From Candidatus Limnocylindrales bacterium (GTDB lineage Bacteria; Chloroflexota; Limnocylindria; QHBO01): a stretch of DNA of 60,887 bases. Shown piece after piece: positions 1-60,887 of the stretch. The translations under genes were made by a program, and so were the position numbers. The notes under the pieces were generated by a model. The model saw nothing but the letters and a program-made list of their open reading frames with translations. It did not search any database and was not told where the DNA came from. Position 1 is the first letter of the stretch, and each line of letters opens with the position of its first letter. Location of the stretch: NCBI GenBank assembly GCA_035540715.1, contig DATLGA010000095.1, positions 1 through 60,887 on the forward strand, read 5' to 3'.

Positions 1-798
<798 letters not shown>

Positions 799-821
799 GC
801 GCCGATGATACGGCCTTGCAG

Positions 822-1583
822 TCAGTCGTCCCCGAACGGGTTCGGGCGCTTCGGCTTCTCCGGCGGCAGGCGGAAGAAGTCGTCCTCGTCCGGTGCCGAC
901 GGGACCGGCAGAGGCCAGTCGTCGCCTTCGTCCGGCGTCGAGGCGCGAATGAGGTCGGACCAGGCGTCCGCATCGGTCTCGCCGGACAGCTCCCGGCGGT
1001 AGACCGGGAACCGATCGTCGCCGGCCACCCGTTCGAAGCCTGATGCCTCGTAGACCGATGCAGGCCCCGGCGAGGGAACCCAGGGGTCATGCGCCGTCTC
1101 CGGGTAGGCCTCGACGGCGGTGATGCCGCGCCGATCCAGCTCCGAGCACACCGCCTCGAGGAAGGCGGCGCCGACGTCGGCCCGCCGGCCATCGGGGCCG
1201 GCTGAGGGCGTCACCTGCAGGCAGGTGATCACCCATGGCGTCGGAGACTCGGGCAGCTGCGGGTACCGGTCGCGAATCGACTGCGCTCGGGGGTACAGGC
1301 TCAGCGGCCCGAACTGCGCGTAGCCGACGGCGACGCGCTCGACCGCATCGCTGCGATAGGCGACCATCGCGTACGGACCGCCCGCACGGCGCGAGCCGAG
1401 GAGGCGGCCGCGCTTCAGCCGCTCCATTGGTGCGGGATCGGTGGCCTCGGGATCCGGGGGTTGGCGGCCGCCGTCGATGCGTTCCCAGTAGTCGCACGTC
1501 TGGCAGCGGGCCTCCCGCAGCGCGGGAGCCGGGATGTCGGCGAAGGTCTCGTCGCCGACGGCGACGAACTCGAGCTCAGGCAT
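822..1583 (-). CDS. GNAT-like acetyltransferase-fold protein with an acidic/Pro-rich C-terminal tail
   Basis: Lies inside track ORF 822..1688. Start moved to ATG 1583 (MPELEFVAV), which overlaps the hutH stop as ATGCCTGA. The core ..[33 protein letters not shown].. looks like a GNAT acetyl-CoA site. The tail is [20 protein letters not shown]. Confidence 0.5.
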
Positions 1584-3123
1584 CGGCCGTGGCGGCTCCG
1601 GTGAGCTGGCTGACGCCGTTGGCGAGGAGGTCGCCGCCGTGGACGAGCTGGCGCACGGTCGCGATGTCCGGGGCGGGCGGCCGGTCATCGGCGAGGTGTG
1701 GCACGTGCCGGCGGATCACGCCATGCGCCACCGCGATGCCCCGGCCGGGTTGCAGCGGCGCTCGGAAGTCGATGCCCTGGGCGGCACACAGCGCCTCGAT
1801 GGCGAGCACGTGCTCCGCGCGGTCGATGGCCTCGCGCAGCAGCAGCGCGCTCGTGGCACCCATGCTCACGTGGTCCTCCTGGTTCGCGCTGGTCGGAATC
1901 GTGTCGACCGAGGGCGGGTGTGCGAGGGTCTGCAGCTCGTTCACGAGCGCCGCGGCGGTGTAGTGCGCGATCATGAGCCCGCTCTGCACGCCCGGCCGCT
2001 CCGCGAGGAACGGCGGCAGGCCCGACAGGCTCGCGTCGACGAGGCGCGCGGTCCTCCGCTCCGAGATGGAGGCGAGCTCGATCACGGCGTTGCGGGCGTG
2101 GTCCAGCGTCAGCGCCAGCGGCTCGCCGTGGAAGTTGCCCCCGGAGACGACCTCCCCTGACGGGAAGACGAGCGGATTGTCGGTCACGGCGTTGATCTCG
2201 ATGGACAGGACTCGCTCGAGCTCGGCCAGGGCGTCGCGAACGGCGCCATGGACCTGCGGCATGCAGCGCAGGCTGTAGGCGTCCTGGACCTTGTGCTCGC
2301 TGTCGGCCCGATGCGAGCTCCAGATCTCACTGTCCGCCATGAGAGCCCGCAGGTGCGCGGCCGATGCGAGCTGGCCCGGATGCGGTCGCGCCGCGACGAG
2401 ACGCTCGTCGAACGCCGCCGCGGTGCCCAGCATCGCCTCGAGACTCATGGCGCCGATGACGTCACCCACCAGCGCCAGGCGCAGCGCGTCGTGGTGCGCC
2501 AGCACCCCGATCCCCGCCATGAGCTGCGTTCCGTTGAGGAGCGCCAGGCCCTCCTTGGCCGCCAGCGTCACCGGCTCCAGGCCGGCCGTCGCGAGCGACT
2601 CGATCCCGGGCATCGGCTGGCTGCCGTCGACCGTCGCCTCCCCTTCGCCGATCACGACGAGCGCGAGATGGGCGAGCGGTGCGAGGTCGCCCGAGGCGCC
2701 GAGGCTGCCGCGGGAGGGCACCACCGGATGGACCCGCGCATTCAGCATGGCCAGGAGCAGCTCGACGACCTCCACGCGAATGCCCGATAGCCCGATGGCG
2801 AGGGCGTTCGCCCGCAGCAGCAGCATCGCCCGGATCACCTCATCGGGCAGCGGCGGTCCGACGCCGGCCGCGTGGGAGCGCACGAGGTTTCGCTGCAGCT
2901 CCGCGGTCTCGGATGGATCGATGCGGACGTTCGCCAGGTCGCCGAACCCGGTCGTGACGCCGTAGGCGGTCGCGCCGGCCTCGACGATGCGCTCGATGAC
3001 GCTGCGCGACTCCCGCATCCGGACCGCCGCCTCCGCGTCCAGGGTGACGGTCCGGTGGCCCCGAGCGACCTCGATGACGTGGTCGATCGTCAGCTGGCGG
3101 CCGGTGATCGGAAGCGGCGGCAT
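1576..3123 (-). CDS. hutH: histidine ammonia-lyase
   Basis: 515 aa. Contains the MIO-forming GSLGASGDLAPLAHL motif and full-length aromatic amino-acid lyase similarity. Confidence 0.95.
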   Translation of the reverse strand: MPPLPITGRQLTIDHVIEVARGHRTVTLDAEAAVRMRESRSVIERIVEAGATAYGVTTGFGDLANVRIDPSETAELQRNLVRSHAAGVGPPLPDEVIRAMLLLRANALAIGLSGIRVEVVELLLAMLNARVHPVVPSRGSLGASGDLAPLAHLALVVIGEGEATVDGSQPMPGIESLATAGLEPVTLAAKEGLALLNGTQLMAGIGVLAHHDALRLALVGDVIGAMSLEAMLGTAAAFDERLVAARPHPGQLASAAHLRALMADSEIWSSHRADSEHKVQDAYSLRCMPQVHGAVRDALAELERVLSIEINAVTDNPLVFPSGEVVSGGNFHGEPLALTLDHARNAVIELASISERRTARLVDASLSGLPPFLAERPGVQSGLMIAHYTAAALVNELQTLAHPPSVDTIPTSANQEDHVSMGATSALLLREAIDRAEHVLAIEALCAAQGIDFRAPLQPGRGIAVAHGVIRRHVPHLADDRPPAPDIATVRQLVHGGDLLANGVSQLTGAATADA

Positions 3124-3143
3124 CGCTGCCTATACTACGCACC

Positions 3144-3968
3144 GTGCGACGGCTGCCGGACCCCATGAGCCGTCTCGTCGTTCACGACGAGGCCGAGCAC
3201 CGCCTCGGGGGCGCGGTGCCCAGCCCGGCGGTCGCATTCCTCCTCTCGATGCTGGCCCTGCCGGCCCTCTTCTGGCTCGTGATGCTGAAGCGCACGACGG
3301 TCTACACGGCGCCGGAGGAGTGGATCATGACGAACGTCGTGCCCGCCGTGCACACCTGGGTGCAGACCCACCTGCCACCCGTGGAGCTCATGATCCTGGG
3401 CATCAGCGCGCTCGGCAGCGGCTGGTTCGTGGCCCTCGCCTTCGCCGCACTCGGGCTCCTGGCGCTCGCGCGCGGGCGCCGCGACCTCGCTCTCCTCCTG
3501 GCGCTCGGGACGCTGTGCTTCCCGATCGAGTGGGCGCTGAAATACTTCACCTCGGCCGAGGTCATCTCGCTGCCGGCTCTCGTCAGCGCGATCTTCAACG
3601 TCGACGAGGTCGGTCTCGACGACATCGCCGACTTCCCCGCGGGGCATGCGCTGCGCGCCACGGTTCTCTACGGCCTGGCGGCGTTCTGCGTGGCGCGCCT
3701 TGCGCACGATCACCGGCAGGGGTACATCGCCTACGTCGTGGCCGCGGCGCTGATCGGTGCCATCTCGCTGACGCGCATCTACCTCGGCGCTCACTTCCCG
3801 ATGGACATCATCGGCGGCTGGATGGCCGGCGGGTCGCTGCTCGCCATCCTCGTCGCGATTCACGTGCTCGACGTCGACGAGAAGGAGCGAGCCCGCGAGC
3901 TCGCCGCGGCGCGCAGCCGCGGCCGGCGTGTGGCCGTGCCGCGCCGCGAGCGGCCGTCGCCTCCTTGA
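3144..3968 (+). CDS. PAP2-family membrane phosphatase
   Basis: Multi-pass membrane protein with PAP2 motifs: ..FPAGHALRA.. and ..LTRIYLGAHFPMDIIGGW... GTG start lies 8 nt after a TATACT box. An alternative ATG is at 3165. Confidence 0.75.
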   Translation: MRRLPDPMSRLVVHDEAEHRLGGAVPSPAVAFLLSMLALPALFWLVMLKRTTVYTAPEEWIMTNVVPAVHTWVQTHLPPVELMILGISALGSGWFVALAFAALGLLALARGRRDLALLLALGTLCFPIEWALKYFTSAEVISLPALVSAIFNVDEVGLDDIADFPAGHALRATVLYGLAAFCVARLAHDHRQGYIAYVVAAALIGAISLTRIYLGAHFPMDIIGGWMAGGSLLAILVAIHVLDVDEKERARELAAARSRGRRVAVPRRERPSPP

Positions 3969-4011
3969 CCGCATTCCGCGCGCGTGACACGATCGGCGCC
4001 AACTGAAGGAA

Positions 4012-4175
4012 CCATCGTCTTCGGGGCGGGGTGAGATTCCCCACCGGCGGTCGGCTCGACACGTGAGCCAGCCCGCGACCCTCTGCGCCAGCCGGCGCCG
4101 AGGTTGACCTGACTCCCGGCGCATGCCGGGACAGACAGGGCCGACGGTCACAGTCCGGATGGGAGAAGACGACCG
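4012..4175 (+). promoter_or_regulatory. FMN riboswitch (RFN element)
   Basis: Contains TCGTCTTCGGGGCGGGGTGAGATTCCCCACCGGCGGT..AGCCCGCGA..GGTTGACCTGACTCCCGG..GCCGACGGTCACAGTCCGGATGGGAGAAGACGA. All conserved RFN blocks are present. P1 closes as tcgtcttc (4015-4022) with gaagacga (4165-4172). It lies about 120 nt upstream of the ABC ATPase start. Confidence 0.9.
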
Positions 4176-4293
4176 TGGCGTCGCGATCTTCGTGTCGCCG
4201 TCCGTCCGACGGGCTCGCAGCCCGCCGGTGGGCGTGCGGAGCTCGCGCCGGCGGTGAACGCCCCGTGCGCGATGGGCTGCACACGGAGGCTGA

Positions 4294-5124
4294 ATGACCC
4301 CACGAGGATCCGCCAGCGGCGCCCTCGGCGTCACGATCGATGACGTCGGGGTGCGGTTCGGCGTGCCCGGGCCCGGCCGCGTGACGGCGCTCGCTGGGCT
4401 GACCCTCGATGTACCCGCGGGCTCGTTCACGGTGGTGATCGGGCCGAACGGCTGCGGCAAGAGCACGCTGCTGCGTCTCGTCGCCGGACTCCTCGCTCCC
4501 GACTCGGGGTCGGTCCGCGTCGACGGCGTGGCGCCGGTGGCGGGCGACGGCCGCGTCGGCCTCGCGTTCCAGCAGCCGCGGCTCGTCCCGTGGCGCTCCA
4601 CGCTCGAGAACGTCGCCCTGCCGCTCGAGCTGGCGGGCATCGCCGCCCCCAGGCGGCGCGCGGCGGCGCTCGAGACCCTCGAGCGCGTCGGCCTCGCGGG
4701 CGCGGCGCAGCTGCGCCCCCGCGAGCTGTCCGGCGGCATGGCGCAGCGAGCCGCGCTTGCGCGGGCGCTCATCACCGATCCGCCGGTGCTCCTCCTCGAC
4801 GAGCCGTTCAGCGCGCTCGACGCGTTGACGCGGGAGACCTTCGACGCCGAGCTGCAGCGCCTCTGGCTCGAACGGCGGCGGACGGTGATCCTGGTCACGC
4901 ACAGCGTGCCCGAGGCGATCACCCTGGCCGATCGCGTCGTCGTCATGACTCCCCGTCCCGGCCGCGTGGCCCGCATCGTCGAGGTGGACCTCCCGCGGCC
5001 CCGCTCGGCCGACGTGGGCGGCGACGCGCACGCCGCGGCGCTCGGTGGCGAGGTGCGTGAGGCCCTCGCGGCGGCGCATGCGATCGAGCTGCGGCCGTGG
5101 GCCGAACAGGAGGGGGCCGCATGA
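4294..5124 (+). CDS. ABC transporter ATP-binding protein (NitT/TauT-like)
   Basis: Walker A GPNGCGKST, signature LSGGMAQR, Walker B LLLDEPFSALD. GGAGG lies 6 nt upstream of the ATG. Confidence 0.9.
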   Translation: MTPRGSASGALGVTIDDVGVRFGVPGPGRVTALAGLTLDVPAGSFTVVIGPNGCGKSTLLRLVAGLLAPDSGSVRVDGVAPVAGDGRVGLAFQQPRLVPWRSTLENVALPLELAGIAAPRRRAAALETLERVGLAGAAQLRPRELSGGMAQRAALARALITDPPVLLLDEPFSALDALTRETFDAELQRLWLERRRTVILVTHSVPEAITLADRVVVMTPRPGRVARIVEVDLPRPRSADVGGDAHAAALGGEVREALAAAHAIELRPWAEQEGAA

Positions 5125-5864
5125 GGCGGCTCGGCGGCGCGCTGCTCAGCCTGGCGGCGTTTCTGGTGGTGTGGAAGGCCGTGACCGTCATCGGCGGCTA
5201 CCCGGTCTACATCCTCCCGGCGCCCGAGGTCGTGGCCGAGCGTGGCGTCCGTGCCGTCTCGACCGGCCTGCTGTGGCACCACACGTCGCTCACGCTGCTC
5301 GAGATCGTCCTCGGGTTCGCGGCCGGCGCCGGCGCCGCGCTCGTGACCGGCGTGGCGCTCGGCAAGAGCGTCGTCGTGGAGCGCGTCCTCTCCCCCTACA
5401 TCGTCGCCGCGCAGGCCGTGCCGATCCTGGCCCTGGCCCCGCTCCTCGACATCTGGTTCGGCGGCGGCTTCCTCGCTCGCGTGGTCGTCTGCGCGCTCAT
5501 CGTCTTCTTCCCGATCGCGATCGCCACGATGGTCGGGATTCGATCCGCCGACCCGCTGCTCGACGAGATGCTGCGCAGCCTCGGCGCACGCTCCGCGCAG
5601 CGCACGCGTCTGCTCGAGATCCCATCGGCTCTGCCGGTGATCTTCGGGGGCCTGCGGGTGGGGGTCACGCTGGCGGTCATCGGCGCGGTCGTCGCCGAGT
5701 GGGCCTCGGCCGGCAGCACCGGCCTCGGGGTCCTGATCAACATCGCAAACCAGGGGCTGTTCGACACGCCCCTCATGTTCGTGGCGCTTGCCACGCTCGC
5801 CGTCCTCGGCCTCACCTTCTACGGCCTCGTCGTCCTCGTCGAGCGCCGCCTCGTCGTTCGCTGA
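5121..5864 (+). CDS. ABC transporter permease (BPD/NitT-TauT type)
   Basis: Six-TM permease. Start set at ATG 5121, which forms an ATGA overlap with the ATPase stop. The track start at 5097 is an in-frame alternative. Confidence 0.85.
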   Translation: MRRLGGALLSLAAFLVVWKAVTVIGGYPVYILPAPEVVAERGVRAVSTGLLWHHTSLTLLEIVLGFAAGAGAALVTGVALGKSVVVERVLSPYIVAAQAVPILALAPLLDIWFGGGFLARVVVCALIVFFPIAIATMVGIRSADPLLDEMLRSLGARSAQRTRLLEIPSALPVIFGGLRVGVTLAVIGAVVAEWASAGSTGLGVLINIANQGLFDTPLMFVALATLAVLGLTFYGLVVLVERRLVVR

Positions 5865-5876
5865 AAGGAACTCCCG

Positions 5877-6887
5877 TTGCGCTCTTCACGACTCCTCCTG
5901 GCCACCTTCGCCTTCGTGCTGGCCGCATGCCAGGCCGCCCCCGGCGTCACCGATGCGCCCGACAGCCCCGGCGAGCTTCGCCAGATCACGCTGCTCCTCG
6001 GTTACCGCCCCGACGTTCAGTTCGCGCCGTTCTACGTGGCGCAGCAGGAGGGCTTCTACGCCGATGCGGGCCTCGAGGTCACGATCGAGCATCGCCAGGC
6101 GCCAGACGTCCAGCGGCTCGTCGGATCGGGCGAGGCCGAGTTCGGCGTGGCGGATGCCACCGACGTCATGATCGGCCGCACCTCGGGCATCCCGATCCGT
6201 TACGTCTCGACGCTGTACCAGTCGTTCCCGGTCGCGCTCATCGGTGAGGCGGGAACGGTGCCCCAGGAACCGGCCGAGCTGGACGGCATGTCGATCGGCA
6301 CGCCCGGCCGGTTCGGCTCCTCATGGCACGCGCTGCTGGCTCTGCTCGAGGCCGGCGGCCTCACCGCCGACGACGTCACGATCCGCGAGTATCCGCAGTT
6401 CAACCAGGTCGACGGCCTGTCGAACGGCGACGTCGACCTCATCACCGGCTTCCGAAACAACGAGCCGCTGCGTCTCGAGGCGCGCGACATGGACGTGGAC
6501 CTGCTCACCGTGGACGACACCGTGCCGCTGCCCGGCCCGGGTGTCATCGCCGGAGACGAGCTGATCGCCGGCGACCCGGAGCTGGTCCGAGCCTTCGTCG
6601 AGGCGACGGCCGCCGCGCAGCGGGCCGTCATCGACGACCCCGATCTCGGCTTCGCAGCCGCCGAGCGCGAGGTCCCGACCATCGCCGAGGATCCCGAGGT
6701 GGCGCGCGCCGTCCTCGAAGCGACGATCGAGCTGTGGGTGGGCGACGGCTTCGACGACGGGGCTGTCGATCGGGACCTGTGGGAATCCGGCTACGACACG
6801 ATGCGAAGCCTCGAGTTCGTCGACGGATCGGTCCCGCTGGACGACATGATCGCTCCGGAGGTGATCGACGGCTCGTCAGGAGGCTGA
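5877..6887 (+). CDS. ABC substrate-binding lipoprotein, NMT1/THI5-like (candidate riboflavin-binding RibY-like)
   Basis: TTG start after AAAGGA. Lipoprotein signal MRSSRLLLATFAFVLAAC. The stretch ..LLLGYRPDVQFAPFYVAQQEGFYADAGLEV.. is typical of NMT1/THI5-type binding proteins. Confidence 0.8.
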   Translation: MRSSRLLLATFAFVLAACQAAPGVTDAPDSPGELRQITLLLGYRPDVQFAPFYVAQQEGFYADAGLEVTIEHRQAPDVQRLVGSGEAEFGVADATDVMIGRTSGIPIRYVSTLYQSFPVALIGEAGTVPQEPAELDGMSIGTPGRFGSSWHALLALLEAGGLTADDVTIREYPQFNQVDGLSNGDVDLITGFRNNEPLRLEARDMDVDLLTVDDTVPLPGPGVIAGDELIAGDPELVRAFVEATAAAQRAVIDDPDLGFAAAEREVPTIAEDPEVARAVLEATIELWVGDGFDDGAVDRDLWESGYDTMRSLEFVDGSVPLDDMIAPEVIDGSSGG

Positions 6888-7721
6888 CGCGATCCGCTCG
6901 GCGGACTCGACCGTCTGACGGAGGACCATCATCGGCGTGACCGGCCCGACGCCTCCCGGCACCGGACTGATCGCGGCGACGACCGGTGCGACGGCGTCGA
7001 AATCGACGTCGCCGACGAGCCGTCCCTCGACGGCGTTGATGCCGCAGTCGATCACCACGGCGGAGCCGTTCACCATCTCGGGGCCGATGAGCGCCGGCGA
7101 GCCCGCGGCCACGACGAGGACCTCGGCGCGACGGGTCTCGCGCGCCAGGTGGCGGGTCGCTCGATGGCAGATGACGACGGTCGCGTCACGCGCGAGGAGC
7201 AGGGAGGCGACCGGGCGTCCGACCACCGCCGAACGCCCGACGACGACGACCCGGCGCCCGGCGACCTCGATGCCGAAGGCCTCGATCATGGCGATGACCG
7301 CCAGCGCGGTGGCCGGCACGAAGGCGGGCTCGCCGCGTGCCAGCCAGCCGGCGTTCGTGGGTGTCGCCCCGTCGACGTCCTTGCCCGGATCGATGCGTTC
7401 CACGAGCCGTCGCCCGGCGGCGACGTCCGCGAAGGGCTGCGCCACGACGATGCCGGCCACGGTTGGGTCGTCGTTGAGGTCGCCGATGAGCCCCTCGTAC
7501 GACCGGTCGGTTCCGACGAGCGGCGCCGGCTCGATGCCGACCGCGCGCGCCGCGCGCTCGACGCTCGCCGCGTAGACGCTCGCCGCCTCGCTCGACCCGT
7601 CGCGCACGACCGCGAGGCGCGGCACCGCGCCGGACCGGGACGTGAGCCGCTCGACGCGTTCGCGCAGATCACGTCGGAGATGGGAGGCCAGCTCGCGACC
7701 ATCGAGCAGGCGAGCGGTCAA
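6876..7721 (-). CDS. folD: bifunctional methylenetetrahydrofolate dehydrogenase/methenyl-THF cyclohydrolase
   Basis: Lies within track ORF 6876..7979. Start set at TTG 7721, which overlaps the upstream stop as TTGA, giving 281 aa. Shows FolD hallmarks ..LLDGRELA.., ..DVDG.., ..VVVVGRSAVVGRPVA.., ..PVPGGVGPVT.. Confidence 0.9.
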   Translation of the reverse strand: MTARLLDGRELASHLRRDLRERVERLTSRSGAVPRLAVVRDGSSEAASVYAASVERAARAVGIEPAPLVGTDRSYEGLIGDLNDDPTVAGIVVAQPFADVAAGRRLVERIDPGKDVDGATPTNAGWLARGEPAFVPATALAVIAMIEAFGIEVAGRRVVVVGRSAVVGRPVASLLLARDATVVICHRATRHLARETRRAEVLVVAAGSPALIGPEMVNGSAVVIDCGINAVEGRLVGDVDFDAVAPVVAAISPVPGGVGPVTPMMVLRQTVESAERIASAS

Positions 7722-8359
7722 GCGAGTCGCTCCGCGACGACGGCGCGCAGCGCTCGGTCCCGCTCGTCGAGCGTCTCGAGCACCTCGTCGAGCGCCCGTG
7801 GGGCCTCGGCGCGCAACGGATCGTCCTCCGGCAGGAACGGGAGGTTGATCTGGACGTTCAAGGCCGCGCCCCGGATGGCCGCGACGGCGAGAAGGCCGGC
7901 GACGCCGACGTCGCTGATCGCGTTGCGATGGCCGACGGGCGCCAGACGCTCCGCGAGGCGCAGAAGCTCCTGGCCGCATCGCACGACCTCGAGCGGCATG
8001 CGGGTCGCCTCCTGCGTCGCGGCGTGGACCAGCGCGCGCCGCGCCTCCGCGTCGCGCTCGGTGTCGCGAGGCATGCGTCGCGCCTGGATCACGCCGTCAT
8101 AGGCCCGCGCGTCCAGCTCCGCGAGGTTGAGCAGCTCCGAATGCCACGTCGCAGCGGCGGCACCGATCTCCTGGAGGTCGGACCGGTCCCCATCTGTCGC
8201 GCGGTCGCCGCTCAGCTCCACGACCATGTGGAGGAGGGCTGCGCCCATGGCGCCCGCCAGCGCCGCGGCGCTGCCACCACCGGGCACCGGCTCGCGGGTC
8301 GAGAGGCGTCGGAGGAAGGCCTCGACGGTCAGCGATCGGAGGTCGTCGTCGTTCATCAC
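7718..8359 (-). CDS. formiminotetrahydrofolate cyclodeaminase / methenyl-THF cyclohydrolase family protein (FTCD_C domain)
   Basis: 213 aa. N-terminal ..FLRRLSTREPVPGGGSAAALAGAMGAALLHMV.. is the signature of the cyclodeaminase domain. Confidence 0.8.
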   Translation of the reverse strand: MMNDDDLRSLTVEAFLRRLSTREPVPGGGSAAALAGAMGAALLHMVVELSGDRATDGDRSDLQEIGAAAATWHSELLNLAELDARAYDGVIQARRMPRDTERDAEARRALVHAATQEATRMPLEVVRCGQELLRLAERLAPVGHRNAISDVGVAGLLAVAAIRGAALNVQINLPFLPEDDPLRAEAPRALDEVLETLDERDRALRAVVAERLA

Positions 8360-8438
8360 GGGCTCGCTTCAGGCGACCCCGCGGACGACGCTCGACCCGG
8401 TGGCCCCGCCGCTGATTGTAGGCGGCGAACCGGTCGCG

Positions 8439-8702
8439 TCAGGCCGCCTGGTCGACGGCCTCGACGAACCAGCGATGTCGTCGCGGGTCGTAGACGACCG
8501 ACGCCTGGCCGCCCTCCGCAGTCCGCAGGAGATAGATGACCCGCGGACCCCGATCCGCGGGGTAGGCGGACCGCTCGTCGCGGACGGCGTCGAGCTCGGT
8601 GATCCGGAGCTCGCAACCGTTCCACCGGACGCGCGACGGCCGGTCGGCCCGACCGTCCCATCGGACATCGGCCTCCACCGGCGTGATCTGGACGAGTGCC
8701 AT
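8439..8702 (-). CDS. hypothetical 87-aa soluble protein, predicted SOS-inducible
   Basis: ATG preceded by GGAG at 8 nt. Its own promoter carries two LexA boxes. GC is strong at third codon positions. No TM segment or catalytic motif was recognised. Confidence 0.6.
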   Translation of the reverse strand: MALVQITPVEADVRWDGRADRPSRVRWNGCELRITELDAVRDERSAYPADRGPRVIYLLRTAEGGQASVVYDPRRHRWFVEAVDQAA

Positions 8703-8740
8703 GGTGATGCTCCTTCAGCTGCGAAACCTGCCCGGAGCAC

Positions 8741-8756
8741 TCGAACAGGCGTTCGA
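8741..8756. promoter_or_regulatory. LexA operator (SOS box) 1
   Basis: Perfect palindrome TCGAACaggcGTTCGA, downstream of the predicted -10 of the small-ORF promoter. Confidence 0.8.
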
Positions 8757-8765
8757 TGGACGCAG

Positions 8766-8795
8766 ATCGTATCGAACAAACGTTCGATCCGTCAA
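8766..8795 (-). promoter_or_regulatory. sigma-70-type promoter with embedded LexA operator (SOS box 2 at 8772..8787)
   Basis: Minus strand reads TTGACG - 18 nt - TACGAT. The spacer contains the perfect palindrome TCGAACgtttGTTCGA. Confidence 0.75.
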
Positions 8796-10009
8796 GCCTC
8801 ATCGCGAGATGGCGCCTCGGGCCGCTCCCCGAAGTCGAAGCGGCGGGCGGGCCGCTCCACCAGGAGCCGTGCGCGGGTGATCGCCTCGTCGCCGAAGCGC
8901 TGACGGACGAGGTCGATCGACGTCGCGAGCCGATCGCCGCGCTCGGGTGCGTCGAAGAGGGTCAGCTGTTGCGCGTCGCTCAGCGAGATCGCGGTCAGTC
9001 CGATGAGGCGCACCCCGCGCCCGGCGGCCAGCGTCCGGCGCAGCAGGGCCAGCGCCGTCTCGTACAGCGGTGTCGATTCACGCGTCTGCCGCGGGAGGGG
9101 CGACTGCCGCGTCAACGTCTCGAAGCCCTCGTAGCGCAGCTTCAGCTGCACCGCCCCGGCGGCGAGATCGTGCCGGCGCAGGCGGCTCGCGACCGACTCG
9201 GCCAGGTCGAGCAGCGTCGCCTCGAGGCGGCGGGGATCGGCCGTATCGGTGCGGAAGGTGTGCTCGTGCCCGATGCTCTTCGGCACGTGAGCCGGCTGCA
9301 CCGGCGACAGATCGATGCCCCGCGCGCGTGCCGCGAGGTCGTCTCCATGGCGGCCGAAGCGCCGATGCAACGTCTCGTCGGGCAGGGCCGCCAGCTGGCC
9401 GATGGTCGTGACGCCGTACTCGGCCAGCGCAGCCTGAGCTCGAGGGCCGACGCCCCAGAGGCGGCGAATCGGCAGCGGCGCGAGGAACGCTGCCTCGTCC
9501 CCGTCCGGTACGACCACGAGCGCGTCCGGCTTGCGCAGGTCCGAAGCAACCTTCGCGCACAGCTTGTTGCTCGCGACTCCGACGGAGACGACGAGCCCGA
9601 CCTCGTCGAGGACGCGCCCCTTGAGCGTCCGAGCGATCGCGGGTCCGTCGCCGAAGACGGCGACGCTTCCGGAGACGTCGAGAAAGGCCTCGTCGAGGCT
9701 GATCGGCTCGACGAGCGGCGTGTAGTCCGAAAAGATCGTCATGACCCGCTCGGACAGCTCGCGGTAGCGTTCCGGACGGCCCGGGAGGAAGACGCCGTCG
9801 GGGCATCGGCGGGCGGCCGTGCGGAGCGGCATGGCCGAGTGGACGCCGTACCGCCGAGCCTCGTACGACGCCGCGCTCACCACGCCTCGCTCGCCTGGCC
9901 GGCCGCCGACGATCACCGGCCTGCCGCGCAGCGACGGATCGTCGAGCACCTCGACGCTGGCATAGAAGGCGTCGAGGTCGGCGTGGATGATCGTGCGCGG
10001 CGCAGCCAT
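8792..10009 (-). CDS. dinB: DNA polymerase IV (Y-family)
   Basis: Catalytic motifs IIHADLDAFYASVE and SLDEAFLDVSG are intact. A QLTLF beta-clamp-binding motif lies near the C-terminus. Confidence 0.92.
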   Translation of the reverse strand: MAAPRTIIHADLDAFYASVEVLDDPSLRGRPVIVGGRPGERGVVSAASYEARRYGVHSAMPLRTAARRCPDGVFLPGRPERYRELSERVMTIFSDYTPLVEPISLDEAFLDVSGSVAVFGDGPAIARTLKGRVLDEVGLVVSVGVASNKLCAKVASDLRKPDALVVVPDGDEAAFLAPLPIRRLWGVGPRAQAALAEYGVTTIGQLAALPDETLHRRFGRHGDDLAARARGIDLSPVQPAHVPKSIGHEHTFRTDTADPRRLEATLLDLAESVASRLRRHDLAAGAVQLKLRYEGFETLTRQSPLPRQTRESTPLYETALALLRRTLAAGRGVRLIGLTAISLSDAQQLTLFDAPERGDRLATSIDLVRQRFGDEAITRARLLVERPARRFDFGERPEAPSRDEA

Positions 10010-10019
10010 CGGCAGCTGG

Positions 10020-11210
10020 TCAGGCGTCGAGTCTGACCGAGCCGGCGCCGCCCGGTGAGGCGAGCGAGAGAACGCGCCGCGCCTCTTCGCAGAGCGCCTC
10101 GCTCACGGCCGGGGCAGGACGGTCGAAGGGTTTGAGGGTGATCGCGACGGACCCCGCGACGCGGTCGAGCTGCCAGGTCCCGGCGACGAAGCCGTCGATG
10201 AGGAATGTCGGCCGGACGTCGGCGTTCCGGGTGAACACGGCGGACCGGTGCTCGCCGGCGATGATCCGCTGCCGGTGACGGGCGGCGTGCGACAGCAGGG
10301 CGCTGTCCCAGCGAGCGAGGAGTCGTGGAGGGGCCGGCGTCTCGGCCTGCGGGCGCGGGGCGTCAGCGAGGTCGAGGAGGGTCCGTCCGTCGTCGCCGCG
10401 GAACGCGACGACATCGGTGCCGAGGTCGGCGATCGCCTGGCGCCACACGCCGATCCCGCCGGGACCGCGCCCGACGTACGCGACCAGGTCGTCGACGCTT
10501 GCCGGGCCGAACGCCGAGAGGTAACGGCGGGCAACGTGCGCGCGTGCGGCCGCCGGGTCGATCTCAGGCGGCTCCACGCCGAGCCAGTCGGCGGCGAGCG
10601 CGTACTTCGAACGGCCGTACCCCTCGCCGTCGTGCGGCACGTGGACGAGCGGCACGAAGGCGCTGAAGTGGATCCACGACGCGCGCAGGGTCACCCGCTC
10701 GTCCGGCTCACGCCAGCTCGGCCGCGACGCCTCGGTCGCTTCGGGCCCCACCTCCGAGGCGATCAGGCGGTCCAGCTCGAGCGAGGATCGTGGCGCTTCG
10801 CGCAACGCCGCGATCGCGGTCGCGTGGGCGGCCTGCATCCTTCGGCCGAGCGTCGACGCCCTCGGATCGGCCTTGAGCAGGATCCGCCAGCGGGCCAGCC
10901 GGCCCGGCTGGCAGACGGCGAACATCGGCCACAGGTCAGTGGCCGCGACGACGTGGATCGTGTTTCGCATGAGAGAGCTGCGCACGACCGCTCGCGCTGC
11001 GAGGGCAGCGCCCAGGTCGGCGGTCTCGGCGTCGGCCGCGCGCGCGGCGAGCGCGATCGGCGGCCACTCCGGGTGCTGCGCCTGGAGGGAGCCGAGGCGC
11101 CGCACGGCATCGGCCGGAGACGCGTGGAGTGGCTCGAGGAGCCCCTGGCGCGCCAGCGTCGCTCGATTGAGCTCCCGCGCCGTCAACGGCGCCGCCGGCG
11201 CCACCGGCAC
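10020..11210 (-). CDS. winged-helix DNA glycosylase family protein (YcaQ/AlkZ, HTH_42/DUF1006)
   Basis: N-terminal ..ELNRATLARQGLLEP..AVRRLGSLQAQHP.. is typical of the family and includes a Q-x-Q motif. GTG start lies 2 nt after the lexA stop. Confidence 0.75.
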   Translation of the reverse strand: MPVAPAAPLTARELNRATLARQGLLEPLHASPADAVRRLGSLQAQHPEWPPIALAARAADAETADLGAALAARAVVRSSLMRNTIHVVAATDLWPMFAVCQPGRLARWRILLKADPRASTLGRRMQAAHATAIAALREAPRSSLELDRLIASEVGPEATEASRPSWREPDERVTLRASWIHFSAFVPLVHVPHDGEGYGRSKYALAADWLGVEPPEIDPAAARAHVARRYLSAFGPASVDDLVAYVGRGPGGIGVWRQAIADLGTDVVAFRGDDGRTLLDLADAPRPQAETPAPPRLLARWDSALLSHAARHRQRIIAGEHRSAVFTRNADVRPTFLIDGFVAGTWQLDRVAGSVAITLKPFDRPAPAVSEALCEEARRVLSLASPGGAGSVRLDA

Positions 11211-11212
11211 GG

Positions 11213-11875
11213 TCAGCCGAGCCGGCGGATGACGCCGACGACCTTGCCCTGGATCTGGACGTCGGTGGCGAAGATCGGCTCCATCTCGGCATTGGCCGGC
11301 TGGAGGCGGATCCGATCCTTCTCGCGGAAGAACCGCTTCAGCGTCACGCCGTTGTCCTCGAGCAGCGCGACCACGATGTCGCCGTCGCGCGCGGTGGCCT
11401 GGGGCTGGACGATCACGAAGTCACCGTCGTCGATGAGGTCGTCGATCATGCTCTTGCCGCGAACGCGCAGGACGTACGAGTCCTCGCGGGCTTCGATCGA
11501 GCGCGGGACGTCGAGCGTCTCGGCCGCGTCCTCGTATGCCTCGATCGGCTGGCCGGCGGCGATCTCGCCCATGACCGGAAGTGCCAGGGTCTCGCGCTCG
11601 ACGGGCATGCGGAACGGTGTGACCTTCGAGCTGTCCGCCGGGCGCGACATCGGCTCTCGCGGCGCGGTCACGCGAAGCGCCCGCGAGTGCTTGCCGCCGC
11701 GCTCCAGCAGGCCGTCCTTCTCGAGCGCCAGCAGGTGGTGGTGAACCGCGCTGGTCGAGGCGAGACCAACGGCATCAGCGATCTCGCGAACCGACGGCGG
11801 ATACCCGCGCTCTTCGACGGTGCGAACGATGCAGTCAAGGATCCGCTGCCGTCGCTCCACGTCGTGTCTGGTCAA
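11213..11875 (-). CDS. lexA: LexA repressor
   Basis: Start moved to TTG 11875, 5 nt after GGAGGG, giving 220 aa. N-terminal wHTH ..RQRILDCIVRTVEERGYPPSVREIADAVGL.STSAVHHHLLALEKDGLL... C-terminal S24 peptidase with ..RVRGKSMIDD.. and the Lys region ..VTLKRF.. Confidence 0.92.
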   Translation of the reverse strand: MTRHDVERRQRILDCIVRTVEERGYPPSVREIADAVGLASTSAVHHHLLALEKDGLLERGGKHSRALRVTAPREPMSRPADSSKVTPFRMPVERETLALPVMGEIAAGQPIEAYEDAAETLDVPRSIEAREDSYVLRVRGKSMIDDLIDDGDFVIVQPQATARDGDIVVALLEDNGVTLKRFFREKDRIRLQPANAEMEPIFATDVQIQGKVVGVIRRLG

Positions 11876-11907
11876 GAGTCCCTCCGCTGGGCGTGCGTGT
11901 GACAGGC

Positions 11908-11937
11908 ACGCTAGCAGAACGCATGTTCTAATGTCAA
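11908..11937 (-). promoter_or_regulatory. lexA promoter with embedded LexA operator (AGAACgcatGTTCT, 11916..11929)
   Basis: Minus strand reads TTGACA - 18 nt - TAGCGT, with a GAAC-N4-GTTC palindrome in the spacer. This is the same architecture as the promoter at 8766..8795. Confidence 0.75.
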
Positions 11938-11997
11938 ACCGACCCCCACACGCTGGTATCATGGTCCGCCCGCATTTCCCGGATCCCTGGAGGCCGT

Positions 11998-12486
11998 GTG
12001 AACCTGTCGAACCGGTGGCGCTACCTGCGCCTCGCCCGCCTCGTCGTCCGCCTGCCGATGTACGCGCGGATGGTGTGGGGGATCATGCGCGACCCACGGA
12101 CTCCGATCGGCCTCAAGGCGATCATGGCGGCGGCTCTCGCGTACGTGGTCATGCCGGTCGACCTCATCCCGGACGCGATCCCGATCATCGGCCAGGCCGA
12201 CGACCTGACGGTCCTGTTGCTGACGCTCGACCTGTTCATCCACAACGCGCCGCCCGAGGTCCGGCTCGAGCACTCGCTGCGGGCCCGAAACGGCACCGCG
12301 GACCTCGACCGCGACCTGGCGCGGCTCCGCCTCCTCATGGGCGACCGATTCGACCGGATCGCGGACGACCTGCCGGAGCTGCTGGACCGATACGGCCGCC
12401 TCCGCAACGCCGATGAACTCAGGCACGCACTGGCCGCGCTTCGGCGCCGCCGGGCGATGCAACCTCAGCCGAAGGAGCTCGAATGA
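11998..12486 (+). CDS. DUF1232 (YkvA-like) membrane protein
   Basis: ..AYVVMPVDLIPDAIPIIGQADDLTVLLL.. is the DUF1232 signature. The stop overlaps the rplI ATG as ATGA. Confidence 0.7.
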   Translation: MNLSNRWRYLRLARLVVRLPMYARMVWGIMRDPRTPIGLKAIMAAALAYVVMPVDLIPDAIPIIGQADDLTVLLLTLDLFIHNAPPEVRLEHSLRARNGTADLDRDLARLRLLMGDRFDRIADDLPELLDRYGRLRNADELRHALAALRRRRAMQPQPKELE

Positions 12487-12932
12487 AGGTCATTCTCAAG
12501 CGTGACGTGAAGGGCCTCGGTCGCGACGGCGACCTCAAGGAGGTCAAGGGCGGCTACGCGCGCAACTTCCTCCTGCCCAGTGGTGCGGCCGTGATCGCCG
12601 ACAAGGGCGCAGTCGCCAACTGGGAGCGGCACCGCGACCAGCGCGAGGAGCGAGATCGCGCGCAGCGAGCCGACGCCGAGGCCACCGCGGAGAAGCTGCG
12701 CGAGCTCAAGCTCGAGATCCCGGTCAAGGCCGGCGAGCGCGGCCGCCTGTTCGGCGCCGTGACCAGCCATCAGGTGGCCGAGGCGATCAACCGTTCGGGC
12801 ATCGAGATCGACCGCCATGACCTCCACCTCCGTGAGCCGATCAAGGCACTCGGCGAGCACAAGGTCGACGTCCGGCTCATGCCCGGTGTCGAATCGGTCG
12901 TCACCGTCAGCGTGGTCGCCGCCGAGGCCTGA
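12483..12932 (+). CDS. rplI: 50S ribosomal protein L9
   Basis: MKVILKRDVKGLGRDGDLKEVKGGYARNFLLP.. is the canonical L9 N-terminus. 149 aa. Confidence 0.95.
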   Translation: MKVILKRDVKGLGRDGDLKEVKGGYARNFLLPSGAAVIADKGAVANWERHRDQREERDRAQRADAEATAEKLRELKLEIPVKAGERGRLFGAVTSHQVAEAINRSGIEIDRHDLHLREPIKALGEHKVDVRLMPGVESVVTVSVVAAEA

Positions 12933-13493
12933 CGTCCGGTGCCATGGCTCTGCGCCGATGGATCAGGTCGGGTGACACGCGAGGCCGCCGTCCCGCGCTG
13001 ACTGACCGACAGATCGGGTAGCACGTCACCGGAGTCGACGGGCTCAACGCCGGGGTGCGTTGGGGTGCCCGATTCATGAGGCAGGGCGCCACTCACCCGG
13101 ACGTCATGCGCTGCCAGGCCCGATCCATCGGCAGGAATGACCCCCTTGGCGCCACAATCCGACCATGGATGCACGGGACGCCGGGACCCACCGGTCGCGA
13201 CGCCCTTCACGCAACGCGACGCCTGAGCTGTCGCGAGGCCGACCGGTAATCGCCTGGTAAGCCGGACCGGGTAGGGTCGGCATCGGTCTATCCACAGGGG
13301 GGCCGGCCGGGTGTGGACAGCGTTCGTTGATAAGCCGGTTGAGAGCATCGGGAGGTTCGGCCACGATGAGGGTGCGCCCGGTGCTCGACGGTCCACAGCC
13401 ACTCGGATCGGCCGGGCGCTCACCCTGTCCCGAGAGAGGAGCCCGCTCCGCCGTGCCCATCGGCCTTCAAGCGCGCATGCGAAGAGAGCGCGC

Positions 13494-14840
13494 GTGAGCA
13501 TCGACAAGCTCGCACCGCAGGCGGTCGAGGCGGAGCAGAGCGTGCTCGGCTCGATCCTCATCGACGGCGACGCCATCCTGCGAGTCGGCGACTTCCTCAA
13601 GCCGGCCGACTTCTATCGGGCGCAGCACGCGGACATCTACGAGGCGATGCTCGCCCTCCACGGGCAGCGGGAGCCGATCGACCTCGTCACCCTCGGGGAC
13701 GAGCTGAAGCGGCGCGACCGGCTCGAGGCCGTGGGTGGGCCCGCGTATCTCGCCTCGCTCATGAACGCGGTCCCGACCGCGGTGCACGCCGAACACTACG
13801 GCCGGATCGTCGAGCGCAAGGCGGTGCTGCGGAACCTGATCGGCGCCGCGGGAAAGATCGCGGCGGTCGGGTACGAGGAGGCGAATGACGCGGAGGTCGC
13901 GATCGACCGGGCCGAGTCGATCCTGTTCGAGATCAGCCAGCGTCGCACCGACGGCGGGTTCGAGGCGCTCTCGATCCTGCTCGGCCAGGCGTACGACCGG
14001 CTCGAGTATCTCCACGAGCACCGCGGCCAGATCATCGGTGTGCCGACCGGCCTGGCGCAGCTCGACGCGCTGCTCGGCGGGTTCCAGCCGTCGGATCTGG
14101 TCATCCTGGCGGCCCGACCGTCGGTGGGGAAGACGAGCCTGGCGCTCAACGTGGCGCAGCACGCGGCCGTACGCGAGAACAAGAAGGTCGCCGTCTTCAG
14201 CCTCGAGATGAGCAAGGAGCAGCTCGCCCTGCGGCTGCTGTCGGCGGAGTCCGGCATCAACCCGCGTCCCCTGCAGACCGGCTTCGTCGACGAGACGGAC
14301 TGGAGCAAGATCGCCACGGTCATGAACGACATGGCCACCGCGCCGATGTGGATCGACGACTCGCCGGCGCTGTCGGTCATGGAGCTGCGCACGAAGGCCC
14401 GACGGCTCGAGGCGGAGCAGCACGGCCTCGACCTGCTCATCGTCGACTACCTCCAGCTCATGCAGGCGTCGACGCCGAACAAGGACGCCAACCGCGTCCA
14501 GGAGGTGAGCGAGATCAGCCGCGGGCTCAAGCAGCTGGCCCGCGAGCTCAAGGTGCCCGTCGTCGCGCTGTCCCAGCTTTCCCGAGGCGTGGAGCAGCGC
14601 GGCACCGCCGAGCCACGCCTCTCCGACCTTCGTGAGAGCGGCAGCATCGAGCAGGATGCCGACGTGGTCATCTTCCTCTACCGCGACGGCGAGCAGAACC
14701 CCGATGCCGAGGTGGAGCTCGTCAAGGCGAAGGTGGCGAAGCACCGCAACGGCCCGATCGGCGAAGTTCCGCTGCAGTTCCGCAAGGCCAACACGCGCTT
14801 CTACACGGTCGCGGCTCGGGAGGAGATCGCCGCCTACTGA
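13494..14840 (+). CDS. dnaB: replicative DNA helicase
   Basis: Start moved to GTG 13494 (VSIDKLAPQAVEAEQSVLGSIL..), giving 448 aa. Walker A ARPSVGKTS. DnaB motifs ..IVDYLQLM.., ..SQLSR.., ..RESGSIEQDAD... The track extension back to 13311 loses third-position GC bias. Confidence 0.92.
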   Translation: MSIDKLAPQAVEAEQSVLGSILIDGDAILRVGDFLKPADFYRAQHADIYEAMLALHGQREPIDLVTLGDELKRRDRLEAVGGPAYLASLMNAVPTAVHAEHYGRIVERKAVLRNLIGAAGKIAAVGYEEANDAEVAIDRAESILFEISQRRTDGGFEALSILLGQAYDRLEYLHEHRGQIIGVPTGLAQLDALLGGFQPSDLVILAARPSVGKTSLALNVAQHAAVRENKKVAVFSLEMSKEQLALRLLSAESGINPRPLQTGFVDETDWSKIATVMNDMATAPMWIDDSPALSVMELRTKARRLEAEQHGLDLLIVDYLQLMQASTPNKDANRVQEVSEISRGLKQLARELKVPVVALSQLSRGVEQRGTAEPRLSDLRESGSIEQDADVVIFLYRDGEQNPDAEVELVKAKVAKHRNGPIGEVPLQFRKANTRFYTVAAREEIAAY

Positions 14841-15039
14841 TCCGCGAGCGAGCGAGCGGTCGGACGAGAACTCAACAGGCTTGAGTGCGAGGTGTACACT
14901 CGGGCGCCAGAACGACCGGCCCATAGCGTCTGCCCCGAGCTCGCTCGATCCGCGCCCTGAATCGCACGCAGATCCGGCTCCTCACAGACGGCCACGTCCA
15001 ATCCGGGCCGGGCGTGCGAGACAGGAGGCACTGGGAAGG

Positions 15040-15348
15040 GTGTACGCCGACAAGACCATCCGCTGTCGCGACTGCGGGATGGACTTCGTCTTCTCCGCCG
15101 GCGAGCAGGAGTTCTACGCCAGCAAGGGGCTCGTGAACGAGCCGCAGCGCTGCCAGAGCTGCCGTGCCATCGCCAAGCAGAACCGCGCGCTGGGGATCAG
15201 CACCGGAGGGGGAGGCAACGGTCAGCGGGAGATGCATGCGGCGGTCTGCGCCGAGTGCGGAGGGCAGGCCCTCGTTCCGTTCCTGCCGCGCAATGACCGA
15301 CCGGTCTATTGCTCGAATTGCTTCGACAAGGTGCGGGCGCGCGGCTGA
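15040..15348 (+). CDS. zinc-ribbon protein (CxxC-x17-CxxC type)
   Basis: Real part of track ORF 14632..15348: VYADKTIRCRDCG..FVFSAGEQEFYASKGL..PQRCQSC... then CAECGGQALVPFLPRNDRPVYCSNC. The start (GTG 15040) is uncertain. Confidence 0.65.
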   Translation: MYADKTIRCRDCGMDFVFSAGEQEFYASKGLVNEPQRCQSCRAIAKQNRALGISTGGGGNGQREMHAAVCAECGGQALVPFLPRNDRPVYCSNCFDKVRARG

Positions 15349-15376
15349 TCGTGCTCGTCGCCTGACCACCGATGCG

Positions 15377-15401
15377 AACGCCGCCCCGCCAGGGCGGCGT
15401 T
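15377..15401 (+). terminator. hairpin terminator after the zinc-ribbon gene
   Basis: aacgccgccc-cgcca-gggcggcgtt (10-bp stem) followed by TT. Confidence 0.55.
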
Positions 15402-15477
15402 TCGACGTTCGGCGAGCCGAACTGCGGGGCGGTACGATGGAGCCCTCCCCGCATCACGAGGTCCTCGTCGCCGCGCC

Positions 15478-16785
15478 ATGTCCGTCATCGCCGTCGTGGG
15501 CGCCCAGTGGGGCGACGAGGGGAAGGGTCGCGTCGTCGACTATCTCGCGACCGATGCGGACCTCGTCATCCGCTATGGCGGCGGCAACAACGCGGGCCAC
15601 ACGGTGGTCAACCCGCACGGGCACTTCAAGCTCCACCTGATCCCGTCGGGCATCTTCCATCCGCGCACCCGCAACCTGCTCGGCAACGGGGTGGTCATCA
15701 ACCCACCGGCCCTGGTCGGCGAGCTCGATGGGCTCAACGCGGCGGGATTCGAGTGCTCGAACCTGTTCATCAGCGACCGCGCGCACCTCGTCATGCCGTA
15801 TCACGTGCTCCTCGATCAGCTGGAGGAGCGCGAACGCGGCGCCGCGAAGCTGGGGACCACCTCGCGCGGCATCGGCCCAGCCTACGTCGACAAGGTCGCG
15901 CGCCGCGGGATCCGCGTCGTCGACCTCATGGAGCCCGAGGTCTTCCGCGAGCGTCTCGCCGCCACGCTGCCACGCATCCGCCGGCTTGCCGCCGGGTACG
16001 GCGACGAGGAGATGGACGATGCGATCGCCGAGGCGACAAACGCGGACGCCATCGCCGGCGCATACCTCGCCGCCGGTGAGCGGCTCCGTCCCCATGTCGT
16101 CGACGGCCAGGCGATGGTGGACGAGGCGCTCGAGCGCGGCGAGCGGATTCTGCTGGAGGGGCAGCTCGGGACGATGCGCGACATCGACTGGGGCATCTAT
16201 CCGTACGTGACCAGCTCGTCGCCGATCCCGGGCGGGGCAAGCCTCGGCGCCGGCCTGCCGGCGGTCGCGGTCGACCGCGTCCTCGGCGTGGTGAAGGCGT
16301 ACACCACCGCGGTCGGAGCCGGACCGCTTCCGACGGAGCTCGACGACGCGGACGGCGAGGCGCTGCGCGAACAGGGGGCGGAGTACGGGACCTCCACGGG
16401 ACGGGCTCGCCGCTGCGGCTGGTACGACGCGGTGGCCGTGCGGTTCAGCGTCCGGCTGGCCGGGTACTCGAGCGTCGCGCTGACGAAGCTCGACGTCCTC
16501 GACCGGTTCGATCGCATCCGCCTCGCGACCGCCTACCGCGATCCGGCCGACGGGCGTGAGTGGACGACGGTGCCGGCGTCGACGTCGGTCTACGAGCGGC
16601 TCGAGCCGGTGTACGAGGACCTGCCCGGCTGGCGGACCGACACGACCGCGGCACGCTCCTGGCAGGAGCTGCCGGCCGAGGCGCGGACGTACGTCGAGCG
16701 CCTGGAGGCCTTGGCCGGCGTGCCGATCAGCCACGTGAGCGTCGGCCCGGAGCGCGAGCAGATGATCGTCCGGAACGAGAGGTGA
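15478..16785 (+). CDS. purA: adenylosuccinate synthase
   Basis: MSVIAVVGAQWGDEGKGRVVDYL.. P-loop and full-length similarity. 435 aa. Confidence 0.95.
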   Translation: MSVIAVVGAQWGDEGKGRVVDYLATDADLVIRYGGGNNAGHTVVNPHGHFKLHLIPSGIFHPRTRNLLGNGVVINPPALVGELDGLNAAGFECSNLFISDRAHLVMPYHVLLDQLEERERGAAKLGTTSRGIGPAYVDKVARRGIRVVDLMEPEVFRERLAATLPRIRRLAAGYGDEEMDDAIAEATNADAIAGAYLAAGERLRPHVVDGQAMVDEALERGERILLEGQLGTMRDIDWGIYPYVTSSSPIPGGASLGAGLPAVAVDRVLGVVKAYTTAVGAGPLPTELDDADGEALREQGAEYGTSTGRARRCGWYDAVAVRFSVRLAGYSSVALTKLDVLDRFDRIRLATAYRDPADGREWTTVPASTSVYERLEPVYEDLPGWRTDTTAARSWQELPAEARTYVERLEALAGVPISHVSVGPEREQMIVRNER

Positions 16786-16789
16786 GCCG

Positions 16790-17689
16790 ATGAAGCTGGG
16801 CGTGATCGTCCCGCAGGGATGGACCGGCGAGTACGACGGCTGGGAGCCGGAGCGGGCATGGGCGCGCACCGTCGCGGTCGCGCAGCAGGCGGAGCGCATC
16901 GGGGCCGAGTCGATCTGGCTGTTCGACCACCTCCATACGGTGCCCAAGCCGACCGACGAGATCACGTTCGAGTCGTTCACCACACTGGCCGCCCTGGCGC
17001 CGCTGACCGAGCGGGTGCGGCTGGGGCACATCGTCCTGTGCAACGGGTTTCGCAATCCGGCGCTCGTCGCCAAGATGGCCGCCACGCTCGACACCATCAG
17101 CGGTGGCCGGTTCGAGCTGGGCATCGGCGCGGGGTGGAAGCGCGACGAGTGGCTTGCCTACGGCTACGGCTTTCCCGAGACGCGCGAGCGGCTGGCGATG
17201 CTCCACGACGCGCTGGAGGTGGTCGGCCGGATGCTCGAGGGCGGCCCCGAGGTCCACGCCACGTACGAGGGCGACCACCACACGGTCCGTGGGGCACGCA
17301 ACGTCCCCAAGCCGGTCCAGCCCACCGGCATGCCGATCATGGTCGGCGGGAACGGTCCGAACGTGACCTGGCGGCTCGCCGCGCGCTATGCCGACGAGCT
17401 CAACCTCGACGGACTCTCGCCGGACGAGGTCCGCGACGCGCTGCCGACCATCCGCGCACGCTGCGAGGAGATCGGCCGAGATCCGGCATCGCTCGCCGTA
17501 TCGGTGCACGTGTGGTGGGGCACGCCGGAGTGGTCCCGCACCGGCGCGGCACGACAGGAGCTGCTCGCCGCCTACGGCGAGCTCGGCGTGGCGCGGGTGA
17601 TGGGTCTGCTGCGGGCATCGGCGGATTCCGATGCTGCACTCGAGGAGCTCGCCACGGACGCGCGAGAAGCGGACGTCGAGCTCGCCTGA
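16790..17689 (+). CDS. luciferase-like monooxygenase family oxidoreductase (probably F420-dependent LLM class)
   Basis: MKLGVIVPQGW...AQQAERIGAESIWLFDHL...LGIGAGW.. is typical of the LLM family. Confidence 0.75.
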   Translation: MKLGVIVPQGWTGEYDGWEPERAWARTVAVAQQAERIGAESIWLFDHLHTVPKPTDEITFESFTTLAALAPLTERVRLGHIVLCNGFRNPALVAKMAATLDTISGGRFELGIGAGWKRDEWLAYGYGFPETRERLAMLHDALEVVGRMLEGGPEVHATYEGDHHTVRGARNVPKPVQPTGMPIMVGGNGPNVTWRLAARYADELNLDGLSPDEVRDALPTIRARCEEIGRDPASLAVSVHVWWGTPEWSRTGAARQELLAAYGELGVARVMGLLRASADSDAALEELATDAREADVELA

Positions 17690-17837
17690 CAGGGGCATGC
17701 TCGACTCGAACGTCGGCGGTCGCGGCGAGGGGGAAGGCAGCGAACGCGGGACCATCGGCCCATTCGGCAGCCTTGACGCTCACGGCTAGACTGCATCCTC
17801 CGTTGACAGCAGGCACCCGAACCAGCAGCAGGGACGC

Positions 17838-18992
17838 ATGCCAGGACCGTTCAGCCAGACGGTGATCGCCGTCGTCTGGGACTTCGACAAGACGCTCATC
17901 CCCGGCAACATGCAGAGTCCGCTCTTCGCCCACTACGGCGTCGACGAGCGTGCGTTCTGGGATGAGGTCGACGCGCTGGCCGGGTTCTACCTCGCCCACG
18001 GAGCCAGGCGGGTCGCCGAGGACGCGCTGTACCTGAACCACATCCTCGAGTACGTGCGTGACGGTGCCTTCGCGGGCCTCTCGAACGAAACGCTCCACGA
18101 GCTCGGCGCCGAGCTGACCTTCCACCCAGGCGTCCCCGAGTTCCTCGACACGCTGCGCAGGAGCGTCGAGGATGACCCGATCTTCGAGCGCGCCGACATC
18201 ACGCTCGAGCACTACGTCGTCAGCACCGGCCTGCGGCCCATGATCGAGGGGAGCGCGGTCCGTCCCCATCTGACGGACGTGTGGGCGTGCGAGTTCATCG
18301 AGGCGCACCACCCGCCCGGGTACGCGAGGCCCGAGCAGAAGCAGCTGTTCCCACGACGCGAGATCACCGCTCTCGGCTACCAGATCGACAACACGAGCAA
18401 GACCCGCGCGTTGTTCGAGATCAACAAGGGGACGAACAAGCGCCCCGAGATCCACGTGAACTCGCACCTGCCGCACGAGCTCCGACGCGTGCCGTTCGAG
18501 CACATGATCTACGTCGCCGATGGCCCGTCCGACGTCCCCGCCTGGAGCGTCGTGCGCGCGAACGGCGGGATGGCGTTCGGCGTCTACCAGCGCGGATCGC
18601 TGGCGCAGTTCGAGCAGATCAGTGCCCTCCAGCGCGACGGCCGCATCCACGCCTTCGCGGAGGCCGATTACACCCCGGACTCGACGGCATACCTGTGGCT
18701 GACGACCGAGGTGAGGCGCATCGCCGACAAGATCGTCGAGGAACGCGAGACGGCGCTTCGTCGTGCCGTGCGGCGTGCCCCCCGCCACGTCGACGACGCC
18801 CCGGCTCCGACGCCGACCGATGAGCCGATGGAGCAGCCCGAGGTCGGCCCGAGGCAGGACAGGGAGGCGGCGGCCCGGTCCGCATCGGACGAGCTTCGCG
18901 ATCGCATCCGTCGCCGGCTGGACGCCGACGGAGAGGACGAGCCCGCACCGGCGCAACGCGACAGCGAGTCCGTTCCGGTCGACGACCGCTGA
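17838..18992 (+). CDS. HAD-superfamily hydrolase-like protein with a disordered C-terminal tail
   Basis: Motif I VVWDFDKTL and a late ..YVADGPSDVP.. (motif IV-like). The C-terminal ~90 aa are charged and low-complexity. Confidence 0.55.
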   Translation: MPGPFSQTVIAVVWDFDKTLIPGNMQSPLFAHYGVDERAFWDEVDALAGFYLAHGARRVAEDALYLNHILEYVRDGAFAGLSNETLHELGAELTFHPGVPEFLDTLRRSVEDDPIFERADITLEHYVVSTGLRPMIEGSAVRPHLTDVWACEFIEAHHPPGYARPEQKQLFPRREITALGYQIDNTSKTRALFEINKGTNKRPEIHVNSHLPHELRRVPFEHMIYVADGPSDVPAWSVVRANGGMAFGVYQRGSLAQFEQISALQRDGRIHAFAEADYTPDSTAYLWLTTEVRRIADKIVEERETALRRAVRRAPRHVDDAPAPTPTDEPMEQPEVGPRQDREAAARSASDELRDRIRRRLDADGEDEPAPAQRDSESVPVDDR

Positions 18993-19008
18993 CGCCCGGC
19001 ACGGGAAA

Positions 19009-19035
19009 CGGGGACGCGCACTCGGCGCGTCCCCG
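19009..19035. terminator. bidirectional hairpin terminator between convergent genes
   Basis: cggggacgcgc-actcg-gcgcgtccccg, a perfect 11-bp stem. Confidence 0.6.
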
Positions 19036-19062
19036 CTCGGGACCCATGGTGTCGCGGGGAAC

Positions 19063-19329
19063 CTAGGCCGGCTCTTCGGGCCCGGTGGTCCAGCGGATCA
19101 GGGCGGGCACCAGCGCGAGGGCCGCGAGGCCGACCAGGATGTACACGATCGACGACAGCAGGTTCGTCTCTCCGAAGGTGGCGCCGGTGATGGCGGCGAC
19201 GAGGTCGAACTGCGCGATTCCGACGAGCAGCCAGTTCAGGCCCCCGACGATGACGAGCAGCAGGGCGATGGCGTTGAGATATCGCATGGTGACGTTGTGA
19301 ACCTCTGACATGGTGGGGGTCCGCGACAT
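19063..19329 (-). CDS. DUF378-family small membrane protein
   Basis: ..LNAIALLLVIVGGLNWLLVGIAQFDLVAAI..G......IVYILVGLAAL.. is the DUF378 pattern. The true start may be the internal ATG at 19287. Confidence 0.7.
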   Translation of the reverse strand: MSRTPTMSEVHNVTMRYLNAIALLLVIVGGLNWLLVGIAQFDLVAAITGATFGETNLLSSIVYILVGLAALALVPALIRWTTGPEEPA

Positions 19330-19381
19330 GGGCGGACGTTGCTCCCCTCACGTTAGAGGGTCTGTACAGGGTATGTCAAGC

Positions 19382-20338
19382 CTATGCCGATAGGTCCTCG
19401 GGCGTGCCACGCGACAGGAGGGCCGTTCGCAGGGCATCGACGCCGTGGGTCAGGGAGTCGGCCGGCAGAACGACGGCACCCGCCGCTTTGACGCGGGCGG
19501 CTTCCGCGCCGCCGAGCGCGAGGATCGCTCCCGGGCGCTCGCGCCGCACGGCTTCGACGACCTCGCTGGCGCGCGCGGCATCGGCCCGTCGCGGGACGCC
19601 GACGACGGCCGCGGGCGCCTGTCGCTCGACGCTCGCCGAGACCCAGCTCTCGACAGGCAGGTCCGGGCCCAGGTACAGCACGGGCAGGCCCGAGCGGCGG
19701 GCCGCGGTCGCGAACGCGAGCGCTCCGAACTCGTGGCGTGCCCCCGGTGGGAGCCCGATCAGGACTGCCGGCTCGGTGCTCGCGCTCCCAGCGGCATCGA
19801 ACGCCCGGGCCAGGCGCCGATGGATCGCCTGGCTGGTGGCGTGCTCGCCCGCGACGCTCACGTCCCCGCGCTGCCACGCCTCGCCGATGGCATGCAAGGC
19901 CGGCATGATGACGGCCTCCCAGGCTGCCTCGAAGCGGAGCGAGCCCATCGTCTCGTCGAGGGCCGCCTCGAGCTCCGCTCCGTCGAGTCGTCGGGCGGCC
20001 CGCACGATGCGCTCGACGAGCTCGGCGGCCGCCGCGGTCGCGTCCGCCCCACCCGGACGGGCGCCGGTGTGCTCGTCACTCCGGCCGGCGGCAGGAGTGA
20101 CGATCTCGACGAGCTGCTCCCGCTCGGTCGCCCGGACGTGCGCGGCCGCCTGCTGGGGGGCCCACCCGTCGTCGATGAGTCGTCGCATGGCGACCAGGCG
20201 GGCGATGGCGTCCTCGTCGTAGAGGCGGTAGCCCGCCGGCGTGCGGGTGGGTTCCACGACGCCGTAACGGCGCTCCCAGGCTCGGAGCAGGGGGATGCCC
20301 ACGCCGCTGCGGGCCGAAGCCTCTTTGATGGTGTACAT
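19382..20338 (-). CDS. MerR-family transcriptional regulator with a cobalamin-binding domain (CarH/LitR-like photoreceptor candidate)
   Basis: Start moved to ATG 20338 (MYTIKEASARSGVGIPLLRAWERRYG = MerR HTH). Has a W-x9-EH motif (GEAWQRGDVSVAGEHATSQ) and a B12-binding motif ..PPGARHEFGAL..LGPDLP..LGG. Confidence 0.75.
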   Translation of the reverse strand: MYTIKEASARSGVGIPLLRAWERRYGVVEPTRTPAGYRLYDEDAIARLVAMRRLIDDGWAPQQAAAHVRATEREQLVEIVTPAAGRSDEHTGARPGGADATAAAAELVERIVRAARRLDGAELEAALDETMGSLRFEAAWEAVIMPALHAIGEAWQRGDVSVAGEHATSQAIHRRLARAFDAAGSASTEPAVLIGLPPGARHEFGALAFATAARRSGLPVLYLGPDLPVESWVSASVERQAPAAVVGVPRRADAARASEVVEAVRRERPGAILALGGAEAARVKAAGAVVLPADSLTHGVDALRTALLSRGTPEDLSA

Positions 20339-20369
20339 GGTTCGTGCATGGTACATCATGGACAGACAC

Positions 20370-20398
20370 TTGACACACGTAACCGACCGGACTATACA
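20370..20398 (+). promoter_or_regulatory. sigma-70-type promoter for the DUF4397 gene
   Basis: TTGACA (20370-20375) - 17 nt - TATACA (20393-20398). AGGAG lies 10 nt before ATG 20460. Confidence 0.6.
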
Positions 20399-20459
20399 GA
20401 CACTGTACAAAAGCCGTACCGGATCGGGGCGGCGCCATTCGCTTCAGGAGAACGTTCCA

Positions 20460-21242
20460 ATGCGACCCATCTTCCGTACGCTGCTCGGCCTGGCCGGCAG
20501 CCTCGCCCTCGTCGCCGCGCTGGCCGCCCCGGCGGCCGCCCAGGACGACGCATTCGTCCGCGTCGTCCATGCCTCGCCGGACGCGCCGAACGTCGACATC
20601 TGGGTCGACGGCGAGGTCGTCCTGCGTGACGTCCCGTTCACGGCTGTCAGTGACTATCTCGCGCTGCCGGCCGGCACGTACAACGTGCAGGTGACGGCCA
20701 CGGGCGGGACCGATCCCGTCATCGACGCCGACCTCACGCTCGCGGCGGGTACCTCGTACACCGTTGCCGCGACCGGCGTGCTCGCCGAGATCACGCCGGT
20801 GGTGCTCACCGACGACCGGATGCCGGCGGCCGGGCAGAGCAAGCTCCGCGTCTTCCACGCGTCGCCCTCGGCGCCCGACTCGGTCGACGTTGCCGTCACC
20901 GGCGGACCGGTCCTCGTCGAAGGACTGGAGTACGCGGCGAGCACCGGCTACCTGACCGTCGATCCGGGAACCTACGCGCTCGAGATCCGAGCTGCCGGCG
21001 CCACGGACGCCGCTCTCGAGCTGGAGGCGGCCCTCGAGGCCGGCGAGAACTACACCGCCATCGCCATGGACGGCGGCGAGGCGGGAGTCCAGGTGATCGT
21101 CGCCACCGAGGCGATGGCGATGCCGGACACCGCCACGCGTCCGGCCGCCCCGATCGCCCCGATCGTCCTCGTGGGGGTCGCGGCGCTCCTGCTGGCGACG
21201 GCCCGGTCGCTGGTCCTGGCGACGCGTACGCTCGGCCGCTGA
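20460..21242 (+). CDS. secreted DUF4397-domain protein with a C-terminal membrane anchor / sorting-like signal
   Basis: Start moved to ATG 20460. Signal peptide MRPIFRTLLGLAGSLALVAALAAPAAAQ. Repeated ..R.VHASPDAP.VD....G... modules typical of DUF4397. The C-terminus is MPDTA, then a hydrophobic stretch, then RTLGR. Confidence 0.7.
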   Translation: MRPIFRTLLGLAGSLALVAALAAPAAAQDDAFVRVVHASPDAPNVDIWVDGEVVLRDVPFTAVSDYLALPAGTYNVQVTATGGTDPVIDADLTLAAGTSYTVAATGVLAEITPVVLTDDRMPAAGQSKLRVFHASPSAPDSVDVAVTGGPVLVEGLEYAASTGYLTVDPGTYALEIRAAGATDAALELEAALEAGENYTAIAMDGGEAGVQVIVATEAMAMPDTATRPAAPIAPIVLVGVAALLLATARSLVLATRTLGR

Positions 21243-21258
21243 CGGCCCGCGACATGTC

Positions 21259-21287
21259 GTGAGGGGAGGCGCTGCGCCTCCCCTCAC
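21259..21287 (+). terminator. hairpin terminator
   Basis: gtgaggggaggcg-ctg-cgcctcccctcac, a perfect 13-bp stem 17 nt after the stop. No U-tract, as is common in high-GC genomes. Confidence 0.65.
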
Positions 21288-21454
21288 CTGCGCGCGGCGA
21301 AGCGACGCGTCGACGGCTGCCGCGGACTGATAGACTCCGCCAAAGCCGCCGACACGACGAACGTGCATCCGATCCGAGCCGTCAATCCGAACATCCACGA
21401 CCGACGCCCGCGCCGCCTTGCCGCGCGGGTGTCGTGCATTCCGAGGAGGTCCCG

Positions 21455-22618
21455 TTGATCGATCAGGCGGCCGTTCGCGATGCCACCGGGAGCCGCCTTC
21501 GGCGTGCCTACGGCTTCGAGGAGGTGGCCCTCGTCCCCGGCGCGGTCACCGCGGATCCCGGAGAGGTGGACCTCTCCACCGAGGTCGGCGGCTTCCGCCT
21601 CGAGATCCCGTTCCTGGCCGCCGCCATGGATGCCGTGGCCGATCCGGACTTCGCGGTGCGGCTGCACCGCCACGGTGGCGTCGCCTTCGTCAACCTCGAA
21701 GGGCTCTACACCCGATACGAGGACGCCGGCGCGATCATCGAGCGGGTCGCCTCGGCGGAGTCGGGCCGGGCCGCGGCCCACCTCCTGGCCGAGGCGTACG
21801 AGGCGCCGATCCGCGACGACCTCATCCGCAACCTCATCACCCGGATCAAGGCGCAGGGCGCGACCGCGGCGGTGGCCACCACGCCGGCATCGGCCTGGCA
21901 CCACGCCGAACTGGCGGCCGAAGCGGGCGCGGACCTCTTCCTCGTCCAGTCGCAGGTCTCCAGCGCGCGGCACATCTCGACCTCGACGCGCGTGCTGTCG
22001 CTCGCGGACCTCACCGGCGCGCTGAAGCTGCCGGTCCTCGTCGGGAACACCGTCAGCGGGGAGGCGGCCTACCAGCTCATGCACCAGGGCGCCGCCGGCA
22101 TCTTCGTCGGCGTCGGCCCGGGCGCGGCGTGCACGACGCGCGAGGTGCTCGGCATCGGGGTGCCCCAGGTGAGCGCCACCCTCGAGGTCGCCGCCGCCCG
22201 CGACCGCTTCGAGCGCGAGACCGGACGTTCCGTCCCGATCATCACCGACGGCGGTATGAAGACCGGCGGTGACATCGCCAAGGCGATCGCGGCCGGCGCG
22301 GATGCCGTCATGCTCGGGTCTCCCTTCGCCGGAGCGCTCGAGGCGCCCGGTCGCGGATTCAACTGGGGCATGGCCGCGGCATCGCCGACGCTTCCGCGCG
22401 GCACGCGCATCGAGATCGGGACCCGCGTGCCCCTCGAGCAGATCCTCTTCGGCCCCGCCGAGACGACGCACGGCACGCAGAACCTCGTCGGAGCGTTGCG
22501 GCAGTCGATGGCCGCGCTCGGTGTCCGCACGATCCGGGAGATGCACGAGGTCGAGATGGTGATCGCGCCGTCCATCGCCACCGAGGGCAAGTCGTGGCAG
22601 CTCGCCGGGCGCGAGTGA
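21455..22618 (+). CDS. guaB3: IMP dehydrogenase-related protein lacking CBS domains (GuaB3 type)
   Basis: ..YGFEEVALVPG.......EIPFLAAAMDAV...VGVGPGAACTTREVLGIGVPQ...ITDGGM.TGGDIAKAIAAGADAVMLGS. Start placed at TTG 21455, 5 nt after GAGGAGG. The track GTG at 21434 is an alternative. Confidence 0.8.
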   Translation: MIDQAAVRDATGSRLRRAYGFEEVALVPGAVTADPGEVDLSTEVGGFRLEIPFLAAAMDAVADPDFAVRLHRHGGVAFVNLEGLYTRYEDAGAIIERVASAESGRAAAHLLAEAYEAPIRDDLIRNLITRIKAQGATAAVATTPASAWHHAELAAEAGADLFLVQSQVSSARHISTSTRVLSLADLTGALKLPVLVGNTVSGEAAYQLMHQGAAGIFVGVGPGAACTTREVLGIGVPQVSATLEVAAARDRFERETGRSVPIITDGGMKTGGDIAKAIAAGADAVMLGSPFAGALEAPGRGFNWGMAAASPTLPRGTRIEIGTRVPLEQILFGPAETTHGTQNLVGALRQSMAALGVRTIREMHEVEMVIAPSIATEGKSWQLAGRE

Positions 22619-23196
22619 CCGCGATCATCCAGTCGGGCCGCATCTTCCTCCGACCGTTCGAGCGCTCCGACGCCGAGGTCTACCGCCGCTGGCGCGCGGA
22701 TGCTGCGCCGATGGCCCTGGCGGGATGGCCGGATCGGGCTCCCATGAGCCTGGTCGAGGTCGAGAAGCGAATCGAGCGCCTCGCCACCGACCATGGCAAG
22801 GACCACTTCGCCTTCGTCATCTGTCTCGCGGACGGGGAGCGGCCGGTCGGGGAGGCCATGTTGTTCGACGTGGACCGCGCCAACGGCAGCGTCGGGCTCG
22901 GGATCTTCATCGGCGAGGCCGCCGAGTGGGGAAAGGGCTACGGTACCGACGCGGTGACCGCCCTCGTCGACTTCGCGTTTGCCGAGCTGCGCATGGAGCG
23001 CGTATGGCTGAACGTCGGGACCGAGAACGCTCGCGCCATTCGCTCGTACGAGAAGGCCGGGTTCATCCACGAGGGCACGCAGCGCCATGACCGGTGGGAG
23101 GGCGGCCGTTACACCGACGGCCACATCATGTCGATGCTGTTGGACGAGTGGCGCACAGCGCGAACGCGGGCTCCCGGCGTTGATAGTACTGAGTAG
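22615..23196 (+). CDS. GNAT N-acetyltransferase (RimJ/RimL-like)
   Basis: GTG 22615 overlaps the guaB3 stop as GTGA. ..GRIFLRPFERSDAEVYRRW.. and ..WGKGYGTDAVTALVDFAFAELRMERVWLNV...N.RAIRSYEKAGF. Confidence 0.8.
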   Translation: MTAIIQSGRIFLRPFERSDAEVYRRWRADAAPMALAGWPDRAPMSLVEVEKRIERLATDHGKDHFAFVICLADGERPVGEAMLFDVDRANGSVGLGIFIGEAAEWGKGYGTDAVTALVDFAFAELRMERVWLNVGTENARAIRSYEKAGFIHEGTQRHDRWEGGRYTDGHIMSMLLDEWRTARTRAPGVDSTE

Positions 23197-23239
23197 TATT
23201 GATCAGACGACTGAGTAAATCCCCTCGATGCACTGAGTA
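23188..23239 (+). repeat. three direct ACTGAGTA repeats at exact 22-bp spacing
   Basis: Copies at 23188-23195, 23210-23217 and 23232-23239, in a locally AT-richer patch. The first overlaps the GNAT stop and the last abuts the ATG of the AAA gene. Confidence 0.85.
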
Positions 23240-24462
23240 TGTCTGCACGCAAGAGCCGAGTCTACCGACGTCCGATCTACGATGACGTTCTCGAGCGTGC
23301 GCATGAGCCTCGCCAGTTCATCCAGGTCCTCGCCGGCCCTCGGCAGGTCGGGAAGACGACCGTCGCGCGGCAGGTCATGGACGCGATCGGCATACCGGGC
23401 CACTTTGCGTCTGCGGATGCCCCGGATCCGGAGGACATCGGCTGGATCTACACCCAGTGGCAGATCGGCCGCCAGGCAGCCCGCAACGGTGGCAGGGCCG
23501 GCGGCATCCTGATCCTCGACGAGGTCCAGAAGATCCGTGACTGGTCCGACGTCGTGAAGCAGCTCTGGGACGAGGACACCCGGGACGGCCTGCCGCTGCG
23601 GGTCATGCTCCTCGGCTCCGCCCCGCTGCTCGTGCGCCAGGGCCTGTCGGACAGTCTCGCCGGCCGCTTCGAGGTCGTGCGGGTCACGCACTGGACGTTC
23701 GCCGAGATGCGCGACGCCTTCGGCTGGGACCTCGACACCTATCTCTTCTACGGCGGATACCCCGGCGCGGCGCCACTCATCAAGCGCCACGAGCGCTGGG
23801 AGGAGTACATCCTCGACTCGATCGTCGAAACGAACCTGTCGCGGGACATCCTCATGCTGAACCGCGTGGAGAAGCCGATGCTGCTGCGGCAGCTCTTCCG
23901 CCTCGCCTGCTCGTACTCCGGCCAGGTCCTGAGCTACACGAAGATGCTCGGCACGCTGACCGATGCGGGAAACACCGTCACCCTCGCCCACTACCTCGAG
24001 CTCCTCGGCGGCGCCGGGATGGTCACCGGCATCGGCAAGTACTCCGGATCGGTGGCCCGGCGCCGAGCGTCCTCGCCCAAGCTGCTGGCCCTGAACACGG
24101 CGCTCGTCACGGCCACGGCGCGGACGACGCTGGAGCGCGCCCGAGCGGATCATGGGTTCTGGGGCCGTCTCGTCGAGACGGCCGTCGGCGCCCATCTCTG
24201 GGCCCACGCCGACCCGGACGAAATCGCCTGGTGGCGCGACGGCAACAACGAGGTCGACTGGGTGATCCGGCCGGGGAAGCTCATGCGTGGCCGGGCCGAT
24301 CCGATCGCGATCGAAGTGAAGACCGGTCATCCACGCGGGAACCCCGGGACGGTCGCGTTCACGCAGACGCACCGGGGGTCGCGAGCGCTGCTGGTCGGCG
24401 AAGGCGGAATCCCGGTCAGGGACTTCCTCTCGGTTCATCCCCGTGAGTGGGTCGACGCGTGA
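23239..24462 (+). CDS. AAA-type ATPase with a C-terminal PD-(D/E)xK-like domain (AAA_14 + DUF4143 architecture)
   Basis: Walker A LAGPRQVGKTT, Walker B ILILDEVQ. C-terminal ..NEVDWVI....IAIEVKTG.. is nuclease-like. Confidence 0.75.
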   Translation: MSARKSRVYRRPIYDDVLERAHEPRQFIQVLAGPRQVGKTTVARQVMDAIGIPGHFASADAPDPEDIGWIYTQWQIGRQAARNGGRAGGILILDEVQKIRDWSDVVKQLWDEDTRDGLPLRVMLLGSAPLLVRQGLSDSLAGRFEVVRVTHWTFAEMRDAFGWDLDTYLFYGGYPGAAPLIKRHERWEEYILDSIVETNLSRDILMLNRVEKPMLLRQLFRLACSYSGQVLSYTKMLGTLTDAGNTVTLAHYLELLGGAGMVTGIGKYSGSVARRRASSPKLLALNTALVTATARTTLERARADHGFWGRLVETAVGAHLWAHADPDEIAWWRDGNNEVDWVIRPGKLMRGRADPIAIEVKTGHPRGNPGTVAFTQTHRGSRALLVGEGGIPVRDFLSVHPREWVDA

Positions 24463-25304
24463 GCGACGTTCGCCAGCTTCGACGGCGGTTCCGGCAGCTG
24501 CACGAGGGCGGGCTGTTCGTCATGCCGAATGCCTGGGATGTCGGGTCGGCGCGGCTGCTGTCGGCGCGCGGGTTTCCGGCAATCGCCACGACGAGCTCCG
24601 GCCACGCCGCGTCACTCGGCCAGGCGGACCAGACCGTGACGCTCGCTCAGCTGGCCGCCCACGTCGAGCAGCTCGTGGCGGGCCTCGGCGTTCCGCTCAA
24701 CGTCGACGCCGAGCGCTGCTTCGCCGATGATCCCCCCGGCGTTGCGGCCACCGTCGAGGCCATCGCCGAGCTCGGGCCGGCCGGTATCTCGATCGAGGAC
24801 TACGATCCGGCCACCGCCCGCGTCGATCCGGTCGGCGATGCCGTCGAGCGTGTCGGCGCGGCAGCGGAGGCGGCGCATCGGCACGACATGGTCCTGACCG
24901 CACGCGCCGAGAACCACCTGTACGGCATCGAGGACCTCGAGGACACGATCGGCCGTCTGCGAGCGTACCGGGCGGCCGGGGCGGACGTCGTGTACGCGCC
25001 CGGCCTCATCGGTCCGGATGCCGTCCGGGTCGTGGTCGAGGCGACCGATGCGCCGGTCAACGTGCTCGCCATGCGGACGACCCCCGCCATCGCGGTCCTC
25101 GCCCAGCTCGGCGTCCGGCGCGTCTCCACCGGCGGCGGGCTGGCACGAGCCGCCTACGGTGCGCTGCGGGCGGCCGCGGACGAGCTGCTCCGGGACGGAA
25201 CGTCGTCCTATCTCGACGCGGCGATCGGCAGCGATGAGCTCGAGGCGATGCTGAGCGGTCGGTACACTGAAACGCGCACCTTCGCCGATATGGAGCGGCA
25301 TTGA
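24459..25304 (+). CDS. isocitrate lyase / PEP mutase superfamily protein
   Basis: GTG 24459 overlaps the upstream stop as GTGA. ..[38 protein letters not shown]...ISIEDY.. is typical of the family. Confidence 0.75.
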
Positions 25305-27034
25305 CCGAGTCGACCGATCCACACTCCGACGACCGGAAGGCCCGTCCCCCAACTGAGCGCGGCCGGACCGTCCACGGCGAGGCGGCGAACGCCGGCCATC
25401 GCGTCCTCGCTCCCGACGACGCCGAGGTCGAGGCGTATCTCGAGCAGGCCCTTCACGCCCCGCCGCCGCAGCGCGTCGAGACCGAGGCGCCGGAGCGGCC
25501 CGATGCCGTCGCGATCCTCGACTTCGGCAGCCAGTTCGCCCAGCTCATCGCGCGACGCGTCCGCGAGCTGAACGTGTACTCCGAGCTTCTTCCGCACGAC
25601 ACGCCGATGGCCGAGCTGGAGCGTCGCGGGGTGAAGGCGGTGATCCTGTCGGGTGGCCCGTCATCGGTGTACGACGCTGAGGCGCCGAAGGCCGATCCGG
25701 CGCTGTGGTCGGGCCGGATCCCGGTGCTCGGCATCTGCTACGGGCTGCAGCTCATGGCACATGAGCTCGGCGGGGAGGTCGTACCGTCGACGCGGCGCGA
25801 GTACGGTCCGGCCAGCGTCACGATCACCGAGGCCGGCGGCCTCTTCGACGGCGTCGAGCGGGAGCAGCCGGTCTGGATGAGCCACGGCGACTCGATCCTG
25901 CGTCCGCCCGAGGGCTTCCACGCCACGGCGCAGACCGACTCGACCCCGTACGCCGGCCTTGCCGATCCGGGTCGCAACCTGTACGGCATCCAGTTCCACC
26001 CCGAGGTCGTCCACACGCCGATGGGACGCGACGTGCTCCGCAACTTCGTCGTGGGCGTCGCCGGAGCGCGGCCGAACTGGACCCCCGCGAACCTCGTCGA
26101 CACGACCGTGGCCGAGATCGGCCAGCGCGTCGGAGCCGGCCATGTCATCTGCGCGCTCTCCGGTGGCGTCGACTCCGCCGTCGCGGCGACCCTGGTGCAC
26201 CGGGCGATCGGCGACCAGCTGACTTGCATCTACGTCGACCACGGGCTCATGCGCAAGCGTGAGTCGGAGCTGCTGCGTGTCACGTTCGAGCGTGACCTGG
26301 GCATGAACCTCGTCATGGTCGACGCACGAGAGCGGTTCCTGCGCCGGCTCGCCGGCGTCGAGGACCCGGAGGAGAAGCGCCGGATCATCGGCGACGAGTT
26401 CATCCGGGTCTTCGAAGAGGAGGCTGCCAAGCTCGGTCAGATCGACTTCCTCACCCAGGGCACGCTGTACCCCGACGTCATCGAGTCGACGACCGCCGAG
26501 ACGAAGACGGCGCAGAAGATCAAGACCCACCACAACGTCGGCGGGCTGCCGCCCGACCTGCGCTTCCAGCTCATCGAGCCGCTGCGCTACCTGTTCAAGG
26601 ACGAGGTGCGGCGGGTCGGGCTCGAGCTCGGCCTGCCCGAGGCCATGGTCCAGCGCCAGCCGTTCCCGGGGCCGGGGCTCGCGATCCGGATCATCGGCGA
26701 GGTGAACGGCGAGCGGCTCGAGACCCTGCGCGAGGCCGACTGGATCGTCATCGACGAGATCAAGGCAGCCGGGCTGTATCGGTCCCTGTGGCAGTCGTTC
26801 GCGATCCTCACGCCGGTGCGCTCGGTCGGCGTCATGGGCGATGGGCGGACGTACGCGAACGTCGTCGCCATCCGCGCCGTGACCTCCGACGACGGCATGA
26901 CCGCCGACTGGGCCCGGCTGCCGTACGAGGTGCTGGCGAAGATCAGCAGCCGGATCGTCAACGAGGTGCCGGGGGTCAACCGGGTCGTGTACGACATCAG
27001 CTCGAAGCCACCTGCCACCATCGAGTGGGAGTGA
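25301..27034 (+). CDS. guaA: GMP synthase (glutamine-hydrolysing)
   Basis: GATase ..[34 protein letters not shown]-PPase ..SGGVDSAV.. through the C-terminal ..[11 protein letters not shown] start overlaps the upstream stop as TTGA and implies an N-terminal extension of about 65 aa. No other in-frame ATG/GTG/TTG was seen before the GATase core. Confidence 0.9.
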
Positions 27035-27038
27035 GGCG

Positions 27039-27611
27039 ATGCCGTTGCCCCGTGCGCCGATGCGCCTCATGCGAATCGTCGGCGTCTCGATCCTCGTCGC
27101 CGGCCTGGCTGCCTGCGGCCCGGTCACGCGGCTCGAGTCGCCCGACCCCGCCGCCGTCCCCACCGGACCGATCGAGGCGCGGGGCGCCGGTGCGACCGGA
27201 CCGATCGTCGAGCTCGGCAGTGGCGAGGCGCTCGGGACCGCATGGCGCTATGCGATCTACCCCAGCGAAGACGGCTGGTGCACGCAGCTCGAGACCGCCG
27301 ATCTGACGAGCACCGGGTGCGGCGAGATCCTTCCCGAGGGTGACGACGCGTTCGGTGGCGTGGTCCGCGGCGGCGGCGATGGGACGCAGTTGAGCGTCGT
27401 CGAGGGGCTCGTCAGCGACGAGACGGCGACCGTGTGGCTCATCGCCGACGGCGGCACGGGCCGCCGCATCCCCGCCATGCTCATGCCGCTCGACGAGGCG
27501 GGCCTCGACGCGCAGGCATTCCTCGGCTTCGCGCCCGCGGACATGAACGTCACGCACGTCATGGCGGTGGCCTGGAACGGTCGCGTCCTCCAGACCTACG
27601 AGCTCCCGTGA
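27039..27611 (+). CDS. hypothetical lipoprotein
   Basis: Signal and lipobox ..VSILVAGLAAC. No recognisable domain. Confidence 0.55.
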   Translation: MPLPRAPMRLMRIVGVSILVAGLAACGPVTRLESPDPAAVPTGPIEARGAGATGPIVELGSGEALGTAWRYAIYPSEDGWCTQLETADLTSTGCGEILPEGDDAFGGVVRGGGDGTQLSVVEGLVSDETATVWLIADGGTGRRIPAMLMPLDEAGLDAQAFLGFAPADMNVTHVMAVAWNGRVLQTYELP

Positions 27612-28495
27612 CGGCGGAGGCCGCACCGCGGATCGTCTCGCTTCTCCCGTCGGCGACGGAGATCGTCTATGCGCTGGGCCTCGAGGACCGGCTCGAGGGC
27701 GTGACCGACGAGTGCGACTGGCCGCCGGCCGCGCGCACGAAGCGATCGGTGGTGCGGGCGCTGCAGCCGGCCGGCCTGTCCGCCGCGGAAGTCGACGCAT
27801 GGGTTCGAGAGCAGGCGCCGTCCGGCGGGCTCTATGCCCTCGATGAGACGGCGATGGCGGCGATCGCGCCGGACCTCGTCCTGACCCAGGACCTGTGCCG
27901 CGTCTGTGCGGTGCCGACCGGCGATGTCGATGCCGCGCTCGAGCGAGCCGGCTGCCCTTCACGCGTGGTGACCCTCGAGCCCCAGCGCCTCGACGAGGTG
28001 ATCGCCAGCGTCGCCACGGTGGCCGATGCGGCCGGCGTGCCGCTCCGCGGTCGGGAGGTCGTCGCCGCGCTTCGCGCCCGCCTCGCGGTCGTCCGTGAGG
28101 CCGTCTCGGCCTTCGAGCCGGTCCCGACGCTCGTGCTGGAGTGGCTCGATCCGCCCTACACGGCGGGCCACTGGGTGCCCGACGTGGTCACCGCCGCCGG
28201 CGGCATCCCGCTGCTCGGTGAGGCGGGCGGGCGATCGCGAGAAGCCACCTGGGACGAGGTCCGCGCCACGCGTCCCGAGGTCACCGTCCTGGCGCCGTGC
28301 GGTCTCTCGCCGGAACGAGCGTGGGAGCAGGCGGCATCACTGCCCGACGGCGTGCTGACCGACCGGACCGTCGCGATGGACCTCGCCCGGCCCGGACCGA
28401 GGCTCGTCGACTGCGTCGAGGCGCTCGCCGCGGTCCTGCATCCGGCTGCCGGCCTCGTGCACCGCCCCGACCTGGCCGCGGAGCCGCCCGCCTGA
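27608..28495 (+). CDS. BtuF/FhuD-like (Peripla_BP_2) cobalamin/siderophore-binding fold protein without a signal peptide
   Basis: GTG 27608 overlaps the upstream stop as GTGA. ..RIVSLLPSATEIVYALGLEDRLEGVTDECDWP.. is typical of BtuF-like proteins. The N-terminus has no hydrophobic leader. Confidence 0.7.
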   Translation: MTAEAAPRIVSLLPSATEIVYALGLEDRLEGVTDECDWPPAARTKRSVVRALQPAGLSAAEVDAWVREQAPSGGLYALDETAMAAIAPDLVLTQDLCRVCAVPTGDVDAALERAGCPSRVVTLEPQRLDEVIASVATVADAAGVPLRGREVVAALRARLAVVREAVSAFEPVPTLVLEWLDPPYTAGHWVPDVVTAAGGIPLLGEAGGRSREATWDEVRATRPEVTVLAPCGLSPERAWEQAASLPDGVLTDRTVAMDLARPGPRLVDCVEALAAVLHPAAGLVHRPDLAAEPPA

Positions 28496-28501
28496 GCGGC
28501 T

Positions 28502-28963
28502 TCAGTCGTCGGCGGTGAGCCGGTGGCGCCGATGCCATGCGTCGATCGACTCACGCGTGTTGCGCTCGGTCGAGTAGTCGTCCGGGCTCGACGGCGGCCG
28601 CGCCCAGGCCGGCGCCTCCGCAGTGAAGACGTGGACGCGCTCCGGCGGCTCGGGCAGCGGCGTGTCGACCGACGACGCGAAGGGGTAGACGAAGTCGGGA
28701 GCCGCGTCGATGGTGAGGTAGATCGCGCTTCCGCAGCGTGAGCAGAAGCGCGTGCGGGTCGTGTCGGGAGCCGCGTACTCGGTCAGCGCATCGGCGCCCT
28801 CGACCTCGAGCGAGGAGGCCTGCGCGAGCAGGTTGGCGGCCGCGCCGGTGCCTCCGGCCGTCTTGCGGCAGCGCGCGCAATAGCAGCGCCGGTAGGGATA
28901 CGGCGTGCGCGTCTCGGCGGTGAAGCGGACCGCCCCGCAGAAGCAGGAGCCGGCGAGCTGCAT
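28502..28963 (-). CDS. GFA (CENP-V / glutathione-dependent formaldehyde-activating) family protein
   Basis: MQLAGSCFCGAVRF......RCYCARCRK.....FCSRCGS Cys pattern. Confidence 0.75.
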   Translation of the reverse strand: MQLAGSCFCGAVRFTAETRTPYPYRRCYCARCRKTAGGTGAAANLLAQASSLEVEGADALTEYAAPDTTRTRFCSRCGSAIYLTIDAAPDFVYPFASSVDTPLPEPPERVHVFTAEAPAWARPPSSPDDYSTERNTRESIDAWHRRHRLTADD

Positions 28964-29057
28964 GAACCGATGCTAGCTTCCGGCGGCGCAGCGCGGGAAT
29001 GCGCCAGGTACCGACCAAGCGCAAGCTCGACGCGCACCCGGTAGCATTCGTCATTAC

Positions 29058-32018
29058 ATGTCCAGCTGGTTCGACAAGCTTCTCGAGGACCTCCAGCGCC
29101 GGCAGGAAGAGGCCGACGCGCGACGGGAGGGCCGTCCCTTCGACCGCAGCGAGCGCAACGTGACGCCGATCGACGAGCGTCGCGGGCGTCGCGGCGGCAA
29201 CGGGGCGGACGGCGGCGGCGGCCGCGGCGCCAGCGGTGGGGACGGTCCGGTCGCCGACCTCCCGTGGCGCCGCTGGCTCTTCATCGGCGGCGGCCTGCTC
29301 GCCGTCCTCTTCCTGCTCGGCTTCGTCGGCAGCATCGTGAATCTCGTGACCGACATCATGTGGTACGAGGCGCTCGAGCGCCGCGAGGTCCTCATGACCC
29401 GGCTCTGGGCGCAGGTGGCGCTGTTCGGCATCGGCTTCGTGGCGATGCTGATCCCGGCCCTCGCCAGCACGTGGATCGCCCGGCGCATCGCGCCGCAGGC
29501 CCCGGTGCGACAGCTCGGTGGCATCGAGCTGCCCGACGCGTCGCGGATCATCGGCATCGCCCTGGGGGTGGTGGCCGTGCTGCTGGCGCTCGGGTCCGGC
29601 GCAGCGTGGAGCGGCGCGTGGGAGACGGTGCTCCTGTTCCTGAACGGCAGCGAATGGGGCGTGGCCGACCCGACGCTCGGACGTGACGTCGGCTTCTACG
29701 TCTTCGACCTGCCGTTCTGGCGCTTCGTGCTCGGTTGGGGATCGACCACCCTGATCGTCGTCGGCCTGTTGACCCTGGCGACCTACGCGGCGCGCGCGCT
29801 GCAGTGGCAGTTCCGCCTGACCGCGCCGGTGCGGGCGCACCTGTCGGTCATCGGCGCCCTGCTGCTCGGCGTCATCGCCGCCGGCTACCAGCTCGACATC
29901 GCCGAGCTCGCGTACTCGACGCGCGGCGTCGGCGGATCGGTCCAGATGGCGAGCTACACCGACATGAACGCGCAGTACCCGGCGTACATGATCCTGACCG
30001 GGGTCGCGATCATCTCGGCGGTCCTGCTGCTGCTCAACACGTTCTTCCGCACGCTGTGGCTTCTGGCTCTGGCGGTCGGTGCGTGGCTCGTCCTCTCGAT
30101 CGTCGTCGGCGCGATGTACCCCGGGTTCGTGCAGCGCTTCCAGGTGGAGCCGAACGAGCTCAACGTCGAGCGGCCCTATCTGCGCAACCACCTCGAGGCG
30201 ACCCGCTCCGCCTTCGGCCTCGACGAGATCGAGCAGCGGCGCTTCACGGGCCAGCAGCCACTGACGCGCGAGGTGTTCGAAGGGGACCCGGGCACGATCA
30301 ACAACCTGCGCCTGTGGGACTACCGTCCGCTGCTGACGACCTTCGGGCAGCAGCAGATCCTGCGGCAGTACTACCGCTTCAACGACGTCGACATCGATCG
30401 CTACGAGATCGACGGCGACCTGCGCCAGATCATGCTCTCGGGCCGCGAGCTCGACGTGGAGCGTCTGCCCGGTGCCGCTCGAACCTGGACGAACGAGCGT
30501 CTCGTCTTCACGCATGGCTACGGCATCACGGCGGTGCCGGTCGATGCGGTGACGCCGCAGGGGCAGCCCGACTACCTCGTCAGCGGGCTCAACCCGGAGC
30601 CGCGGCTGCCGGTGGGGGAGCCGCGGATCTACTTCGGCGAGCGGACCGACACGTACGTCGTCACGAGCACGGACACCGCCGAGTTCGACTACCCCCTCGA
30701 CGACCGCGAGACGGATGCGACCACCCGCTGGCAGGGCGACACCGGCGTGGGCATCGGCAACCCGCTCGTTCGCGCGCTGTTCGCGCTCCGGTTCGGCGAC
30801 CTGAACCTCCTCATCAGCAACCAGCTCACCGGCGACTCGGAGATCCTGTTCAACCGCTCGATCTACGAGCGCGTGCCGCAGATCGCCCCCTTCCTCTTCT
30901 ACGACGCCGACCCGTACCTCGTCAGCGACGGTGAGCGGCTGGTGTGGATCTGGGATGCCTACACCGCTTCGTCGCGCTACCCGAACGCCCAGCCGCTCGA
31001 CGAGGGCCGATTCCGCGGCGCGAACTACGTGCGCAACAGCGTCAAGGTCGTCATCGACGCCTACAACGGCGACGTCGACTTCTACGTCGCCGATCCCGAG
31101 GACCCGATCATCGCCGCGTACGCGCGCATCTTTCCGACCCTGTTCCAGCCGCTCGACGAGCTCGCGCCGCAGCTCGAGGCGCACCTTCGCTACCCCGAGG
31201 ACCTGTTCACGGTCCAGAACCTGATGACCCGGGTCTACCATCTGCCGGCCACCGAGCAGGGAGCCACGGTCCTCTACAACCAGGAGGATCGCTGGGCGAT
31301 TCCCGAGGACGTGTCGGCCGGTCAGCCGCAGCCGATGGAGCCCTACTACGTGATCATGCGCATCCCGGGCGAGGAGGCCGAGGAGTTCGTCCTCATCCAG
31401 CCCATGGTGGCCGAGAACCGGCCGAACATGATCGCGTGGTCGGCGGCGCGCATGGACCCGGGCGTGTATGGCGAACGGTTCCTGTTCCGCTTCCCATCCG
31501 ACACCACCACCCTCGGACCGGCGCAGGTCGAGGCCCGGATCGACCAGGACGACGTGATCTCGGCGCAGTTCGCGCTGTGGGAGCGCTCGAACTCGCGAGT
31601 CATCCGCGGCAACCTGCTGGTGCTGCCCATCGGTGACGACGGGCTGATCTACATCGAGCCGATCTTCCTCCAGGCCGAGGGAGCGCCGTTCCCCGAGTTC
31701 GTCCGCGTGATCATGGTCAGCCAGGAGCGGGTTGCCTTCGCGCGGGATGTCGAGGAGGGGTTGGCCCAGCTCCTCGGTGAGGCCGAGGCGCCTCCGCCCG
31801 AGGAGCCCGAGGAGCCGCCGGAGCCGGGTGAGACGCCGGAGCCGGGTGAGACGCCGGCTCCGCTGCCCGACGACGTGGCCGGCCTCGTCGCCGAAGCGCA
31901 ACGCCTCTACGACCAGGCCCAGGCGGCGCTGCGTGCGGGCGATCTCGGGACCTACCAGGACCGGATCGACGAGCTGGCCGAGGTGCTCGACGCCCTGGCG
32001 GAGCGGACGGGCGACTAG
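29058..32018 (+). CDS. UPF0182-family large polytopic membrane protein
   Basis: 986 aa. N-terminal ~7 TM segments followed by a large soluble region. ..YEIDG......GRELD...LP......WTNERLVFTHGYGITAVP.. blocks are typical of UPF0182/COG1615. Confidence 0.8.
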   Translation: MSSWFDKLLEDLQRRQEEADARREGRPFDRSERNVTPIDERRGRRGGNGADGGGGRGASGGDGPVADLPWRRWLFIGGGLLAVLFLLGFVGSIVNLVTDIMWYEALERREVLMTRLWAQVALFGIGFVAMLIPALASTWIARRIAPQAPVRQLGGIELPDASRIIGIALGVVAVLLALGSGAAWSGAWETVLLFLNGSEWGVADPTLGRDVGFYVFDLPFWRFVLGWGSTTLIVVGLLTLATYAARALQWQFRLTAPVRAHLSVIGALLLGVIAAGYQLDIAELAYSTRGVGGSVQMASYTDMNAQYPAYMILTGVAIISAVLLLLNTFFRTLWLLALAVGAWLVLSIVVGAMYPGFVQRFQVEPNELNVERPYLRNHLEATRSAFGLDEIEQRRFTGQQPLTREVFEGDPGTINNLRLWDYRPLLTTFGQQQILRQYYRFNDVDIDRYEIDGDLRQIMLSGRELDVERLPGAARTWTNERLVFTHGYGITAVPVDAVTPQGQPDYLVSGLNPEPRLPVGEPRIYFGERTDTYVVTSTDTAEFDYPLDDRETDATTRWQGDTGVGIGNPLVRALFALRFGDLNLLISNQLTGDSEILFNRSIYERVPQIAPFLFYDADPYLVSDGERLVWIWDAYTASSRYPNAQPLDEGRFRGANYVRNSVKVVIDAYNGDVDFYVADPEDPIIAAYARIFPTLFQPLDELAPQLEAHLRYPEDLFTVQNLMTRVYHLPATEQGATVLYNQEDRWAIPEDVSAGQPQPMEPYYVIMRIPGEEAEEFVLIQPMVAENRPNMIAWSAARMDPGVYGERFLFRFPSDTTTLGPAQVEARIDQDDVISAQFALWERSNSRVIRGNLLVLPIGDDGLIYIEPIFLQAEGAPFPEFVRVIMVSQERVAFARDVEEGLAQLLGEAEAPPPEEPEEPPEPGETPEPGETPAPLPDDVAGLVAEAQRLYDQAQAALRAGDLGTYQDRIDELAEVLDALAERTGD

Positions 32019-32030
32019 GGCGGCCACAAC

Positions 32031-32064
32031 GTGCGCCCCACCGGCCGGAGCCGGTGGGGCGCAC
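32031..32064. terminator. bidirectional hairpin terminator between convergent genes
   Basis: gtgcgccccaccggc-cgga-gccggtggggcgcac, a perfect 15-bp stem. Confidence 0.7.
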
Positions 32065-32090
32065 GGGGTGGAGGCGTCGTTCGTCGCCGG

Positions 32091-33854
32091 CTAGTTCTTG
32101 TCGTACGTGGCGAACCTGCCGGCGTAGTCGGTCGGTCCGTTGATGCGGCCGTAGACGGCCACCGTCCAGGTGCCCGGCTGCGGGTTCGTGACCAGCAGCG
32201 CCCGGTGATTGACCTCGCCGATGTCCAGCAGGCCCGCCGACTCGCCGGCCACCTCGCAGTTCGGGTCATAGAGCCGGAGGTAGAGCAGGTTCGCCGCGAG
32301 GTCCCAGTCGATCTCGGTGTAGATCGCATCGGTGCCGGACGTGACCGTGAACTCGTGATGGTTCAGGATGCCGAGGGTGTCCGGGCACTCGGCCAGCGCC
32401 CACGTGTTGGCGAGGACGACCGTACCCGAGAAGCCGGCCTCGGAGGTCATCGTGAAGCTCGGAGTCCGTCCGCCCGTCGAGGGCGGGAAGCGTACCTTGC
32501 CCTTCTCGGCGGCGCGCACCGCCTCCCAGGCGTTCAGGTGCCCCATCCCGACCTCGAAGATCTCGTAGGCGGGCATCGAGTCGGCCGTGCCCTCGAGGAT
32601 CGTGATGACGTGCTCCGGGCGCAGCGTCTCCCGCGCGTCCAGCATCAGCGCGATCGCGCCGGCCACGTGCGGCGTCGCCATGCTCGTCCCGGAGGCGTAG
32701 GTATAGAACGGGTTCTCCGGATCGGTGCCGGTCGCCATGAGCGTCGCCTGGGCGCTCTTCGCGGCGTTGATGTCGACGCCGGGAGCGGTGACCGTGGGCC
32801 GATAGAGACCGGTCCCCGTCGCCTGGGCGTGGGCGCGATCCCAGTTGTCGTCGATCCGGCCGCGGCTGCTGAAGTCGGCCAGGTTCAGCTGCTTGTCCGA
32901 CGCGGCCACGCTGATCACCCACGGAGAGGTGGCGTACTGGTTGAGCGTGTTCGGCCCGCCCGAGTTCGAGGCCGCGAACGCGACCGAGACTCCGGCGTCG
33001 TACAGCATCTTCGTCGCGACGTTCACCGGGTTGTCCGGCTGGTAGTCGGTGCCGTCGCCTGAGCCCCAGCTGTTGCTGCTGACGCGGATGTTCGCCTGGG
33101 GGTTGACGAGGATCCAGTCGAAGACGCGCAGCGCCCAGCTGTTCAGCAGGAAGGCGCCGGCATCGGTCTTGAAGCTGTGCACGGTCGCGCCCGGTGCGAC
33201 GCCGACATACCGGCCGCCGCTCGCGGCGCCCGAACCGGCGATGGTGGAGCTCACATGGGTTCCATGCCCATAGGTGTCGACCGTCGGACCGGGCACGATC
33301 ACGACGCCGTCCTTGTTCAACGGATCTCCGAGAACGTTGTAGGTAACCACTCCCGCCATGTCGGGATGCGCCGAGTCGGCACCGGTGTCGATGACGGCCA
33401 CGCCGATGCCGGCCCCGGTATACGGCGTCCGCAGCCGGTCACCGGCGGCGACGCGGTCCGCCCCGATGAGCGCGACGCTCTCGTCGAGGATGAATTCGTT
33501 GCGCGTGTCCTCCCACAGGCTCCGTGTTTCGGGCCAGGCGGCGATCTCGCGCACCTGGGCCGGCGTGAGGGCCGCGACCGCCATCGGCAGCGCGGCATAG
33601 CGGCTGCCGCCGACGCCGAGCGCATCGAGGCGGCCGAATCCGGAGCGGTCGTGGAAGGTGACGATCGTCGTGAACGTTGCCCCGTCGTCAGCCGACGCCA
33701 GCCAGGACGTGAGCGCCGGGGAGAGGATGGCCTGCGGGGCCGCTTCCGCCGTGCGCGGCGCGCCCGTGAAGAGGGCGGTCAGCGCGAGGATCGCCGCCAG
33801 GACGATCACGAGCGGGAGTCGGGCGTGCCGCAGGGCGAGGGCCTGCGAAGCCAT
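32091..33854 (-). CDS. secreted S8 (subtilisin-like) serine peptidase
   Basis: Signal peptide, then the catalytic triad contexts VAVIDTGAD, HGTHVSSTIAG and GTSMATPHVAG. The C-terminal ~110 aa form a beta-rich (PPC-like) domain. Confidence 0.9.
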   Translation of the reverse strand: MASQALALRHARLPLVIVLAAILALTALFTGAPRTAEAAPQAILSPALTSWLASADDGATFTTIVTFHDRSGFGRLDALGVGGSRYAALPMAVAALTPAQVREIAAWPETRSLWEDTRNEFILDESVALIGADRVAAGDRLRTPYTGAGIGVAVIDTGADSAHPDMAGVVTYNVLGDPLNKDGVVIVPGPTVDTYGHGTHVSSTIAGSGAASGGRYVGVAPGATVHSFKTDAGAFLLNSWALRVFDWILVNPQANIRVSSNSWGSGDGTDYQPDNPVNVATKMLYDAGVSVAFAASNSGGPNTLNQYATSPWVISVAASDKQLNLADFSSRGRIDDNWDRAHAQATGTGLYRPTVTAPGVDINAAKSAQATLMATGTDPENPFYTYASGTSMATPHVAGAIALMLDARETLRPEHVITILEGTADSMPAYEIFEVGMGHLNAWEAVRAAEKGKVRFPPSTGGRTPSFTMTSEAGFSGTVVLANTWALAECPDTLGILNHHEFTVTSGTDAIYTEIDWDLAANLLYLRLYDPNCEVAGESAGLLDIGEVNHRALLVTNPQPGTWTVAVYGRINGPTDYAGRFATYDKN

Positions 33855-34015
33855 TGGGTCCGTTCTCCTGTGCCTCGTTACCGCTGCTCGGGCTCGTGCT
33901 CGGGGCTCGGGGCTCGGGGCTCGGACGTGCTCACAGCGGCTAGCAGATTGCGTGCCCGGTGCGCGGCCCGAACCCCCGTCGGTGCGCGGAGGGCAGGAGC
34001 CCTAGACTGGCCGGC

Positions 34016-35302
34016 ATGGATGTGCTGGTGCTCGGCGGCGGCGGGCGCGAGCACGCGCTCGCGTGGCGGCTCACGCACGACGAGGGCGTGCGTCGGGTCC
34101 GAATCGCACCGGGAAACGGTGGCACCGCGGCGGTCGCCGAGGCGGTCGAGGTGGACGCGCTGGATCCGCTCGCGGTCGCCCGGCATGCCGTCCGCGAGCG
34201 GTACGAGCTCGTCGTCATCGGGCCGGAGGCGCCGCTCGCCGCCGGAGTCGCCGACGAGGTGGCCGCCGCCCGCATCCCGGTCTTCGGGCCGACCCGCGCC
34301 GCGGCACGTCTCGAGTCGAGCAAGGCATTCGCGAAGCGCCAGCTGGAGCGGGCCGGCGTCCCGACGGCCGCATCGGCGACGTTCACCGATCCCGACACGG
34401 CGGTCGCGCACGTCCGTGCCTCCGAGCGGCCCCCGGTGGTCAAGGCCGACTGGCTCGCGGCGGGGAAGGGCGTCGTCGTCCCCGAGACGCACGACGAGGC
34501 CGAGGCCGCGATCCGTGCGCTCTTCGAATCGGTGAACGGCGCCGCACGCGTCGTGGTCGAGGAGCGGCTCGCCGGCCCGGAGGTCAGCGCGTTCGCCCTC
34601 GTCAGCGACGAAGCGGTCGTGCCACTGGCCGCGGCGTGCGACTACAAGCGGCTCCGCGACGGCGACGAGGGACCGAACACCGGTGGTATGGGCGCGTACT
34701 CGCCCGTCCCGTGGTTCGGTGCCCGCGCGCTCGAGCGTGCGACGGCCGACGTCTTCGAGCCGATCGCCTGGCGGATGGCGCGCGACGGCGTTCCGTATCG
34801 CGGCGTGCTCTACGCCGGGCTCATGCTGACCGAGCTCGGTCCGATGGTGCTCGAGTTCAATGCGCGCTTCGGCGATCCCGAGGCGCAGGTGCTGCTGCCG
34901 ATGCTCGACGGCGAGCTCTCCGCGGCGCTGCTCGGGGTCGCGGTCGGCGACCGTCATCTCATGGAGACCTCGCTCGGGACGCGGGCCGGCGCCGCGGTCG
35001 GTGTCGTGGTCGCGGCCGAGGGCTATCCCGACGCCCCGGTGACTGGGCGGCTCATCGGAGGGGCGGAGCCGTCGTCCGCCGGTGAGGACGGCGAACGGCT
35101 CTGCTTCCACGGTGCCACCCGCTGGACGATGGGCGGATACGAGACGGACGGCGGACGGGTCGTCACGATGGTCGGCCGTGGAGCCGACCTCGCCGCGGCG
35201 CGCCAGACCGCGTACGCGGCGGTCGCGGACGTCGAGCTCGACGGTGCACATCACCGGACCGACGTCGCGCTTCGAGAGATCGGCGCCGGGCGAGGCGAGT
35301 AG
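34016..35302 (+). CDS. purD: phosphoribosylamine-glycine ligase
   Basis: Start moved to ATG 34016 (MDVLVLGGGGREHALAWRL). 428 aa. Confidence 0.93.
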   Translation: MDVLVLGGGGREHALAWRLTHDEGVRRVRIAPGNGGTAAVAEAVEVDALDPLAVARHAVRERYELVVIGPEAPLAAGVADEVAAARIPVFGPTRAAARLESSKAFAKRQLERAGVPTAASATFTDPDTAVAHVRASERPPVVKADWLAAGKGVVVPETHDEAEAAIRALFESVNGAARVVVEERLAGPEVSAFALVSDEAVVPLAAACDYKRLRDGDEGPNTGGMGAYSPVPWFGARALERATADVFEPIAWRMARDGVPYRGVLYAGLMLTELGPMVLEFNARFGDPEAQVLLPMLDGELSAALLGVAVGDRHLMETSLGTRAGAAVGVVVAAEGYPDAPVTGRLIGGAEPSSAGEDGERLCFHGATRWTMGGYETDGGRVVTMVGRGADLAAARQTAYAAVADVELDGAHHRTDVALREIGAGRGE

Positions 35303-35359
35303 CGGCCCTCCGGTACGACCGCGCAGCGGCCGTCGACGGGACGCTATCCTGTGTCGGCG

Positions 35360-35845
35360 ATGCCCACCGTCGCCGTCCTGTGCGGCTCCCGTTCGGACCT
35401 CCCCAGCCTGAAGGGATGCTTCGACGTGCTCGACTCGTACGGCATCAGCTGGGAGGCTTCGGTCATCAGCGCACACCGCCAGGCCGATGCGCTCCATGCG
35501 TACGTCGACGAGGCGGAAGAAGCGGGCGTCCAGCTGTTCATCGGTGCTGCCGGCCTTGCCGCCCACCTGCCGGGGGTTCTCGCCAGCCTGACGGCCAAGC
35601 CGGTGATCGGGATCCCGCTGGACGGCGGGCAACTCGGCGGGGCCGATGCGCTGTACGCCGTCGTGCAGATGCCGCCGGGCGTCCCGGTGGCCACCGTGGC
35701 GATCGGCAGCGCCGGCGCCAAGAACGCCGCGCATCTCGCCGCCCGGATCCTGGCCCTGTCGGACCAGGCGGTGGCGCAGCGAGTCGCGGCGTTCCGGGAC
35801 GACCAGGCAGGCAGGGCCGAGCTCCGGGTCGACCCGCGCGCCTAG
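35360..35845 (+). CDS. purE: 5-(carboxyamino)imidazole ribonucleotide mutase
   Basis: [15 protein letters not shown]......ISAHR......[20 protein letters not shown] 35351 is an alternative start. Confidence 0.92.
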
Positions 35846-35848
35846 TCG

Positions 35849-37156
35849 ATGATCGATCGGTACGCGCTTCCCGAGCTCCGCGAGCTCTTCGGGGAGCGCC
35901 ACAAGCTCGACCTCTGGCTGCGGATCGAGCTCCTGGCGGTGGAGGCGCTGCGCGACGCCGGCGTCGTCCCGGAGGGTGACTGGGCCCGGATCGAGGCCGC
36001 GGCCGGCGAGGTCGATGCCGAGCGGGCCAGGGAGATCGAGCGCGAGTCGCACCACGACGTCATCGCCTTCCTGCGCTCCGTGACCGAGCGTCTCGGTCCC
36101 GAGGGCCGCTGGCTCCACTACGGCCTGACGAGCTCCGACGTCCTCGACACCGCGACCGCTGTCGTGCTTCGCGACGCGACCGCCGTCGTCGAGCGCGAGC
36201 TCGAGCGCCTGACCGAGGTGGTGCGCCGCCTGGCGCTCCAGTACCGAGAGACGCCGATGGTCGGCCGGAGCCACGGGATCCACGCCGAGCCGATCACGTT
36301 CGGCTTCAAGGCCGCCGGCTGGTTCGCCGAGCTCGGGCGGGATGCGGAGCGGCTCGCCAGGGCACGCGAGTCGGTCGCGGTCGGTTCTGTATCTGGCGCC
36401 GTCGGCACGCATGCCAACGTGAGCGCGGACGTCGAGCGGCACGTCCTCGACGGCCTCGGGCTGAACGTCGATCCGGCGCCGACCCAGGTCGTCAGCCGCG
36501 ATCGCCACGCGGAGCTCCTCACCACCCTGGCGATCCTCGGTGGCACGCTCGAGCGGGTCGCCGTCGAGATCCGTCATCTCCAGCGGACCGAGGTCGGCGA
36601 GGCGTTCGAGCCGTTCGCGTCGGGCCAGCAGGGGTCGAGCGCGATGCCCCACAAGCGCAACCCGATCCTGGCCGAGCGGATCAGCGGGATGGCACGCCTC
36701 CTTCGGGCCGATGCGCTCGTGGCGCTCGAGAACATGGCGCTCTGGCACGAGCGCGACATCAGCCACAGCTCGGCCGAGCGGTTCGTCTTCGAGCGCGCGC
36801 TCGGCGTGGCCGCCTACGCCACGCGGACGCTGGCCGATCTCCTCGACGGGCTCGAGGTCGACGGCGATCGCATGCGAGCGAACCTCGACCAGCTCGGTGG
36901 AATGGTCTACTCCGAGGCCCTGCTCCTCGCGATGGTGGCCAAGGGCGCCGAGCGGCAGCAGGCGTATCGAATCGTCCAGTCCGCCGCGAAGCGGGCCTGG
37001 GCGGGGGAGGTCACCTTCCGCGAGGCGCTCGCCGCGGATCCCGCTGTGGGCGAGTGGCTGACCGCCGACGAGATCGGCCGCGCGATGGACCTGCGACACC
37101 ATCTCGCCGGGATCGCGACGACCTACGACGCGCTCGGCCTCGACGCCGGCGGCTGA
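35849..37156 (+). CDS. purB: adenylosuccinate lyase
   Basis: [14 protein letters not shown].. and the fumarate-lyase signature ..[11 protein letters not shown]... 435 aa. Confidence 0.93.
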
Positions 37157-37169
37157 CCTGCGCGGGCCG

Positions 37170-38081
37170 ATGCGTCGCTGGTGGGCCGAGGCGCGCGCCG
37201 CCGCCGCGCACGTCGCCGATCATTCCGGCAGCTGGCTGCCCGGCGCGCTGGCCTGGTGCCTGGGGCTCGGCTGGATTCCACTGGTCCTCGTCGTCGCGCG
37301 CCCGCCCTCGGTGGCCGATCTGACCTTCCTCGGCGCGCGGATCTACACCGGCGCGGCATGGCCGTGGAACGCGATCGCGGCCGCAGCGGGCGGCCTGCTG
37401 CTCGTGGCCGTGGCGTTCCTGCTCGTCACCCTGGCCGAAGCCTCGCTGCTCGCTCGCGCCTCGCGCGTTCGGCCTTCGGCGGGCGTCGTCGGCCGGTTGC
37501 TCGGCATCGGTTTCGTGGCGGCCGCCCCGGTCCTCGCCGCGCTGCTGGCGACCGGCGTCGCCGCCGTCATGGTCGCGATGCGCGAGTTCACCGCGCCCAC
37601 ACCGGGGGACCCGATGCTGCGGACGATGGGCCGGCTGATGCCGTTCCTCGCCGGGGTCGGGCTGGCATGGCTGATCGGCGGCGTGGTTCACGCGGCCGCC
37701 TCCCGCGCAGCGGTCGGTCGCGCCGATGCCGGCATCGTCGACGCCCTGGCCGCGGTGCCACGCCGGCTCCGCCTGAGTGGGACGGCCGGGCTGGCCCACG
37801 CCCTCGTCCTGGCTCTGCTCCGGCTGGCCTACGTGGTGTTCGCCACGGTCCTGCTCGGCGTGCTGTGGGCGCCCATCGGCCTCCGGCTCGCGGGCGGCTC
37901 GATCGACCCCGCGGCCGTGCCGCTGCTGGTAGGCTTCGTGGCGATCTGGCTCTGCCTCCTCCTCGGCGGCGGCGCGCTCCACGCGTGGGGCTCGCTGACC
38001 TGGACGCGGGTGCTCGCGGCCCCGGCGCGCGGCGGAGGCCGGGCCGGACGGCACGCACCGGGAGACCCGCATCGCTCGTGA
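37170..38081 (+). CDS. hypothetical polytopic membrane protein
   Basis: 303 aa with about 7 hydrophobic segments. No motif recognised. The stop overlaps the next start as GTGA. Confidence 0.5.
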   Translation: MRRWWAEARAAAAHVADHSGSWLPGALAWCLGLGWIPLVLVVARPPSVADLTFLGARIYTGAAWPWNAIAAAAGGLLLVAVAFLLVTLAEASLLARASRVRPSAGVVGRLLGIGFVAAAPVLAALLATGVAAVMVAMREFTAPTPGDPMLRTMGRLMPFLAGVGLAWLIGGVVHAAASRAAVGRADAGIVDALAAVPRRLRLSGTAGLAHALVLALLRLAYVVFATVLLGVLWAPIGLRLAGGSIDPAAVPLLVGFVAIWLCLLLGGGALHAWGSLTWTRVLAAPARGGGRAGRHAPGDPHRS

Positions 38082-38590
38082 ACGTGGAACTGACGCTCGA
38101 GACCGAGCTCAACCTCGCCCTCCGCCTCACCGTGGGGCTCGTCCTGGGCGCGATCATCGGCTTCGAGCGCGAGCTGCATCGGCAGCCGGCAGGGTTCCGC
38201 ACGCACAGCCTCGTCTCGCTGGGCGCGGCGCTGTTCACGGTCGTGAGCGCGTTCGGCTTCGGGGGCGTCATGGTGGACCCGACCCGCATCGCCGCCCAGA
38301 TCGTGTCGGGCATCGGCTTCATCGGCGCCGGCACGATCCTGCAGTACCGCGGGCACATTCGCGGCCTGACGACGGCCGCCAGCCTGTGGTCGGTCGCCGC
38401 CATCGGCACCGCCGCGGGCGCCGGGCTCTTCGTCGTCGCGACGATCGGGACCGTGCTCATCCTGGTCGTCCTGACCATTCTCGACCACGTGGAGGGATAC
38501 GCCGCCAGACGGCTGCGGCTCCCCCCTGCGGGGTTCAAGCTCCCCGGCGAGGATCAGCCACACGACGGAAAAAGCGAGGACATGCCGTGA
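38078..38590 (+). CDS. mgtC: MgtC/SapB-family membrane protein
   Basis: Tail of track ORF 37181..38590: ..LRLTVGLVLGAIIGFERE....PAGFRTH.LV.LGAALF.......IAAQIVSGIGFIGAG.I. Confidence 0.85.
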   Translation: MNVELTLETELNLALRLTVGLVLGAIIGFERELHRQPAGFRTHSLVSLGAALFTVVSAFGFGGVMVDPTRIAAQIVSGIGFIGAGTILQYRGHIRGLTTAASLWSVAAIGTAAGAGLFVVATIGTVLILVVLTILDHVEGYAARRLRLPPAGFKLPGEDQPHDGKSEDMP

Positions 38591-39477
38591 CCCTGATGAC
38601 CACCGACCTGGCCGGCCTCTCGCTCGTGCACCGCGGCAAGGTGCGCGAGACGTACGAGGTCGACGACAGCCACCTGCTGCTCGTCGCCACCGACCGCCTC
38701 AGCGCCTTCGACGTCGTGTTCGATCAGCCGATTCCCGAGAAGGGAGCGGTCCTCACGCAGCTCTCGGCGTGGTGGTTCGAGCAGCTCTCGGCGCTCGGCC
38801 GCTCGCACTTCGTGAGCGCCGATCCGGCTCGACTGCCCGAGCAGGCGCGTACGCCCGAGATGGCCCGCCGCTCGATGCTCGTGCGCCGAGCCGAGCGGGT
38901 CGATGCCGAGTGCGTCGTGCGCGGCTACCTCGCCGGCTCCGGCTGGGCCGAGTACGGCCGGACCGGGGCCGTGTGCGGCCATCCGCTCCCCGACGGCCTG
39001 CGCGAGGCGGATCGCCTTCCGGAGCCGATCTTCACCCCGTCGACGAAGGCGGAGGTCGGCCACGACGAGAACATCACCCGTGACCAGTTGGCCGAGCTGG
39101 TCGGCAGCGACCTGGCCCGTCAGCTCGAGGATCGGTCGATCGCCCTCTACCTGGAGGGAGCGCGCCGAGCGGAAGCGGTCGGGCTGATCCTGGCCGATAC
39201 GAAGTTCGAGTTCGGTTGGATCGACGGCGAGCTGGCCGTCATCGACGAGGTGCTCACGCCGGACTCGAGCCGGTTCTGGGACGCCGAGCACTACGCCCCC
39301 GGCTCGTCGCCGCAGAGCTTCGACAAGCAGTTCGTGCGCGACTTCGTGGCCGCGTCGGGATGGAACAAGGAGCCGCCGGCGCCGACGCTGCCCGACGACG
39401 TCATCGCGGGTACCCGGAACCGCTACGTCGCCGCGTACGAGCGGCTCACGGGGCTGAGCTGGGACGGGCCGGCCTGA
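38587..39477 (+). CDS. purC: phosphoribosylaminoimidazole-succinocarboxamide synthase
   Basis: GTG 38587 (GTGA overlap) or ATG 38596. ..HRGKVRETYEVDDSHLLLVATDRLSAFDVV... ..ILADTKFEFG.. Confidence 0.92.
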   Translation: MTLMTTDLAGLSLVHRGKVRETYEVDDSHLLLVATDRLSAFDVVFDQPIPEKGAVLTQLSAWWFEQLSALGRSHFVSADPARLPEQARTPEMARRSMLVRRAERVDAECVVRGYLAGSGWAEYGRTGAVCGHPLPDGLREADRLPEPIFTPSTKAEVGHDENITRDQLAELVGSDLARQLEDRSIALYLEGARRAEAVGLILADTKFEFGWIDGELAVIDEVLTPDSSRFWDAEHYAPGSSPQSFDKQFVRDFVAASGWNKEPPAPTLPDDVIAGTRNRYVAAYERLTGLSWDGPA

Positions 39478-39488
39478 CGGTGCGCTGG

Positions 39489-39764
39489 ATGGCCGAGGTC
39501 CACGTGGCCCTCCGTCCGGGGATCGCCGACCCGGAGGGGCAGACGATCGCGTCCGGCCTGCGGTCGCTCGGCTACGAGTCGGTGTCCGGCGTTCGGACCG
39601 GCAAGCTCATGCGCATCGACTTCGAGGCCGACGACCCGGTAGCAGCCGAGGCGACGGTCGCCGACATGTGCCGCCGCCTGCTCGCCAACCCGGTCATGGA
39701 GACGGCGAGCTGGGAGCTGCGCGCCGCCGAAGAGATGCCGGCGAACGGGGCCGTCACCGGATGA
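39489..39764 (+). CDS. purS: phosphoribosylformylglycinamidine synthase subunit PurS
   Basis: MAEVHVALRPGIADPEGQTIASGLRSLGY..V..VR.GK.... About 91 aa. GTG 39480 is an alternative start. Confidence 0.88.
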   Translation: MAEVHVALRPGIADPEGQTIASGLRSLGYESVSGVRTGKLMRIDFEADDPVAAEATVADMCRRLLANPVMETASWELRAAEEMPANGAVTG

Positions 39765-40507
39765 CCCTGCTCGCGGGCCGGCCGCGGGTGGCCGTCGCCG
39801 TCTTCCCGGGAACGTGGAGCGAGCGGGACTTCCTCCACGTGGCCGAGGCCGTCCTCGGCTGGGACGCGCGTCTGGTCTGGCACGCCGAGCCGGAGCTGGG
39901 CCCGGCCGATGCCGTCGTCCTCCCCGGCGGCTTTGCCCACGGCGATCACCTCCGCACCGGCGCGATCGCCCGCTTCTCGCCGGTCATGCGCGCCGTCGAG
40001 TCATTCGCTGCAGCCGGCGGCCCGGTCATCGGGTCGTGCAACGGGTTCCAGATCCTCACCGAGGCCGGCCTGCTTCCGGGCGCGCTCATGCGCAATGACC
40101 ACCTGGAGTTCCGCTGCGACTGGCAGTGGCTGCGCGTCGAGCGCCCCGAGCATGCGCCGGCATGGCTCTCGACCCTCACCGACGGGCAGACGATCCGTCT
40201 GCCGATCAGCCACGGCGAGGGCCGCTACGTCGCGGACGCGGCCACGCTCGACGCGCTCGAGGCGGAGGGCCGGATCGTGCTCCGCTATGCCGACGAGGCC
40301 GGGACGGTCGACGACGCGGCCAACCCGAACGGCTCGGAGCGCGGAATCGCGGGGATCGTGAACCGGGGTGGCAACGTGCTGGGCCTCATGCCCCATCCCG
40401 AGCGTGCGGCCGAGGACGACGTCGGCGGAATCGACGGACTGTGGCTGTTCCGCTCGCTGGAACGCTGGCTGCAGGAGCAGCCGGCGGCCGCCGAGCGTCG
40501 GCTATGA
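39761..40507 (+). CDS. purQ: phosphoribosylformylglycinamidine synthase subunit PurQ (glutaminase)
   Basis: ATG 39761 forms an ATGA overlap with the purS stop. ..VAVAVFPGT..ERD....VLPGGF..GD.LR.GA.......GSCNGFQIL.E.GLLPG.....HGEGR.....GLMPHPER. Confidence 0.92.
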   Translation: MTLLAGRPRVAVAVFPGTWSERDFLHVAEAVLGWDARLVWHAEPELGPADAVVLPGGFAHGDHLRTGAIARFSPVMRAVESFAAAGGPVIGSCNGFQILTEAGLLPGALMRNDHLEFRCDWQWLRVERPEHAPAWLSTLTDGQTIRLPISHGEGRYVADAATLDALEAEGRIVLRYADEAGTVDDAANPNGSERGIAGIVNRGGNVLGLMPHPERAAEDDVGGIDGLWLFRSLERWLQEQPAAAERRL

Positions 40508-41718
40508 TCGGCCCCGACCCCGAGTCAGCGTCGCAGGAGGGCGAACCACGCATGGAGAACGACGAGCGCGATCGCCGCGACTGGCCCGAGCAGGACGACG
40601 GCGGATCGCAGCCCGTGGAGCCCGACTGGGGACGGTCCGAGGATCCGGCTCTTCCCGCCGGCGAGCCGACGCATACCGAGGACCCGACGACCATCGACGA
40701 GGGGACGGGCCGGGACGACGCCACCGCGCCGGCCGAGATCGAGAGCTGGCCCAGCCAGGAAGCTGCCACGGCCGAGCCCGCCGATCGCGCCGGCGAGGAG
40801 GCCTGGCCGGCGAGCGCGCCCGAGCATCGCGACGAGCCGAGTGCCGAGGAGCGGCCACCGCAGGAGGTGGAGGCCTATCCGGCCGCCGCGGCGGAGGTCG
40901 CGGAACCGCCGGCCGCGGCGACGACGGCGCCGGCTCACAGCGTCCCGGACGCCCAGGCCACCACGGGCGAAAGCACCCAGTGCCCGCGCTGTGGAACGGA
41001 GAATCGCCCGGGGTTGTCGTTCTGCCGCAACTGCGGCCAGCGGCTCGTGGCCGCCGGCGTGTCGAGCACCGTCGAGCGCCCCGGAGCGCCGGAAGGCACG
41101 ATGGCCTGCCCGCGCTGCGGCACGCACAACCGGGCCGGCGTGGGTTTCTGCCAGAACTGCGGCGCCAACCTGCGCGGCACGTCGGAGGGCTACGTGCCGC
41201 CGGCGGTGGCCGGCGAGCGCGAGGCGGCTTCGGCCGAGCCGGCGCGCCGCGGAGCCATCCTGGGGCCGGTCGTCCTGCTCATCGGCCTGATCGGGCTCGT
41301 CACCGCCTACCTCCTGCCCTTCGCCTACGGCGCCGGGTCCCTGTTCGAGCGCGCGCTCGGCACCGGCGGCTACGGCGTCGCGTTCTGGAACGGCTACCCG
41401 GACGTCGCCGCGTCGCTGGCCGACCAGGCCTACTTCGGCCTCGCCGCGCCCGTCCCGCTACTCGGCCTCCTCCTCGTCGCGCTCGCTGTCGCGGGATTCG
41501 TCCGGGCGGCTCCGGGGCCGATGCAGACCGTCGGCCTGGTCGTGGCGCTGTTGTGGAGCATCGGGCTCATCGTGTTGTTCGGCGTCGTCGAGCTGGCCGG
41601 AAACTGGACGGGCGACATCGTCGGACTGCTGCGTGACCTGACCCCGGCGGGGATCATCTTCTTCCTCTCCGGCCTCATCATCCTGATCGGCGTGCTGACC
41701 CGCTTCGGCAGGAGCTGA
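40504..41718 (+). CDS. membrane protein: acidic disordered N-terminus, two zinc ribbons and ~4 TM helices
   Basis: ATG 40504 forms an ATGA overlap with the purQ stop. About 145 aa are D/E/P-rich. Then CPRCGTENRPGLSFCRNCG and CPRCGTHNRAGVGFCQNCG, followed by hydrophobic helices. Confidence 0.7.
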   Translation: MIGPDPESASQEGEPRMENDERDRRDWPEQDDGGSQPVEPDWGRSEDPALPAGEPTHTEDPTTIDEGTGRDDATAPAEIESWPSQEAATAEPADRAGEEAWPASAPEHRDEPSAEERPPQEVEAYPAAAAEVAEPPAAATTAPAHSVPDAQATTGESTQCPRCGTENRPGLSFCRNCGQRLVAAGVSSTVERPGAPEGTMACPRCGTHNRAGVGFCQNCGANLRGTSEGYVPPAVAGEREAASAEPARRGAILGPVVLLIGLIGLVTAYLLPFAYGAGSLFERALGTGGYGVAFWNGYPDVAASLADQAYFGLAAPVPLLGLLLVALAVAGFVRAAPGPMQTVGLVVALLWSIGLIVLFGVVELAGNWTGDIVGLLRDLTPAGIIFFLSGLIILIGVLTRFGRS

Positions 41719-41722
41719 TCCG

Positions 41723-42484
41723 ATGGCTCGCTACTGCGCCAGCTGCGGGACCGAGGTCGACGACACCGCGGTCTTCTGCCCGACCTGCGGCCAGCCGATC
41801 GAGGACGCCGACGAGGTCGACATCCCGCCGGCGCCGGCATGGCCGGACCCCGCGGCCAGCGACCTCGAGCCCGAGGCCCCCGGCCATCGTCCCGAGCCGT
41901 CGGATCGGCGCCGCGGCGACGAGCGCGATCCGGCTCGCGCGCGGGAAGAGGGCGAGGAGGACCACGACGAGGAGCCGTCGCCGGACGCGCCCACGCGGAT
42001 CGAGGCTCGTCCGGCGCCGATCGGCACGGCCACTCCGGCCGACCGCCCTCGACCTCCGGCGCGGGAGGAACGCGCCGAGGACCGGCAGACCGGCGGCGGC
42101 CTGCCGTCCATCGACCTCCCGATCACGATGCCGGTCACGCTGTCCGGCTGGCTCGTCGGCATCGGCTCGGTGCTGGCGGTCATCGGCCTCGTCGTCATCC
42201 TGGTGGTCGGCGTCCTGAACGTCATCGACCTGCTCCTCCTGCTGGCGTTGCTCGCCGTCGCGGCGACCGTCTTCTTCGCGGCCCACCTGCCCGGTGTCCC
42301 GCACCTGCGTCTCGTGACGCTCGTCGTGGCCCTCATCGCCTTCGGGGTCGCTCTCGACCGGGTCGGCTTCCGCGGCGGAGGCGTCGGCGAGCTGCTCCTG
42401 TTCCTGGGCACCGCGGCGGCGGCGATCGGCGCGATCATCCTCGAGCTCGGCCACGACCAGCCGCTCGGCGGGCCGCAGCGCTGA
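41723..42484 (+). CDS. membrane protein: N-terminal zinc ribbon, charged disordered linker and ~4 TM helices
   Basis: MARYCASCGTEVDDTAVFCPTCG, then about 110 aa rich in P/E/D/R, then hydrophobic helices. Starts 4 nt after the previous stop and ends 4 nt before purL. Confidence 0.7.
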   Translation: MARYCASCGTEVDDTAVFCPTCGQPIEDADEVDIPPAPAWPDPAASDLEPEAPGHRPEPSDRRRGDERDPARAREEGEEDHDEEPSPDAPTRIEARPAPIGTATPADRPRPPAREERAEDRQTGGGLPSIDLPITMPVTLSGWLVGIGSVLAVIGLVVILVVGVLNVIDLLLLLALLAVAATVFFAAHLPGVPHLRLVTLVVALIAFGVALDRVGFRGGGVGELLLFLGTAAAAIGAIILELGHDQPLGGPQR

Positions 42485-42488
42485 CCCG

Positions 42489-44699
42489 ATGACGCTCGCG
42501 CCACCGCCCGCCGAGCAGCGCCACGGGCTGACGGAGCGCGAGTACGAGCTCGTCATCGAGGCCCTCGGCCGCCCGCCGAATGGCGTGGAGCTCGGCATGT
42601 TCGGTGCGATGTGGTCGGAGCACTGCGCCTACAAGCACTCCCGGCCGCTGCTCGGCCGCCTGCCGAAGGACGGTGAGGCGGTGCTCGTCGGACCGGGCGA
42701 GAACGCGGGGGCCGTCGACATCGGCGACGGCCTGGCGGTCGTCTTCAAGGTCGAGTCGCACAACCATCCGTCCGCCGTCGAGCCGTACCAGGGCGCGGCG
42801 ACCGGCGTTGGCGGCATCATCCGCGACATCTTCACGATGGGTGCCCGCCCGATCGCGCTCCTCAACAGCCTGCGCTTCGGTCCGCTCGAGGCCGATGCGG
42901 AGACCGATCCGGCCACCGCGGCGCGCAACCGGTACCTGCTCGGCGGCGTGGTCGGCGGCATTGCCGGCTACGGCAACTGCATCGGCATCCCGGACGTCGG
43001 TGGCGAGATCACCTTCGACGCGTCGTACTCCGGCAACCCGCTCGTCAACGCGATGTGCGTCGGGATCGCGCGCCACGACGAGATCACGCTGGCGCGGGCG
43101 GCCGGCGCGGGCAACGTGCTCCTGCTCGTCGGGGCGGCGACCGGCCGTGACGGCATCCAGGGGGCGAGCTTCGCGTCGGCCACGCTGGCCGAGGACAGCG
43201 ACGAGCGGCGGCCCGCGGTCCAGGTCGGCAATCCATTCCTCGAGAAGCTGCTCATGGAGGCCTGCCTCGAGCTCGCGCGCGGCGACTCGGTCGTGGCGAT
43301 GCAGGATCTCGGCGCCGCCGGGCTCACCTGCGCGCTCGCGGAGCTCACCGCTCGCGGCGGCGTCGGCGCCGAGGTGGATCTCGATGCCGTCCCGCGGCGC
43401 GAGGACGGCATGAGCCCGTACGAGGTCCTCCTGTCGGAGTCGCAGGAGCGGATGCTGATCGTCGTTCCGCCCGGTCGCGTCGGCGAGGTGCAGGCGGCCT
43501 TCGAGCGCTACGAGCTCCACGCGGCGGAGATCGGCCACGTCATCGACGAGCCGATCATCCGCGCTCGCGGCGCTGGCGAGCTCGTGTGCTCCGTGCCGGG
43601 CCGTGCTCTGGCCGACGACGCTCCCCGCTACGAGATCGCGGGCACGGCCTCGCGACCGACCGATGTGGACCTGGAATCGCTCGCCGCACAGGCGATCGAC
43701 TCCTCGGTCGTGCTCGAGCTGATCGCGTCCCCGAACGCGCGCGACCGCAAGCCGATCTGGCGCCGCTACGACCACATGAACGGCACGAACACGCTCGTCG
43801 GTCCCGGTGGAGGTGACGCGGCCGTGCTGCGGATCAAGGGGACGGATCGGGCCATCGCTCTTTCGATCGACGGCCCCGGCCCCGCTCGGGCCGGCGCGCT
43901 CGACCCGTTCGTGGCCGGGGCCTCGGCAGTCCTCGAGGGCGCGATGAACGTCGCCTGCAGCGGGGCGCGCCCGATCGGCGTCACCGACTGCCTCAATTTC
44001 GGCTCGCCCGAAACCGAGCTGGGCGCCTGGCAGCTCGAGCGAGCGATCGACGGGATCGCCGAGGCATGCCGCGCGCTCGGCGTGCCCGTCGTGTCGGGCA
44101 ACGTGAGCCTGTACAACGAGACCCCGGCCGGACCGATCCTCCCCACGCCGGTCGTCGGCACGGTCGGCCTCCTCGAGCACCGCGACGAGCGCGTGTCGAT
44201 GGCCTGGGCCGGGGGCGACGAGCTCTGGCTGCTGGGGGAGCCGGCCGACGACGCCGATGCGCTCGCCGCATCGGAGCTGGCGTGGCGACGCAACCTCCGC
44301 GGCGGCAGCCCGCGGCTCGCGATCGAGACCGCGGTCGCGCTCGTCGACCTGCTGCCACGGCTCGCCCGCTCGCGCACGGCACGAGCGGCGCACGATCTCT
44401 CCGTCGGCGGCCTCGCCGTCGCGCTGGCTCGCATGGCGATCGCCTCCGGGATCGGTGCCTCGATCGAGCTCGAGACGGATCGCCCCACCGCCGCGGCCTT
44501 CGGCGAGCGAGCCGGCCGCGCCATCGTGGCGCTCGACCCGGCGGCGGTACCCGCACTGCGCGCCGCGGCCGACGATGCGGGCGTCGCGGCGCGTCGGCTC
44601 GGCCGGGCGGGCGGGGACAGGCTCACGATCCTGGCCGGCCACGCGTCGGTGACGCTCGGGCTGGGGGAGCTCGGCAGCGCCTGGCGGACCGCCTTCTAG
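42489..44699 (+). CDS. purL: phosphoribosylformylglycinamidine synthase subunit PurL
   Basis: 736 aa. ..FGAMWSEHCAYKHSR....GENAGAVD....VFKVESHNHPSAVEPYQGAATGVGGIIRD.. Confidence 0.95.
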   Translation: MTLAPPPAEQRHGLTEREYELVIEALGRPPNGVELGMFGAMWSEHCAYKHSRPLLGRLPKDGEAVLVGPGENAGAVDIGDGLAVVFKVESHNHPSAVEPYQGAATGVGGIIRDIFTMGARPIALLNSLRFGPLEADAETDPATAARNRYLLGGVVGGIAGYGNCIGIPDVGGEITFDASYSGNPLVNAMCVGIARHDEITLARAAGAGNVLLLVGAATGRDGIQGASFASATLAEDSDERRPAVQVGNPFLEKLLMEACLELARGDSVVAMQDLGAAGLTCALAELTARGGVGAEVDLDAVPRREDGMSPYEVLLSESQERMLIVVPPGRVGEVQAAFERYELHAAEIGHVIDEPIIRARGAGELVCSVPGRALADDAPRYEIAGTASRPTDVDLESLAAQAIDSSVVLELIASPNARDRKPIWRRYDHMNGTNTLVGPGGGDAAVLRIKGTDRAIALSIDGPGPARAGALDPFVAGASAVLEGAMNVACSGARPIGVTDCLNFGSPETELGAWQLERAIDGIAEACRALGVPVVSGNVSLYNETPAGPILPTPVVGTVGLLEHRDERVSMAWAGGDELWLLGEPADDADALAASELAWRRNLRGGSPRLAIETAVALVDLLPRLARSRTARAAHDLSVGGLAVALARMAIASGIGASIELETDRPTAAAFGERAGRAIVALDPAAVPALRAAADDAGVAARRLGRAGGDRLTILAGHASVTLGLGELGSAWRTAF

Positions 44700-45811
44700 T
44701 CGGTCGAGGGCCGGCCTCGACGCCCCGTTGGGCGACGCCGCGGCTCGTCGAGGTCGCGGATCCCGAGTGCGGCCACGATCGGGTCCTCCTCGGTGAGGTG
44801 GACCTTCGCGCGCCGCAGCGCGCGCCGCTCGAGCAGCGCCGTCGTCTCGTCGGCGACGAGCAGCGCCTCGGCGGCGTCCATGTGTCGTGCTCGCCGTCGC
44901 GCCGCCACGATGACGAAGGTGGCGGCGAGCGCGATGACGAAGGCCGCCAACCAGGCCATCGTCACCACCGTCATGCCGGCGAGCTCGTCGTCCACGCGAG
45001 GCTCGGCGCTTCCGTCGGTCCGCGGGGGCTCCACGGGCGCGGCGGTGCCGCCCTGCGAGCTCCGCCGCTCCTCGGTCGCCACGCGGCCGGCCGGCTGAGA
45101 GCCGGCGGGCGCGGCGTCCGCGGTGTCGCCGGCCGCCGTGCCCTCCTTCGGGTGGTCGGCGGCGGTGGGCGACGGCAACGGCGACGGCGACGGCGCCGGG
45201 GTCGTGGCCGTCCGGCCTGCGCCATCCGTCGCGCGCGCCGCGGCGGCGTCATCAATCGATGTCGCCTCCCCCTCGGACGGCGTGCGAGCGGCCACGGGCT
45301 CCGGAGCGGCGGTCGGCTCCGAGACGGCCGATGCGGGTGACGCCGGCGCGGCCGATGCGATCGGCTCCGTCGAGCCGGGTGCCTCGGGACTTCGCGCGGC
45401 GCTCGGCGAGCTGTGGCCCGGAGCCGGCTCGGCCGGCTCGTGCGATGCCTCGTCGCCAGCGACGTCGAGCGTGGGGCCGATCAGCGTGGCCGTGTTGCCG
45501 AGGACGGCCGAGGCGACGAAGGCGACCGGCCAGCTGCCGGCGGGCAGGGTGGTGCTCGTGCTCCATCGGCCGTCGAGCAGGACCCCCGACGAGAGCTCCA
45601 TGTCCAGCACGCGGCCCGCGACATGGGCCTCCACGCGCACCGCGTCGAACAGGCCGACGTAGTCGACCTCGAGCGTGAATACCGTCGACGTCGTACCACT
45701 GGGCGGCGTTGCCTGGCCATTCAGCAGCGCATTGTCCCCGCCCGACACGGCCGACGGCGCTCCCAGGAGCGCCGCGAGGATGGCCGGGACCATGAGGGCG
45801 AGCCGACCCAT
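44696..45811 (-). CDS. hypothetical exported, membrane-anchored protein with a long P/A/S/T-rich linker
   Basis: Start moved to ATG 45811 (MGRLALMVPAILAALLGAPSAVSG signal). A beta-rich domain of about 110 aa, a low-complexity region of about 170 aa, one TM (MAWLAAFVIALAATFVIVAA) and a cytoplasmic tail of about 60 aa. The start overlaps the upstream stop (TGATG). Confidence 0.55.
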   Translation of the reverse strand: MGRLALMVPAILAALLGAPSAVSGGDNALLNGQATPPSGTTSTVFTLEVDYVGLFDAVRVEAHVAGRVLDMELSSGVLLDGRWSTSTTLPAGSWPVAFVASAVLGNTATLIGPTLDVAGDEASHEPAEPAPGHSSPSAARSPEAPGSTEPIASAAPASPASAVSEPTAAPEPVAARTPSEGEATSIDDAAAARATDGAGRTATTPAPSPSPLPSPTAADHPKEGTAAGDTADAAPAGSQPAGRVATEERRSSQGGTAAPVEPPRTDGSAEPRVDDELAGMTVVTMAWLAAFVIALAATFVIVAARRRARHMDAAEALLVADETTALLERRALRRAKVHLTEEDPIVAALGIRDLDEPRRRPTGRRGRPSTD

Positions 45812-47493
45812 CAGCCCGATGCCTCTCGAGCGCGCGGGCTCCGCCTGCGGGCGGAGCGTCCAGCCGATGCCGTCGAAGCCGCCGGCACCGGACGCTGGCC
45901 GGGGTCGAGCCCGTCGTCGCTCACCGGCAGATGCGGCAGGCCGTCCCGCGCCCGCTCGTGGAGCCGGTACACCTCCTCGAGGCCGTCCGGCGGCACGCTG
46001 TCGGCGTAGACGGTGCAGAAGACGTCGACGACGTGCGGGTCGAACTGCGTGCCGGCGTGGCGGCGCAGCTCGGCCAGGGCCTCCTCGTGCGCGAGGGCCC
46101 CGCTGTACGGCCGCTCGTGAACCATCGCGTGGTAGGCGTCGGCCACCGCGACGATGCGCGCGCCGAGCGGGATCTCGTTGCCGCGGAGGCCGTGCGGGTA
46201 CCCGGCGCCGTTGAAGTGCTCGTGGTGATGGAGCACGACCGGGATGGCGTCGCGGAGGCTCGAGGCCTGCTCGAGGATCACCTGCCCGATGCGCGGGTGC
46301 TCGCCGATCGCCTGCCACTCGGCGTCGGACAGGGTCGCCGGCTTGTCGAGAATCGACTCCGGAATGGCGATCTTGCCCAGGTCGTGGAGGAGCGACGCAA
46401 TCCGGATGCGCTCGATCTCCTCGTGCGGCAGGCCCATCTCGAGCCCGATCCCGGTCGCCAGCGAGGCGATCATGTCGGATGGACGGCCGCGATGGTGGGG
46501 TTGGGGGGCCAGCACCGATGCAAGCGCCCGGGTCGCCGTGTCGCTCGCCCAGCGGCCGATGGCCGTCGCCTGCGCACGACGATCCGCCGAGATCGGCGCG
46601 CGCCGCACCGGCGCCTCCTCGTCGAGGTCGCGAAACACGTAGGTGCGGTTGCGCCCCAGCGACTTCGCCGCGTACATCGCCGCATCGGCGCGGTCCACCA
46701 GCATGTCCAGCTGGAGCTCGCTGCCGTGGCCGCCGGCGATCCCAACGCTGATCGTGACCTGGATCTCTCGCTCCTCGGCGATGCGCAGGGGCTCGGCCAT
46801 GACGACGCCGCGCAGGTCCTCGGCCAGCCCGACGGCATCCTGGGGAAGCGTCTCGGGGAGGATGAGCATGAACTCCTCACCGCCGTACCGCCCGAACGTG
46901 TCCGAGGCTCGGACCGAGTTGGCGATGAGGCGGGCGACCTGCCGGAGCACCGCGTCGCCGGAATTGTGCCCATAGGTGTCGTTGATCGGCTTGAATCGGT
47001 CGATGTCGATGAAGGCGACGCTGAGCGGCTTGGCGTGGCGGACCGCTCGCTCGACCTCGGCGGTGAGCGTGGCGAGCAGCGTCTCGCGGTTCGGGACTCC
47101 CGTGAGGCGGTCGCGGGTCGCACGGACCTCCGTCTGGAGGAAGGCGCCGCTCGCCTGGTTGAACGCCCGAGCGAGCCGTCGCTCGGCCGGGATGCCGCCG
47201 ACGCGCAGCTGAACCGGGGTGTCGGTCTCGAGCGTCCGCTCCAGGGCGTGCGCGATCCGGTTGAGGCGCCAGCCCACGTAGCTCCAGGCCAGCAGCGCCA
47301 TCGTCGTCATGCCGGCCGCGACCGCGATCGCGAGGACGAGGGCGAGGGTCGGGCGCTCCGCCGGGGTCGCCTGCACGGTGACGGCCAGGGCGATGGTGAC
47401 GAGTGCCGCCACGGCGATCGGTGCCATGAAGCCGAGGGCACGGACGAAGGTCAGCACGTCGACAGCATGCCCCGGGGGTCCTGTCAGCACCAT
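45811..47493 (-). CDS. membrane-bound diguanylate cyclase (GGDEF) fused to an HD-GYP phosphodiesterase domain
   Basis: Start moved to ATG 47493. Two N-terminal TM segments. GGDEF domain with I-site RASD and active-site GGEEF. HD-GYP domain with ..LLHDLGK.. and ..HHEHFNGAGYP.. Confidence 0.88.
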   Translation of the reverse strand: MVLTGPPGHAVDVLTFVRALGFMAPIAVAALVTIALAVTVQATPAERPTLALVLAIAVAAGMTTMALLAWSYVGWRLNRIAHALERTLETDTPVQLRVGGIPAERRLARAFNQASGAFLQTEVRATRDRLTGVPNRETLLATLTAEVERAVRHAKPLSVAFIDIDRFKPINDTYGHNSGDAVLRQVARLIANSVRASDTFGRYGGEEFMLILPETLPQDAVGLAEDLRGVVMAEPLRIAEEREIQVTISVGIAGGHGSELQLDMLVDRADAAMYAAKSLGRNRTYVFRDLDEEAPVRRAPISADRRAQATAIGRWASDTATRALASVLAPQPHHRGRPSDMIASLATGIGLEMGLPHEEIERIRIASLLHDLGKIAIPESILDKPATLSDAEWQAIGEHPRIGQVILEQASSLRDAIPVVLHHHEHFNGAGYPHGLRGNEIPLGARIVAVADAYHAMVHERPYSGALAHEEALAELRRHAGTQFDPHVVDVFCTVYADSVPPDGLEEVYRLHERARDGLPHLPVSDDGLDPGQRPVPAASTASAGRSARRRSPRAREASG

Positions 47494-47678
47494 GGCTCGA
47501 TGGTCCCGAGGTGCGCGCGGGCATCGCCGTCCCGGAGTCCCGACACGCCGGAGTGCGGAGCGGTGCAGTACTCGTGCGGTACCTCCGGCGAGACGTGCGG
47601 CGGGCGGGCGTGCCACCACCCCGGCCGGGGCTATGATGGACCGGTGCCCGGCCTGCACCGACCCGCCTGAACCGCTCC

Positions 47679-49166
47679 GTGCGACCCCGTCCCGGACCTC
47701 CGCACGTCGCGCCGGGTGAGGCGCTGCCGCTCTACGAGCCGCACGGGCCGCGCGAGGAGTGCGGAGTCGTCGGCATCTGGGCCCCATCGGCCCCGGTGGC
47801 GCGACTGGCGTACCTCGGGCTCCACGCGCTCCAGCACCGTGGCCAGGAGTCGGCCGGCATCGCGGTCGGTGACGGCGCACGCCTGAGCCTTCACAAGCGG
47901 CTCGGGTTGGTGACCGCCGTCTTCGACGAGGAGACGCTCGATCGCCTCGAGGGACGCGACGCGGACGAAGCCGCGCCGCGGGCCGCGATCGGGCACACGC
48001 GCTACAGCACCACCGGCTCGAACACCCTGCCGAACGTCCAGCCGGTCTACGCGCAGACCGATCGGGGCGAGCTCATGCTCGGCCACAACGGCAACCTGAC
48101 CAACGCCCGGTGGCTGCGCGACGAGCTCACCGAGCAGGGCGTCGAGTTCGCGTCGGCGTCGGACACGGAGGTGCTCGCCAAACTGATCGCGCATGCCCCC
48201 GGGCGCTCCTGGGCGCAGCGGGTCGACCACGCGTTCCATCGCGCGACCGGCGCCTACACGTTCACGATGCTCACCGCCGATGCGCTGGTCGCTGCGCGCG
48301 ACCCGGTCGGCTTCCGCCCGATGGCGCTCGGACGCCTCCCCGGCGGTGGCTGGGCCGTCGCCTCGGAGAGCGCGGCGCTCGACGCGATGGGTGCGCAGTT
48401 CGTGCGTGACATCGAGGCCGGCGAGGTCCTGACGATCGACACCGAGGGAGTGCATTCGCACCGATCGTCGCGCGCCACGCCGTCGCGGGAGCGGCTCTGC
48501 ATCTTCGAATTCGTGTACCTCGCCAGGCCCGACAGCGTGATGGAGGGGCGGCTCCTCTACGAGGCGCGGCTCGAGATGGGCCGGGTGCTGGCGCGCGAGC
48601 AGCCGGCCGACGCCGACCTCGTCATCGCGGTGCCGGACTCCGCCGTTCCGGCGGCCATCGGCTATGCCGAGGAGGCCGGCCTGCCGTACCGGGAGGGGCT
48701 CATGAAGTCCCGCTACGTCGGCCGGACCTTCATCCAGCCCGCGCAGCGGAGCCGCGAGGCCGCGGTGCGGCTGAAGTTCAATCCGCTGCCGGAGCTCCTG
48801 TCCGGCAGGCGCGTCGTGGTGGTGGACGACTCGATCGTGCGCGGAACGACGACCGGCCCGATCGTCGAGATGCTGCGCCGCGCCGGCGCGGCCGAGGTGC
48901 ACGTGCGGATCCACTCGCCGCAGATGAAGTACCCCTGCTACATGGGCGTCGACACGGGGCGTCGCGACGAGCTGATCGCCGCGACGCACACGACCGACGA
49001 GATCCGCCGGGCGATCGGCGCGGACAGCCTCGGCTACCTCTCGAAGGAGGGGCTTCTCGCCGCCGTCGGCGGCCGCACCGAGGCCCGCTGCACCGCGTGC
49101 TTCGACGGCTCCTATCCGACCGACGTCCCACTCGAGCTCGACAAGCTGGCCATGGAGCGGCGCTGA
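47679..49166 (+). CDS. purF: amidophosphoribosyltransferase
   Basis: ..EECGVVGIW.. (N-terminal nucleophile Cys after a propeptide) and PRTase motif ..VVVVDDSIVRGTT... The start (GTG 47679) is uncertain and no clear RBS was seen. Confidence 0.9.
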   Translation: MRPRPGPPHVAPGEALPLYEPHGPREECGVVGIWAPSAPVARLAYLGLHALQHRGQESAGIAVGDGARLSLHKRLGLVTAVFDEETLDRLEGRDADEAAPRAAIGHTRYSTTGSNTLPNVQPVYAQTDRGELMLGHNGNLTNARWLRDELTEQGVEFASASDTEVLAKLIAHAPGRSWAQRVDHAFHRATGAYTFTMLTADALVAARDPVGFRPMALGRLPGGGWAVASESAALDAMGAQFVRDIEAGEVLTIDTEGVHSHRSSRATPSRERLCIFEFVYLARPDSVMEGRLLYEARLEMGRVLAREQPADADLVIAVPDSAVPAAIGYAEEAGLPYREGLMKSRYVGRTFIQPAQRSREAAVRLKFNPLPELLSGRRVVVVDDSIVRGTTTGPIVEMLRRAGAAEVHVRIHSPQMKYPCYMGVDTGRRDELIAATHTTDEIRRAIGADSLGYLSKEGLLAAVGGRTEARCTACFDGSYPTDVPLELDKLAMERR

Positions 49167-49169
49167 GGC

Positions 49170-50201
49170 GTGGCGCGCACGTATCGGGAGGCCGGCGTCG
49201 ACGTGGCCGAGGCGCAGCGCGCGGTCGAGCGCATCGGCCAGGCTGCGGCGTCGACCGTCACGCCGGCGGTCCTCGGCGGCATCGGCGGCTTCGGCGGGCT
49301 CTTCCGCTTCGATCCATCCACCCACCCGGACCCGGTGCTCGTCTCGAGCACGGACGGCGTCGGCACGAAGCTCAAGGTCGCCATCGCACTTCGGCGGCAC
49401 GACACCATCGGCGTCGACCTCGTCAACGCGTGCGTCAATGACATCGCGGTCACCGGCGCCGATCCACTGTTCTTCCTCGACTACCTGGCCGTCGGCGATT
49501 TGCGTGCCGATGTCGTCTCGGAGATCGTCACCGGCGTGGCGGCCGGGTGCGCGGCGGCCGGGATCCCGCTCATCGGCGGCGAGACGGCCGAGATGCCCGA
49601 CCTGTACCGCGAAGACGACTACGACCTCGCGGGCTTCGTCGTCGGCGTCGTGTCGCGAGTCGACCTCATCGACGGCTCGCACGTGCGTCCGGGCGATGCG
49701 GTGATCGGGCTGCCGTCGACCGGGCTGCACACCAACGGGTACACCCTCGCGCGGCGCGTCCTTCCGGAGGACACCTGGACCCGGCCGATGCCCGATTCCG
49801 AAGAGACGGTCGGAGATGCGCTCCTGGCGCCCCATCGGTCGTACCTGGACGACCTTCGCAGCCTGCGCGCCGCCCTCCGTGCAGCCGGCGGTGACCTGGC
49901 CGCGCTCGCGCACCTGACCGGCGGCGGATGGGAGGGCAACGTCCCGCGCACGCTCCCCGACGGGCTCGGAGTCGAGATCGAGACCGGCTCGTGGCCGGTG
50001 CCGCCGATCTTCAGCCTCATCCAGCGCTGTGGCGACATCGCCGACGCCGAGATGGTCCGCACCTTCAACGTCGGCATCGGCATGACCGCGGTCGTCGATG
50101 CCGACCTCGTCGACGTGGCGCTCGAGGCCGTTGCCGATGCGCGACGCATCGGGACGGTGGTCGAGATGCCGGACGGCGAACCGCGCGTCCGCTTCGGATG
50201 A
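49170..50201 (+). CDS. purM: phosphoribosylformylglycinamidine cyclo-ligase
   Basis: MARTYREAGVDV......DGVGTKL......DLVN.CVNDI...GA.PLFFLDY. Confidence 0.93.
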   Translation: MARTYREAGVDVAEAQRAVERIGQAAASTVTPAVLGGIGGFGGLFRFDPSTHPDPVLVSSTDGVGTKLKVAIALRRHDTIGVDLVNACVNDIAVTGADPLFFLDYLAVGDLRADVVSEIVTGVAAGCAAAGIPLIGGETAEMPDLYREDDYDLAGFVVGVVSRVDLIDGSHVRPGDAVIGLPSTGLHTNGYTLARRVLPEDTWTRPMPDSEETVGDALLAPHRSYLDDLRSLRAALRAAGGDLAALAHLTGGGWEGNVPRTLPDGLGVEIETGSWPVPPIFSLIQRCGDIADAEMVRTFNVGIGMTAVVDADLVDVALEAVADARRIGTVVEMPDGEPRVRFG

Positions 50202-50211
50202 GCCGGCTCGC

Positions 50212-50805
50212 GTGACGCTGGGGGTGCTCGTCTCCGGGCGGGGCAGCAACCTCGAAGCGATCCTCGGCGCCGGGCTTCCAGTCTCGATCGTCATCAGCAA
50301 CCGGCCGGGCGTCCGCGCCCTGGAGATCGCGGCCGCACACGCGGTCCCGACGCGGGTCTGCCGGCGCTCGGGGTTCCCCGACGCCGATGCGCGCGACCGC
50401 GCGATCGGCCAGGCGCTGACCGATGCGGGCGTCGAGCTCGCCGTCCTGGCCGGCTACGACCAGCTGCTTCGGACGGCCTACTTCGGTGCCTTCGAGGGCC
50501 GGACCATCAACATCCACCCCAGCCTGCTACCGGCGCACGGGGGGCGCGGCATGGTCGGCATGGCGGTGCATCGATCGGTCCTCGCAGCGGGCGAGCCCGT
50601 GACCGGCGTGACGATTCACGAGGTGACGCCCCAGCTCGACGCTGGGGCGATCCTGGCCCAGGTGCGTGTTCCCGTCGCACGAGGCGAGGACGCCGAGGGC
50701 CTGGCAGCGCGGGTCCTGGAGGCCGAGCATCGGCTGCTCGTCGCCACCCTAAAGGAGCTTCTCCCGACGGTTGCGCCATCCGCCGCCCGGCATGATGCGT
50801 GCTAG
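50212..50805 (+). CDS. purN: phosphoribosylglycinamide formyltransferase
   Basis: Start moved to GTG 50212 (VTLGVLVSGRGSNLEAI). ..NIHPSLLP...G......VTGVTIHEV...LDAG.I.. Confidence 0.9.
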   Translation: MTLGVLVSGRGSNLEAILGAGLPVSIVISNRPGVRALEIAAAHAVPTRVCRRSGFPDADARDRAIGQALTDAGVELAVLAGYDQLLRTAYFGAFEGRTINIHPSLLPAHGGRGMVGMAVHRSVLAAGEPVTGVTIHEVTPQLDAGAILAQVRVPVARGEDAEGLAARVLEAEHRLLVATLKELLPTVAPSAARHDAC

Positions 50806-50886
50806 CATGCCCGCGGGCGCCGAGGCGCCCGTCCGCGCGTAGCACCGCAGCGCACACCCCCCGCAGGAGAGGCCAAGGACAGCTCG

Positions 50887-51486
50887 ATGGACGCGATTCT
50901 CGAACCGATCGGTCAGTTCTGGGAGGGGTTCCTGAACAACCCGATCGTCCAGCTGGCGAGCCAGCTGATCGTGATCTACGTCGTGCTGCTGTGGCTCGGG
51001 ACGGCGTACTGGGCCTTCCGCGACATGCAGGCCCGCACCGAGAACCCGATCCTTCCGTACTTCGCGGCGGCGCTGATCATCTTCTTCACGCCGCTCCTCT
51101 TCGTGTTCGCGGTGGTGCTGTACCTCATCGTCCGTCCGCGGGAGACGCTCGCCGAGGTCTATGAGCGCTCGCTGGCCGAGGAGAGCCTGCTGGCCGAGGT
51201 CGAGAAGAACGAGCTCTGCCCGGTCTGCCGTGACCGCGTCGACGCCGACTGGCTGGTGTGCCCGAACTGCAGGACACGGCTCCACCGGGTCTGCCCATCG
51301 TGCAACCGGCTTGCGGAGCCGACCTGGCCGCTGTGCGCCTTCTGCGGTCGTGAGTTCGAGCGGGGTGGCGCCCGCGCGGCCTCCCGTGCCCGCGGGTCAC
51401 GAGAAGCCGAGCGGCAGAGCGGCGAGCCGGCATCCTCGGACGCCACCGCCGAGCATGGCCGTCTCCGCGGCGCCACGCACGGCTGA
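50887..51486 (+). CDS. membrane protein with two N-terminal TM helices and a C-terminal double zinc ribbon
   Basis: TM helices (LIVIYVVLLWLGTAYWAF and AALIIFFTPLLFVFAVVLYLIV), then CPVCRDRVDADWLVCPNCRTRLHRVCPSCNRLAEPTWPLCAFCG. Confidence 0.65.
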   Translation: MDAILEPIGQFWEGFLNNPIVQLASQLIVIYVVLLWLGTAYWAFRDMQARTENPILPYFAAALIIFFTPLLFVFAVVLYLIVRPRETLAEVYERSLAEESLLAEVEKNELCPVCRDRVDADWLVCPNCRTRLHRVCPSCNRLAEPTWPLCAFCGREFERGGARAASRARGSREAERQSGEPASSDATAEHGRLRGATHG

Positions 51487-51497
51487 CGCGCTCCGAG

Positions 51498-52493
51498 GTG
51501 GACCCCTCGGGGCCTGAACCGAGCTCCCTGCCCTCCGGGCCCCACCCGACCGCGGGCCCGGGCACGGTGCGGATGCCCCGATGGCCCGGACCGTTGCTCG
51601 TCGTCGGCGGCGGGCTCCTGGCACTGTTCGCCGTCGGGGCGTTGATGCTCGCCGGGACCGGAGAGCTGGTGGTCCGGAACCCGGGCCTTCTGGCCTGGCT
51701 TGCCCTCGGCGGCGCGCTCCTCTTCGTGGCCGGGCTCGTGTACAGCGCCGTCCGCCAGATTCGGGTGCGCCGGTTCCTGCCGCCGGAGCGGTATCGCGGC
51801 CCGGCGATCCTCCTCCTCCTGGTCCTCGTCCTGGTGCTGTCGGGCGTCCTCACGGCTCCCTTCAGCGAGGATGCCGCCGCGCTCCTGCTCGGCGACGGCG
51901 AGCTGACGCTGGCCGGCGCCTTCGTACTGCTCGTCTCGACGCAGACGTCGCTGCTGCTCGTCTCGTGGCTGTTCGTGTTCCGCCCCAAGGCCCTGATCGG
52001 ATGGCCGTCGTGGGCGGCGCCGAACGCGGGTGGCGCGCTCCGTGCCGGCCTCGGCTGGGGGCTGCTGGCCTGGGCGGGCGCCATGATCGTGTCGGCCGGC
52101 ATGGTCCTCCTGCTCGAGGAGCTCGGGATCGACATCGAGCCGCAGGCAGCCGAGCAGGCGCTCCAGCTGGTCGACCCGTGGCTGGCGATCCTCGCCATCG
52201 TGATCCTCGCGCCGCTGGCCGAGGAGATCTTCTTCCGCGGCGTCGTCTTCAACGCCTGGCTGCGCGAGGGCGGGCGCACGTGGGCCTACCTCGGCTCGTC
52301 GGCGCTCTTCGCCGTCATTCATCTCTCGCTCGTCGCGGTCGTGCCGATCTTCCTCCTCGGCCTGGCCCTGGCCTGGGTGTACCGGCGCACCGGCAACCTC
52401 CTCGCCCCGATCGCGATGCACGCGACGGTCAACGGGCTGTCGGTGACGCTGGCGCTGCTGGCCCGGTACCAGGTGGTCCCCCTGCCGGGCTGA
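51498..52493 (+). CDS. CPBP-family intramembrane glutamic endopeptidase (CAAX protease-like)
   Basis: Motifs APLAEEIFFRG, ..SSALFAVIH.. and ..IAMHATVN... An alternative start is at 51573. Confidence 0.8.
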   Translation: MDPSGPEPSSLPSGPHPTAGPGTVRMPRWPGPLLVVGGGLLALFAVGALMLAGTGELVVRNPGLLAWLALGGALLFVAGLVYSAVRQIRVRRFLPPERYRGPAILLLLVLVLVLSGVLTAPFSEDAAALLLGDGELTLAGAFVLLVSTQTSLLLVSWLFVFRPKALIGWPSWAAPNAGGALRAGLGWGLLAWAGAMIVSAGMVLLLEELGIDIEPQAAEQALQLVDPWLAILAIVILAPLAEEIFFRGVVFNAWLREGGRTWAYLGSSALFAVIHLSLVAVVPIFLLGLALAWVYRRTGNLLAPIAMHATVNGLSVTLALLARYQVVPLPG

Positions 52494-52563
52494 TCGGCGG
52501 CACCGGACCGGGTAAGCCGGCGGTAAGCGGCCGGTCATCGCGTCCGCGGTAGGCTCCCGGCCG

Positions 52564-53271
52564 ATGACCGCTGACGCCCTGCCGATCTCGCTGCCCCACC
52601 GTCGCGTCCGCGCCGCGGTCGATGGCCGTCTGGAGCGCCTGGGCGCCGATGCCTGCGACGACGAGGAGCTCGTCGCGATCCTCCTTGGTGCCGGGCCGGC
52701 CGCGCGCAGGACCGCCCGTCGCCTCCTGGACCGATTCGGCTCGCTCGGCGGCCTGGCGATGGCGCATCCGGCCGAGCTGCGGCTCGCCGGCGTGGCTTCC
52801 TCGAGCGCGCCGCGCGTGGTCGCCGCCGCGGAGCTGGGGCGGCGGCTGGCGCGCACGCCACCGAGCGACCCGTGGCTGATCCGGACGCCAGCAGACGCCG
52901 CTGAGCCGCTCGTCGACGCCATGGGCTCCCTCGAGCGGGAGGAGCTGCGCGTCCTCCTGCTCGACACGAAGAACGTCGTGACGGCGCAGCGCGACGTCTA
53001 CCGCGGCAACCTGGCCGGCTCGTCGGTCCGCGTTGGCGAGGTGTTCCGCGACGCGGTGCGCGCGTGCGCGGCGGCGATCATCGTGGCGCACAACCACCCC
53101 AGCGGGGATCCGGCGCCGTCGGGCGAGGACCTGCGGATCACCACGGAGCTGGCCGATGCCGGCCGGCTGCTCGACATCGAGCTGCTCGACCACCTCGTCA
53201 TCGGTCGCGGCCGCTGGACGAGCCTGCGAGCCCTCGGCGCGCTCGGTCAGTCGTCGGCGACGATGCGGTAG
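52564..53271 (+). CDS. radC: RadC-family JAB/MPN domain protein
   Basis: ..ELVAILLG.G......A..LL..FGSL..L.......L and the JAMM motif ..IIVAHNHPSGDPAPSGED...T..L. Confidence 0.88.
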   Translation: MTADALPISLPHRRVRAAVDGRLERLGADACDDEELVAILLGAGPAARRTARRLLDRFGSLGGLAMAHPAELRLAGVASSSAPRVVAAAELGRRLARTPPSDPWLIRTPADAAEPLVDAMGSLEREELRVLLLDTKNVVTAQRDVYRGNLAGSSVRVGEVFRDAVRACAAAIIVAHNHPSGDPAPSGEDLRITTELADAGRLLDIELLDHLVIGRGRWTSLRALGALGQSSATMR

Positions 53272-54533
53272 ACCGTTCCGTTCGAGAGATCGGCCAGGTA
53301 CAGCTCGCCGTCGGCATCTTCGCCGAACGTGCTCACCGCGGCATCCGTGTCGAGCAGCTCGCGCGGCGGCGTCAGCTCCGTCACGTCCGACGGGATGCCG
53401 AACACGCTGCCGGTGCAGTAGTCGGCGAACAGATACCAGCCGGCCAGCTCCGGCAGGGCGGCGCCGCGGTACACGTATCCGCCGGTGATCGAGCAGCCCA
53501 GGTCGCGCCCGTACTCGCTCACCGGAAGGATGAGCCCGTCGCTCGAGCACCCCGCGTCGGCATAGCAGTGCGAGGCCTCCATCACGTTCCATCCGAGGTT
53601 GCCGCCCGAGTCGGTGACCGGGTCCACTCGGTTGACCTCCTCCCACGCGTTCTGCCCGACGTCGGCGATCCACAGCTCGCCGGTGAGCCGGTCGAAGCTG
53701 AAGCGCCACGGGTTGCGCAGGCCGTAGAGGTACACCTCCGGGGCGCCTCCGCCGCGCGCGAACGGATTGTCGTCCGGGATCGCGTAGCCGTCCGCCGCGT
53801 CCACGTCGAGCCGCAGGATCGCGCCGAGCACCGTCCCGGGATCCTGGCCGTGGCCGAGCGGGTCGCCGCCCGAACCCCCGTCGCCGAGCCCGAGCCACAG
53901 GCGTCCGTCGGGCCCGAAGACGAGCTGGCCACCGTTGTGGTTGGCGTACGGCTGATCGACCCGCAGGAGCACCCGCTCCGACCCGGCGTCGAAGCGCGGC
54001 GACCCGTCCTCGGCCACCTCGCCCGCGAGCTCGGCAAGGATCGTGTGGCCGTCGCGGTCGCTGTAGTGGACGAACGCACGTGGCGTGTCCGGCCACTCCG
54101 GATGGAGCGCGAGCCCGAGAAGCCCCTGCTCGCCCTGGCCCCGCACGCGGTCCGCCAGGCTCGCCGCCTCGACCACGTTGCCCGAGCCCGGGTCGAGCGC
54201 CACGATCCTGCCCGCCCGCTCGGTCACCAGCAGCCACCCGCCGGGTGCGGCGATGAGGTTCGTGGGTGCCTGCAGCCCGGCGGCCACGGCGTCGAGCGCC
54301 AGCGGGGGCGGGTCGTCGGCGATCGGCGCCGGCGGGCCGGCCGCGGGCTCGGACGGTGGCGCGGTCGCGTCGGGCGACGTGCCGGGACCGGCCGGCGTGG
54401 CAATGGCCGGGGTGGGAGACGCCTGCTGCGGCGTTCGGGCAGGCGGTCCGGACGGTGGCGTGCCGCATGCAGCGAGGATCAGGCCCATGAGCACGATCAC
54501 GAGCCCGCCGTGGGGCAGCTTCATCGGCGACAT
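53247..54533 (-). CDS. PQQ-dependent (soluble glucose/sorbosone) sugar dehydrogenase-like lipoprotein
   Basis: This is the real 3' part of the 1180-aa track ORF. Signal and lipobox ..LVIVLMGLILAAC, then beta-propeller blocks ..GLLGLALHP..., ..NHNGGQLVFGPDGRLW.GLGDGG..., ..GLRNPWRFSFD...G.LWIADVGQN.WEE.N... The start is ATG 54533 or 54524. Confidence 0.8.
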   Translation of the reverse strand: MSPMKLPHGGLVIVLMGLILAACGTPPSGPPARTPQQASPTPAIATPAGPGTSPDATAPPSEPAAGPPAPIADDPPPLALDAVAAGLQAPTNLIAAPGGWLLVTERAGRIVALDPGSGNVVEAASLADRVRGQGEQGLLGLALHPEWPDTPRAFVHYSDRDGHTILAELAGEVAEDGSPRFDAGSERVLLRVDQPYANHNGGQLVFGPDGRLWLGLGDGGSGGDPLGHGQDPGTVLGAILRLDVDAADGYAIPDDNPFARGGGAPEVYLYGLRNPWRFSFDRLTGELWIADVGQNAWEEVNRVDPVTDSGGNLGWNVMEASHCYADAGCSSDGLILPVSEYGRDLGCSITGGYVYRGAALPELAGWYLFADYCTGSVFGIPSDVTELTPPRELLDTDAAVSTFGEDADGELYLADLSNGTVYRIVADD

Positions 54534-54566
54534 TGTGGCCCGATCCTGTAGGGTTGCGCCACAGCC

Positions 54567-56648
54567 ATGACGACGACGAAGGAGAGCCTGCGCCGGGCGG
54601 TCGGTACCATCCTGGATCGGCCCGAGCCCGGGCCGGAGGCCGTCGGCACGCGTCGCAGCGTCGTCATCGAGCGGATCGAGCCGGAGCTCGACGGCGGGCG
54701 CTACCCGGTCAAGCGCGTCGTCGGTGACCAGCTCTTCGTGACGGCCGACATCTTCGCGGACGGTCACGATCTGCTCGACGCCGCGCTGCTGCTGCGCGCC
54801 GACGACGAGGAGAACTGGCACGAGGCGCCGATGCGGCCGGTCGACAACGACCGCTGGTCCGGCCACCTTGCTCTGACTCGAAACCGATGGCATCGCTACG
54901 CCGTCGAGGCGTGGCGCGACGTCTTCGGATCGTGGCGAGACGGCATCCGCAAGAAGCTCGACGCCGGCGTGCCCGTGCCGAACGAGATCGCCGAGGGCCG
55001 CCTGCTCCTCGAGGCGGCCGCGCTCCGCGCCGAACGCTCCGGCGCCGGCGACGACCTCGATCTCATTCGCGCCGCGCTGGCGAACCTCGGGCGTGCCCGA
55101 TCCGAGGCGACACGCGCGGCGACGATGCTCGGCGACGACCTTCTCGCGGCCATGCGCCGGCATCCCGACCGCTCGTTCGCCACGCGGTCGCACGAGCTGC
55201 GGCTGGTTGTCGACCGCGAGCGGGCGCGATTCGCGGCCTGGTACGAGCTCTTCCCCCGCTCCCAGGCTCGCGATCCGGCCAGGCCGGTGCCCACGACCTT
55301 CCGCGAGGCGGAGTGGCGCCTGCCCGACATCGCGGCGATGGGCTTCGACGTCGTGTACGTGCCGCCGATCCATCCGATCGGGCGGACGAACCGCAAGGGA
55401 CGCAACAACACGCTCGATGCGGCGGCCGACGACGTCGGGTCGCCGTACGCCATCGGCTCGGCCGAGGGCGGCCACGACGCCGTGGCACCGGAGCTCGGGG
55501 GCCTCGAGCAATTCCTCCACTTCCGGGAGCAGGTCGAGGCCAACGGCATGGAGCTCGCGATGGACATCGCCATCCAGGCGTCTCCCGACCACCCATCGGT
55601 GAAGGAGCACCCGGAGTGGTTCCGCCACCTGCCGGACGGAACGATCAAATACGCCGAGAACCCGCCGAAGAAGTACCAGGACATCTACCCGGTCTTCTTC
55701 GAGGGTGACGACCACGGCGCCCGTGAGGAGCTGTGGCGCGAGTGGAAGCGGATCTTCACCGTCTGGATCGATCGCGGCGTGAAGATCTTCCGGGTCGACA
55801 ACCCGCACACGAAGCCGATCCCGTTCTGGGCGTGGCTCATTCCCGAGATCCAGCGCGAGCACCCCGACGTGATCTTCCTGTCCGAGGCGTTCACGAAGCC
55901 GAAGATGATGCGCCAGCTGGCGAAGATCGGCTTCACCCAGAGCTATACGTACTTCACCTGGCGCGAGACGGCCGCGGAGCTGCGCGAGTACTTCACCGAG
56001 CTGACCCAGTCGGAGATGCGCGAGTACTTTCGCGGGAACCTGTTCACGAATACGCCGGACATCAACCCGCACCACCTCGATCACGGCCGGCCGGCGTTCG
56101 TCGTCCGCTCGGTCCTCGCCGCGACGCTGTCGAGCTCGTACGGGATCTATTCGGGCTGGGAGCTGTGCGAGGCGGCCAGGCTGGGCGAGCGCGAGGAGTA
56201 CCTCGACAGCGAGAAGTATGAGATCCGGGCGCGCGACTGGGACGCGCCGGGCAACATCAAGCTGCTGATCGGCGAGCTGAATCGGCTGCGGCACCAGCGG
56301 CCTGCGCTGAAGCGCTACGACAACCTGCGCTTCGAGAACGTCACGGGGCAGCGGACGCTCTTCTACCGCAAGGCCCTGCCGGTCGGCAAGACGGACCCGC
56401 TCACGGGACACCCGCATCACTGGCGCGACCCGGTGTACGTCGCGGTGAACACCGACCCGACCACCGCCGAGCATGCGATCCTGCATCCCGATCTCCCGGC
56501 GGTGGGCGTGGGATGGACGGAGCCGTATCGGCTCACCGACCTCCTCACCGGCCGGACGTCCCGCGAGGTGGGGGCCGACCTGCACCTGTTCCTGGACCCG
56601 GCGGGGGAGCCGTTCCGCATCTTCACGATCTCGGCGCTCGACCGCTGA
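54567..56648 (+). CDS. glgE: alpha-1,4-glucan:maltose-1-phosphate maltosyltransferase
   Basis: 693 aa. ..[21 protein letters not shown]...V.ADIF.DGHD.. N-domain and GH13_3 catalytic blocks ..[14 protein letters not shown]......P.VIFL.EAFT.P. Confidence 0.9.
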
Positions 56649-56679
56649 CGCCACGAGCTCCACGGAGGTTGACAGTCCG

Positions 56680-58395
<1,716 letters not shown>

Positions 58396-58450
58396 CGGTC
58401 GTCACGAGTCGGTCGATCACGCGCCGCACGGATGGACTGACGATCCGGCG

Positions 58451-59740
58451 ATGACGGAAGCCCTTTCAGCCGGCTGGATCGCCGCCCAGCGTTGGTTTCG
58501 GGCCAAGCAGCGGCCGATCGCCACGGTCGCCGAAGCGGATCGGGCTCCGCTGGCGGCGGGGGTCGACCTCCGCGTCGTCGAGGTCGCCTATGCCGATGGC
58601 GGCGGCCCGGACCACTACCTGCTGCTGCTGGTCGACGGCCGCGAGCCGGCCGACGGCGACGGCGCCTGGCGACGCCTCCTTGGGGCGATCGCCGATGACG
58701 CCGTGCTCCGCGGCTCGGCCGGTCGGTTCGTGGCGAGGCGCACCGACGCGCTCGCCGACCTCGTGCCCTCGGCGCACGAGGCGTCGGCCGTGCTCAGCGA
58801 GCGGCGCCTGCGCGTCGAGCAGTCGAACACGTCGGTCGTGCTGGGCGATCGGCTCATCCTCAAGCTGTTCCGCCTCCTCGAGCCGGGGCTCAACCCGGAT
58901 CTCGAGATCGGCGCGTTCCTCACCGAGACCGGCTTCGCGGACACGCCGCCCACGGCCGGCGGCATCACCTGGCACCCCGACGGCGGCGAGCCGGCCGCGG
59001 CGGCGATGCTCCAGGCGCTCGTGCCGGCGCGGGGCGATGCCTGGGCCGCGATGCTCGAGCATCTCGCGACCGATCCCGAGCGCGCCACGCGGGCGGCGGC
59101 CGACATCGGCCGGGTGACGGCCGCCATGCACGACGCGCTCGCCTCGCGTCCCGACCATCCGGACTTCCCGGCGCGTCCGGCGACCGTTGACGAGACGGCC
59201 CGCTGGCGGGCATCGGCCGAGCATCAGCTGGCCCAGGCCGTCACGGCGGTCGCCGGGCGCGAGCACGATCGGCTCGTGGCCCTCGCACCGGCGGCGACGG
59301 CTCGTTTCGCGGATTCGTTCGGCCGGGCCACCGGGGAGGCGACCGTCTCACGGGTGCACGGCGACTATCACCTCGGGCAGATTCTGGCCCGCGCCGACGG
59401 CGGGTACAGCGTGATCGATTTCGAGGGCGAGCCGGCGCGACCGCTCGCCGAGCGGCGTTTGCCAGGGTCCCCGCTGCGGGACGTTGCCGGGCTGGTTCGA
59501 AGCCTCGACTACGCCGCACGCACCGCGCAGCGGGACGCCGGGCTCGACGCCGATGGGTGGCTGAACGAGGCGCGCGCCGCCTTCGTCGACGGCTACGGCG
59601 GCATCGCTCCGGAGGAGCGTGGGCTGCTCGAAGCCTTCGAGCTGGAGAAGGCGTGCTACGAGGTTCGCTACGAGGCGAACAACCGGCCGGACTGGCTGTG
59701 GCTGCCCATGGCCGCGGTCGAGCGGCTCGTGGCCGCCTGA
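58451..59740 (+). CDS. pep2: maltokinase (Pep2/Mak)
   Basis: ..[11 protein letters not shown].. N-terminus and kinase motif ..[12 protein letters not shown]....G...IDFEGEP... ATG 58385, overlapping the treS 3' end, is an alternative start. Confidence 0.8.
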
Positions 59741-59777
59741 TCCACCGTATGCTGCATCCTCCACCCACGAGGAACGC

Positions 59778-60887
59778 ATGGCGCTGAGAGTTTGGCGCGG
59801 CAATCCCTATCCCCTCGGCGCGACCTGGGACGGCTCCGGCGTCAACTTCGCGATCTTCAGCGAGAACGCGGAGTCGGTCGAGCTGTGCCTGTTCGACGCG
59901 GGCGGCGACGAGCAGCGGGTTCCACTGACGGAGCAGACCGATCTGGTCTGGCATTGCTACCTGCCCGACGTGCGGCCGGGTCAGCGATACGGCTATCGGG
60001 TCCACGGGCCATACGAGCCGCGCGCCGGCCATCGGTTCAACGCGAACAAGCTGCTGATCGACCCGTACGCCAAGCGCGTCGACGGGGCGATCGACTGGGA
60101 CGACTCGCTCTTCGGCTACCGCATCGGCGCGAAGGGCGAGGATCTCGAGCCGGACCAGCGCGACAGCGCTCCCTTCGTGCCGAAGAGCGTCGTCGTGAAC
60201 CACGCGTTCGTGTGGGGCGGTGACGAGCCTCCACGCACGCCGCTGGATCGAACGCTGATCTACGAAGTCCACGTCAAGGGCTTCACGCAGCTCCACCCGG
60301 ACGTGCCGGAGGACCTGCGCGGCACCTACGCCGGGATGGGCTCGGGGCCGGCTTTGGACTATCTGACCAACCTCGGCATCACGGCCGTGGAGCTGCTGCC
60401 GGTCCACCAACACGTCAACGACCGTCACCTGGTCGAGCGAGGCCTGAGCAACTACTGGGGCTACAACACCGTCGGGTTCTTCGCGCCCGACGTCCGCTAC
60501 TCGGCGACCGGCGAGCCGGTGAGCGAGTTCAAGACGATGGTGAAGCGGCTCCACGACGCGGGCATCGAGGTCATCCTCGACGTCGTGTACAACCACACTG
60601 GCGAGGGAAACCACCTCGGCCCGACGGTGAGCTTCCGGGGCGTCGACAATGCCGCGTACTACCGCCTCAGCCCGGAGGATCCGCGCTACTACGTCGACTA
60701 CACCGGCACGGGCAACACGCTCAACGCCATGAGCCCGCGGGTCCTCCAGCTGATCATGGACTCGCTGCGCTACTGGGTCACCGAGATGCACGTCGACGGC
60801 TTCCGGTTCGACCTCGCGTCGACCCTGGCGCGGGAGCTGCACGACGTCGACCGGCTGTCGGCGTTCTTCGACCTTGTCCAGCAGGAC
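59778..60887 (+). CDS. glgX: glycogen debranching enzyme, N-terminal ~370 codons (runs off the right edge)
   Basis: Frame is open to the window end, so it is not in the track. GAGGA lies 5 nt before the [42 protein letters not shown].....[24 protein letters not shown].....YE.HVKGFT....GI..GY.G......YL..LG.TAVEL.PV.....YWGYN...FFAP...Y. Confidence 0.9.

Follow-up and report, generated by a model that had tools for sequence, protein, structure and literature searches.

The locus on the 3′ side of dinB raises the question of whether a short open reading frame (ORF) of 87 codons belongs to the SOS response and on which target its product might act. The window, that is, the whole stretch of 60,887 nucleotides analysed, comes from an uncultured bacterium of soil or freshwater (Chloroflexota, class Limnocylindria) and was found to contain the dinB gene for DNA polymerase IV (Pol IV) on the minus strand (8792..10009), directly upstream of the ORF (minus strand, 8439..8702), which begins with ATG at 8702, encodes 87 amino acids and ends with the stop codon TGA (8441-8439, within the coordinates given). 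The first-pass annotation had described a complete minus-strand promoter with two perfect LexA palindromes in the 89-nt gap between dinB and the ATG, and a check of the sequence found every element of that description in its place on the minus strand. The −35 hexamer TTGACG (minus strand, 8795-8790) was found to overlap the dinB stop codon TGA (minus strand, 8794-8792), followed by the presence of LexA operator 1, TCGAACGTTTGTTCGA (8787-8772, no strand assigned), a perfect TCGAAC-N4-GTTCGA palindrome which fills the 18-nt spacer up to the −10 hexamer TACGAT, of the TAnnnT type (minus strand, 8771-8766). LexA operator 2, TCGAACGCCTGTTCGA (8756-8741, no strand assigned), was likewise found to be a perfect TCGAAC-N4-GTTCGA palindrome and lay over the predicted transcription start, with its GAAC core beginning 11 nt past the −10 hexamer and its centre 31 bp from that of operator 1. 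A ribosome-binding site was present as annotated, and its distance to the ATG was found to be 7 nt after AAGGAG (minus strand, 8715-8710) instead of the 8 nt given before.

The promoter TTGACG-18-TACGAT was also called independently by a promoter scan, in which 4.7 kb yielded 2 promoter-like sites where 0.1 were expected. Apart from the two operators, no perfect 16-mer was found in the 60.9 kb of the window. Of the shorter core GAAC-N4-GTTC (12-mer), three perfect copies were found, in operators 1 and 2 and in the lexA promoter, against a chance expectation of about 0.5 per window, and at least three sites were obtained in 2 of 100 shuffles. In Firmicutes and Actinobacteria, GAAC-N4-GTTC has been published as the site to which LexA binds (PMC3323433). 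The lexA promoter TTGACA-18 nt-TAGCGT (minus strand, 11908..11937) contained one such box in its spacer, GAACATGCGTTC (11917-11928), between TTGACA and TAGCGT. This single-box lexA promoter was conserved in five relatives (L001-L003, L005 and L007), and a perfect box was found to adjoin lexA in L093, L094 and L096 of the third subfamily. The lexA box has the placement of an autoregulatory motif and may be taken as the internal reference for the LexA operator of the lineage. The sequence thus supports a complete sigma-70-type promoter at the ORF with two consensus operators of the Gram-positive type. With its boxes placed in the −35/−10 spacer and across the predicted start, the ORF carries the occluding motif of a LexA-regulon member, from which we infer LexA binding and induction by DNA damage.

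The presence of LexA boxes in related genomes had been proposed as a check in the first-pass annotation, and two perfect GAAC-N4-GTTC boxes in the same geometry were found in 71 of the 72 distinct orthologous upstream regions; one relative (L096) contained a single box at the ORF. The background for such sites was 0.46 per kb with one mismatch allowed, and at the sequence level the conservation of the two boxes is far above chance. The −35 element TTGACA/TTGACG was conserved in 72/72 promoters, followed by the presence of box 1 at a constant position in all of them (starting 8-10 nt past the start of the −35 element), and the GAAC and GTTC arms were invariant, across 144 boxes in the 72 regions. 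A TAnnnT hexamer was found 17-18 nt past the −35 element in 55 of the 72 promoters, followed by the GAAC of box 2, which starts 8-14 nt past the −10 element, and the box-to-box spacing was 30-35 bp in nearly all loci. The two-box geometry was kept in about 99% of the orthologous loci, the third subfamily included, across three subfamilies which share only 30-45% protein identity, and it was found to stay with the ORF even where 2.2 kb (an ECF sigma gene and its partner) intervened from dinB. Within the 12-kb loci L001, L002, L005, L093, L094 and L096, perfect boxes were found only at lexA and the ORF, and L003 and L007 contained one further perfect box each.

The leader of the ORF was found to contain the segment GTGCTCCGGGCAGG (minus strand, 8727..8740) directly after operator 2, which matched a sequence-conserved GTGCCC(C) element of all three subfamilies in an alignment of 70 leaders, followed by the conserved AAGGAG before the start codon. 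No conserved RNA structure was found in the leader, where RNAalifold returned only the box palindrome and shuffling gave MFE z-scores of about 0. Rfam gave no match for the leader and one sub-threshold chance match elsewhere.

Homologues of the ORF were found in 155, 1046 and 436 clusters (>1,500), which form three subfamilies of proteins nearly all 86-93 amino acids long. The family was without annotation, and all of its named members belonged to Ca. Limnocylindria (Chloroflexota). Sequence searches of Pfam, NCBIfam and PDB gave no match above threshold. The dN/dS of the ORF was about 0.1-0.4 (0.10-0.41 in diverged pairs), with a median of 0.13 in the large subfamily. Conservation and purifying selection in the relatives which keep the boxes, on which the first-pass annotation had staked its proposal, were therefore both found. 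Judged from these comparisons, the 87-aa ORF is a real, conserved gene under purifying selection and founds a new, sizeable protein family specific to Limnocylindria. One apparent fusion (P0194), of a subtilase with the domain's C-terminal half, was set aside as a probable chimera of assembly or gene calling.

The protein was predicted to be all-beta with six strands, and two independent AF2 models agreed on this (pLDDT 85.5 and 75.8). Foldseek was run with both models against PDB and with one of them against BFVD; the best E values were 0.15, 0.64 and 0.05, and no TM score exceeded 0.5. On these models there appears to be no usable structural neighbour in PDB or BFVD, and the fold would be one previously unseen there. 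No transmembrane segment was found (maximum 19-residue hydropathy 0.36), in agreement with the soluble product proposed earlier. The family was strongly basic and Arg-rich, with a median pI of about 10.3 and essentially without Lys, and the window's own copy was near neutral (pI 6.6), unlike the family norm. Conservation within the family was highest in a loop between strands 3 and 4 of the AF2 models, RDERSAYPADRGPR in the window (codons 41-54; minus strand, 8541..8582), with the consensus R41-(D/E)-E-x-x-A-Y-P-x3-G-P-R54. Among 29 diverse members R41, E43, G52 and P53 were invariant, and A46 and R54 were nearly so. In the models this loop is a likely contact surface and a candidate binding site.

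The ORF ends with Ala-Ala (codons 86-87; minus strand, 8442..8447), a putative degron of the ssrA/RecN-like, ClpXP type. The same ending was found in 260 of 292 family proteins against 1.4% expected, and the tail codons varied synonymously, with 4/4 Ala codons and 3/3 stop codons in use, so that the ending is conserved at the amino-acid level. The tail was disordered in the second AF2 model (pLDDT < 50 for residues 86-89), and in the first model the final block had a mean pLDDT of 77. The residue before Ala-Ala was mostly R, P, Q or A where ssrA has L, which leaves the protease specificity uncertain; a tmRNA gene, sought in the window for the lineage's own ssrA tag, was not found there. By its sequence, the tail looks like a ClpXP-type degron; for RecN and other SOS proteins, regulation through ClpXP is well established (PMC10165496). 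This degron-like tail lends indirect support to the view that a tightly repressed gene has a product which does harm if made constitutively.

The product of the adjacent dinB was found to keep the catalytic residues D11/D13 and D105/E106 and a QLTLF clamp motif, and it passed the NCBIfam cut-offs for Pol IV (375.8 against 367 and 372.5 against 256). The retention of the catalytic acidic residues had been noted in the first-pass annotation, as had the difference from an imuA-imuB-dnaE2 cassette, and both points stood: neither dnaE2 nor imuA was found flanking the locus in any relative examined, and no Pol III alpha was found among 6 of the 11 window ORFs of at least 650 aa scanned against Pfam, which included all four above 900 aa. 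A perfect LexA box of dinB's own was found in none of 33 distinct orthologous upstream regions, and the window's dinB could still be SOS-controlled through a lexA-alkZ-dinB operon (gaps of 2 and 10 nt). The ORF, which has two operators where lexA has one and dinB lacks any of its own, would be the most stringently LexA-gated gene of the neighbourhood.

The ORF was found to adjoin dinB in 42 of 50 loci and FTCD_C in 45 of 58. The block dnaB-lexA-rplI-dinB-ORF-FTCD_C-folD-fhs was syntenic across the class Limnocylindria, and insertions into it occurred on both sides of the ORF. Because the entire block is syntenic class-wide, the linkage of the ORF to dinB is no tighter than that to the folate genes. 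Of the functional tie to dinB, the adjacency was thus borne out and its specificity was not. A co-variation of an acidic DinB tail with the basic ORF protein was also considered and rejected, as both ORF subfamilies are basic and the long acidic tail occurs in one only.

Taken together, the ORF is probably an SOS gene under LexA repression whose small product is a short-lived effector, a statement made at the level of the gene and its regulation and leaving the target aside. In the undamaged cell, two LexA dimers, probably cooperating on one face of the DNA, would block the binding of RNA polymerase as well as initiation, operator 2 being placed three helical turns downstream of operator 1 and over the transcription start. 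Having one operator more than lexA, the ORF would be shut more tightly than lexA itself. After DNA damage, RecA-stimulated self-cleavage of LexA would lead to a burst of a basic, soluble, six-stranded beta protein of about 10 kDa, whose invariant loop R41-R54 would make the contact with a partner. The exposed C-terminal Ala-Ala would direct the protein to ClpXP-type proteolysis, so that its activity would be gone once LexA rebinds.

As to the target, our best single guess, a tentative one, is that the small protein and the neighbouring Pol IV work jointly at stalled forks, where the protein would act on the DNA. Since Pol IV is without a LexA box of its own in most of these genomes, the small protein would supply a damage-inducible, self-limiting component. 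The more specific proposal, that Pol IV is otherwise independent of LexA and that the small protein is its regulatory subunit, induced by damage and timed by proteolysis, is doubtful. If true, Chloroflexota would have a DinB system of two components, a functional analogue of UmuD'2C or ImuA-ImuB built on an unrelated small beta protein.

It is possible, and nearly as likely as a factor for Pol IV or the fork, that the protein is an SOS checkpoint inhibitor which binds a component of division or of replication initiation, for example FtsZ, and so halts the cycle, as an analogue of SulA, YneA, DivS, ChiZ or SidA. The double operators and fast proteolysis would then keep the protein harmless without damage. 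The very tight repression, by two operators where lexA has one, and the degron-like tail fit such a role, as does a lineage-restricted small protein for which no homologues of known function were found; SOS division inhibitors are typically small and lineage-restricted. In the window's subfamily and in the third, no more than about 3 kb was found to separate the ORF from lexA, and yneA, divS and chiZ are sited close to lexA. However, lexA was not nearby in the largest subfamily, and a protein so strongly basic and rich in Arg would be at least equally well suited to binding nucleic acids. The protein contained neither the transmembrane segment nor the LysM domain of the Gram-positive and alphaproteobacterial inhibitors, and the Pfam scan gave no match to the SulA or RecA families. 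The features by which known division inhibitors are assigned (a SulA domain, or a transmembrane segment with or without LysM) were thus absent, with which an analogous function is still compatible.

The first-pass annotation had tentatively likened the product to DUF6504-type accessories of Y-family polymerases, which would make it homologous to small actinobacterial proteins. The ORF does adjoin a Y-family polymerase gene, and Pfam DUF6504 (PF20114) gave a weak match over residues 11-84, most of the protein (E 0.015, 15.9 bits), with matches at E < 1 in 7 of 25 close members and a best member at E 1.7e-4. The score falls short of Pfam's gathering threshold (24.2 bits), however, and the match was confined to the window's subfamily, with none in 18 individually scanned members of other branches. 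An exhaustive HMMER profile search (88 cluster representatives) and two profile-seeded searches contained no Pfam-labelled protein among the listed matches, and hence reached no protein labelled DUF6504; representatives of the HMMER set of 88 scanned against Pfam gave no DUF6504 match. The named members of the family were all Chloroflexota and included no Actinobacteria, and no literature on DUF6504 was found. Both are uncharacterised families of about 90-100 aa and share a weak, full-length-like match in some members of the window's subfamily, but the sub-threshold score, the 18 members without a match and the other phylum set them apart, and homology is unlikely; the resemblance was not sustained.

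The operators could instead serve mainly the folate genes FTCD_C, folD and fhs, with the small ORF as a passenger or leader peptide, and SOS-induced read-through would then raise the supply of dTMP and purines for repair. The frequent adjacency of FTCD_C to the ORF (45/58 loci) would agree with this, as would the window, in which no terminator-like hairpin was found between the two and the ORF stop codon lies inside the −35 element of the FTCD_C/folD promoter (CTGACG 8442-8437, 16 nt, TACAAT 8420-8415; minus strand, 8415..8442). Yet the promoter itself speaks for independent expression of FTCD_C, its CCTACAAT being conserved in 60 of 78 distinct downstream regions; FTCD_C was apparently leaderless in the large subfamily. 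Moreover, a covarying GC hairpin was found 3′ of the ORF in 60 of 71 regions of subfamilies B/C, and some loci have unrelated genes (GH16, HepT/MNT) over 1-1.9 kb between the ORF and FTCD_C. A passenger would also not explain a protein so strongly conserved and selected, down to a C-terminal signal at the amino-acid level, and the folate reading is improbable. That the ORF is a mobile, phage-derived or toxin-like gene under LexA by chance, comparable to colicins, prophage genes and SOS-induced toxins, is hardly credible. Tandem LexA boxes, as colicin genes and certain toxin genes typically have, and the protein's being a small orphan would agree with it, but the ORF holds a fixed chromosomal place in a class-wide syntenic block, no viral relatives were found in 2.9 million viral contigs, PHROGs and PADLOC gave no family match above threshold, tblastn against annotated plasmids gave chance matches only (E of at least 2), and no conserved antitoxin or immunity ORF was found in the neighbourhood.

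SOS effectors are poorly known outside the model phyla, and Limnocylindria abound in soils and lakes but are largely uncultured. The family is sizeable, unannotated and without a structural neighbour, which makes the product of the LexA-gated ORF a clean candidate when new SOS effectors are sought. Should it turn out to control the cell cycle or Pol IV, it would provide a new way to keep a mutagenic or growth-arresting activity brief.

Among known systems, UmuD/UmuD' with UmuC (E. coli Pol V) is similar in that a small, beta-rich protein is encoded beside a Y-family polymerase. Like UmuD', the small protein, predicted to be SOS-induced, would make polymerase activity damage-dependent and transient, and the level of UmuD/UmuD' is limited by proteolysis (Lon/ClpXP). 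Unlike umuD, which lies upstream of the polymerase gene in one operon, the ORF lies downstream and has its own promoter, and its putative partner is of the DinB and not the UmuC type. No similarity to the S24 peptidase domain was found in sequence or fold (no Pfam Peptidase_S24 match in the family, essentially no Lys for a Ser-Lys dyad and no PDB fold match), and there was no evidence of self-cleavage. The E. coli dinB-yafN-yafO-yafP operon also contains small genes of the SOS regulon directly downstream of dinB, but its LexA box precedes dinB, whereas here dinB has none of its own and the small gene has two; the E. coli genes encode a toxin-antitoxin pair and an acetyltransferase, and the ORF matched none of those families.

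SulA, YneA, DivS, ChiZ/Rv2719c and SidA share with the ORF a small size, a lineage-specific distribution, strong LexA control and proteolytic removal (here predicted), and several of them are encoded close to lexA. The ORF protein differs from these division inhibitors in being basic and all-beta, and in having no SulA domain, transmembrane segment or LysM domain. DinI, the 81-aa SOS-induced modulator of RecA, is similar in size, cytosolic and LexA-controlled and acts through partner binding (here proposed), but it is alpha/beta and acidic where the ORF protein is all-beta and basic, and no Pfam DinI match was found. E. coli recN contains multiple LexA boxes, and RecN ends with an LAA tail. 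RecN is a large SMC-like ATPase with no homology to the ORF protein, in which the residue before Ala-Ala is usually R, P, Q or A, and the likeness is therefore one of regulatory logic only: multiple LexA operators are combined with a C-terminal Ala-Ala (here a putative degron). In RecN the C-terminal ClpXP degron leads to a sharp, self-limiting pulse of a protein which is toxic when overproduced (PMC10165496). Dual operators together with a C-terminal Ala-Ala offer a simple signature by which pulse-expressed genes can be found in other genomes.

The small ORF beside dinB (87 aa, minus strand, 8702-8439) is a probable new member of the SOS regulon and encodes a new protein family, a real finding with firmer support than was available to the first-pass annotation. 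The 89 nt between the dinB stop (8794-8792) and ATG 8702 were found to house, on the minus strand, a whole promoter with the -35 hexamer TTGACG (8795-8790), LexA box 1 TCGAACGTTTGTTCGA (8787-8772) inside the 18-nt spacer, the -10 hexamer TACGAT (8771-8766) and LexA box 2 TCGAACGCCTGTTCGA (8756-8741), followed by AAGGAG (8715-8710) located 7 nt 5' of the ATG. TTGACG-18-TACGAT was called independently by a consensus promoter scan, and on re-reading every detail of the promoter, the two perfect boxes and the ORF annotated in the first pass was borne out. These two boxes were the only perfect 16-mers in a scan of the 60.9-kb window, whereas the 12-nt core GAAC-N4-GTTC was found three times against 0.5 expected, the third copy being in the lexA promoter.

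The survey drew its 93 loci from the window (one), genomes or assemblies (12) and metagenomes (80), and perfect GAAC-N4-GTTC boxes were counted within 170 nt upstream of the ORF in 72 distinct upstream regions. Two perfect boxes were found in 71 of the 72, against a background of 0.46 sites per kb with one mismatch allowed; in the exception, L043, the longer leader places box 1 outside the 170-nt span, and the box was present in a longer alignment. The -35 hexamer was TTGACA or TTGACG in all 72 promoters, the -35/-10 spacer was occupied by box 1 in every one, and a TAnnnT -10 was found 17-18 nt after the -35 in 55. The GAAC of box 2 was found to begin 8-14 nt past the -10, so box 2 covers the start site, and the distance between boxes was 30-35 bp (about three helical turns) in nearly all loci. 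The third subfamily of the ORF family was found to retain the two-box design, with a single box in one locus, L096. A segment of about 25 nt 3' of operator 2 (window 8727-8740, minus strand; ...GTTCTGTCGGnCGAGTGCCCCGGACGAC) was conserved in sequence across the three subfamilies; no conserved RNA structure was found in it in the leaders of L008-L094, and it is possibly a site for another factor. The ORF calls of L012 (6001-6384), P0311 and other members of 110-140 aa were found to be start miscalls that include the promoter and both operators in the reading frame, the ATG that follows AAGGAG (position 6112 in L012) being the correct start.

In Firmicutes and Actinobacteria the LexA motif is GAAC-N4-GTTC (PMC3323433). 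A domain search showed that the LexA encoded in the window combines an HTH with an S24 peptidase domain. Its promoter (minus strand, 11908-11937) contained TTGACA (11937-11932), an 18-nt spacer and TAGCGT (11913-11908), with one box (11928-11917) in the spacer at the position that box 1 takes in the small ORF promoter. Five relatives keep this single-operator promoter, which provides an internal control, and in three third-subfamily loci a perfect box was also found beside lexA. On its sequence, the small ORF operator is the predicted LexA site of this lineage. Perfect boxes were found only at lexA and the small ORF in the full 12-kb loci L001, L002, L005, L093 and L094, as in the 12-kb locus L096, and L003 and L007 contained one further perfect box each. 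The longest lexA ORF (249 aa, ATG 11962, minus strand, 11213-11962) was found to span its own promoter and box, so the true start lies downstream of about 11900; the LexA of relatives is 216-217 aa.

The initial search returned 155 clusters, nearly all of 87 aa and 64-77% identical, and an exhaustive profile search of 1.84 billion cluster representatives returned only 88 matches. Profile-seeded searches added two larger subfamilies of 1046 and 436 clusters (86-93 aa), sharing 30-45% identity with the window protein. The source names were Chloroflexi/Chloroflexota, Chloroflexia, Ca. Limnocylindria or Ca. Limnocylindrales, except for two MAG contigs labelled Steroidobacteraceae (Gammaproteobacteria), L004 and L006, which are probably mis-binned since they contain a Limnocylindria-type locus with 78-80% DinB identity. 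The ORF was found to be under purifying selection: in the window's subfamily diverged members gave dN/dS of 0.10-0.41, and in the large one the median over 497 pairs was 0.13. Its two operators were conserved together with it. None of the family matches listed carried a Pfam label, no members were found in viral contigs, no PHROG or PADLOC matches were obtained, and plasmids gave no meaningful match. The ORF is a genuine gene, and the protein family to which it belongs is new and lineage-restricted. One family protein, P0194 (516 aa), was a subtilase (Peptidase_S8 and Inhibitor_I9) whose last ~60 residues were the C-terminal half of the ORF-family domain; it was rejected as a genuine fusion, since a chimera from assembly or gene calling is the most likely origin.

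The suggestion that the product is a DUF6504-type protein found no support above threshold. The window protein scored 15.9 bits (E 0.015) against PF20114, below the cut-off of 24.2 bits; seven of 25 close members matched at E < 1, the best-scoring family member reached E 1.7e-4, none of 18 individually scanned members of other branches matched, and reciprocal searches reached no DUF6504-labelled protein. No paper mentioning the DUF6504 family was found. Remote homology to it is possible.

Read-through from the small ORF into the folate genes upon damage is possible in the window, because the ORF stop falls within the -35 of the FTCD_C/folD promoter (8415-8442, minus strand) and the window's subfamily does not contain the CCGGTAY hairpin; such read-through leaves the conserved, selected protein unexplained. 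In subfamilies B and C, the two larger ones, 60 of 71 regions contained a GC hairpin 40-80 nt past the ORF stop. It measured at least 8 bp, its CCGGTAY loop was constant and its stems came in 36 distinct covarying forms (e.g. L017 about 3870-3900, L023, L043); another hairpin, with a CCCTCCC loop, often lay before it. The CCGGTAY hairpin might act as a terminator that lacks a U-tract, or it might be a specific RNA or protein-binding element. FTCD_C was found to contain its own conserved -10, CCTACAAT, in 60 of 78 distinct downstream regions (L001-L092); its location only 6-8 nt ahead of the GTG/ATG in the larger subfamilies suggests a leaderless mRNA there. Between the small ORF and FTCD_C, L012 contained an inserted nucleotidyltransferase/HepT toxin-antitoxin pair (6545-7739) and L008 an inserted GH16 glycoside hydrolase (6400-7176).

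The dinB product was found to contain IMS, IMS_HHH and IMS_C domains, to score above the NCBIfam Pol IV cut-offs and to retain D11/D13, D105/E106 and the QLTLF clamp motif, and is a genuine Pol IV. No dnaE2 or imuA was found nearby or among the scanned large ORFs of the window, in agreement with the earlier view that the polymerase keeps its catalytic acidic residues and the locus is not the classic imuA-imuB-dnaE2 cassette. The DinB of the large subfamily (L008, L012, L017-L088) contained an extra tail of ~35-50 aa closing with the conserved acidic motif RD(S/T)LGDTD(L/I/V)DDIPPDDA; the window DinB has the short end ...RRFDFGERPEAPSRDEA. An AlkZ-like DNA glycosylase gene (10020-11210, minus strand), confined to the window's subfamily among loci with listed genes, was found to be separated from lexA by just 2 nt and from dinB by 10 nt. 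Such packing points to a lexA-alkZ-dinB operon governed by the one operator of lexA, and in the window dinB may therefore be transcribed together with lexA.

dinB was found immediately 5' of the ORF in 42 of 50 loci with enough flank; a specific tie to dinB was not established. FTCD_C was immediately 3' in 45 of 58 loci, and the block dnaB-lexA / DUF1232-rplI-dinB-ORF-FTCD_C-folD-fhs was syntenic class-wide with local inversions and insertions, so lying next to the ORF does not by itself mark dinB out. One subgroup contained a 2.2-kb insert between dinB and the ORF with the two-box promoter still at the ORF, which assigns the operators to the small ORF; the insert (L025, L029, L042, L046, L087; L042 1527-3301) encoded an ECF sigma factor together with an anti-sigma-like NHL-repeat protein of 409 aa. 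No perfect box of its own was found for dinB in 33 distinct dinB upstream regions. The biology points towards dinB, which has no own operator in most of these genomes and stands beside the gene with the tightest predicted LexA control in the region.

The protein (~10 kDa) contained almost no Lys or Cys, and no TM segment was found in the family protein. The family median pI was ~10.3 with 14-16 Arg, the window copy being an outlier at pI 6.6. The family was essentially lysine-free (median 0 Lys), less extreme in the neighbouring DinB (~1.7% Lys), a dearth that may reflect GC bias or have a functional reason. Two AF2 models, one from a shallow alignment (pLDDT 85.5) and one from a deeper, more diverse alignment headed by another subfamily (pLDDT 75.8), predicted an identical six-strand all-beta topology. 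No significant structural neighbour was found in the PDB for either model or in BFVD for the first, and a PDB sequence search gave no match. The most conserved stretch was the loop joining strands 3 and 4; R41, E43, G52 and P53 were invariant and A46 and R54 nearly so in 29 diverse members.

As a mechanism, two LexA dimers would block polymerase binding and initiation at the small ORF promoter, RecA-triggered LexA cleavage would free a pulse of the protein, the invariant loop would contact a target, and a ClpXP-type protease would terminate the pulse. The small protein is tentatively proposed to be a DNA/fork factor that works alongside Pol IV; a role as checkpoint inhibitor is almost equally likely, and other DNA-binding or repair roles share the remaining probability. 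The locus is of moderate interest at present, and would gain in interest should a role with Pol IV or as a checkpoint be proven.

The C-terminal Ala-Ala was conserved in 260 of 292 family proteins against 1.4% expected, despite differing tail lengths; synonymous variation was seen in both Ala codons and in the stop codon, and the tail was predicted to be disordered in the second AF2 model. The ssrA tag likewise ends in Ala-Ala and differs by Leu at -3, where the ORF family contains mostly R, P, Q or A. The C-terminal tail of RecN is LAA. The Ala-Ala end of the family matches the terminal signal of E. coli RecN, and by this analogy we infer that the small protein may be rapidly turned over. RecN is an SOS protein that is toxic if overproduced, and ClpXP determines its level (PMC10165496).

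Follow-up and report, generated by a model that had tools for sequence, protein, structure and literature searches.

The window analysed here, a stretch of 60,887 nucleotides from Candidatus Limnocylindrales bacterium, belongs to the Limnocylindria, which are abundant, uncultured Chloroflexota of soil and freshwater. It carries a purine biosynthesis operon in which two open reading frames, ORF1 and ORF2, separate purQ from purL (Table 1). The two flanking genes were recognized by their Pfam domains and by end-to-end matches to solved enzymes, whereby residues 7-238 of the purQ product align with T. maritima PurQ (PDB 3D54_D) and residues 12-734 of the purL product with T. thermophilus PurL (PDB 3VIU). 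The two intervening frames reported in the original prediction are present, as are the 4-nt gaps which it described between ORF1, whose stop codon occupies 41716-41718, and ORF2, and between ORF2 and purL.

Table 1. Features of the window in the region of ORF1 and ORF2 and among the neighbouring genes
Feature	Position	Strand	Evidence
UPF0182-family large membrane protein, opening the conserved non-purine set; start provisional	28977..32018	+	Pfam UPF0182, E 4.6e-262
unk303, orphan multi-pass membrane protein between purB and the MgtC-like gene	37170..38081	+	Hydropathy
MgtC-family membrane protein, short form	38078..38590	+	Pfam MgtC, E 4.8e-40
purQ (FGAM synthase glutaminase subunit), upstream neighbour	39761..40507	+	Pfam GATase_5, E 1.8e-38
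purQ-ORF1 spacer with Shine-Dalgarno AGGAGG (40535-40540), 11 nt before ATG 40552	40508..40551	+	Sequence, SD scan
ORF1, 388 aa from the conserved start	40552..41718	+	GC3, homologues, alignment start, SD scan
ORF1 acidic Pro/Ala-rich disordered tail with Trp-Pro motifs	40552..40966	+	Alignment, composition
ORF1 double zinc ribbon	40981..41160	+	Pfam DZR, Zn_Ribbon_1, DUF7577 above threshold
ORF1 four-helix membrane domain, N-in/C-in (predicted)	41269..41694	+	AlphaFold2, hydropathy, positive-inside rule
ORF2, 253 aa	41723..42484	+	GC3 0.92; homologues
ORF2 N-terminal zinc ribbon (C5-x2-C8-x10-C19-x2-C22)	41735..41788	+	Pfam Zn_Ribbon_1, 31.8 bits vs cutoff 25
ORF2 conserved motif PPAPAWP	41825..41845	+	P35, A37, P38, W40, P41 invariant in alignment
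ORF2 four-helix membrane domain (predicted)	42128..42454	+	AlphaFold2
purL (FGAM synthase large subunit), downstream neighbour	42489..44699	+	Pfam FGAR-AT_linker, AIRS, AIRS_C
GGDEF + HD (HD_5) protein between purL and purF; start provisional	45811..47880	-	Pfam GGDEF, HD_5, HD
Third membrane zinc-ribbon protein, directly after purN	50887..51486	+	Pfam DZR; hydropathy
CPBP protease, after the third ribbon protein	51498-52493		Pfam Rce1-like
RadC, after the CPBP protease	52564-53271		Pfam RadC

The start of ORF1 had been placed at an in-frame ATG (40504), which would extend the protein to 404 aa. This ATG does overlap the TGA of purQ, as described, but the ATGA overlap does not appear to be the functional start. 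The SD scan revealed no AGGAGG/GGAGG-type site upstream of ATG 40504, while such a site lies 4-13 nt 5' of the equivalent of M17 (ATG 40552) in 58 of 72 orthologues. Among the 21 aligned homologues, 18 begin at this same residue, and one more is N-terminally truncated. ORF1 starts 30-51 nt past purQ in most loci, with the AGGAGG site conserved ahead of the start, in line with initiation of its own, and the gap between the two genes has a median of 43 nt across species (about 44 nt in the window when measured from ATG 40552). Since the Shine-Dalgarno site precedes ATG 40552 and the orthologues conserve this start, it is most likely, from these comparisons, to be the true one.

More than 900 homologues of ORF1 were found, the best 120 of which show 55-76% identity. 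The protein begins with an acidic tail, which in the window carries the motifs DWPEQ, IESWPSQ, EAWPAS and EVEAYPA. The length of the tail varies in the alignment, while the motifs AEIESWPSQ, AWPTEPPAAGS, xWPTxxPER and PPSEVEAYPA are conserved; across orthologues its median length is 163 aa, with a net charge of -31 and a Lys content of 0.1%, and of its Trp residues (a median of four per tail) 78% are followed by Pro. The two ribbons that follow are formed by the ligands C160-x2-C163-x10-C174-x2-C177 and C202-x2-C205-x10-C216-x2-C219 (residues counted from ATG 40504), and exceed the Pfam gathering thresholds of DZR (42.6 bits against 27.3), Zn_Ribbon_1 (44.1 against 25) and DUF7577 (56.6 against 28). 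This double ribbon is nearly invariant across species, with a mean pairwise identity of 87% compared to 79% for PurC, 77% for PurQ and 71% for PurL, and it is the most conserved among nine operon proteins or segments compared. In the predicted membrane domain, AlphaFold2 models helices 2-4 with pLDDT values mostly between 85 and 94, and hydropathy indicates two small outer loops of 40 and 17 aa, the former aromatic and conserved.

ORF2 is preceded by an AGGAG site 8 nt 5' of its start, within the 3' end of ORF1, and has more than 500 homologues, which, apart from one record labelled Candidatus Binatia, belong to Limnocylindria or other Chloroflexota. Its ribbon has the consensus RFCxNCGTEVDExAxFCPTCGQPI, and the Cys ligands of all ribbons are invariant in the ORF1 and ORF2 alignments. 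A variable acidic, Pro-rich linker extends from the end of the PPAPAWP motif to about position 42127 (median length 100 aa and net charge -10 across orthologues), and APAWP[DE] is the commonest context of Trp in the protein. The four membrane helices (residues 136-162, 167-187, 193-215 and 221-244) are modelled by AlphaFold2 with a pLDDT of about 70. Ribbon and Trp-Pro tail are thus a design common to both proteins, and the ribbons and acidic tails of both are predicted to face the cytoplasm. The architecture originally proposed, namely two zinc ribbons in ORF1 and one in ORF2, an acidic low-complexity region in each and about four transmembrane helices in each, is confirmed by the Pfam scores, by length and charge among orthologues, and by the models and hydropathy, respectively. 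Paralogy of ORF1 and ORF2 beyond the ribbon was considered and rejected, as the ribbons alone align in BLASTP and the membrane domains gave an hhalign probability of 0.1.

Judged from their sequences, both families are restricted to Limnocylindria. Their ribbons surpass the gathering thresholds of Pfam DZR (PF12773), Zn_Ribbon_1 (PF13240), Zn_ribbon_3 (PF13248) and DUF7577 (PF24463), yet these families cover only the ribbon of 20-45 aa and carry no function, and the NCBI names of the homologues go no further ('zinc-ribbon domain-containing protein', 'DUF7577 domain-containing protein'). No described family takes in the membrane domains, Trp-Pro tails or operon position. No match to the membrane domains was obtained in Pfam or NCBIfam, and a phmmer search of 1.84 billion representatives with the ORF1 domain gave 31 matches, all at least 46% identical and none outside the family. 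A Foldseek comparison of the AlphaFold2 models with the PDB yielded nothing significant (best E 0.22 for ORF1 and 0.14 for ORF2), the top matches being generic four-helix bundles such as synaptogyrin, claudin and designed channels, and the ribbon sequences matched only generic ribbons in the PDB (DZANK1, ribosomal eL40 and bL32; E of at least 0.006). In PADLOC-DB, no model of an anti-phage defence system matched either ORF, unk303 or the third membrane ribbon protein. TcaA (NCBIfam NF053815) has the same layout, with a ribbon at the cytoplasmic N-terminus and a membrane segment after it, but the ribbon alone aligns, scoring 16.8 bits where 550 are required. TcaA has one transmembrane helix and a large outer domain, whereas ORF1 and ORF2 have four predicted helices and almost no outer domain.

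The original prediction left to comparative genomics whether the purQ-ORF1-ORF2-purL order is conserved in the clade, and this is the case: the order purC-purS-purQ-ORF1-ORF2-purL was found in all 82 loci examined, as far as the contigs reach, except that locus L080 retains purQ-ORF1-purL in an otherwise intact pur operon from which ORF2 is missing. ORF1 and ORF2 are 2-4 nt apart in 53 of 68 loci; the gap between ORF2 and purL is mostly 4-10 nt, ORF2 lying immediately 5' of purL in nearly all loci with the long form of ORF1. Terminator- and promoter-like sites in the region did not exceed the shuffled expectation in our scan. The conserved order, the tight ORF1-ORF2-purL coupling and the absence of terminator-like sites above that expectation together make the postulated co-expression with the FGAM synthase genes very likely. 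An Rfam scan detected no riboswitch for the operon, its sole match being an FMN riboswitch far off at 4013-4174.

The window also holds what appears to be a conserved non-purine set, consisting of the UPF0182, unk303 and MgtC-like genes, ORF1, the reverse-strand GGDEF-HD gene, the membrane double-ribbon protein, the CPBP protease and RadC. In the lineage of the window this set is interleaved with a canonical purD/E/B/C/S/Q/L/F/M/N operon, and it keeps one order and orientation with or without pur genes between its members. The unk303 product has about 6 hydrophobic segments by hydropathy and no Pfam match. The MgtC-like gene starts either at GTG 38078, in a GTGA overlap with the unk303 stop, or at GTG 38084, and it is missing from some ORF1-bearing loci (L006, L007, L008, L011, L029 and L091). 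The third ribbon protein has 2 transmembrane helices followed by a C-terminal double ribbon, and the trio which it forms with CPBP and RadC recurs in L083, L086, L088, L089 and L091.

Three loci of diverged Limnocylindria, L086 (on a 1.36-Mb contig), L088 (on a 252-kb contig) and L091 (GCA_035251655.1), carry a short form of ORF1 of about 253 aa, in which the ribbons and the membrane domain, about 50% identical to the corresponding core in the window, are present and the acidic tail is absent. There is no pur gene and no ORF2 at these loci. They still adjoin the purine nucleotide genes guaB and guaA, a point against a purely non-purine role of ORF1. Short ORF1 lies directly 3' of the MgtC-like gene or unk303, with an ATGA/GTGA overlap and a GGAGG site (in L086 and L088 the MgtC-like stop overlaps its start). 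After it come the oppositely oriented GGDEF-HD gene and then the genes for the membrane double-ribbon protein, CPBP and RadC, collinear with the window; the UPF0182 gene is likewise collinear in all three, and in L091 GSDH and GlgE downstream are as well. Besides the long-form loci, unk303 occurs in the pur-less loci L086, L091 and L085, the last of which has an unk303-like gene followed by a single-ribbon relative of ORF1. In neighbour-joining trees without an outgroup, meant to polarize the gain or loss of the pur genes, the branch of L086 is long; L086 groups with the deep long-form loci L059, L069 and L078-L080 on unk303 plus MgtC and is outermost on the ORF1 core alone.

These loci bear on the suggestion that the two proteins tether or regulate the PurLSQ complex, which fares poorly for ORF1 and is conceivable for ORF2 and the ORF1 tail. 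ORF1 is not invariably accompanied by purL, purQ and purS at its locus, as its short forms at the three pur-less loci show. Because ORF1 is kept in a non-purine neighbourhood without pur genes, its constant partners would be the membrane genes rather than PurQ or PurL, and ORF1 probably does not serve a purine enzyme. Neither ORF1 nor ORF2 matches PurS, GATase_5 or AIRS/AIRS_C in Pfam or NCBIfam, at E values up to 0.1-1, and the literature yielded no paper linking zinc-ribbon membrane proteins to purL or purQ. ORF2 and the acidic tail of ORF1 were found only where pur genes are present in the loci examined, L080 being the case of pur genes without ORF2; a purine link is therefore possible for these parts only.

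The explanation that we favour, and to which we would give an even chance of being correct, is that ORF1 belongs to the conserved non-purine set and came to lie between purQ and purL through operon history and shared transcription, and not as a subunit or tether of FGAM synthase. ORF1 may assemble in the membrane with the constant, translationally coupled MgtC-like protein and/or unk303, and, where ORF2 is present, with ORF2 too, as the gene order suggests. The near-invariant double ribbon could then offer a cytoplasmic docking surface to a conserved partner, ORF2 could be a lineage-specific accessory partner of ORF1, and transcription with the pur genes may couple the amounts of both proteins to the nucleotide synthesis that accompanies growth. 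Membrane partners of MgtC have precedent: in Salmonella, MgtC binds the a subunit of the F1Fo ATP synthase, and the membrane peptide MgtR controls it. In the ORF1 family, the MgtC-family gene is a constant and coupled neighbour, although ORF1 is homologous to neither MgtC nor MgtR, and a partnership here is suggested by gene order. Neither ORF1 nor ORF2 matches MgtC (PF02308), the MgtC member being the gene at 38078-38590.

A role at the purine enzymes themselves would require PurL or PurLSQ to be recruited to, or regulated at, the membrane by ORF2 and the acidic ORF1 tail with its Trp-Pro motifs, with the ORF1-ORF2-purL coupling setting the stoichiometry. The position of ORF2 directly 5' of purL in nearly all long-form loci, as well as the joint absence of ORF2 and the tail from the three pur-less loci, is what is expected of parts that serve the pathway, and the Trp-Pro motif common to both proteins could bind one shared partner. 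The ORF1 core also evolves faster in the pur-less lineage (distances of 0.68-0.81 compared to a median of 0.40 among long forms), where a partner could have been lost along with the pur genes. However, the core persists without pur genes, L080 dispenses with ORF2 between ORF1 and purL, and other unrelated membrane genes occupy the same operon. In addition, PurQ and PurL are canonical from end to end compared to 3D54 and 3VIU, with no docking insertion or added domain, and in the mirror-tree test the partial correlations between ORF1 or ORF2 and PurL, PurQ or PurS (at most 0.39, except 0.43 for ORF2-PurS) do not exceed the PurC-PurL control of 0.50. The two genes are embedded among those of the PurS-PurQ-PurL complex (PDB 3D54), yet their products bear no sequence or fold relationship to its subunits, and ORF1 is also found without pur genes. 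We know of no membrane-anchored zinc-ribbon component in the PurSQL complex or in any purinosome, the eukaryotic one included. Such recruitment or regulation is thus considered unlikely, and its specific form, in which ORF2 and the ORF1 tail anchor or regulate PurL at the cytoplasmic membrane face as a purinosome-like step, is more doubtful still. Were PurL anchoring true, the pur-less relatives would have lost or relocated the pathway and, along with it, exactly ORF2 and the ORF1 tail.

Two further functions appear improbable, to a similar degree. The four-helix bundles, alone or with the MgtC-like protein and unk303, may be small channel or transporter subunits for an ion or a purine-related solute, in accord with the invariant charged or polar residues at the ends of the ORF1 membrane helices (E363, D371, R377, R334 and Q341) and with the coupling of ORF1 to an adjoining member of the MgtC family, itself associated with the homeostasis of Mg2+ and ATP. 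Against this stand the lack of similarity to transporter families in Pfam, NCBIfam and the PDB, and the restriction of the Foldseek matches to generic four-helix proteins with E above 0.1; to our knowledge, MgtC itself is not a transporter. Alternatively, the proteins may be membrane sensors or adaptors that feed the GGDEF-HD protein or another regulator via their zinc ribbons. The convergent GGDEF-HD gene directly after ORF1 in the pur-less loci is consistent with such signalling, as is a weak resemblance to ribbons found at the N-termini of kinases and phosphatases (PRK14559, and 4Cys_prefix_kin with 21 bits where the cutoff is 24), but these matches are below threshold and cover the generic ribbon only, the outer loops of ORF1 are small, and no output domain is recognizable.

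The notion that ORF1 and ORF2 are untranslated chance frames, prompted by a genome of about 73% GC in which long spurious ORFs are common in all frames, is refuted for practical purposes by the conservation data (strong conservation at the protein level, indels in multiples of three, invariant Cys ligands, Shine-Dalgarno sites conserved across species and hundreds of orthologues) and by a third-position GC content that reaches 0.91 in ORF1 and 0.92 in ORF2, as in the pur genes, in the proposed frames only; by these sequence measures both are genuine genes.

The present analysis defines two class-specific families of membrane proteins and revises the start of the first, ORF1. Operon history would account better than enzyme function for the striking position of ORF1 inside the trio of FGAM synthase genes. 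The genome pattern is unusual, whereby a canonical pur operon and an independent membrane/signalling set are interleaved, each keeping its own order, and the relatives which carry the membrane/signalling set alone provide a natural comparison. The double ribbon, more conserved than the surrounding enzymes, may mark a strongly constrained putative interaction.

The window holds a canonical purD/E/B/C/S/Q/L/F/M/N operon interleaved with an independent set of genes (28977-53271), each in its own order. The classical order of the pur genes, as in Bacillus, is E-B-C-S-Q-L-F-M-N, and it is retained here. The independent set comprises UPF0182, the orphan multi-pass membrane protein unk303, an MgtC-like gene, ORF1, GGDEF-HD, a membrane double-ribbon protein, a CPBP protease and RadC; these genes are contiguous in diverged relatives, and their order in the window is the same as when they stand alone (loci L086, L088 and L091). 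With non-purine genes present throughout the cluster, ORF1 and ORF2, the two zinc-ribbon membrane-protein genes between purQ and purL, are thus not its sole foreign genes. The window layout is also found in L083 and L089, and the trio of double-ribbon protein (directly 3' of purN in the window), CPBP and RadC is kept in all loci reaching that far (L083, L086, L088, L089, L090 and L091).

Features of the window and of the interleaved gene cluster
Feature	Coordinates	Strand	Remarks
FMN riboswitch	4013-4174	+	Rfam RF00050, 81 bits; 5' of plus-strand genes; unrelated to the pur cluster
UPF0182	28977-32018
Peptidase_S8	32091-34001	opposite
purD, purE, purB	33944-37156
unk303	37170-38081	+	303 aa, ~6 TM segments, no Pfam match
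MgtC-like	38078-38590
purC	38596-39477		canonical by Pfam
purS	39516-39764		canonical by Pfam
purQ	39761-40507		canonical by Pfam
ORF1	40552-41718		best annotation, 388 aa; one frame, stop at 41716-41718
ORF1 tail motifs	40552-40966		xSWPSQ, AWPTEPP
ORF2	41723-42484
ORF2 tail motif	41825-41845		PAPAWP[DE]P
purL	42489-44699		canonical by Pfam
Long ORF between purL and GGDEF-HD	44696-46318	-	no Pfam match; possible signal peptide, Pro/Ala-rich region, C-terminal TM segment; size very variable in relatives (98-370 aa called)
GGDEF-HD	45811-47880	opposite
purF, purM, purN	47637-50805
Third membrane double-ribbon protein	50887-51486	+	two N-terminal TM helices, C-terminal double ribbon
CPBP (Rce1-like intramembrane) protease	51498-52493
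RadC	52564-53271

The window is ~73% GC, and the original prediction had allowed that both ORFs might be chance frames. They are coding sequences, because their GC3 (0.91 for ORF1, 0.92 for ORF2) is like that of the pur genes (0.90-0.93) and the third-position GC frame signal changes exactly where the genes begin and end. Homologues also exist, under the names Candidatus Limnocylindria or Chloroflexota, and the chance that the two are non-genes is practically nil. The coordinates bear out the 4-nt gaps described between ORF1 and ORF2 and between ORF2 and purL. ORF1 had further been proposed to start within an ATGA overlap with the purQ stop; the purQ TGA is indeed overlapped by an ATG (40504), yet no Shine-Dalgarno site precedes it in the window, and the evidence favors the ATG at 40552, 11 nt downstream of an AGGAGG. 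Of 21 aligned homologues, 18 start at the counterpart of M17, with the sequence MxxDERDRRD (one further homologue is N-terminally truncated), and AGGAGG or GGAGG lies 4-13 nt before the equivalent start in 58 of 72 orthologues. The spacer between purQ and ORF1 has a median of 43 nt across species, and an in-frame stop rules out an upstream start in many of the loci. ORF1 is therefore best annotated from 40552, with its own ribosome-binding site, and the conserved tight coupling is that of ORF1 to ORF2 (gap of 2-4 nt in 53 of 68 loci) and of ORF2 to purL (4-10 nt in most loci).

Pfam, alignments, AlphaFold2 and hydropathy confirm the ribbons, acidic low-complexity segments and approximately four TM helices first noted in both proteins. 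ORF1 consists of an acidic Pro/Ala-rich tail, an almost invariant double zinc ribbon and four TM helices, which are oriented N-in/C-in according to hydropathy and the positive-inside rule, show AlphaFold2 pLDDT values mostly of 85-94 across helices 2-4, and include a conserved, aromatic outer loop of 40 aa. Across orthologues, the tail has a median length of 163 aa and a net charge of -31, is nearly devoid of Lys, and contains ~4 Trp, 78% of which are followed by Pro; the motifs AEIESWPSQ, AWPTEPPAAGS, xWPTxxPER and PPSEVEAYPA are kept. In ORF2, a single ribbon at the N terminus is accompanied by an invariant PPAPAWP, a variable linker rich in Pro and acidic residues, and a set of four TM helices. 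Sequence comparison rejected ORF1 and ORF2 as paralogues beyond the ribbon. Conserved short Trp-Pro motifs recur in the acidic, Lys-free, Pro-rich tails of both proteins, and may represent a common linear motif for one partner. The ribbons are members of known generic families, and databases already label these proteins 'zinc-ribbon domain-containing'. The two membrane domains have no match in Pfam, NCBIfam, PADLOC or PDB folds, and that of ORF1 has only 31 relatives, all close, among 1.84 billion representative proteins. Neither these domains nor the Trp-Pro tails appear to have been described before, and the same goes for the operon position across the class and for the interleaving of the two gene sets; literature searches found nothing.

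A one-genome-per-species scan revealed relatives in 231 species genomes, and 80 of those loci were fetched; together with L001 and L002, fetched earlier, they form the synteny set. Where the contig is long enough, the order is unk303 - MgtC-like - purC - purS - purQ - ORF1 - ORF2 - purL. The comparative check originally suggested for the purQ-ORF1-ORF2-purL segment thus shows it kept across the 82 loci, with ORF2 missing from L080, in which ORF1 directly adjoins purL. This stretch of L080 (5998-7100; MAG MGR_bin359, low coverage) encodes purQ, a short-tailed ORF1 and purL, and either this species can do without ORF2 or its assembly is flawed. The fast-evolving unk303 is always found between purB and MgtC-like, and is coupled to the latter by a GTGA overlap. 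MgtC-like is itself missing from L006, L007, L008, L011, L029 and L091, which retain unk303 and ORF1, and the set can therefore exist without it. Among nine operon proteins or segments compared across 41 species, the ORF1 ribbons are the most constrained, having the highest mean pairwise identity (87%), followed by PurC (79%), PurQ (77%), PurL (71%), MgtC-like (67%), the ORF1 membrane domain (64%), the ORF2 ribbon (62%), the ORF2 membrane domain (47%) and unk303 (35%). Records labelled Steroidobacteraceae or Candidatus Angelobacter (L016, L018, L028, L038, L081 and L082) bear a Limnocylindria-type locus with ORF1 identities of 53-64%, which suggests mislabelled or mis-binned MAGs.

Exhaustive searching turned up a diverged homologue, through which a sub-family of shorter ORF1 proteins (~253 aa) came to light; these comprise the ribbons and membrane domain without the acidic tail and are ~50% identical to the core of the window protein. 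Their loci, L086 (1.36-Mb contig), L088 (252 kb) and L091 (GCA_035251655.1), are collinear with the window and contain neither pur genes nor ORF2. Besides GCA_035251655.1, the assemblies concerned are the MAGs that include ENA ERZ25039541 contig_4439 and ERZ25039536 contig_36548. They sit just 3' of guaB and guaA, in the order guaB/guaA ... UPF0182 - unk303-like - (MgtC-like) - short ORF1 - GGDEF-HD (opposite strand) - membrane double-ribbon protein - CPBP - RadC - (GSDH, opposite strand) - (GlgE). Short ORF1 has a GGAGG site upstream, and its start codon overlaps the preceding stop codon, either that of MgtC-like (ATGA) or that of the unk303-like gene (GTGA), to which it is coupled directly in L091. 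In L085, a 1.2-kb contig, the unk303-like gene precedes a single-ribbon ORF1 relative, and two further short contigs fit the same pattern. In the long-read metagenome contigs L087, L088 and L089, several genes, among purB, purL, UPF0182 and ORF1, are split or truncated, which looks like assembly indel errors rather than real pseudogenes. Since the pur-less loci keep ORF1 with membrane genes, its constant companions are unk303 and MgtC-like (with UPF0182 upstream) and GGDEF-HD on the other side, and not PurQ or PurL. Two histories would account for this: the short-form lineage lost the pur blocks by deletion or relocation, or the long-form lineage acquired them by insertion; neighbor-joining trees favored neither.

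Whichever history holds, the ORF1 core functions where no FGAM synthase genes are adjacent, and this argues against the proposal that ORF1 serves specifically to tether or regulate PurLSQ, the FGAM synthase complex of PurL, PurS and PurQ. The original prediction is real and mostly accurately observed, and its hypothetical functional reading is weakened for ORF1. A PurL-directed role restricted to ORF2 and the ORF1 tail is unlikely, though it retains some weight: ORF2 and the acidic Trp-Pro tail are found only alongside pur genes, ORF2 is always immediately 5' of purL, and the ORF1 core has diverged further in loci without pur genes. However, the pur operon of L080 lacks ORF2, mirror-tree signals are no higher than the control, and nothing special sets PurQ or PurL apart from solved structures, T. 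maritima PurQ (PDB 3D54) being alignable along the length of the window protein and T. thermophilus PurL (3VIU) matching its counterpart end to end. That the proteins are channel or transporter subunits is improbable, and to a similar degree so is a signalling adaptor for GGDEF-HD.

The proposed mechanism, which as a whole is given an even chance, places ORF1 in a membrane assembly with its coupled neighbors MgtC-like and/or unk303, plus ORF2 where present. Its highly constrained double ribbon would be offered to a cytoplasmic partner, with the long form adding motif-bearing tails, and transcription with the pur operon would tie the level of ORF1 to nucleotide synthesis.
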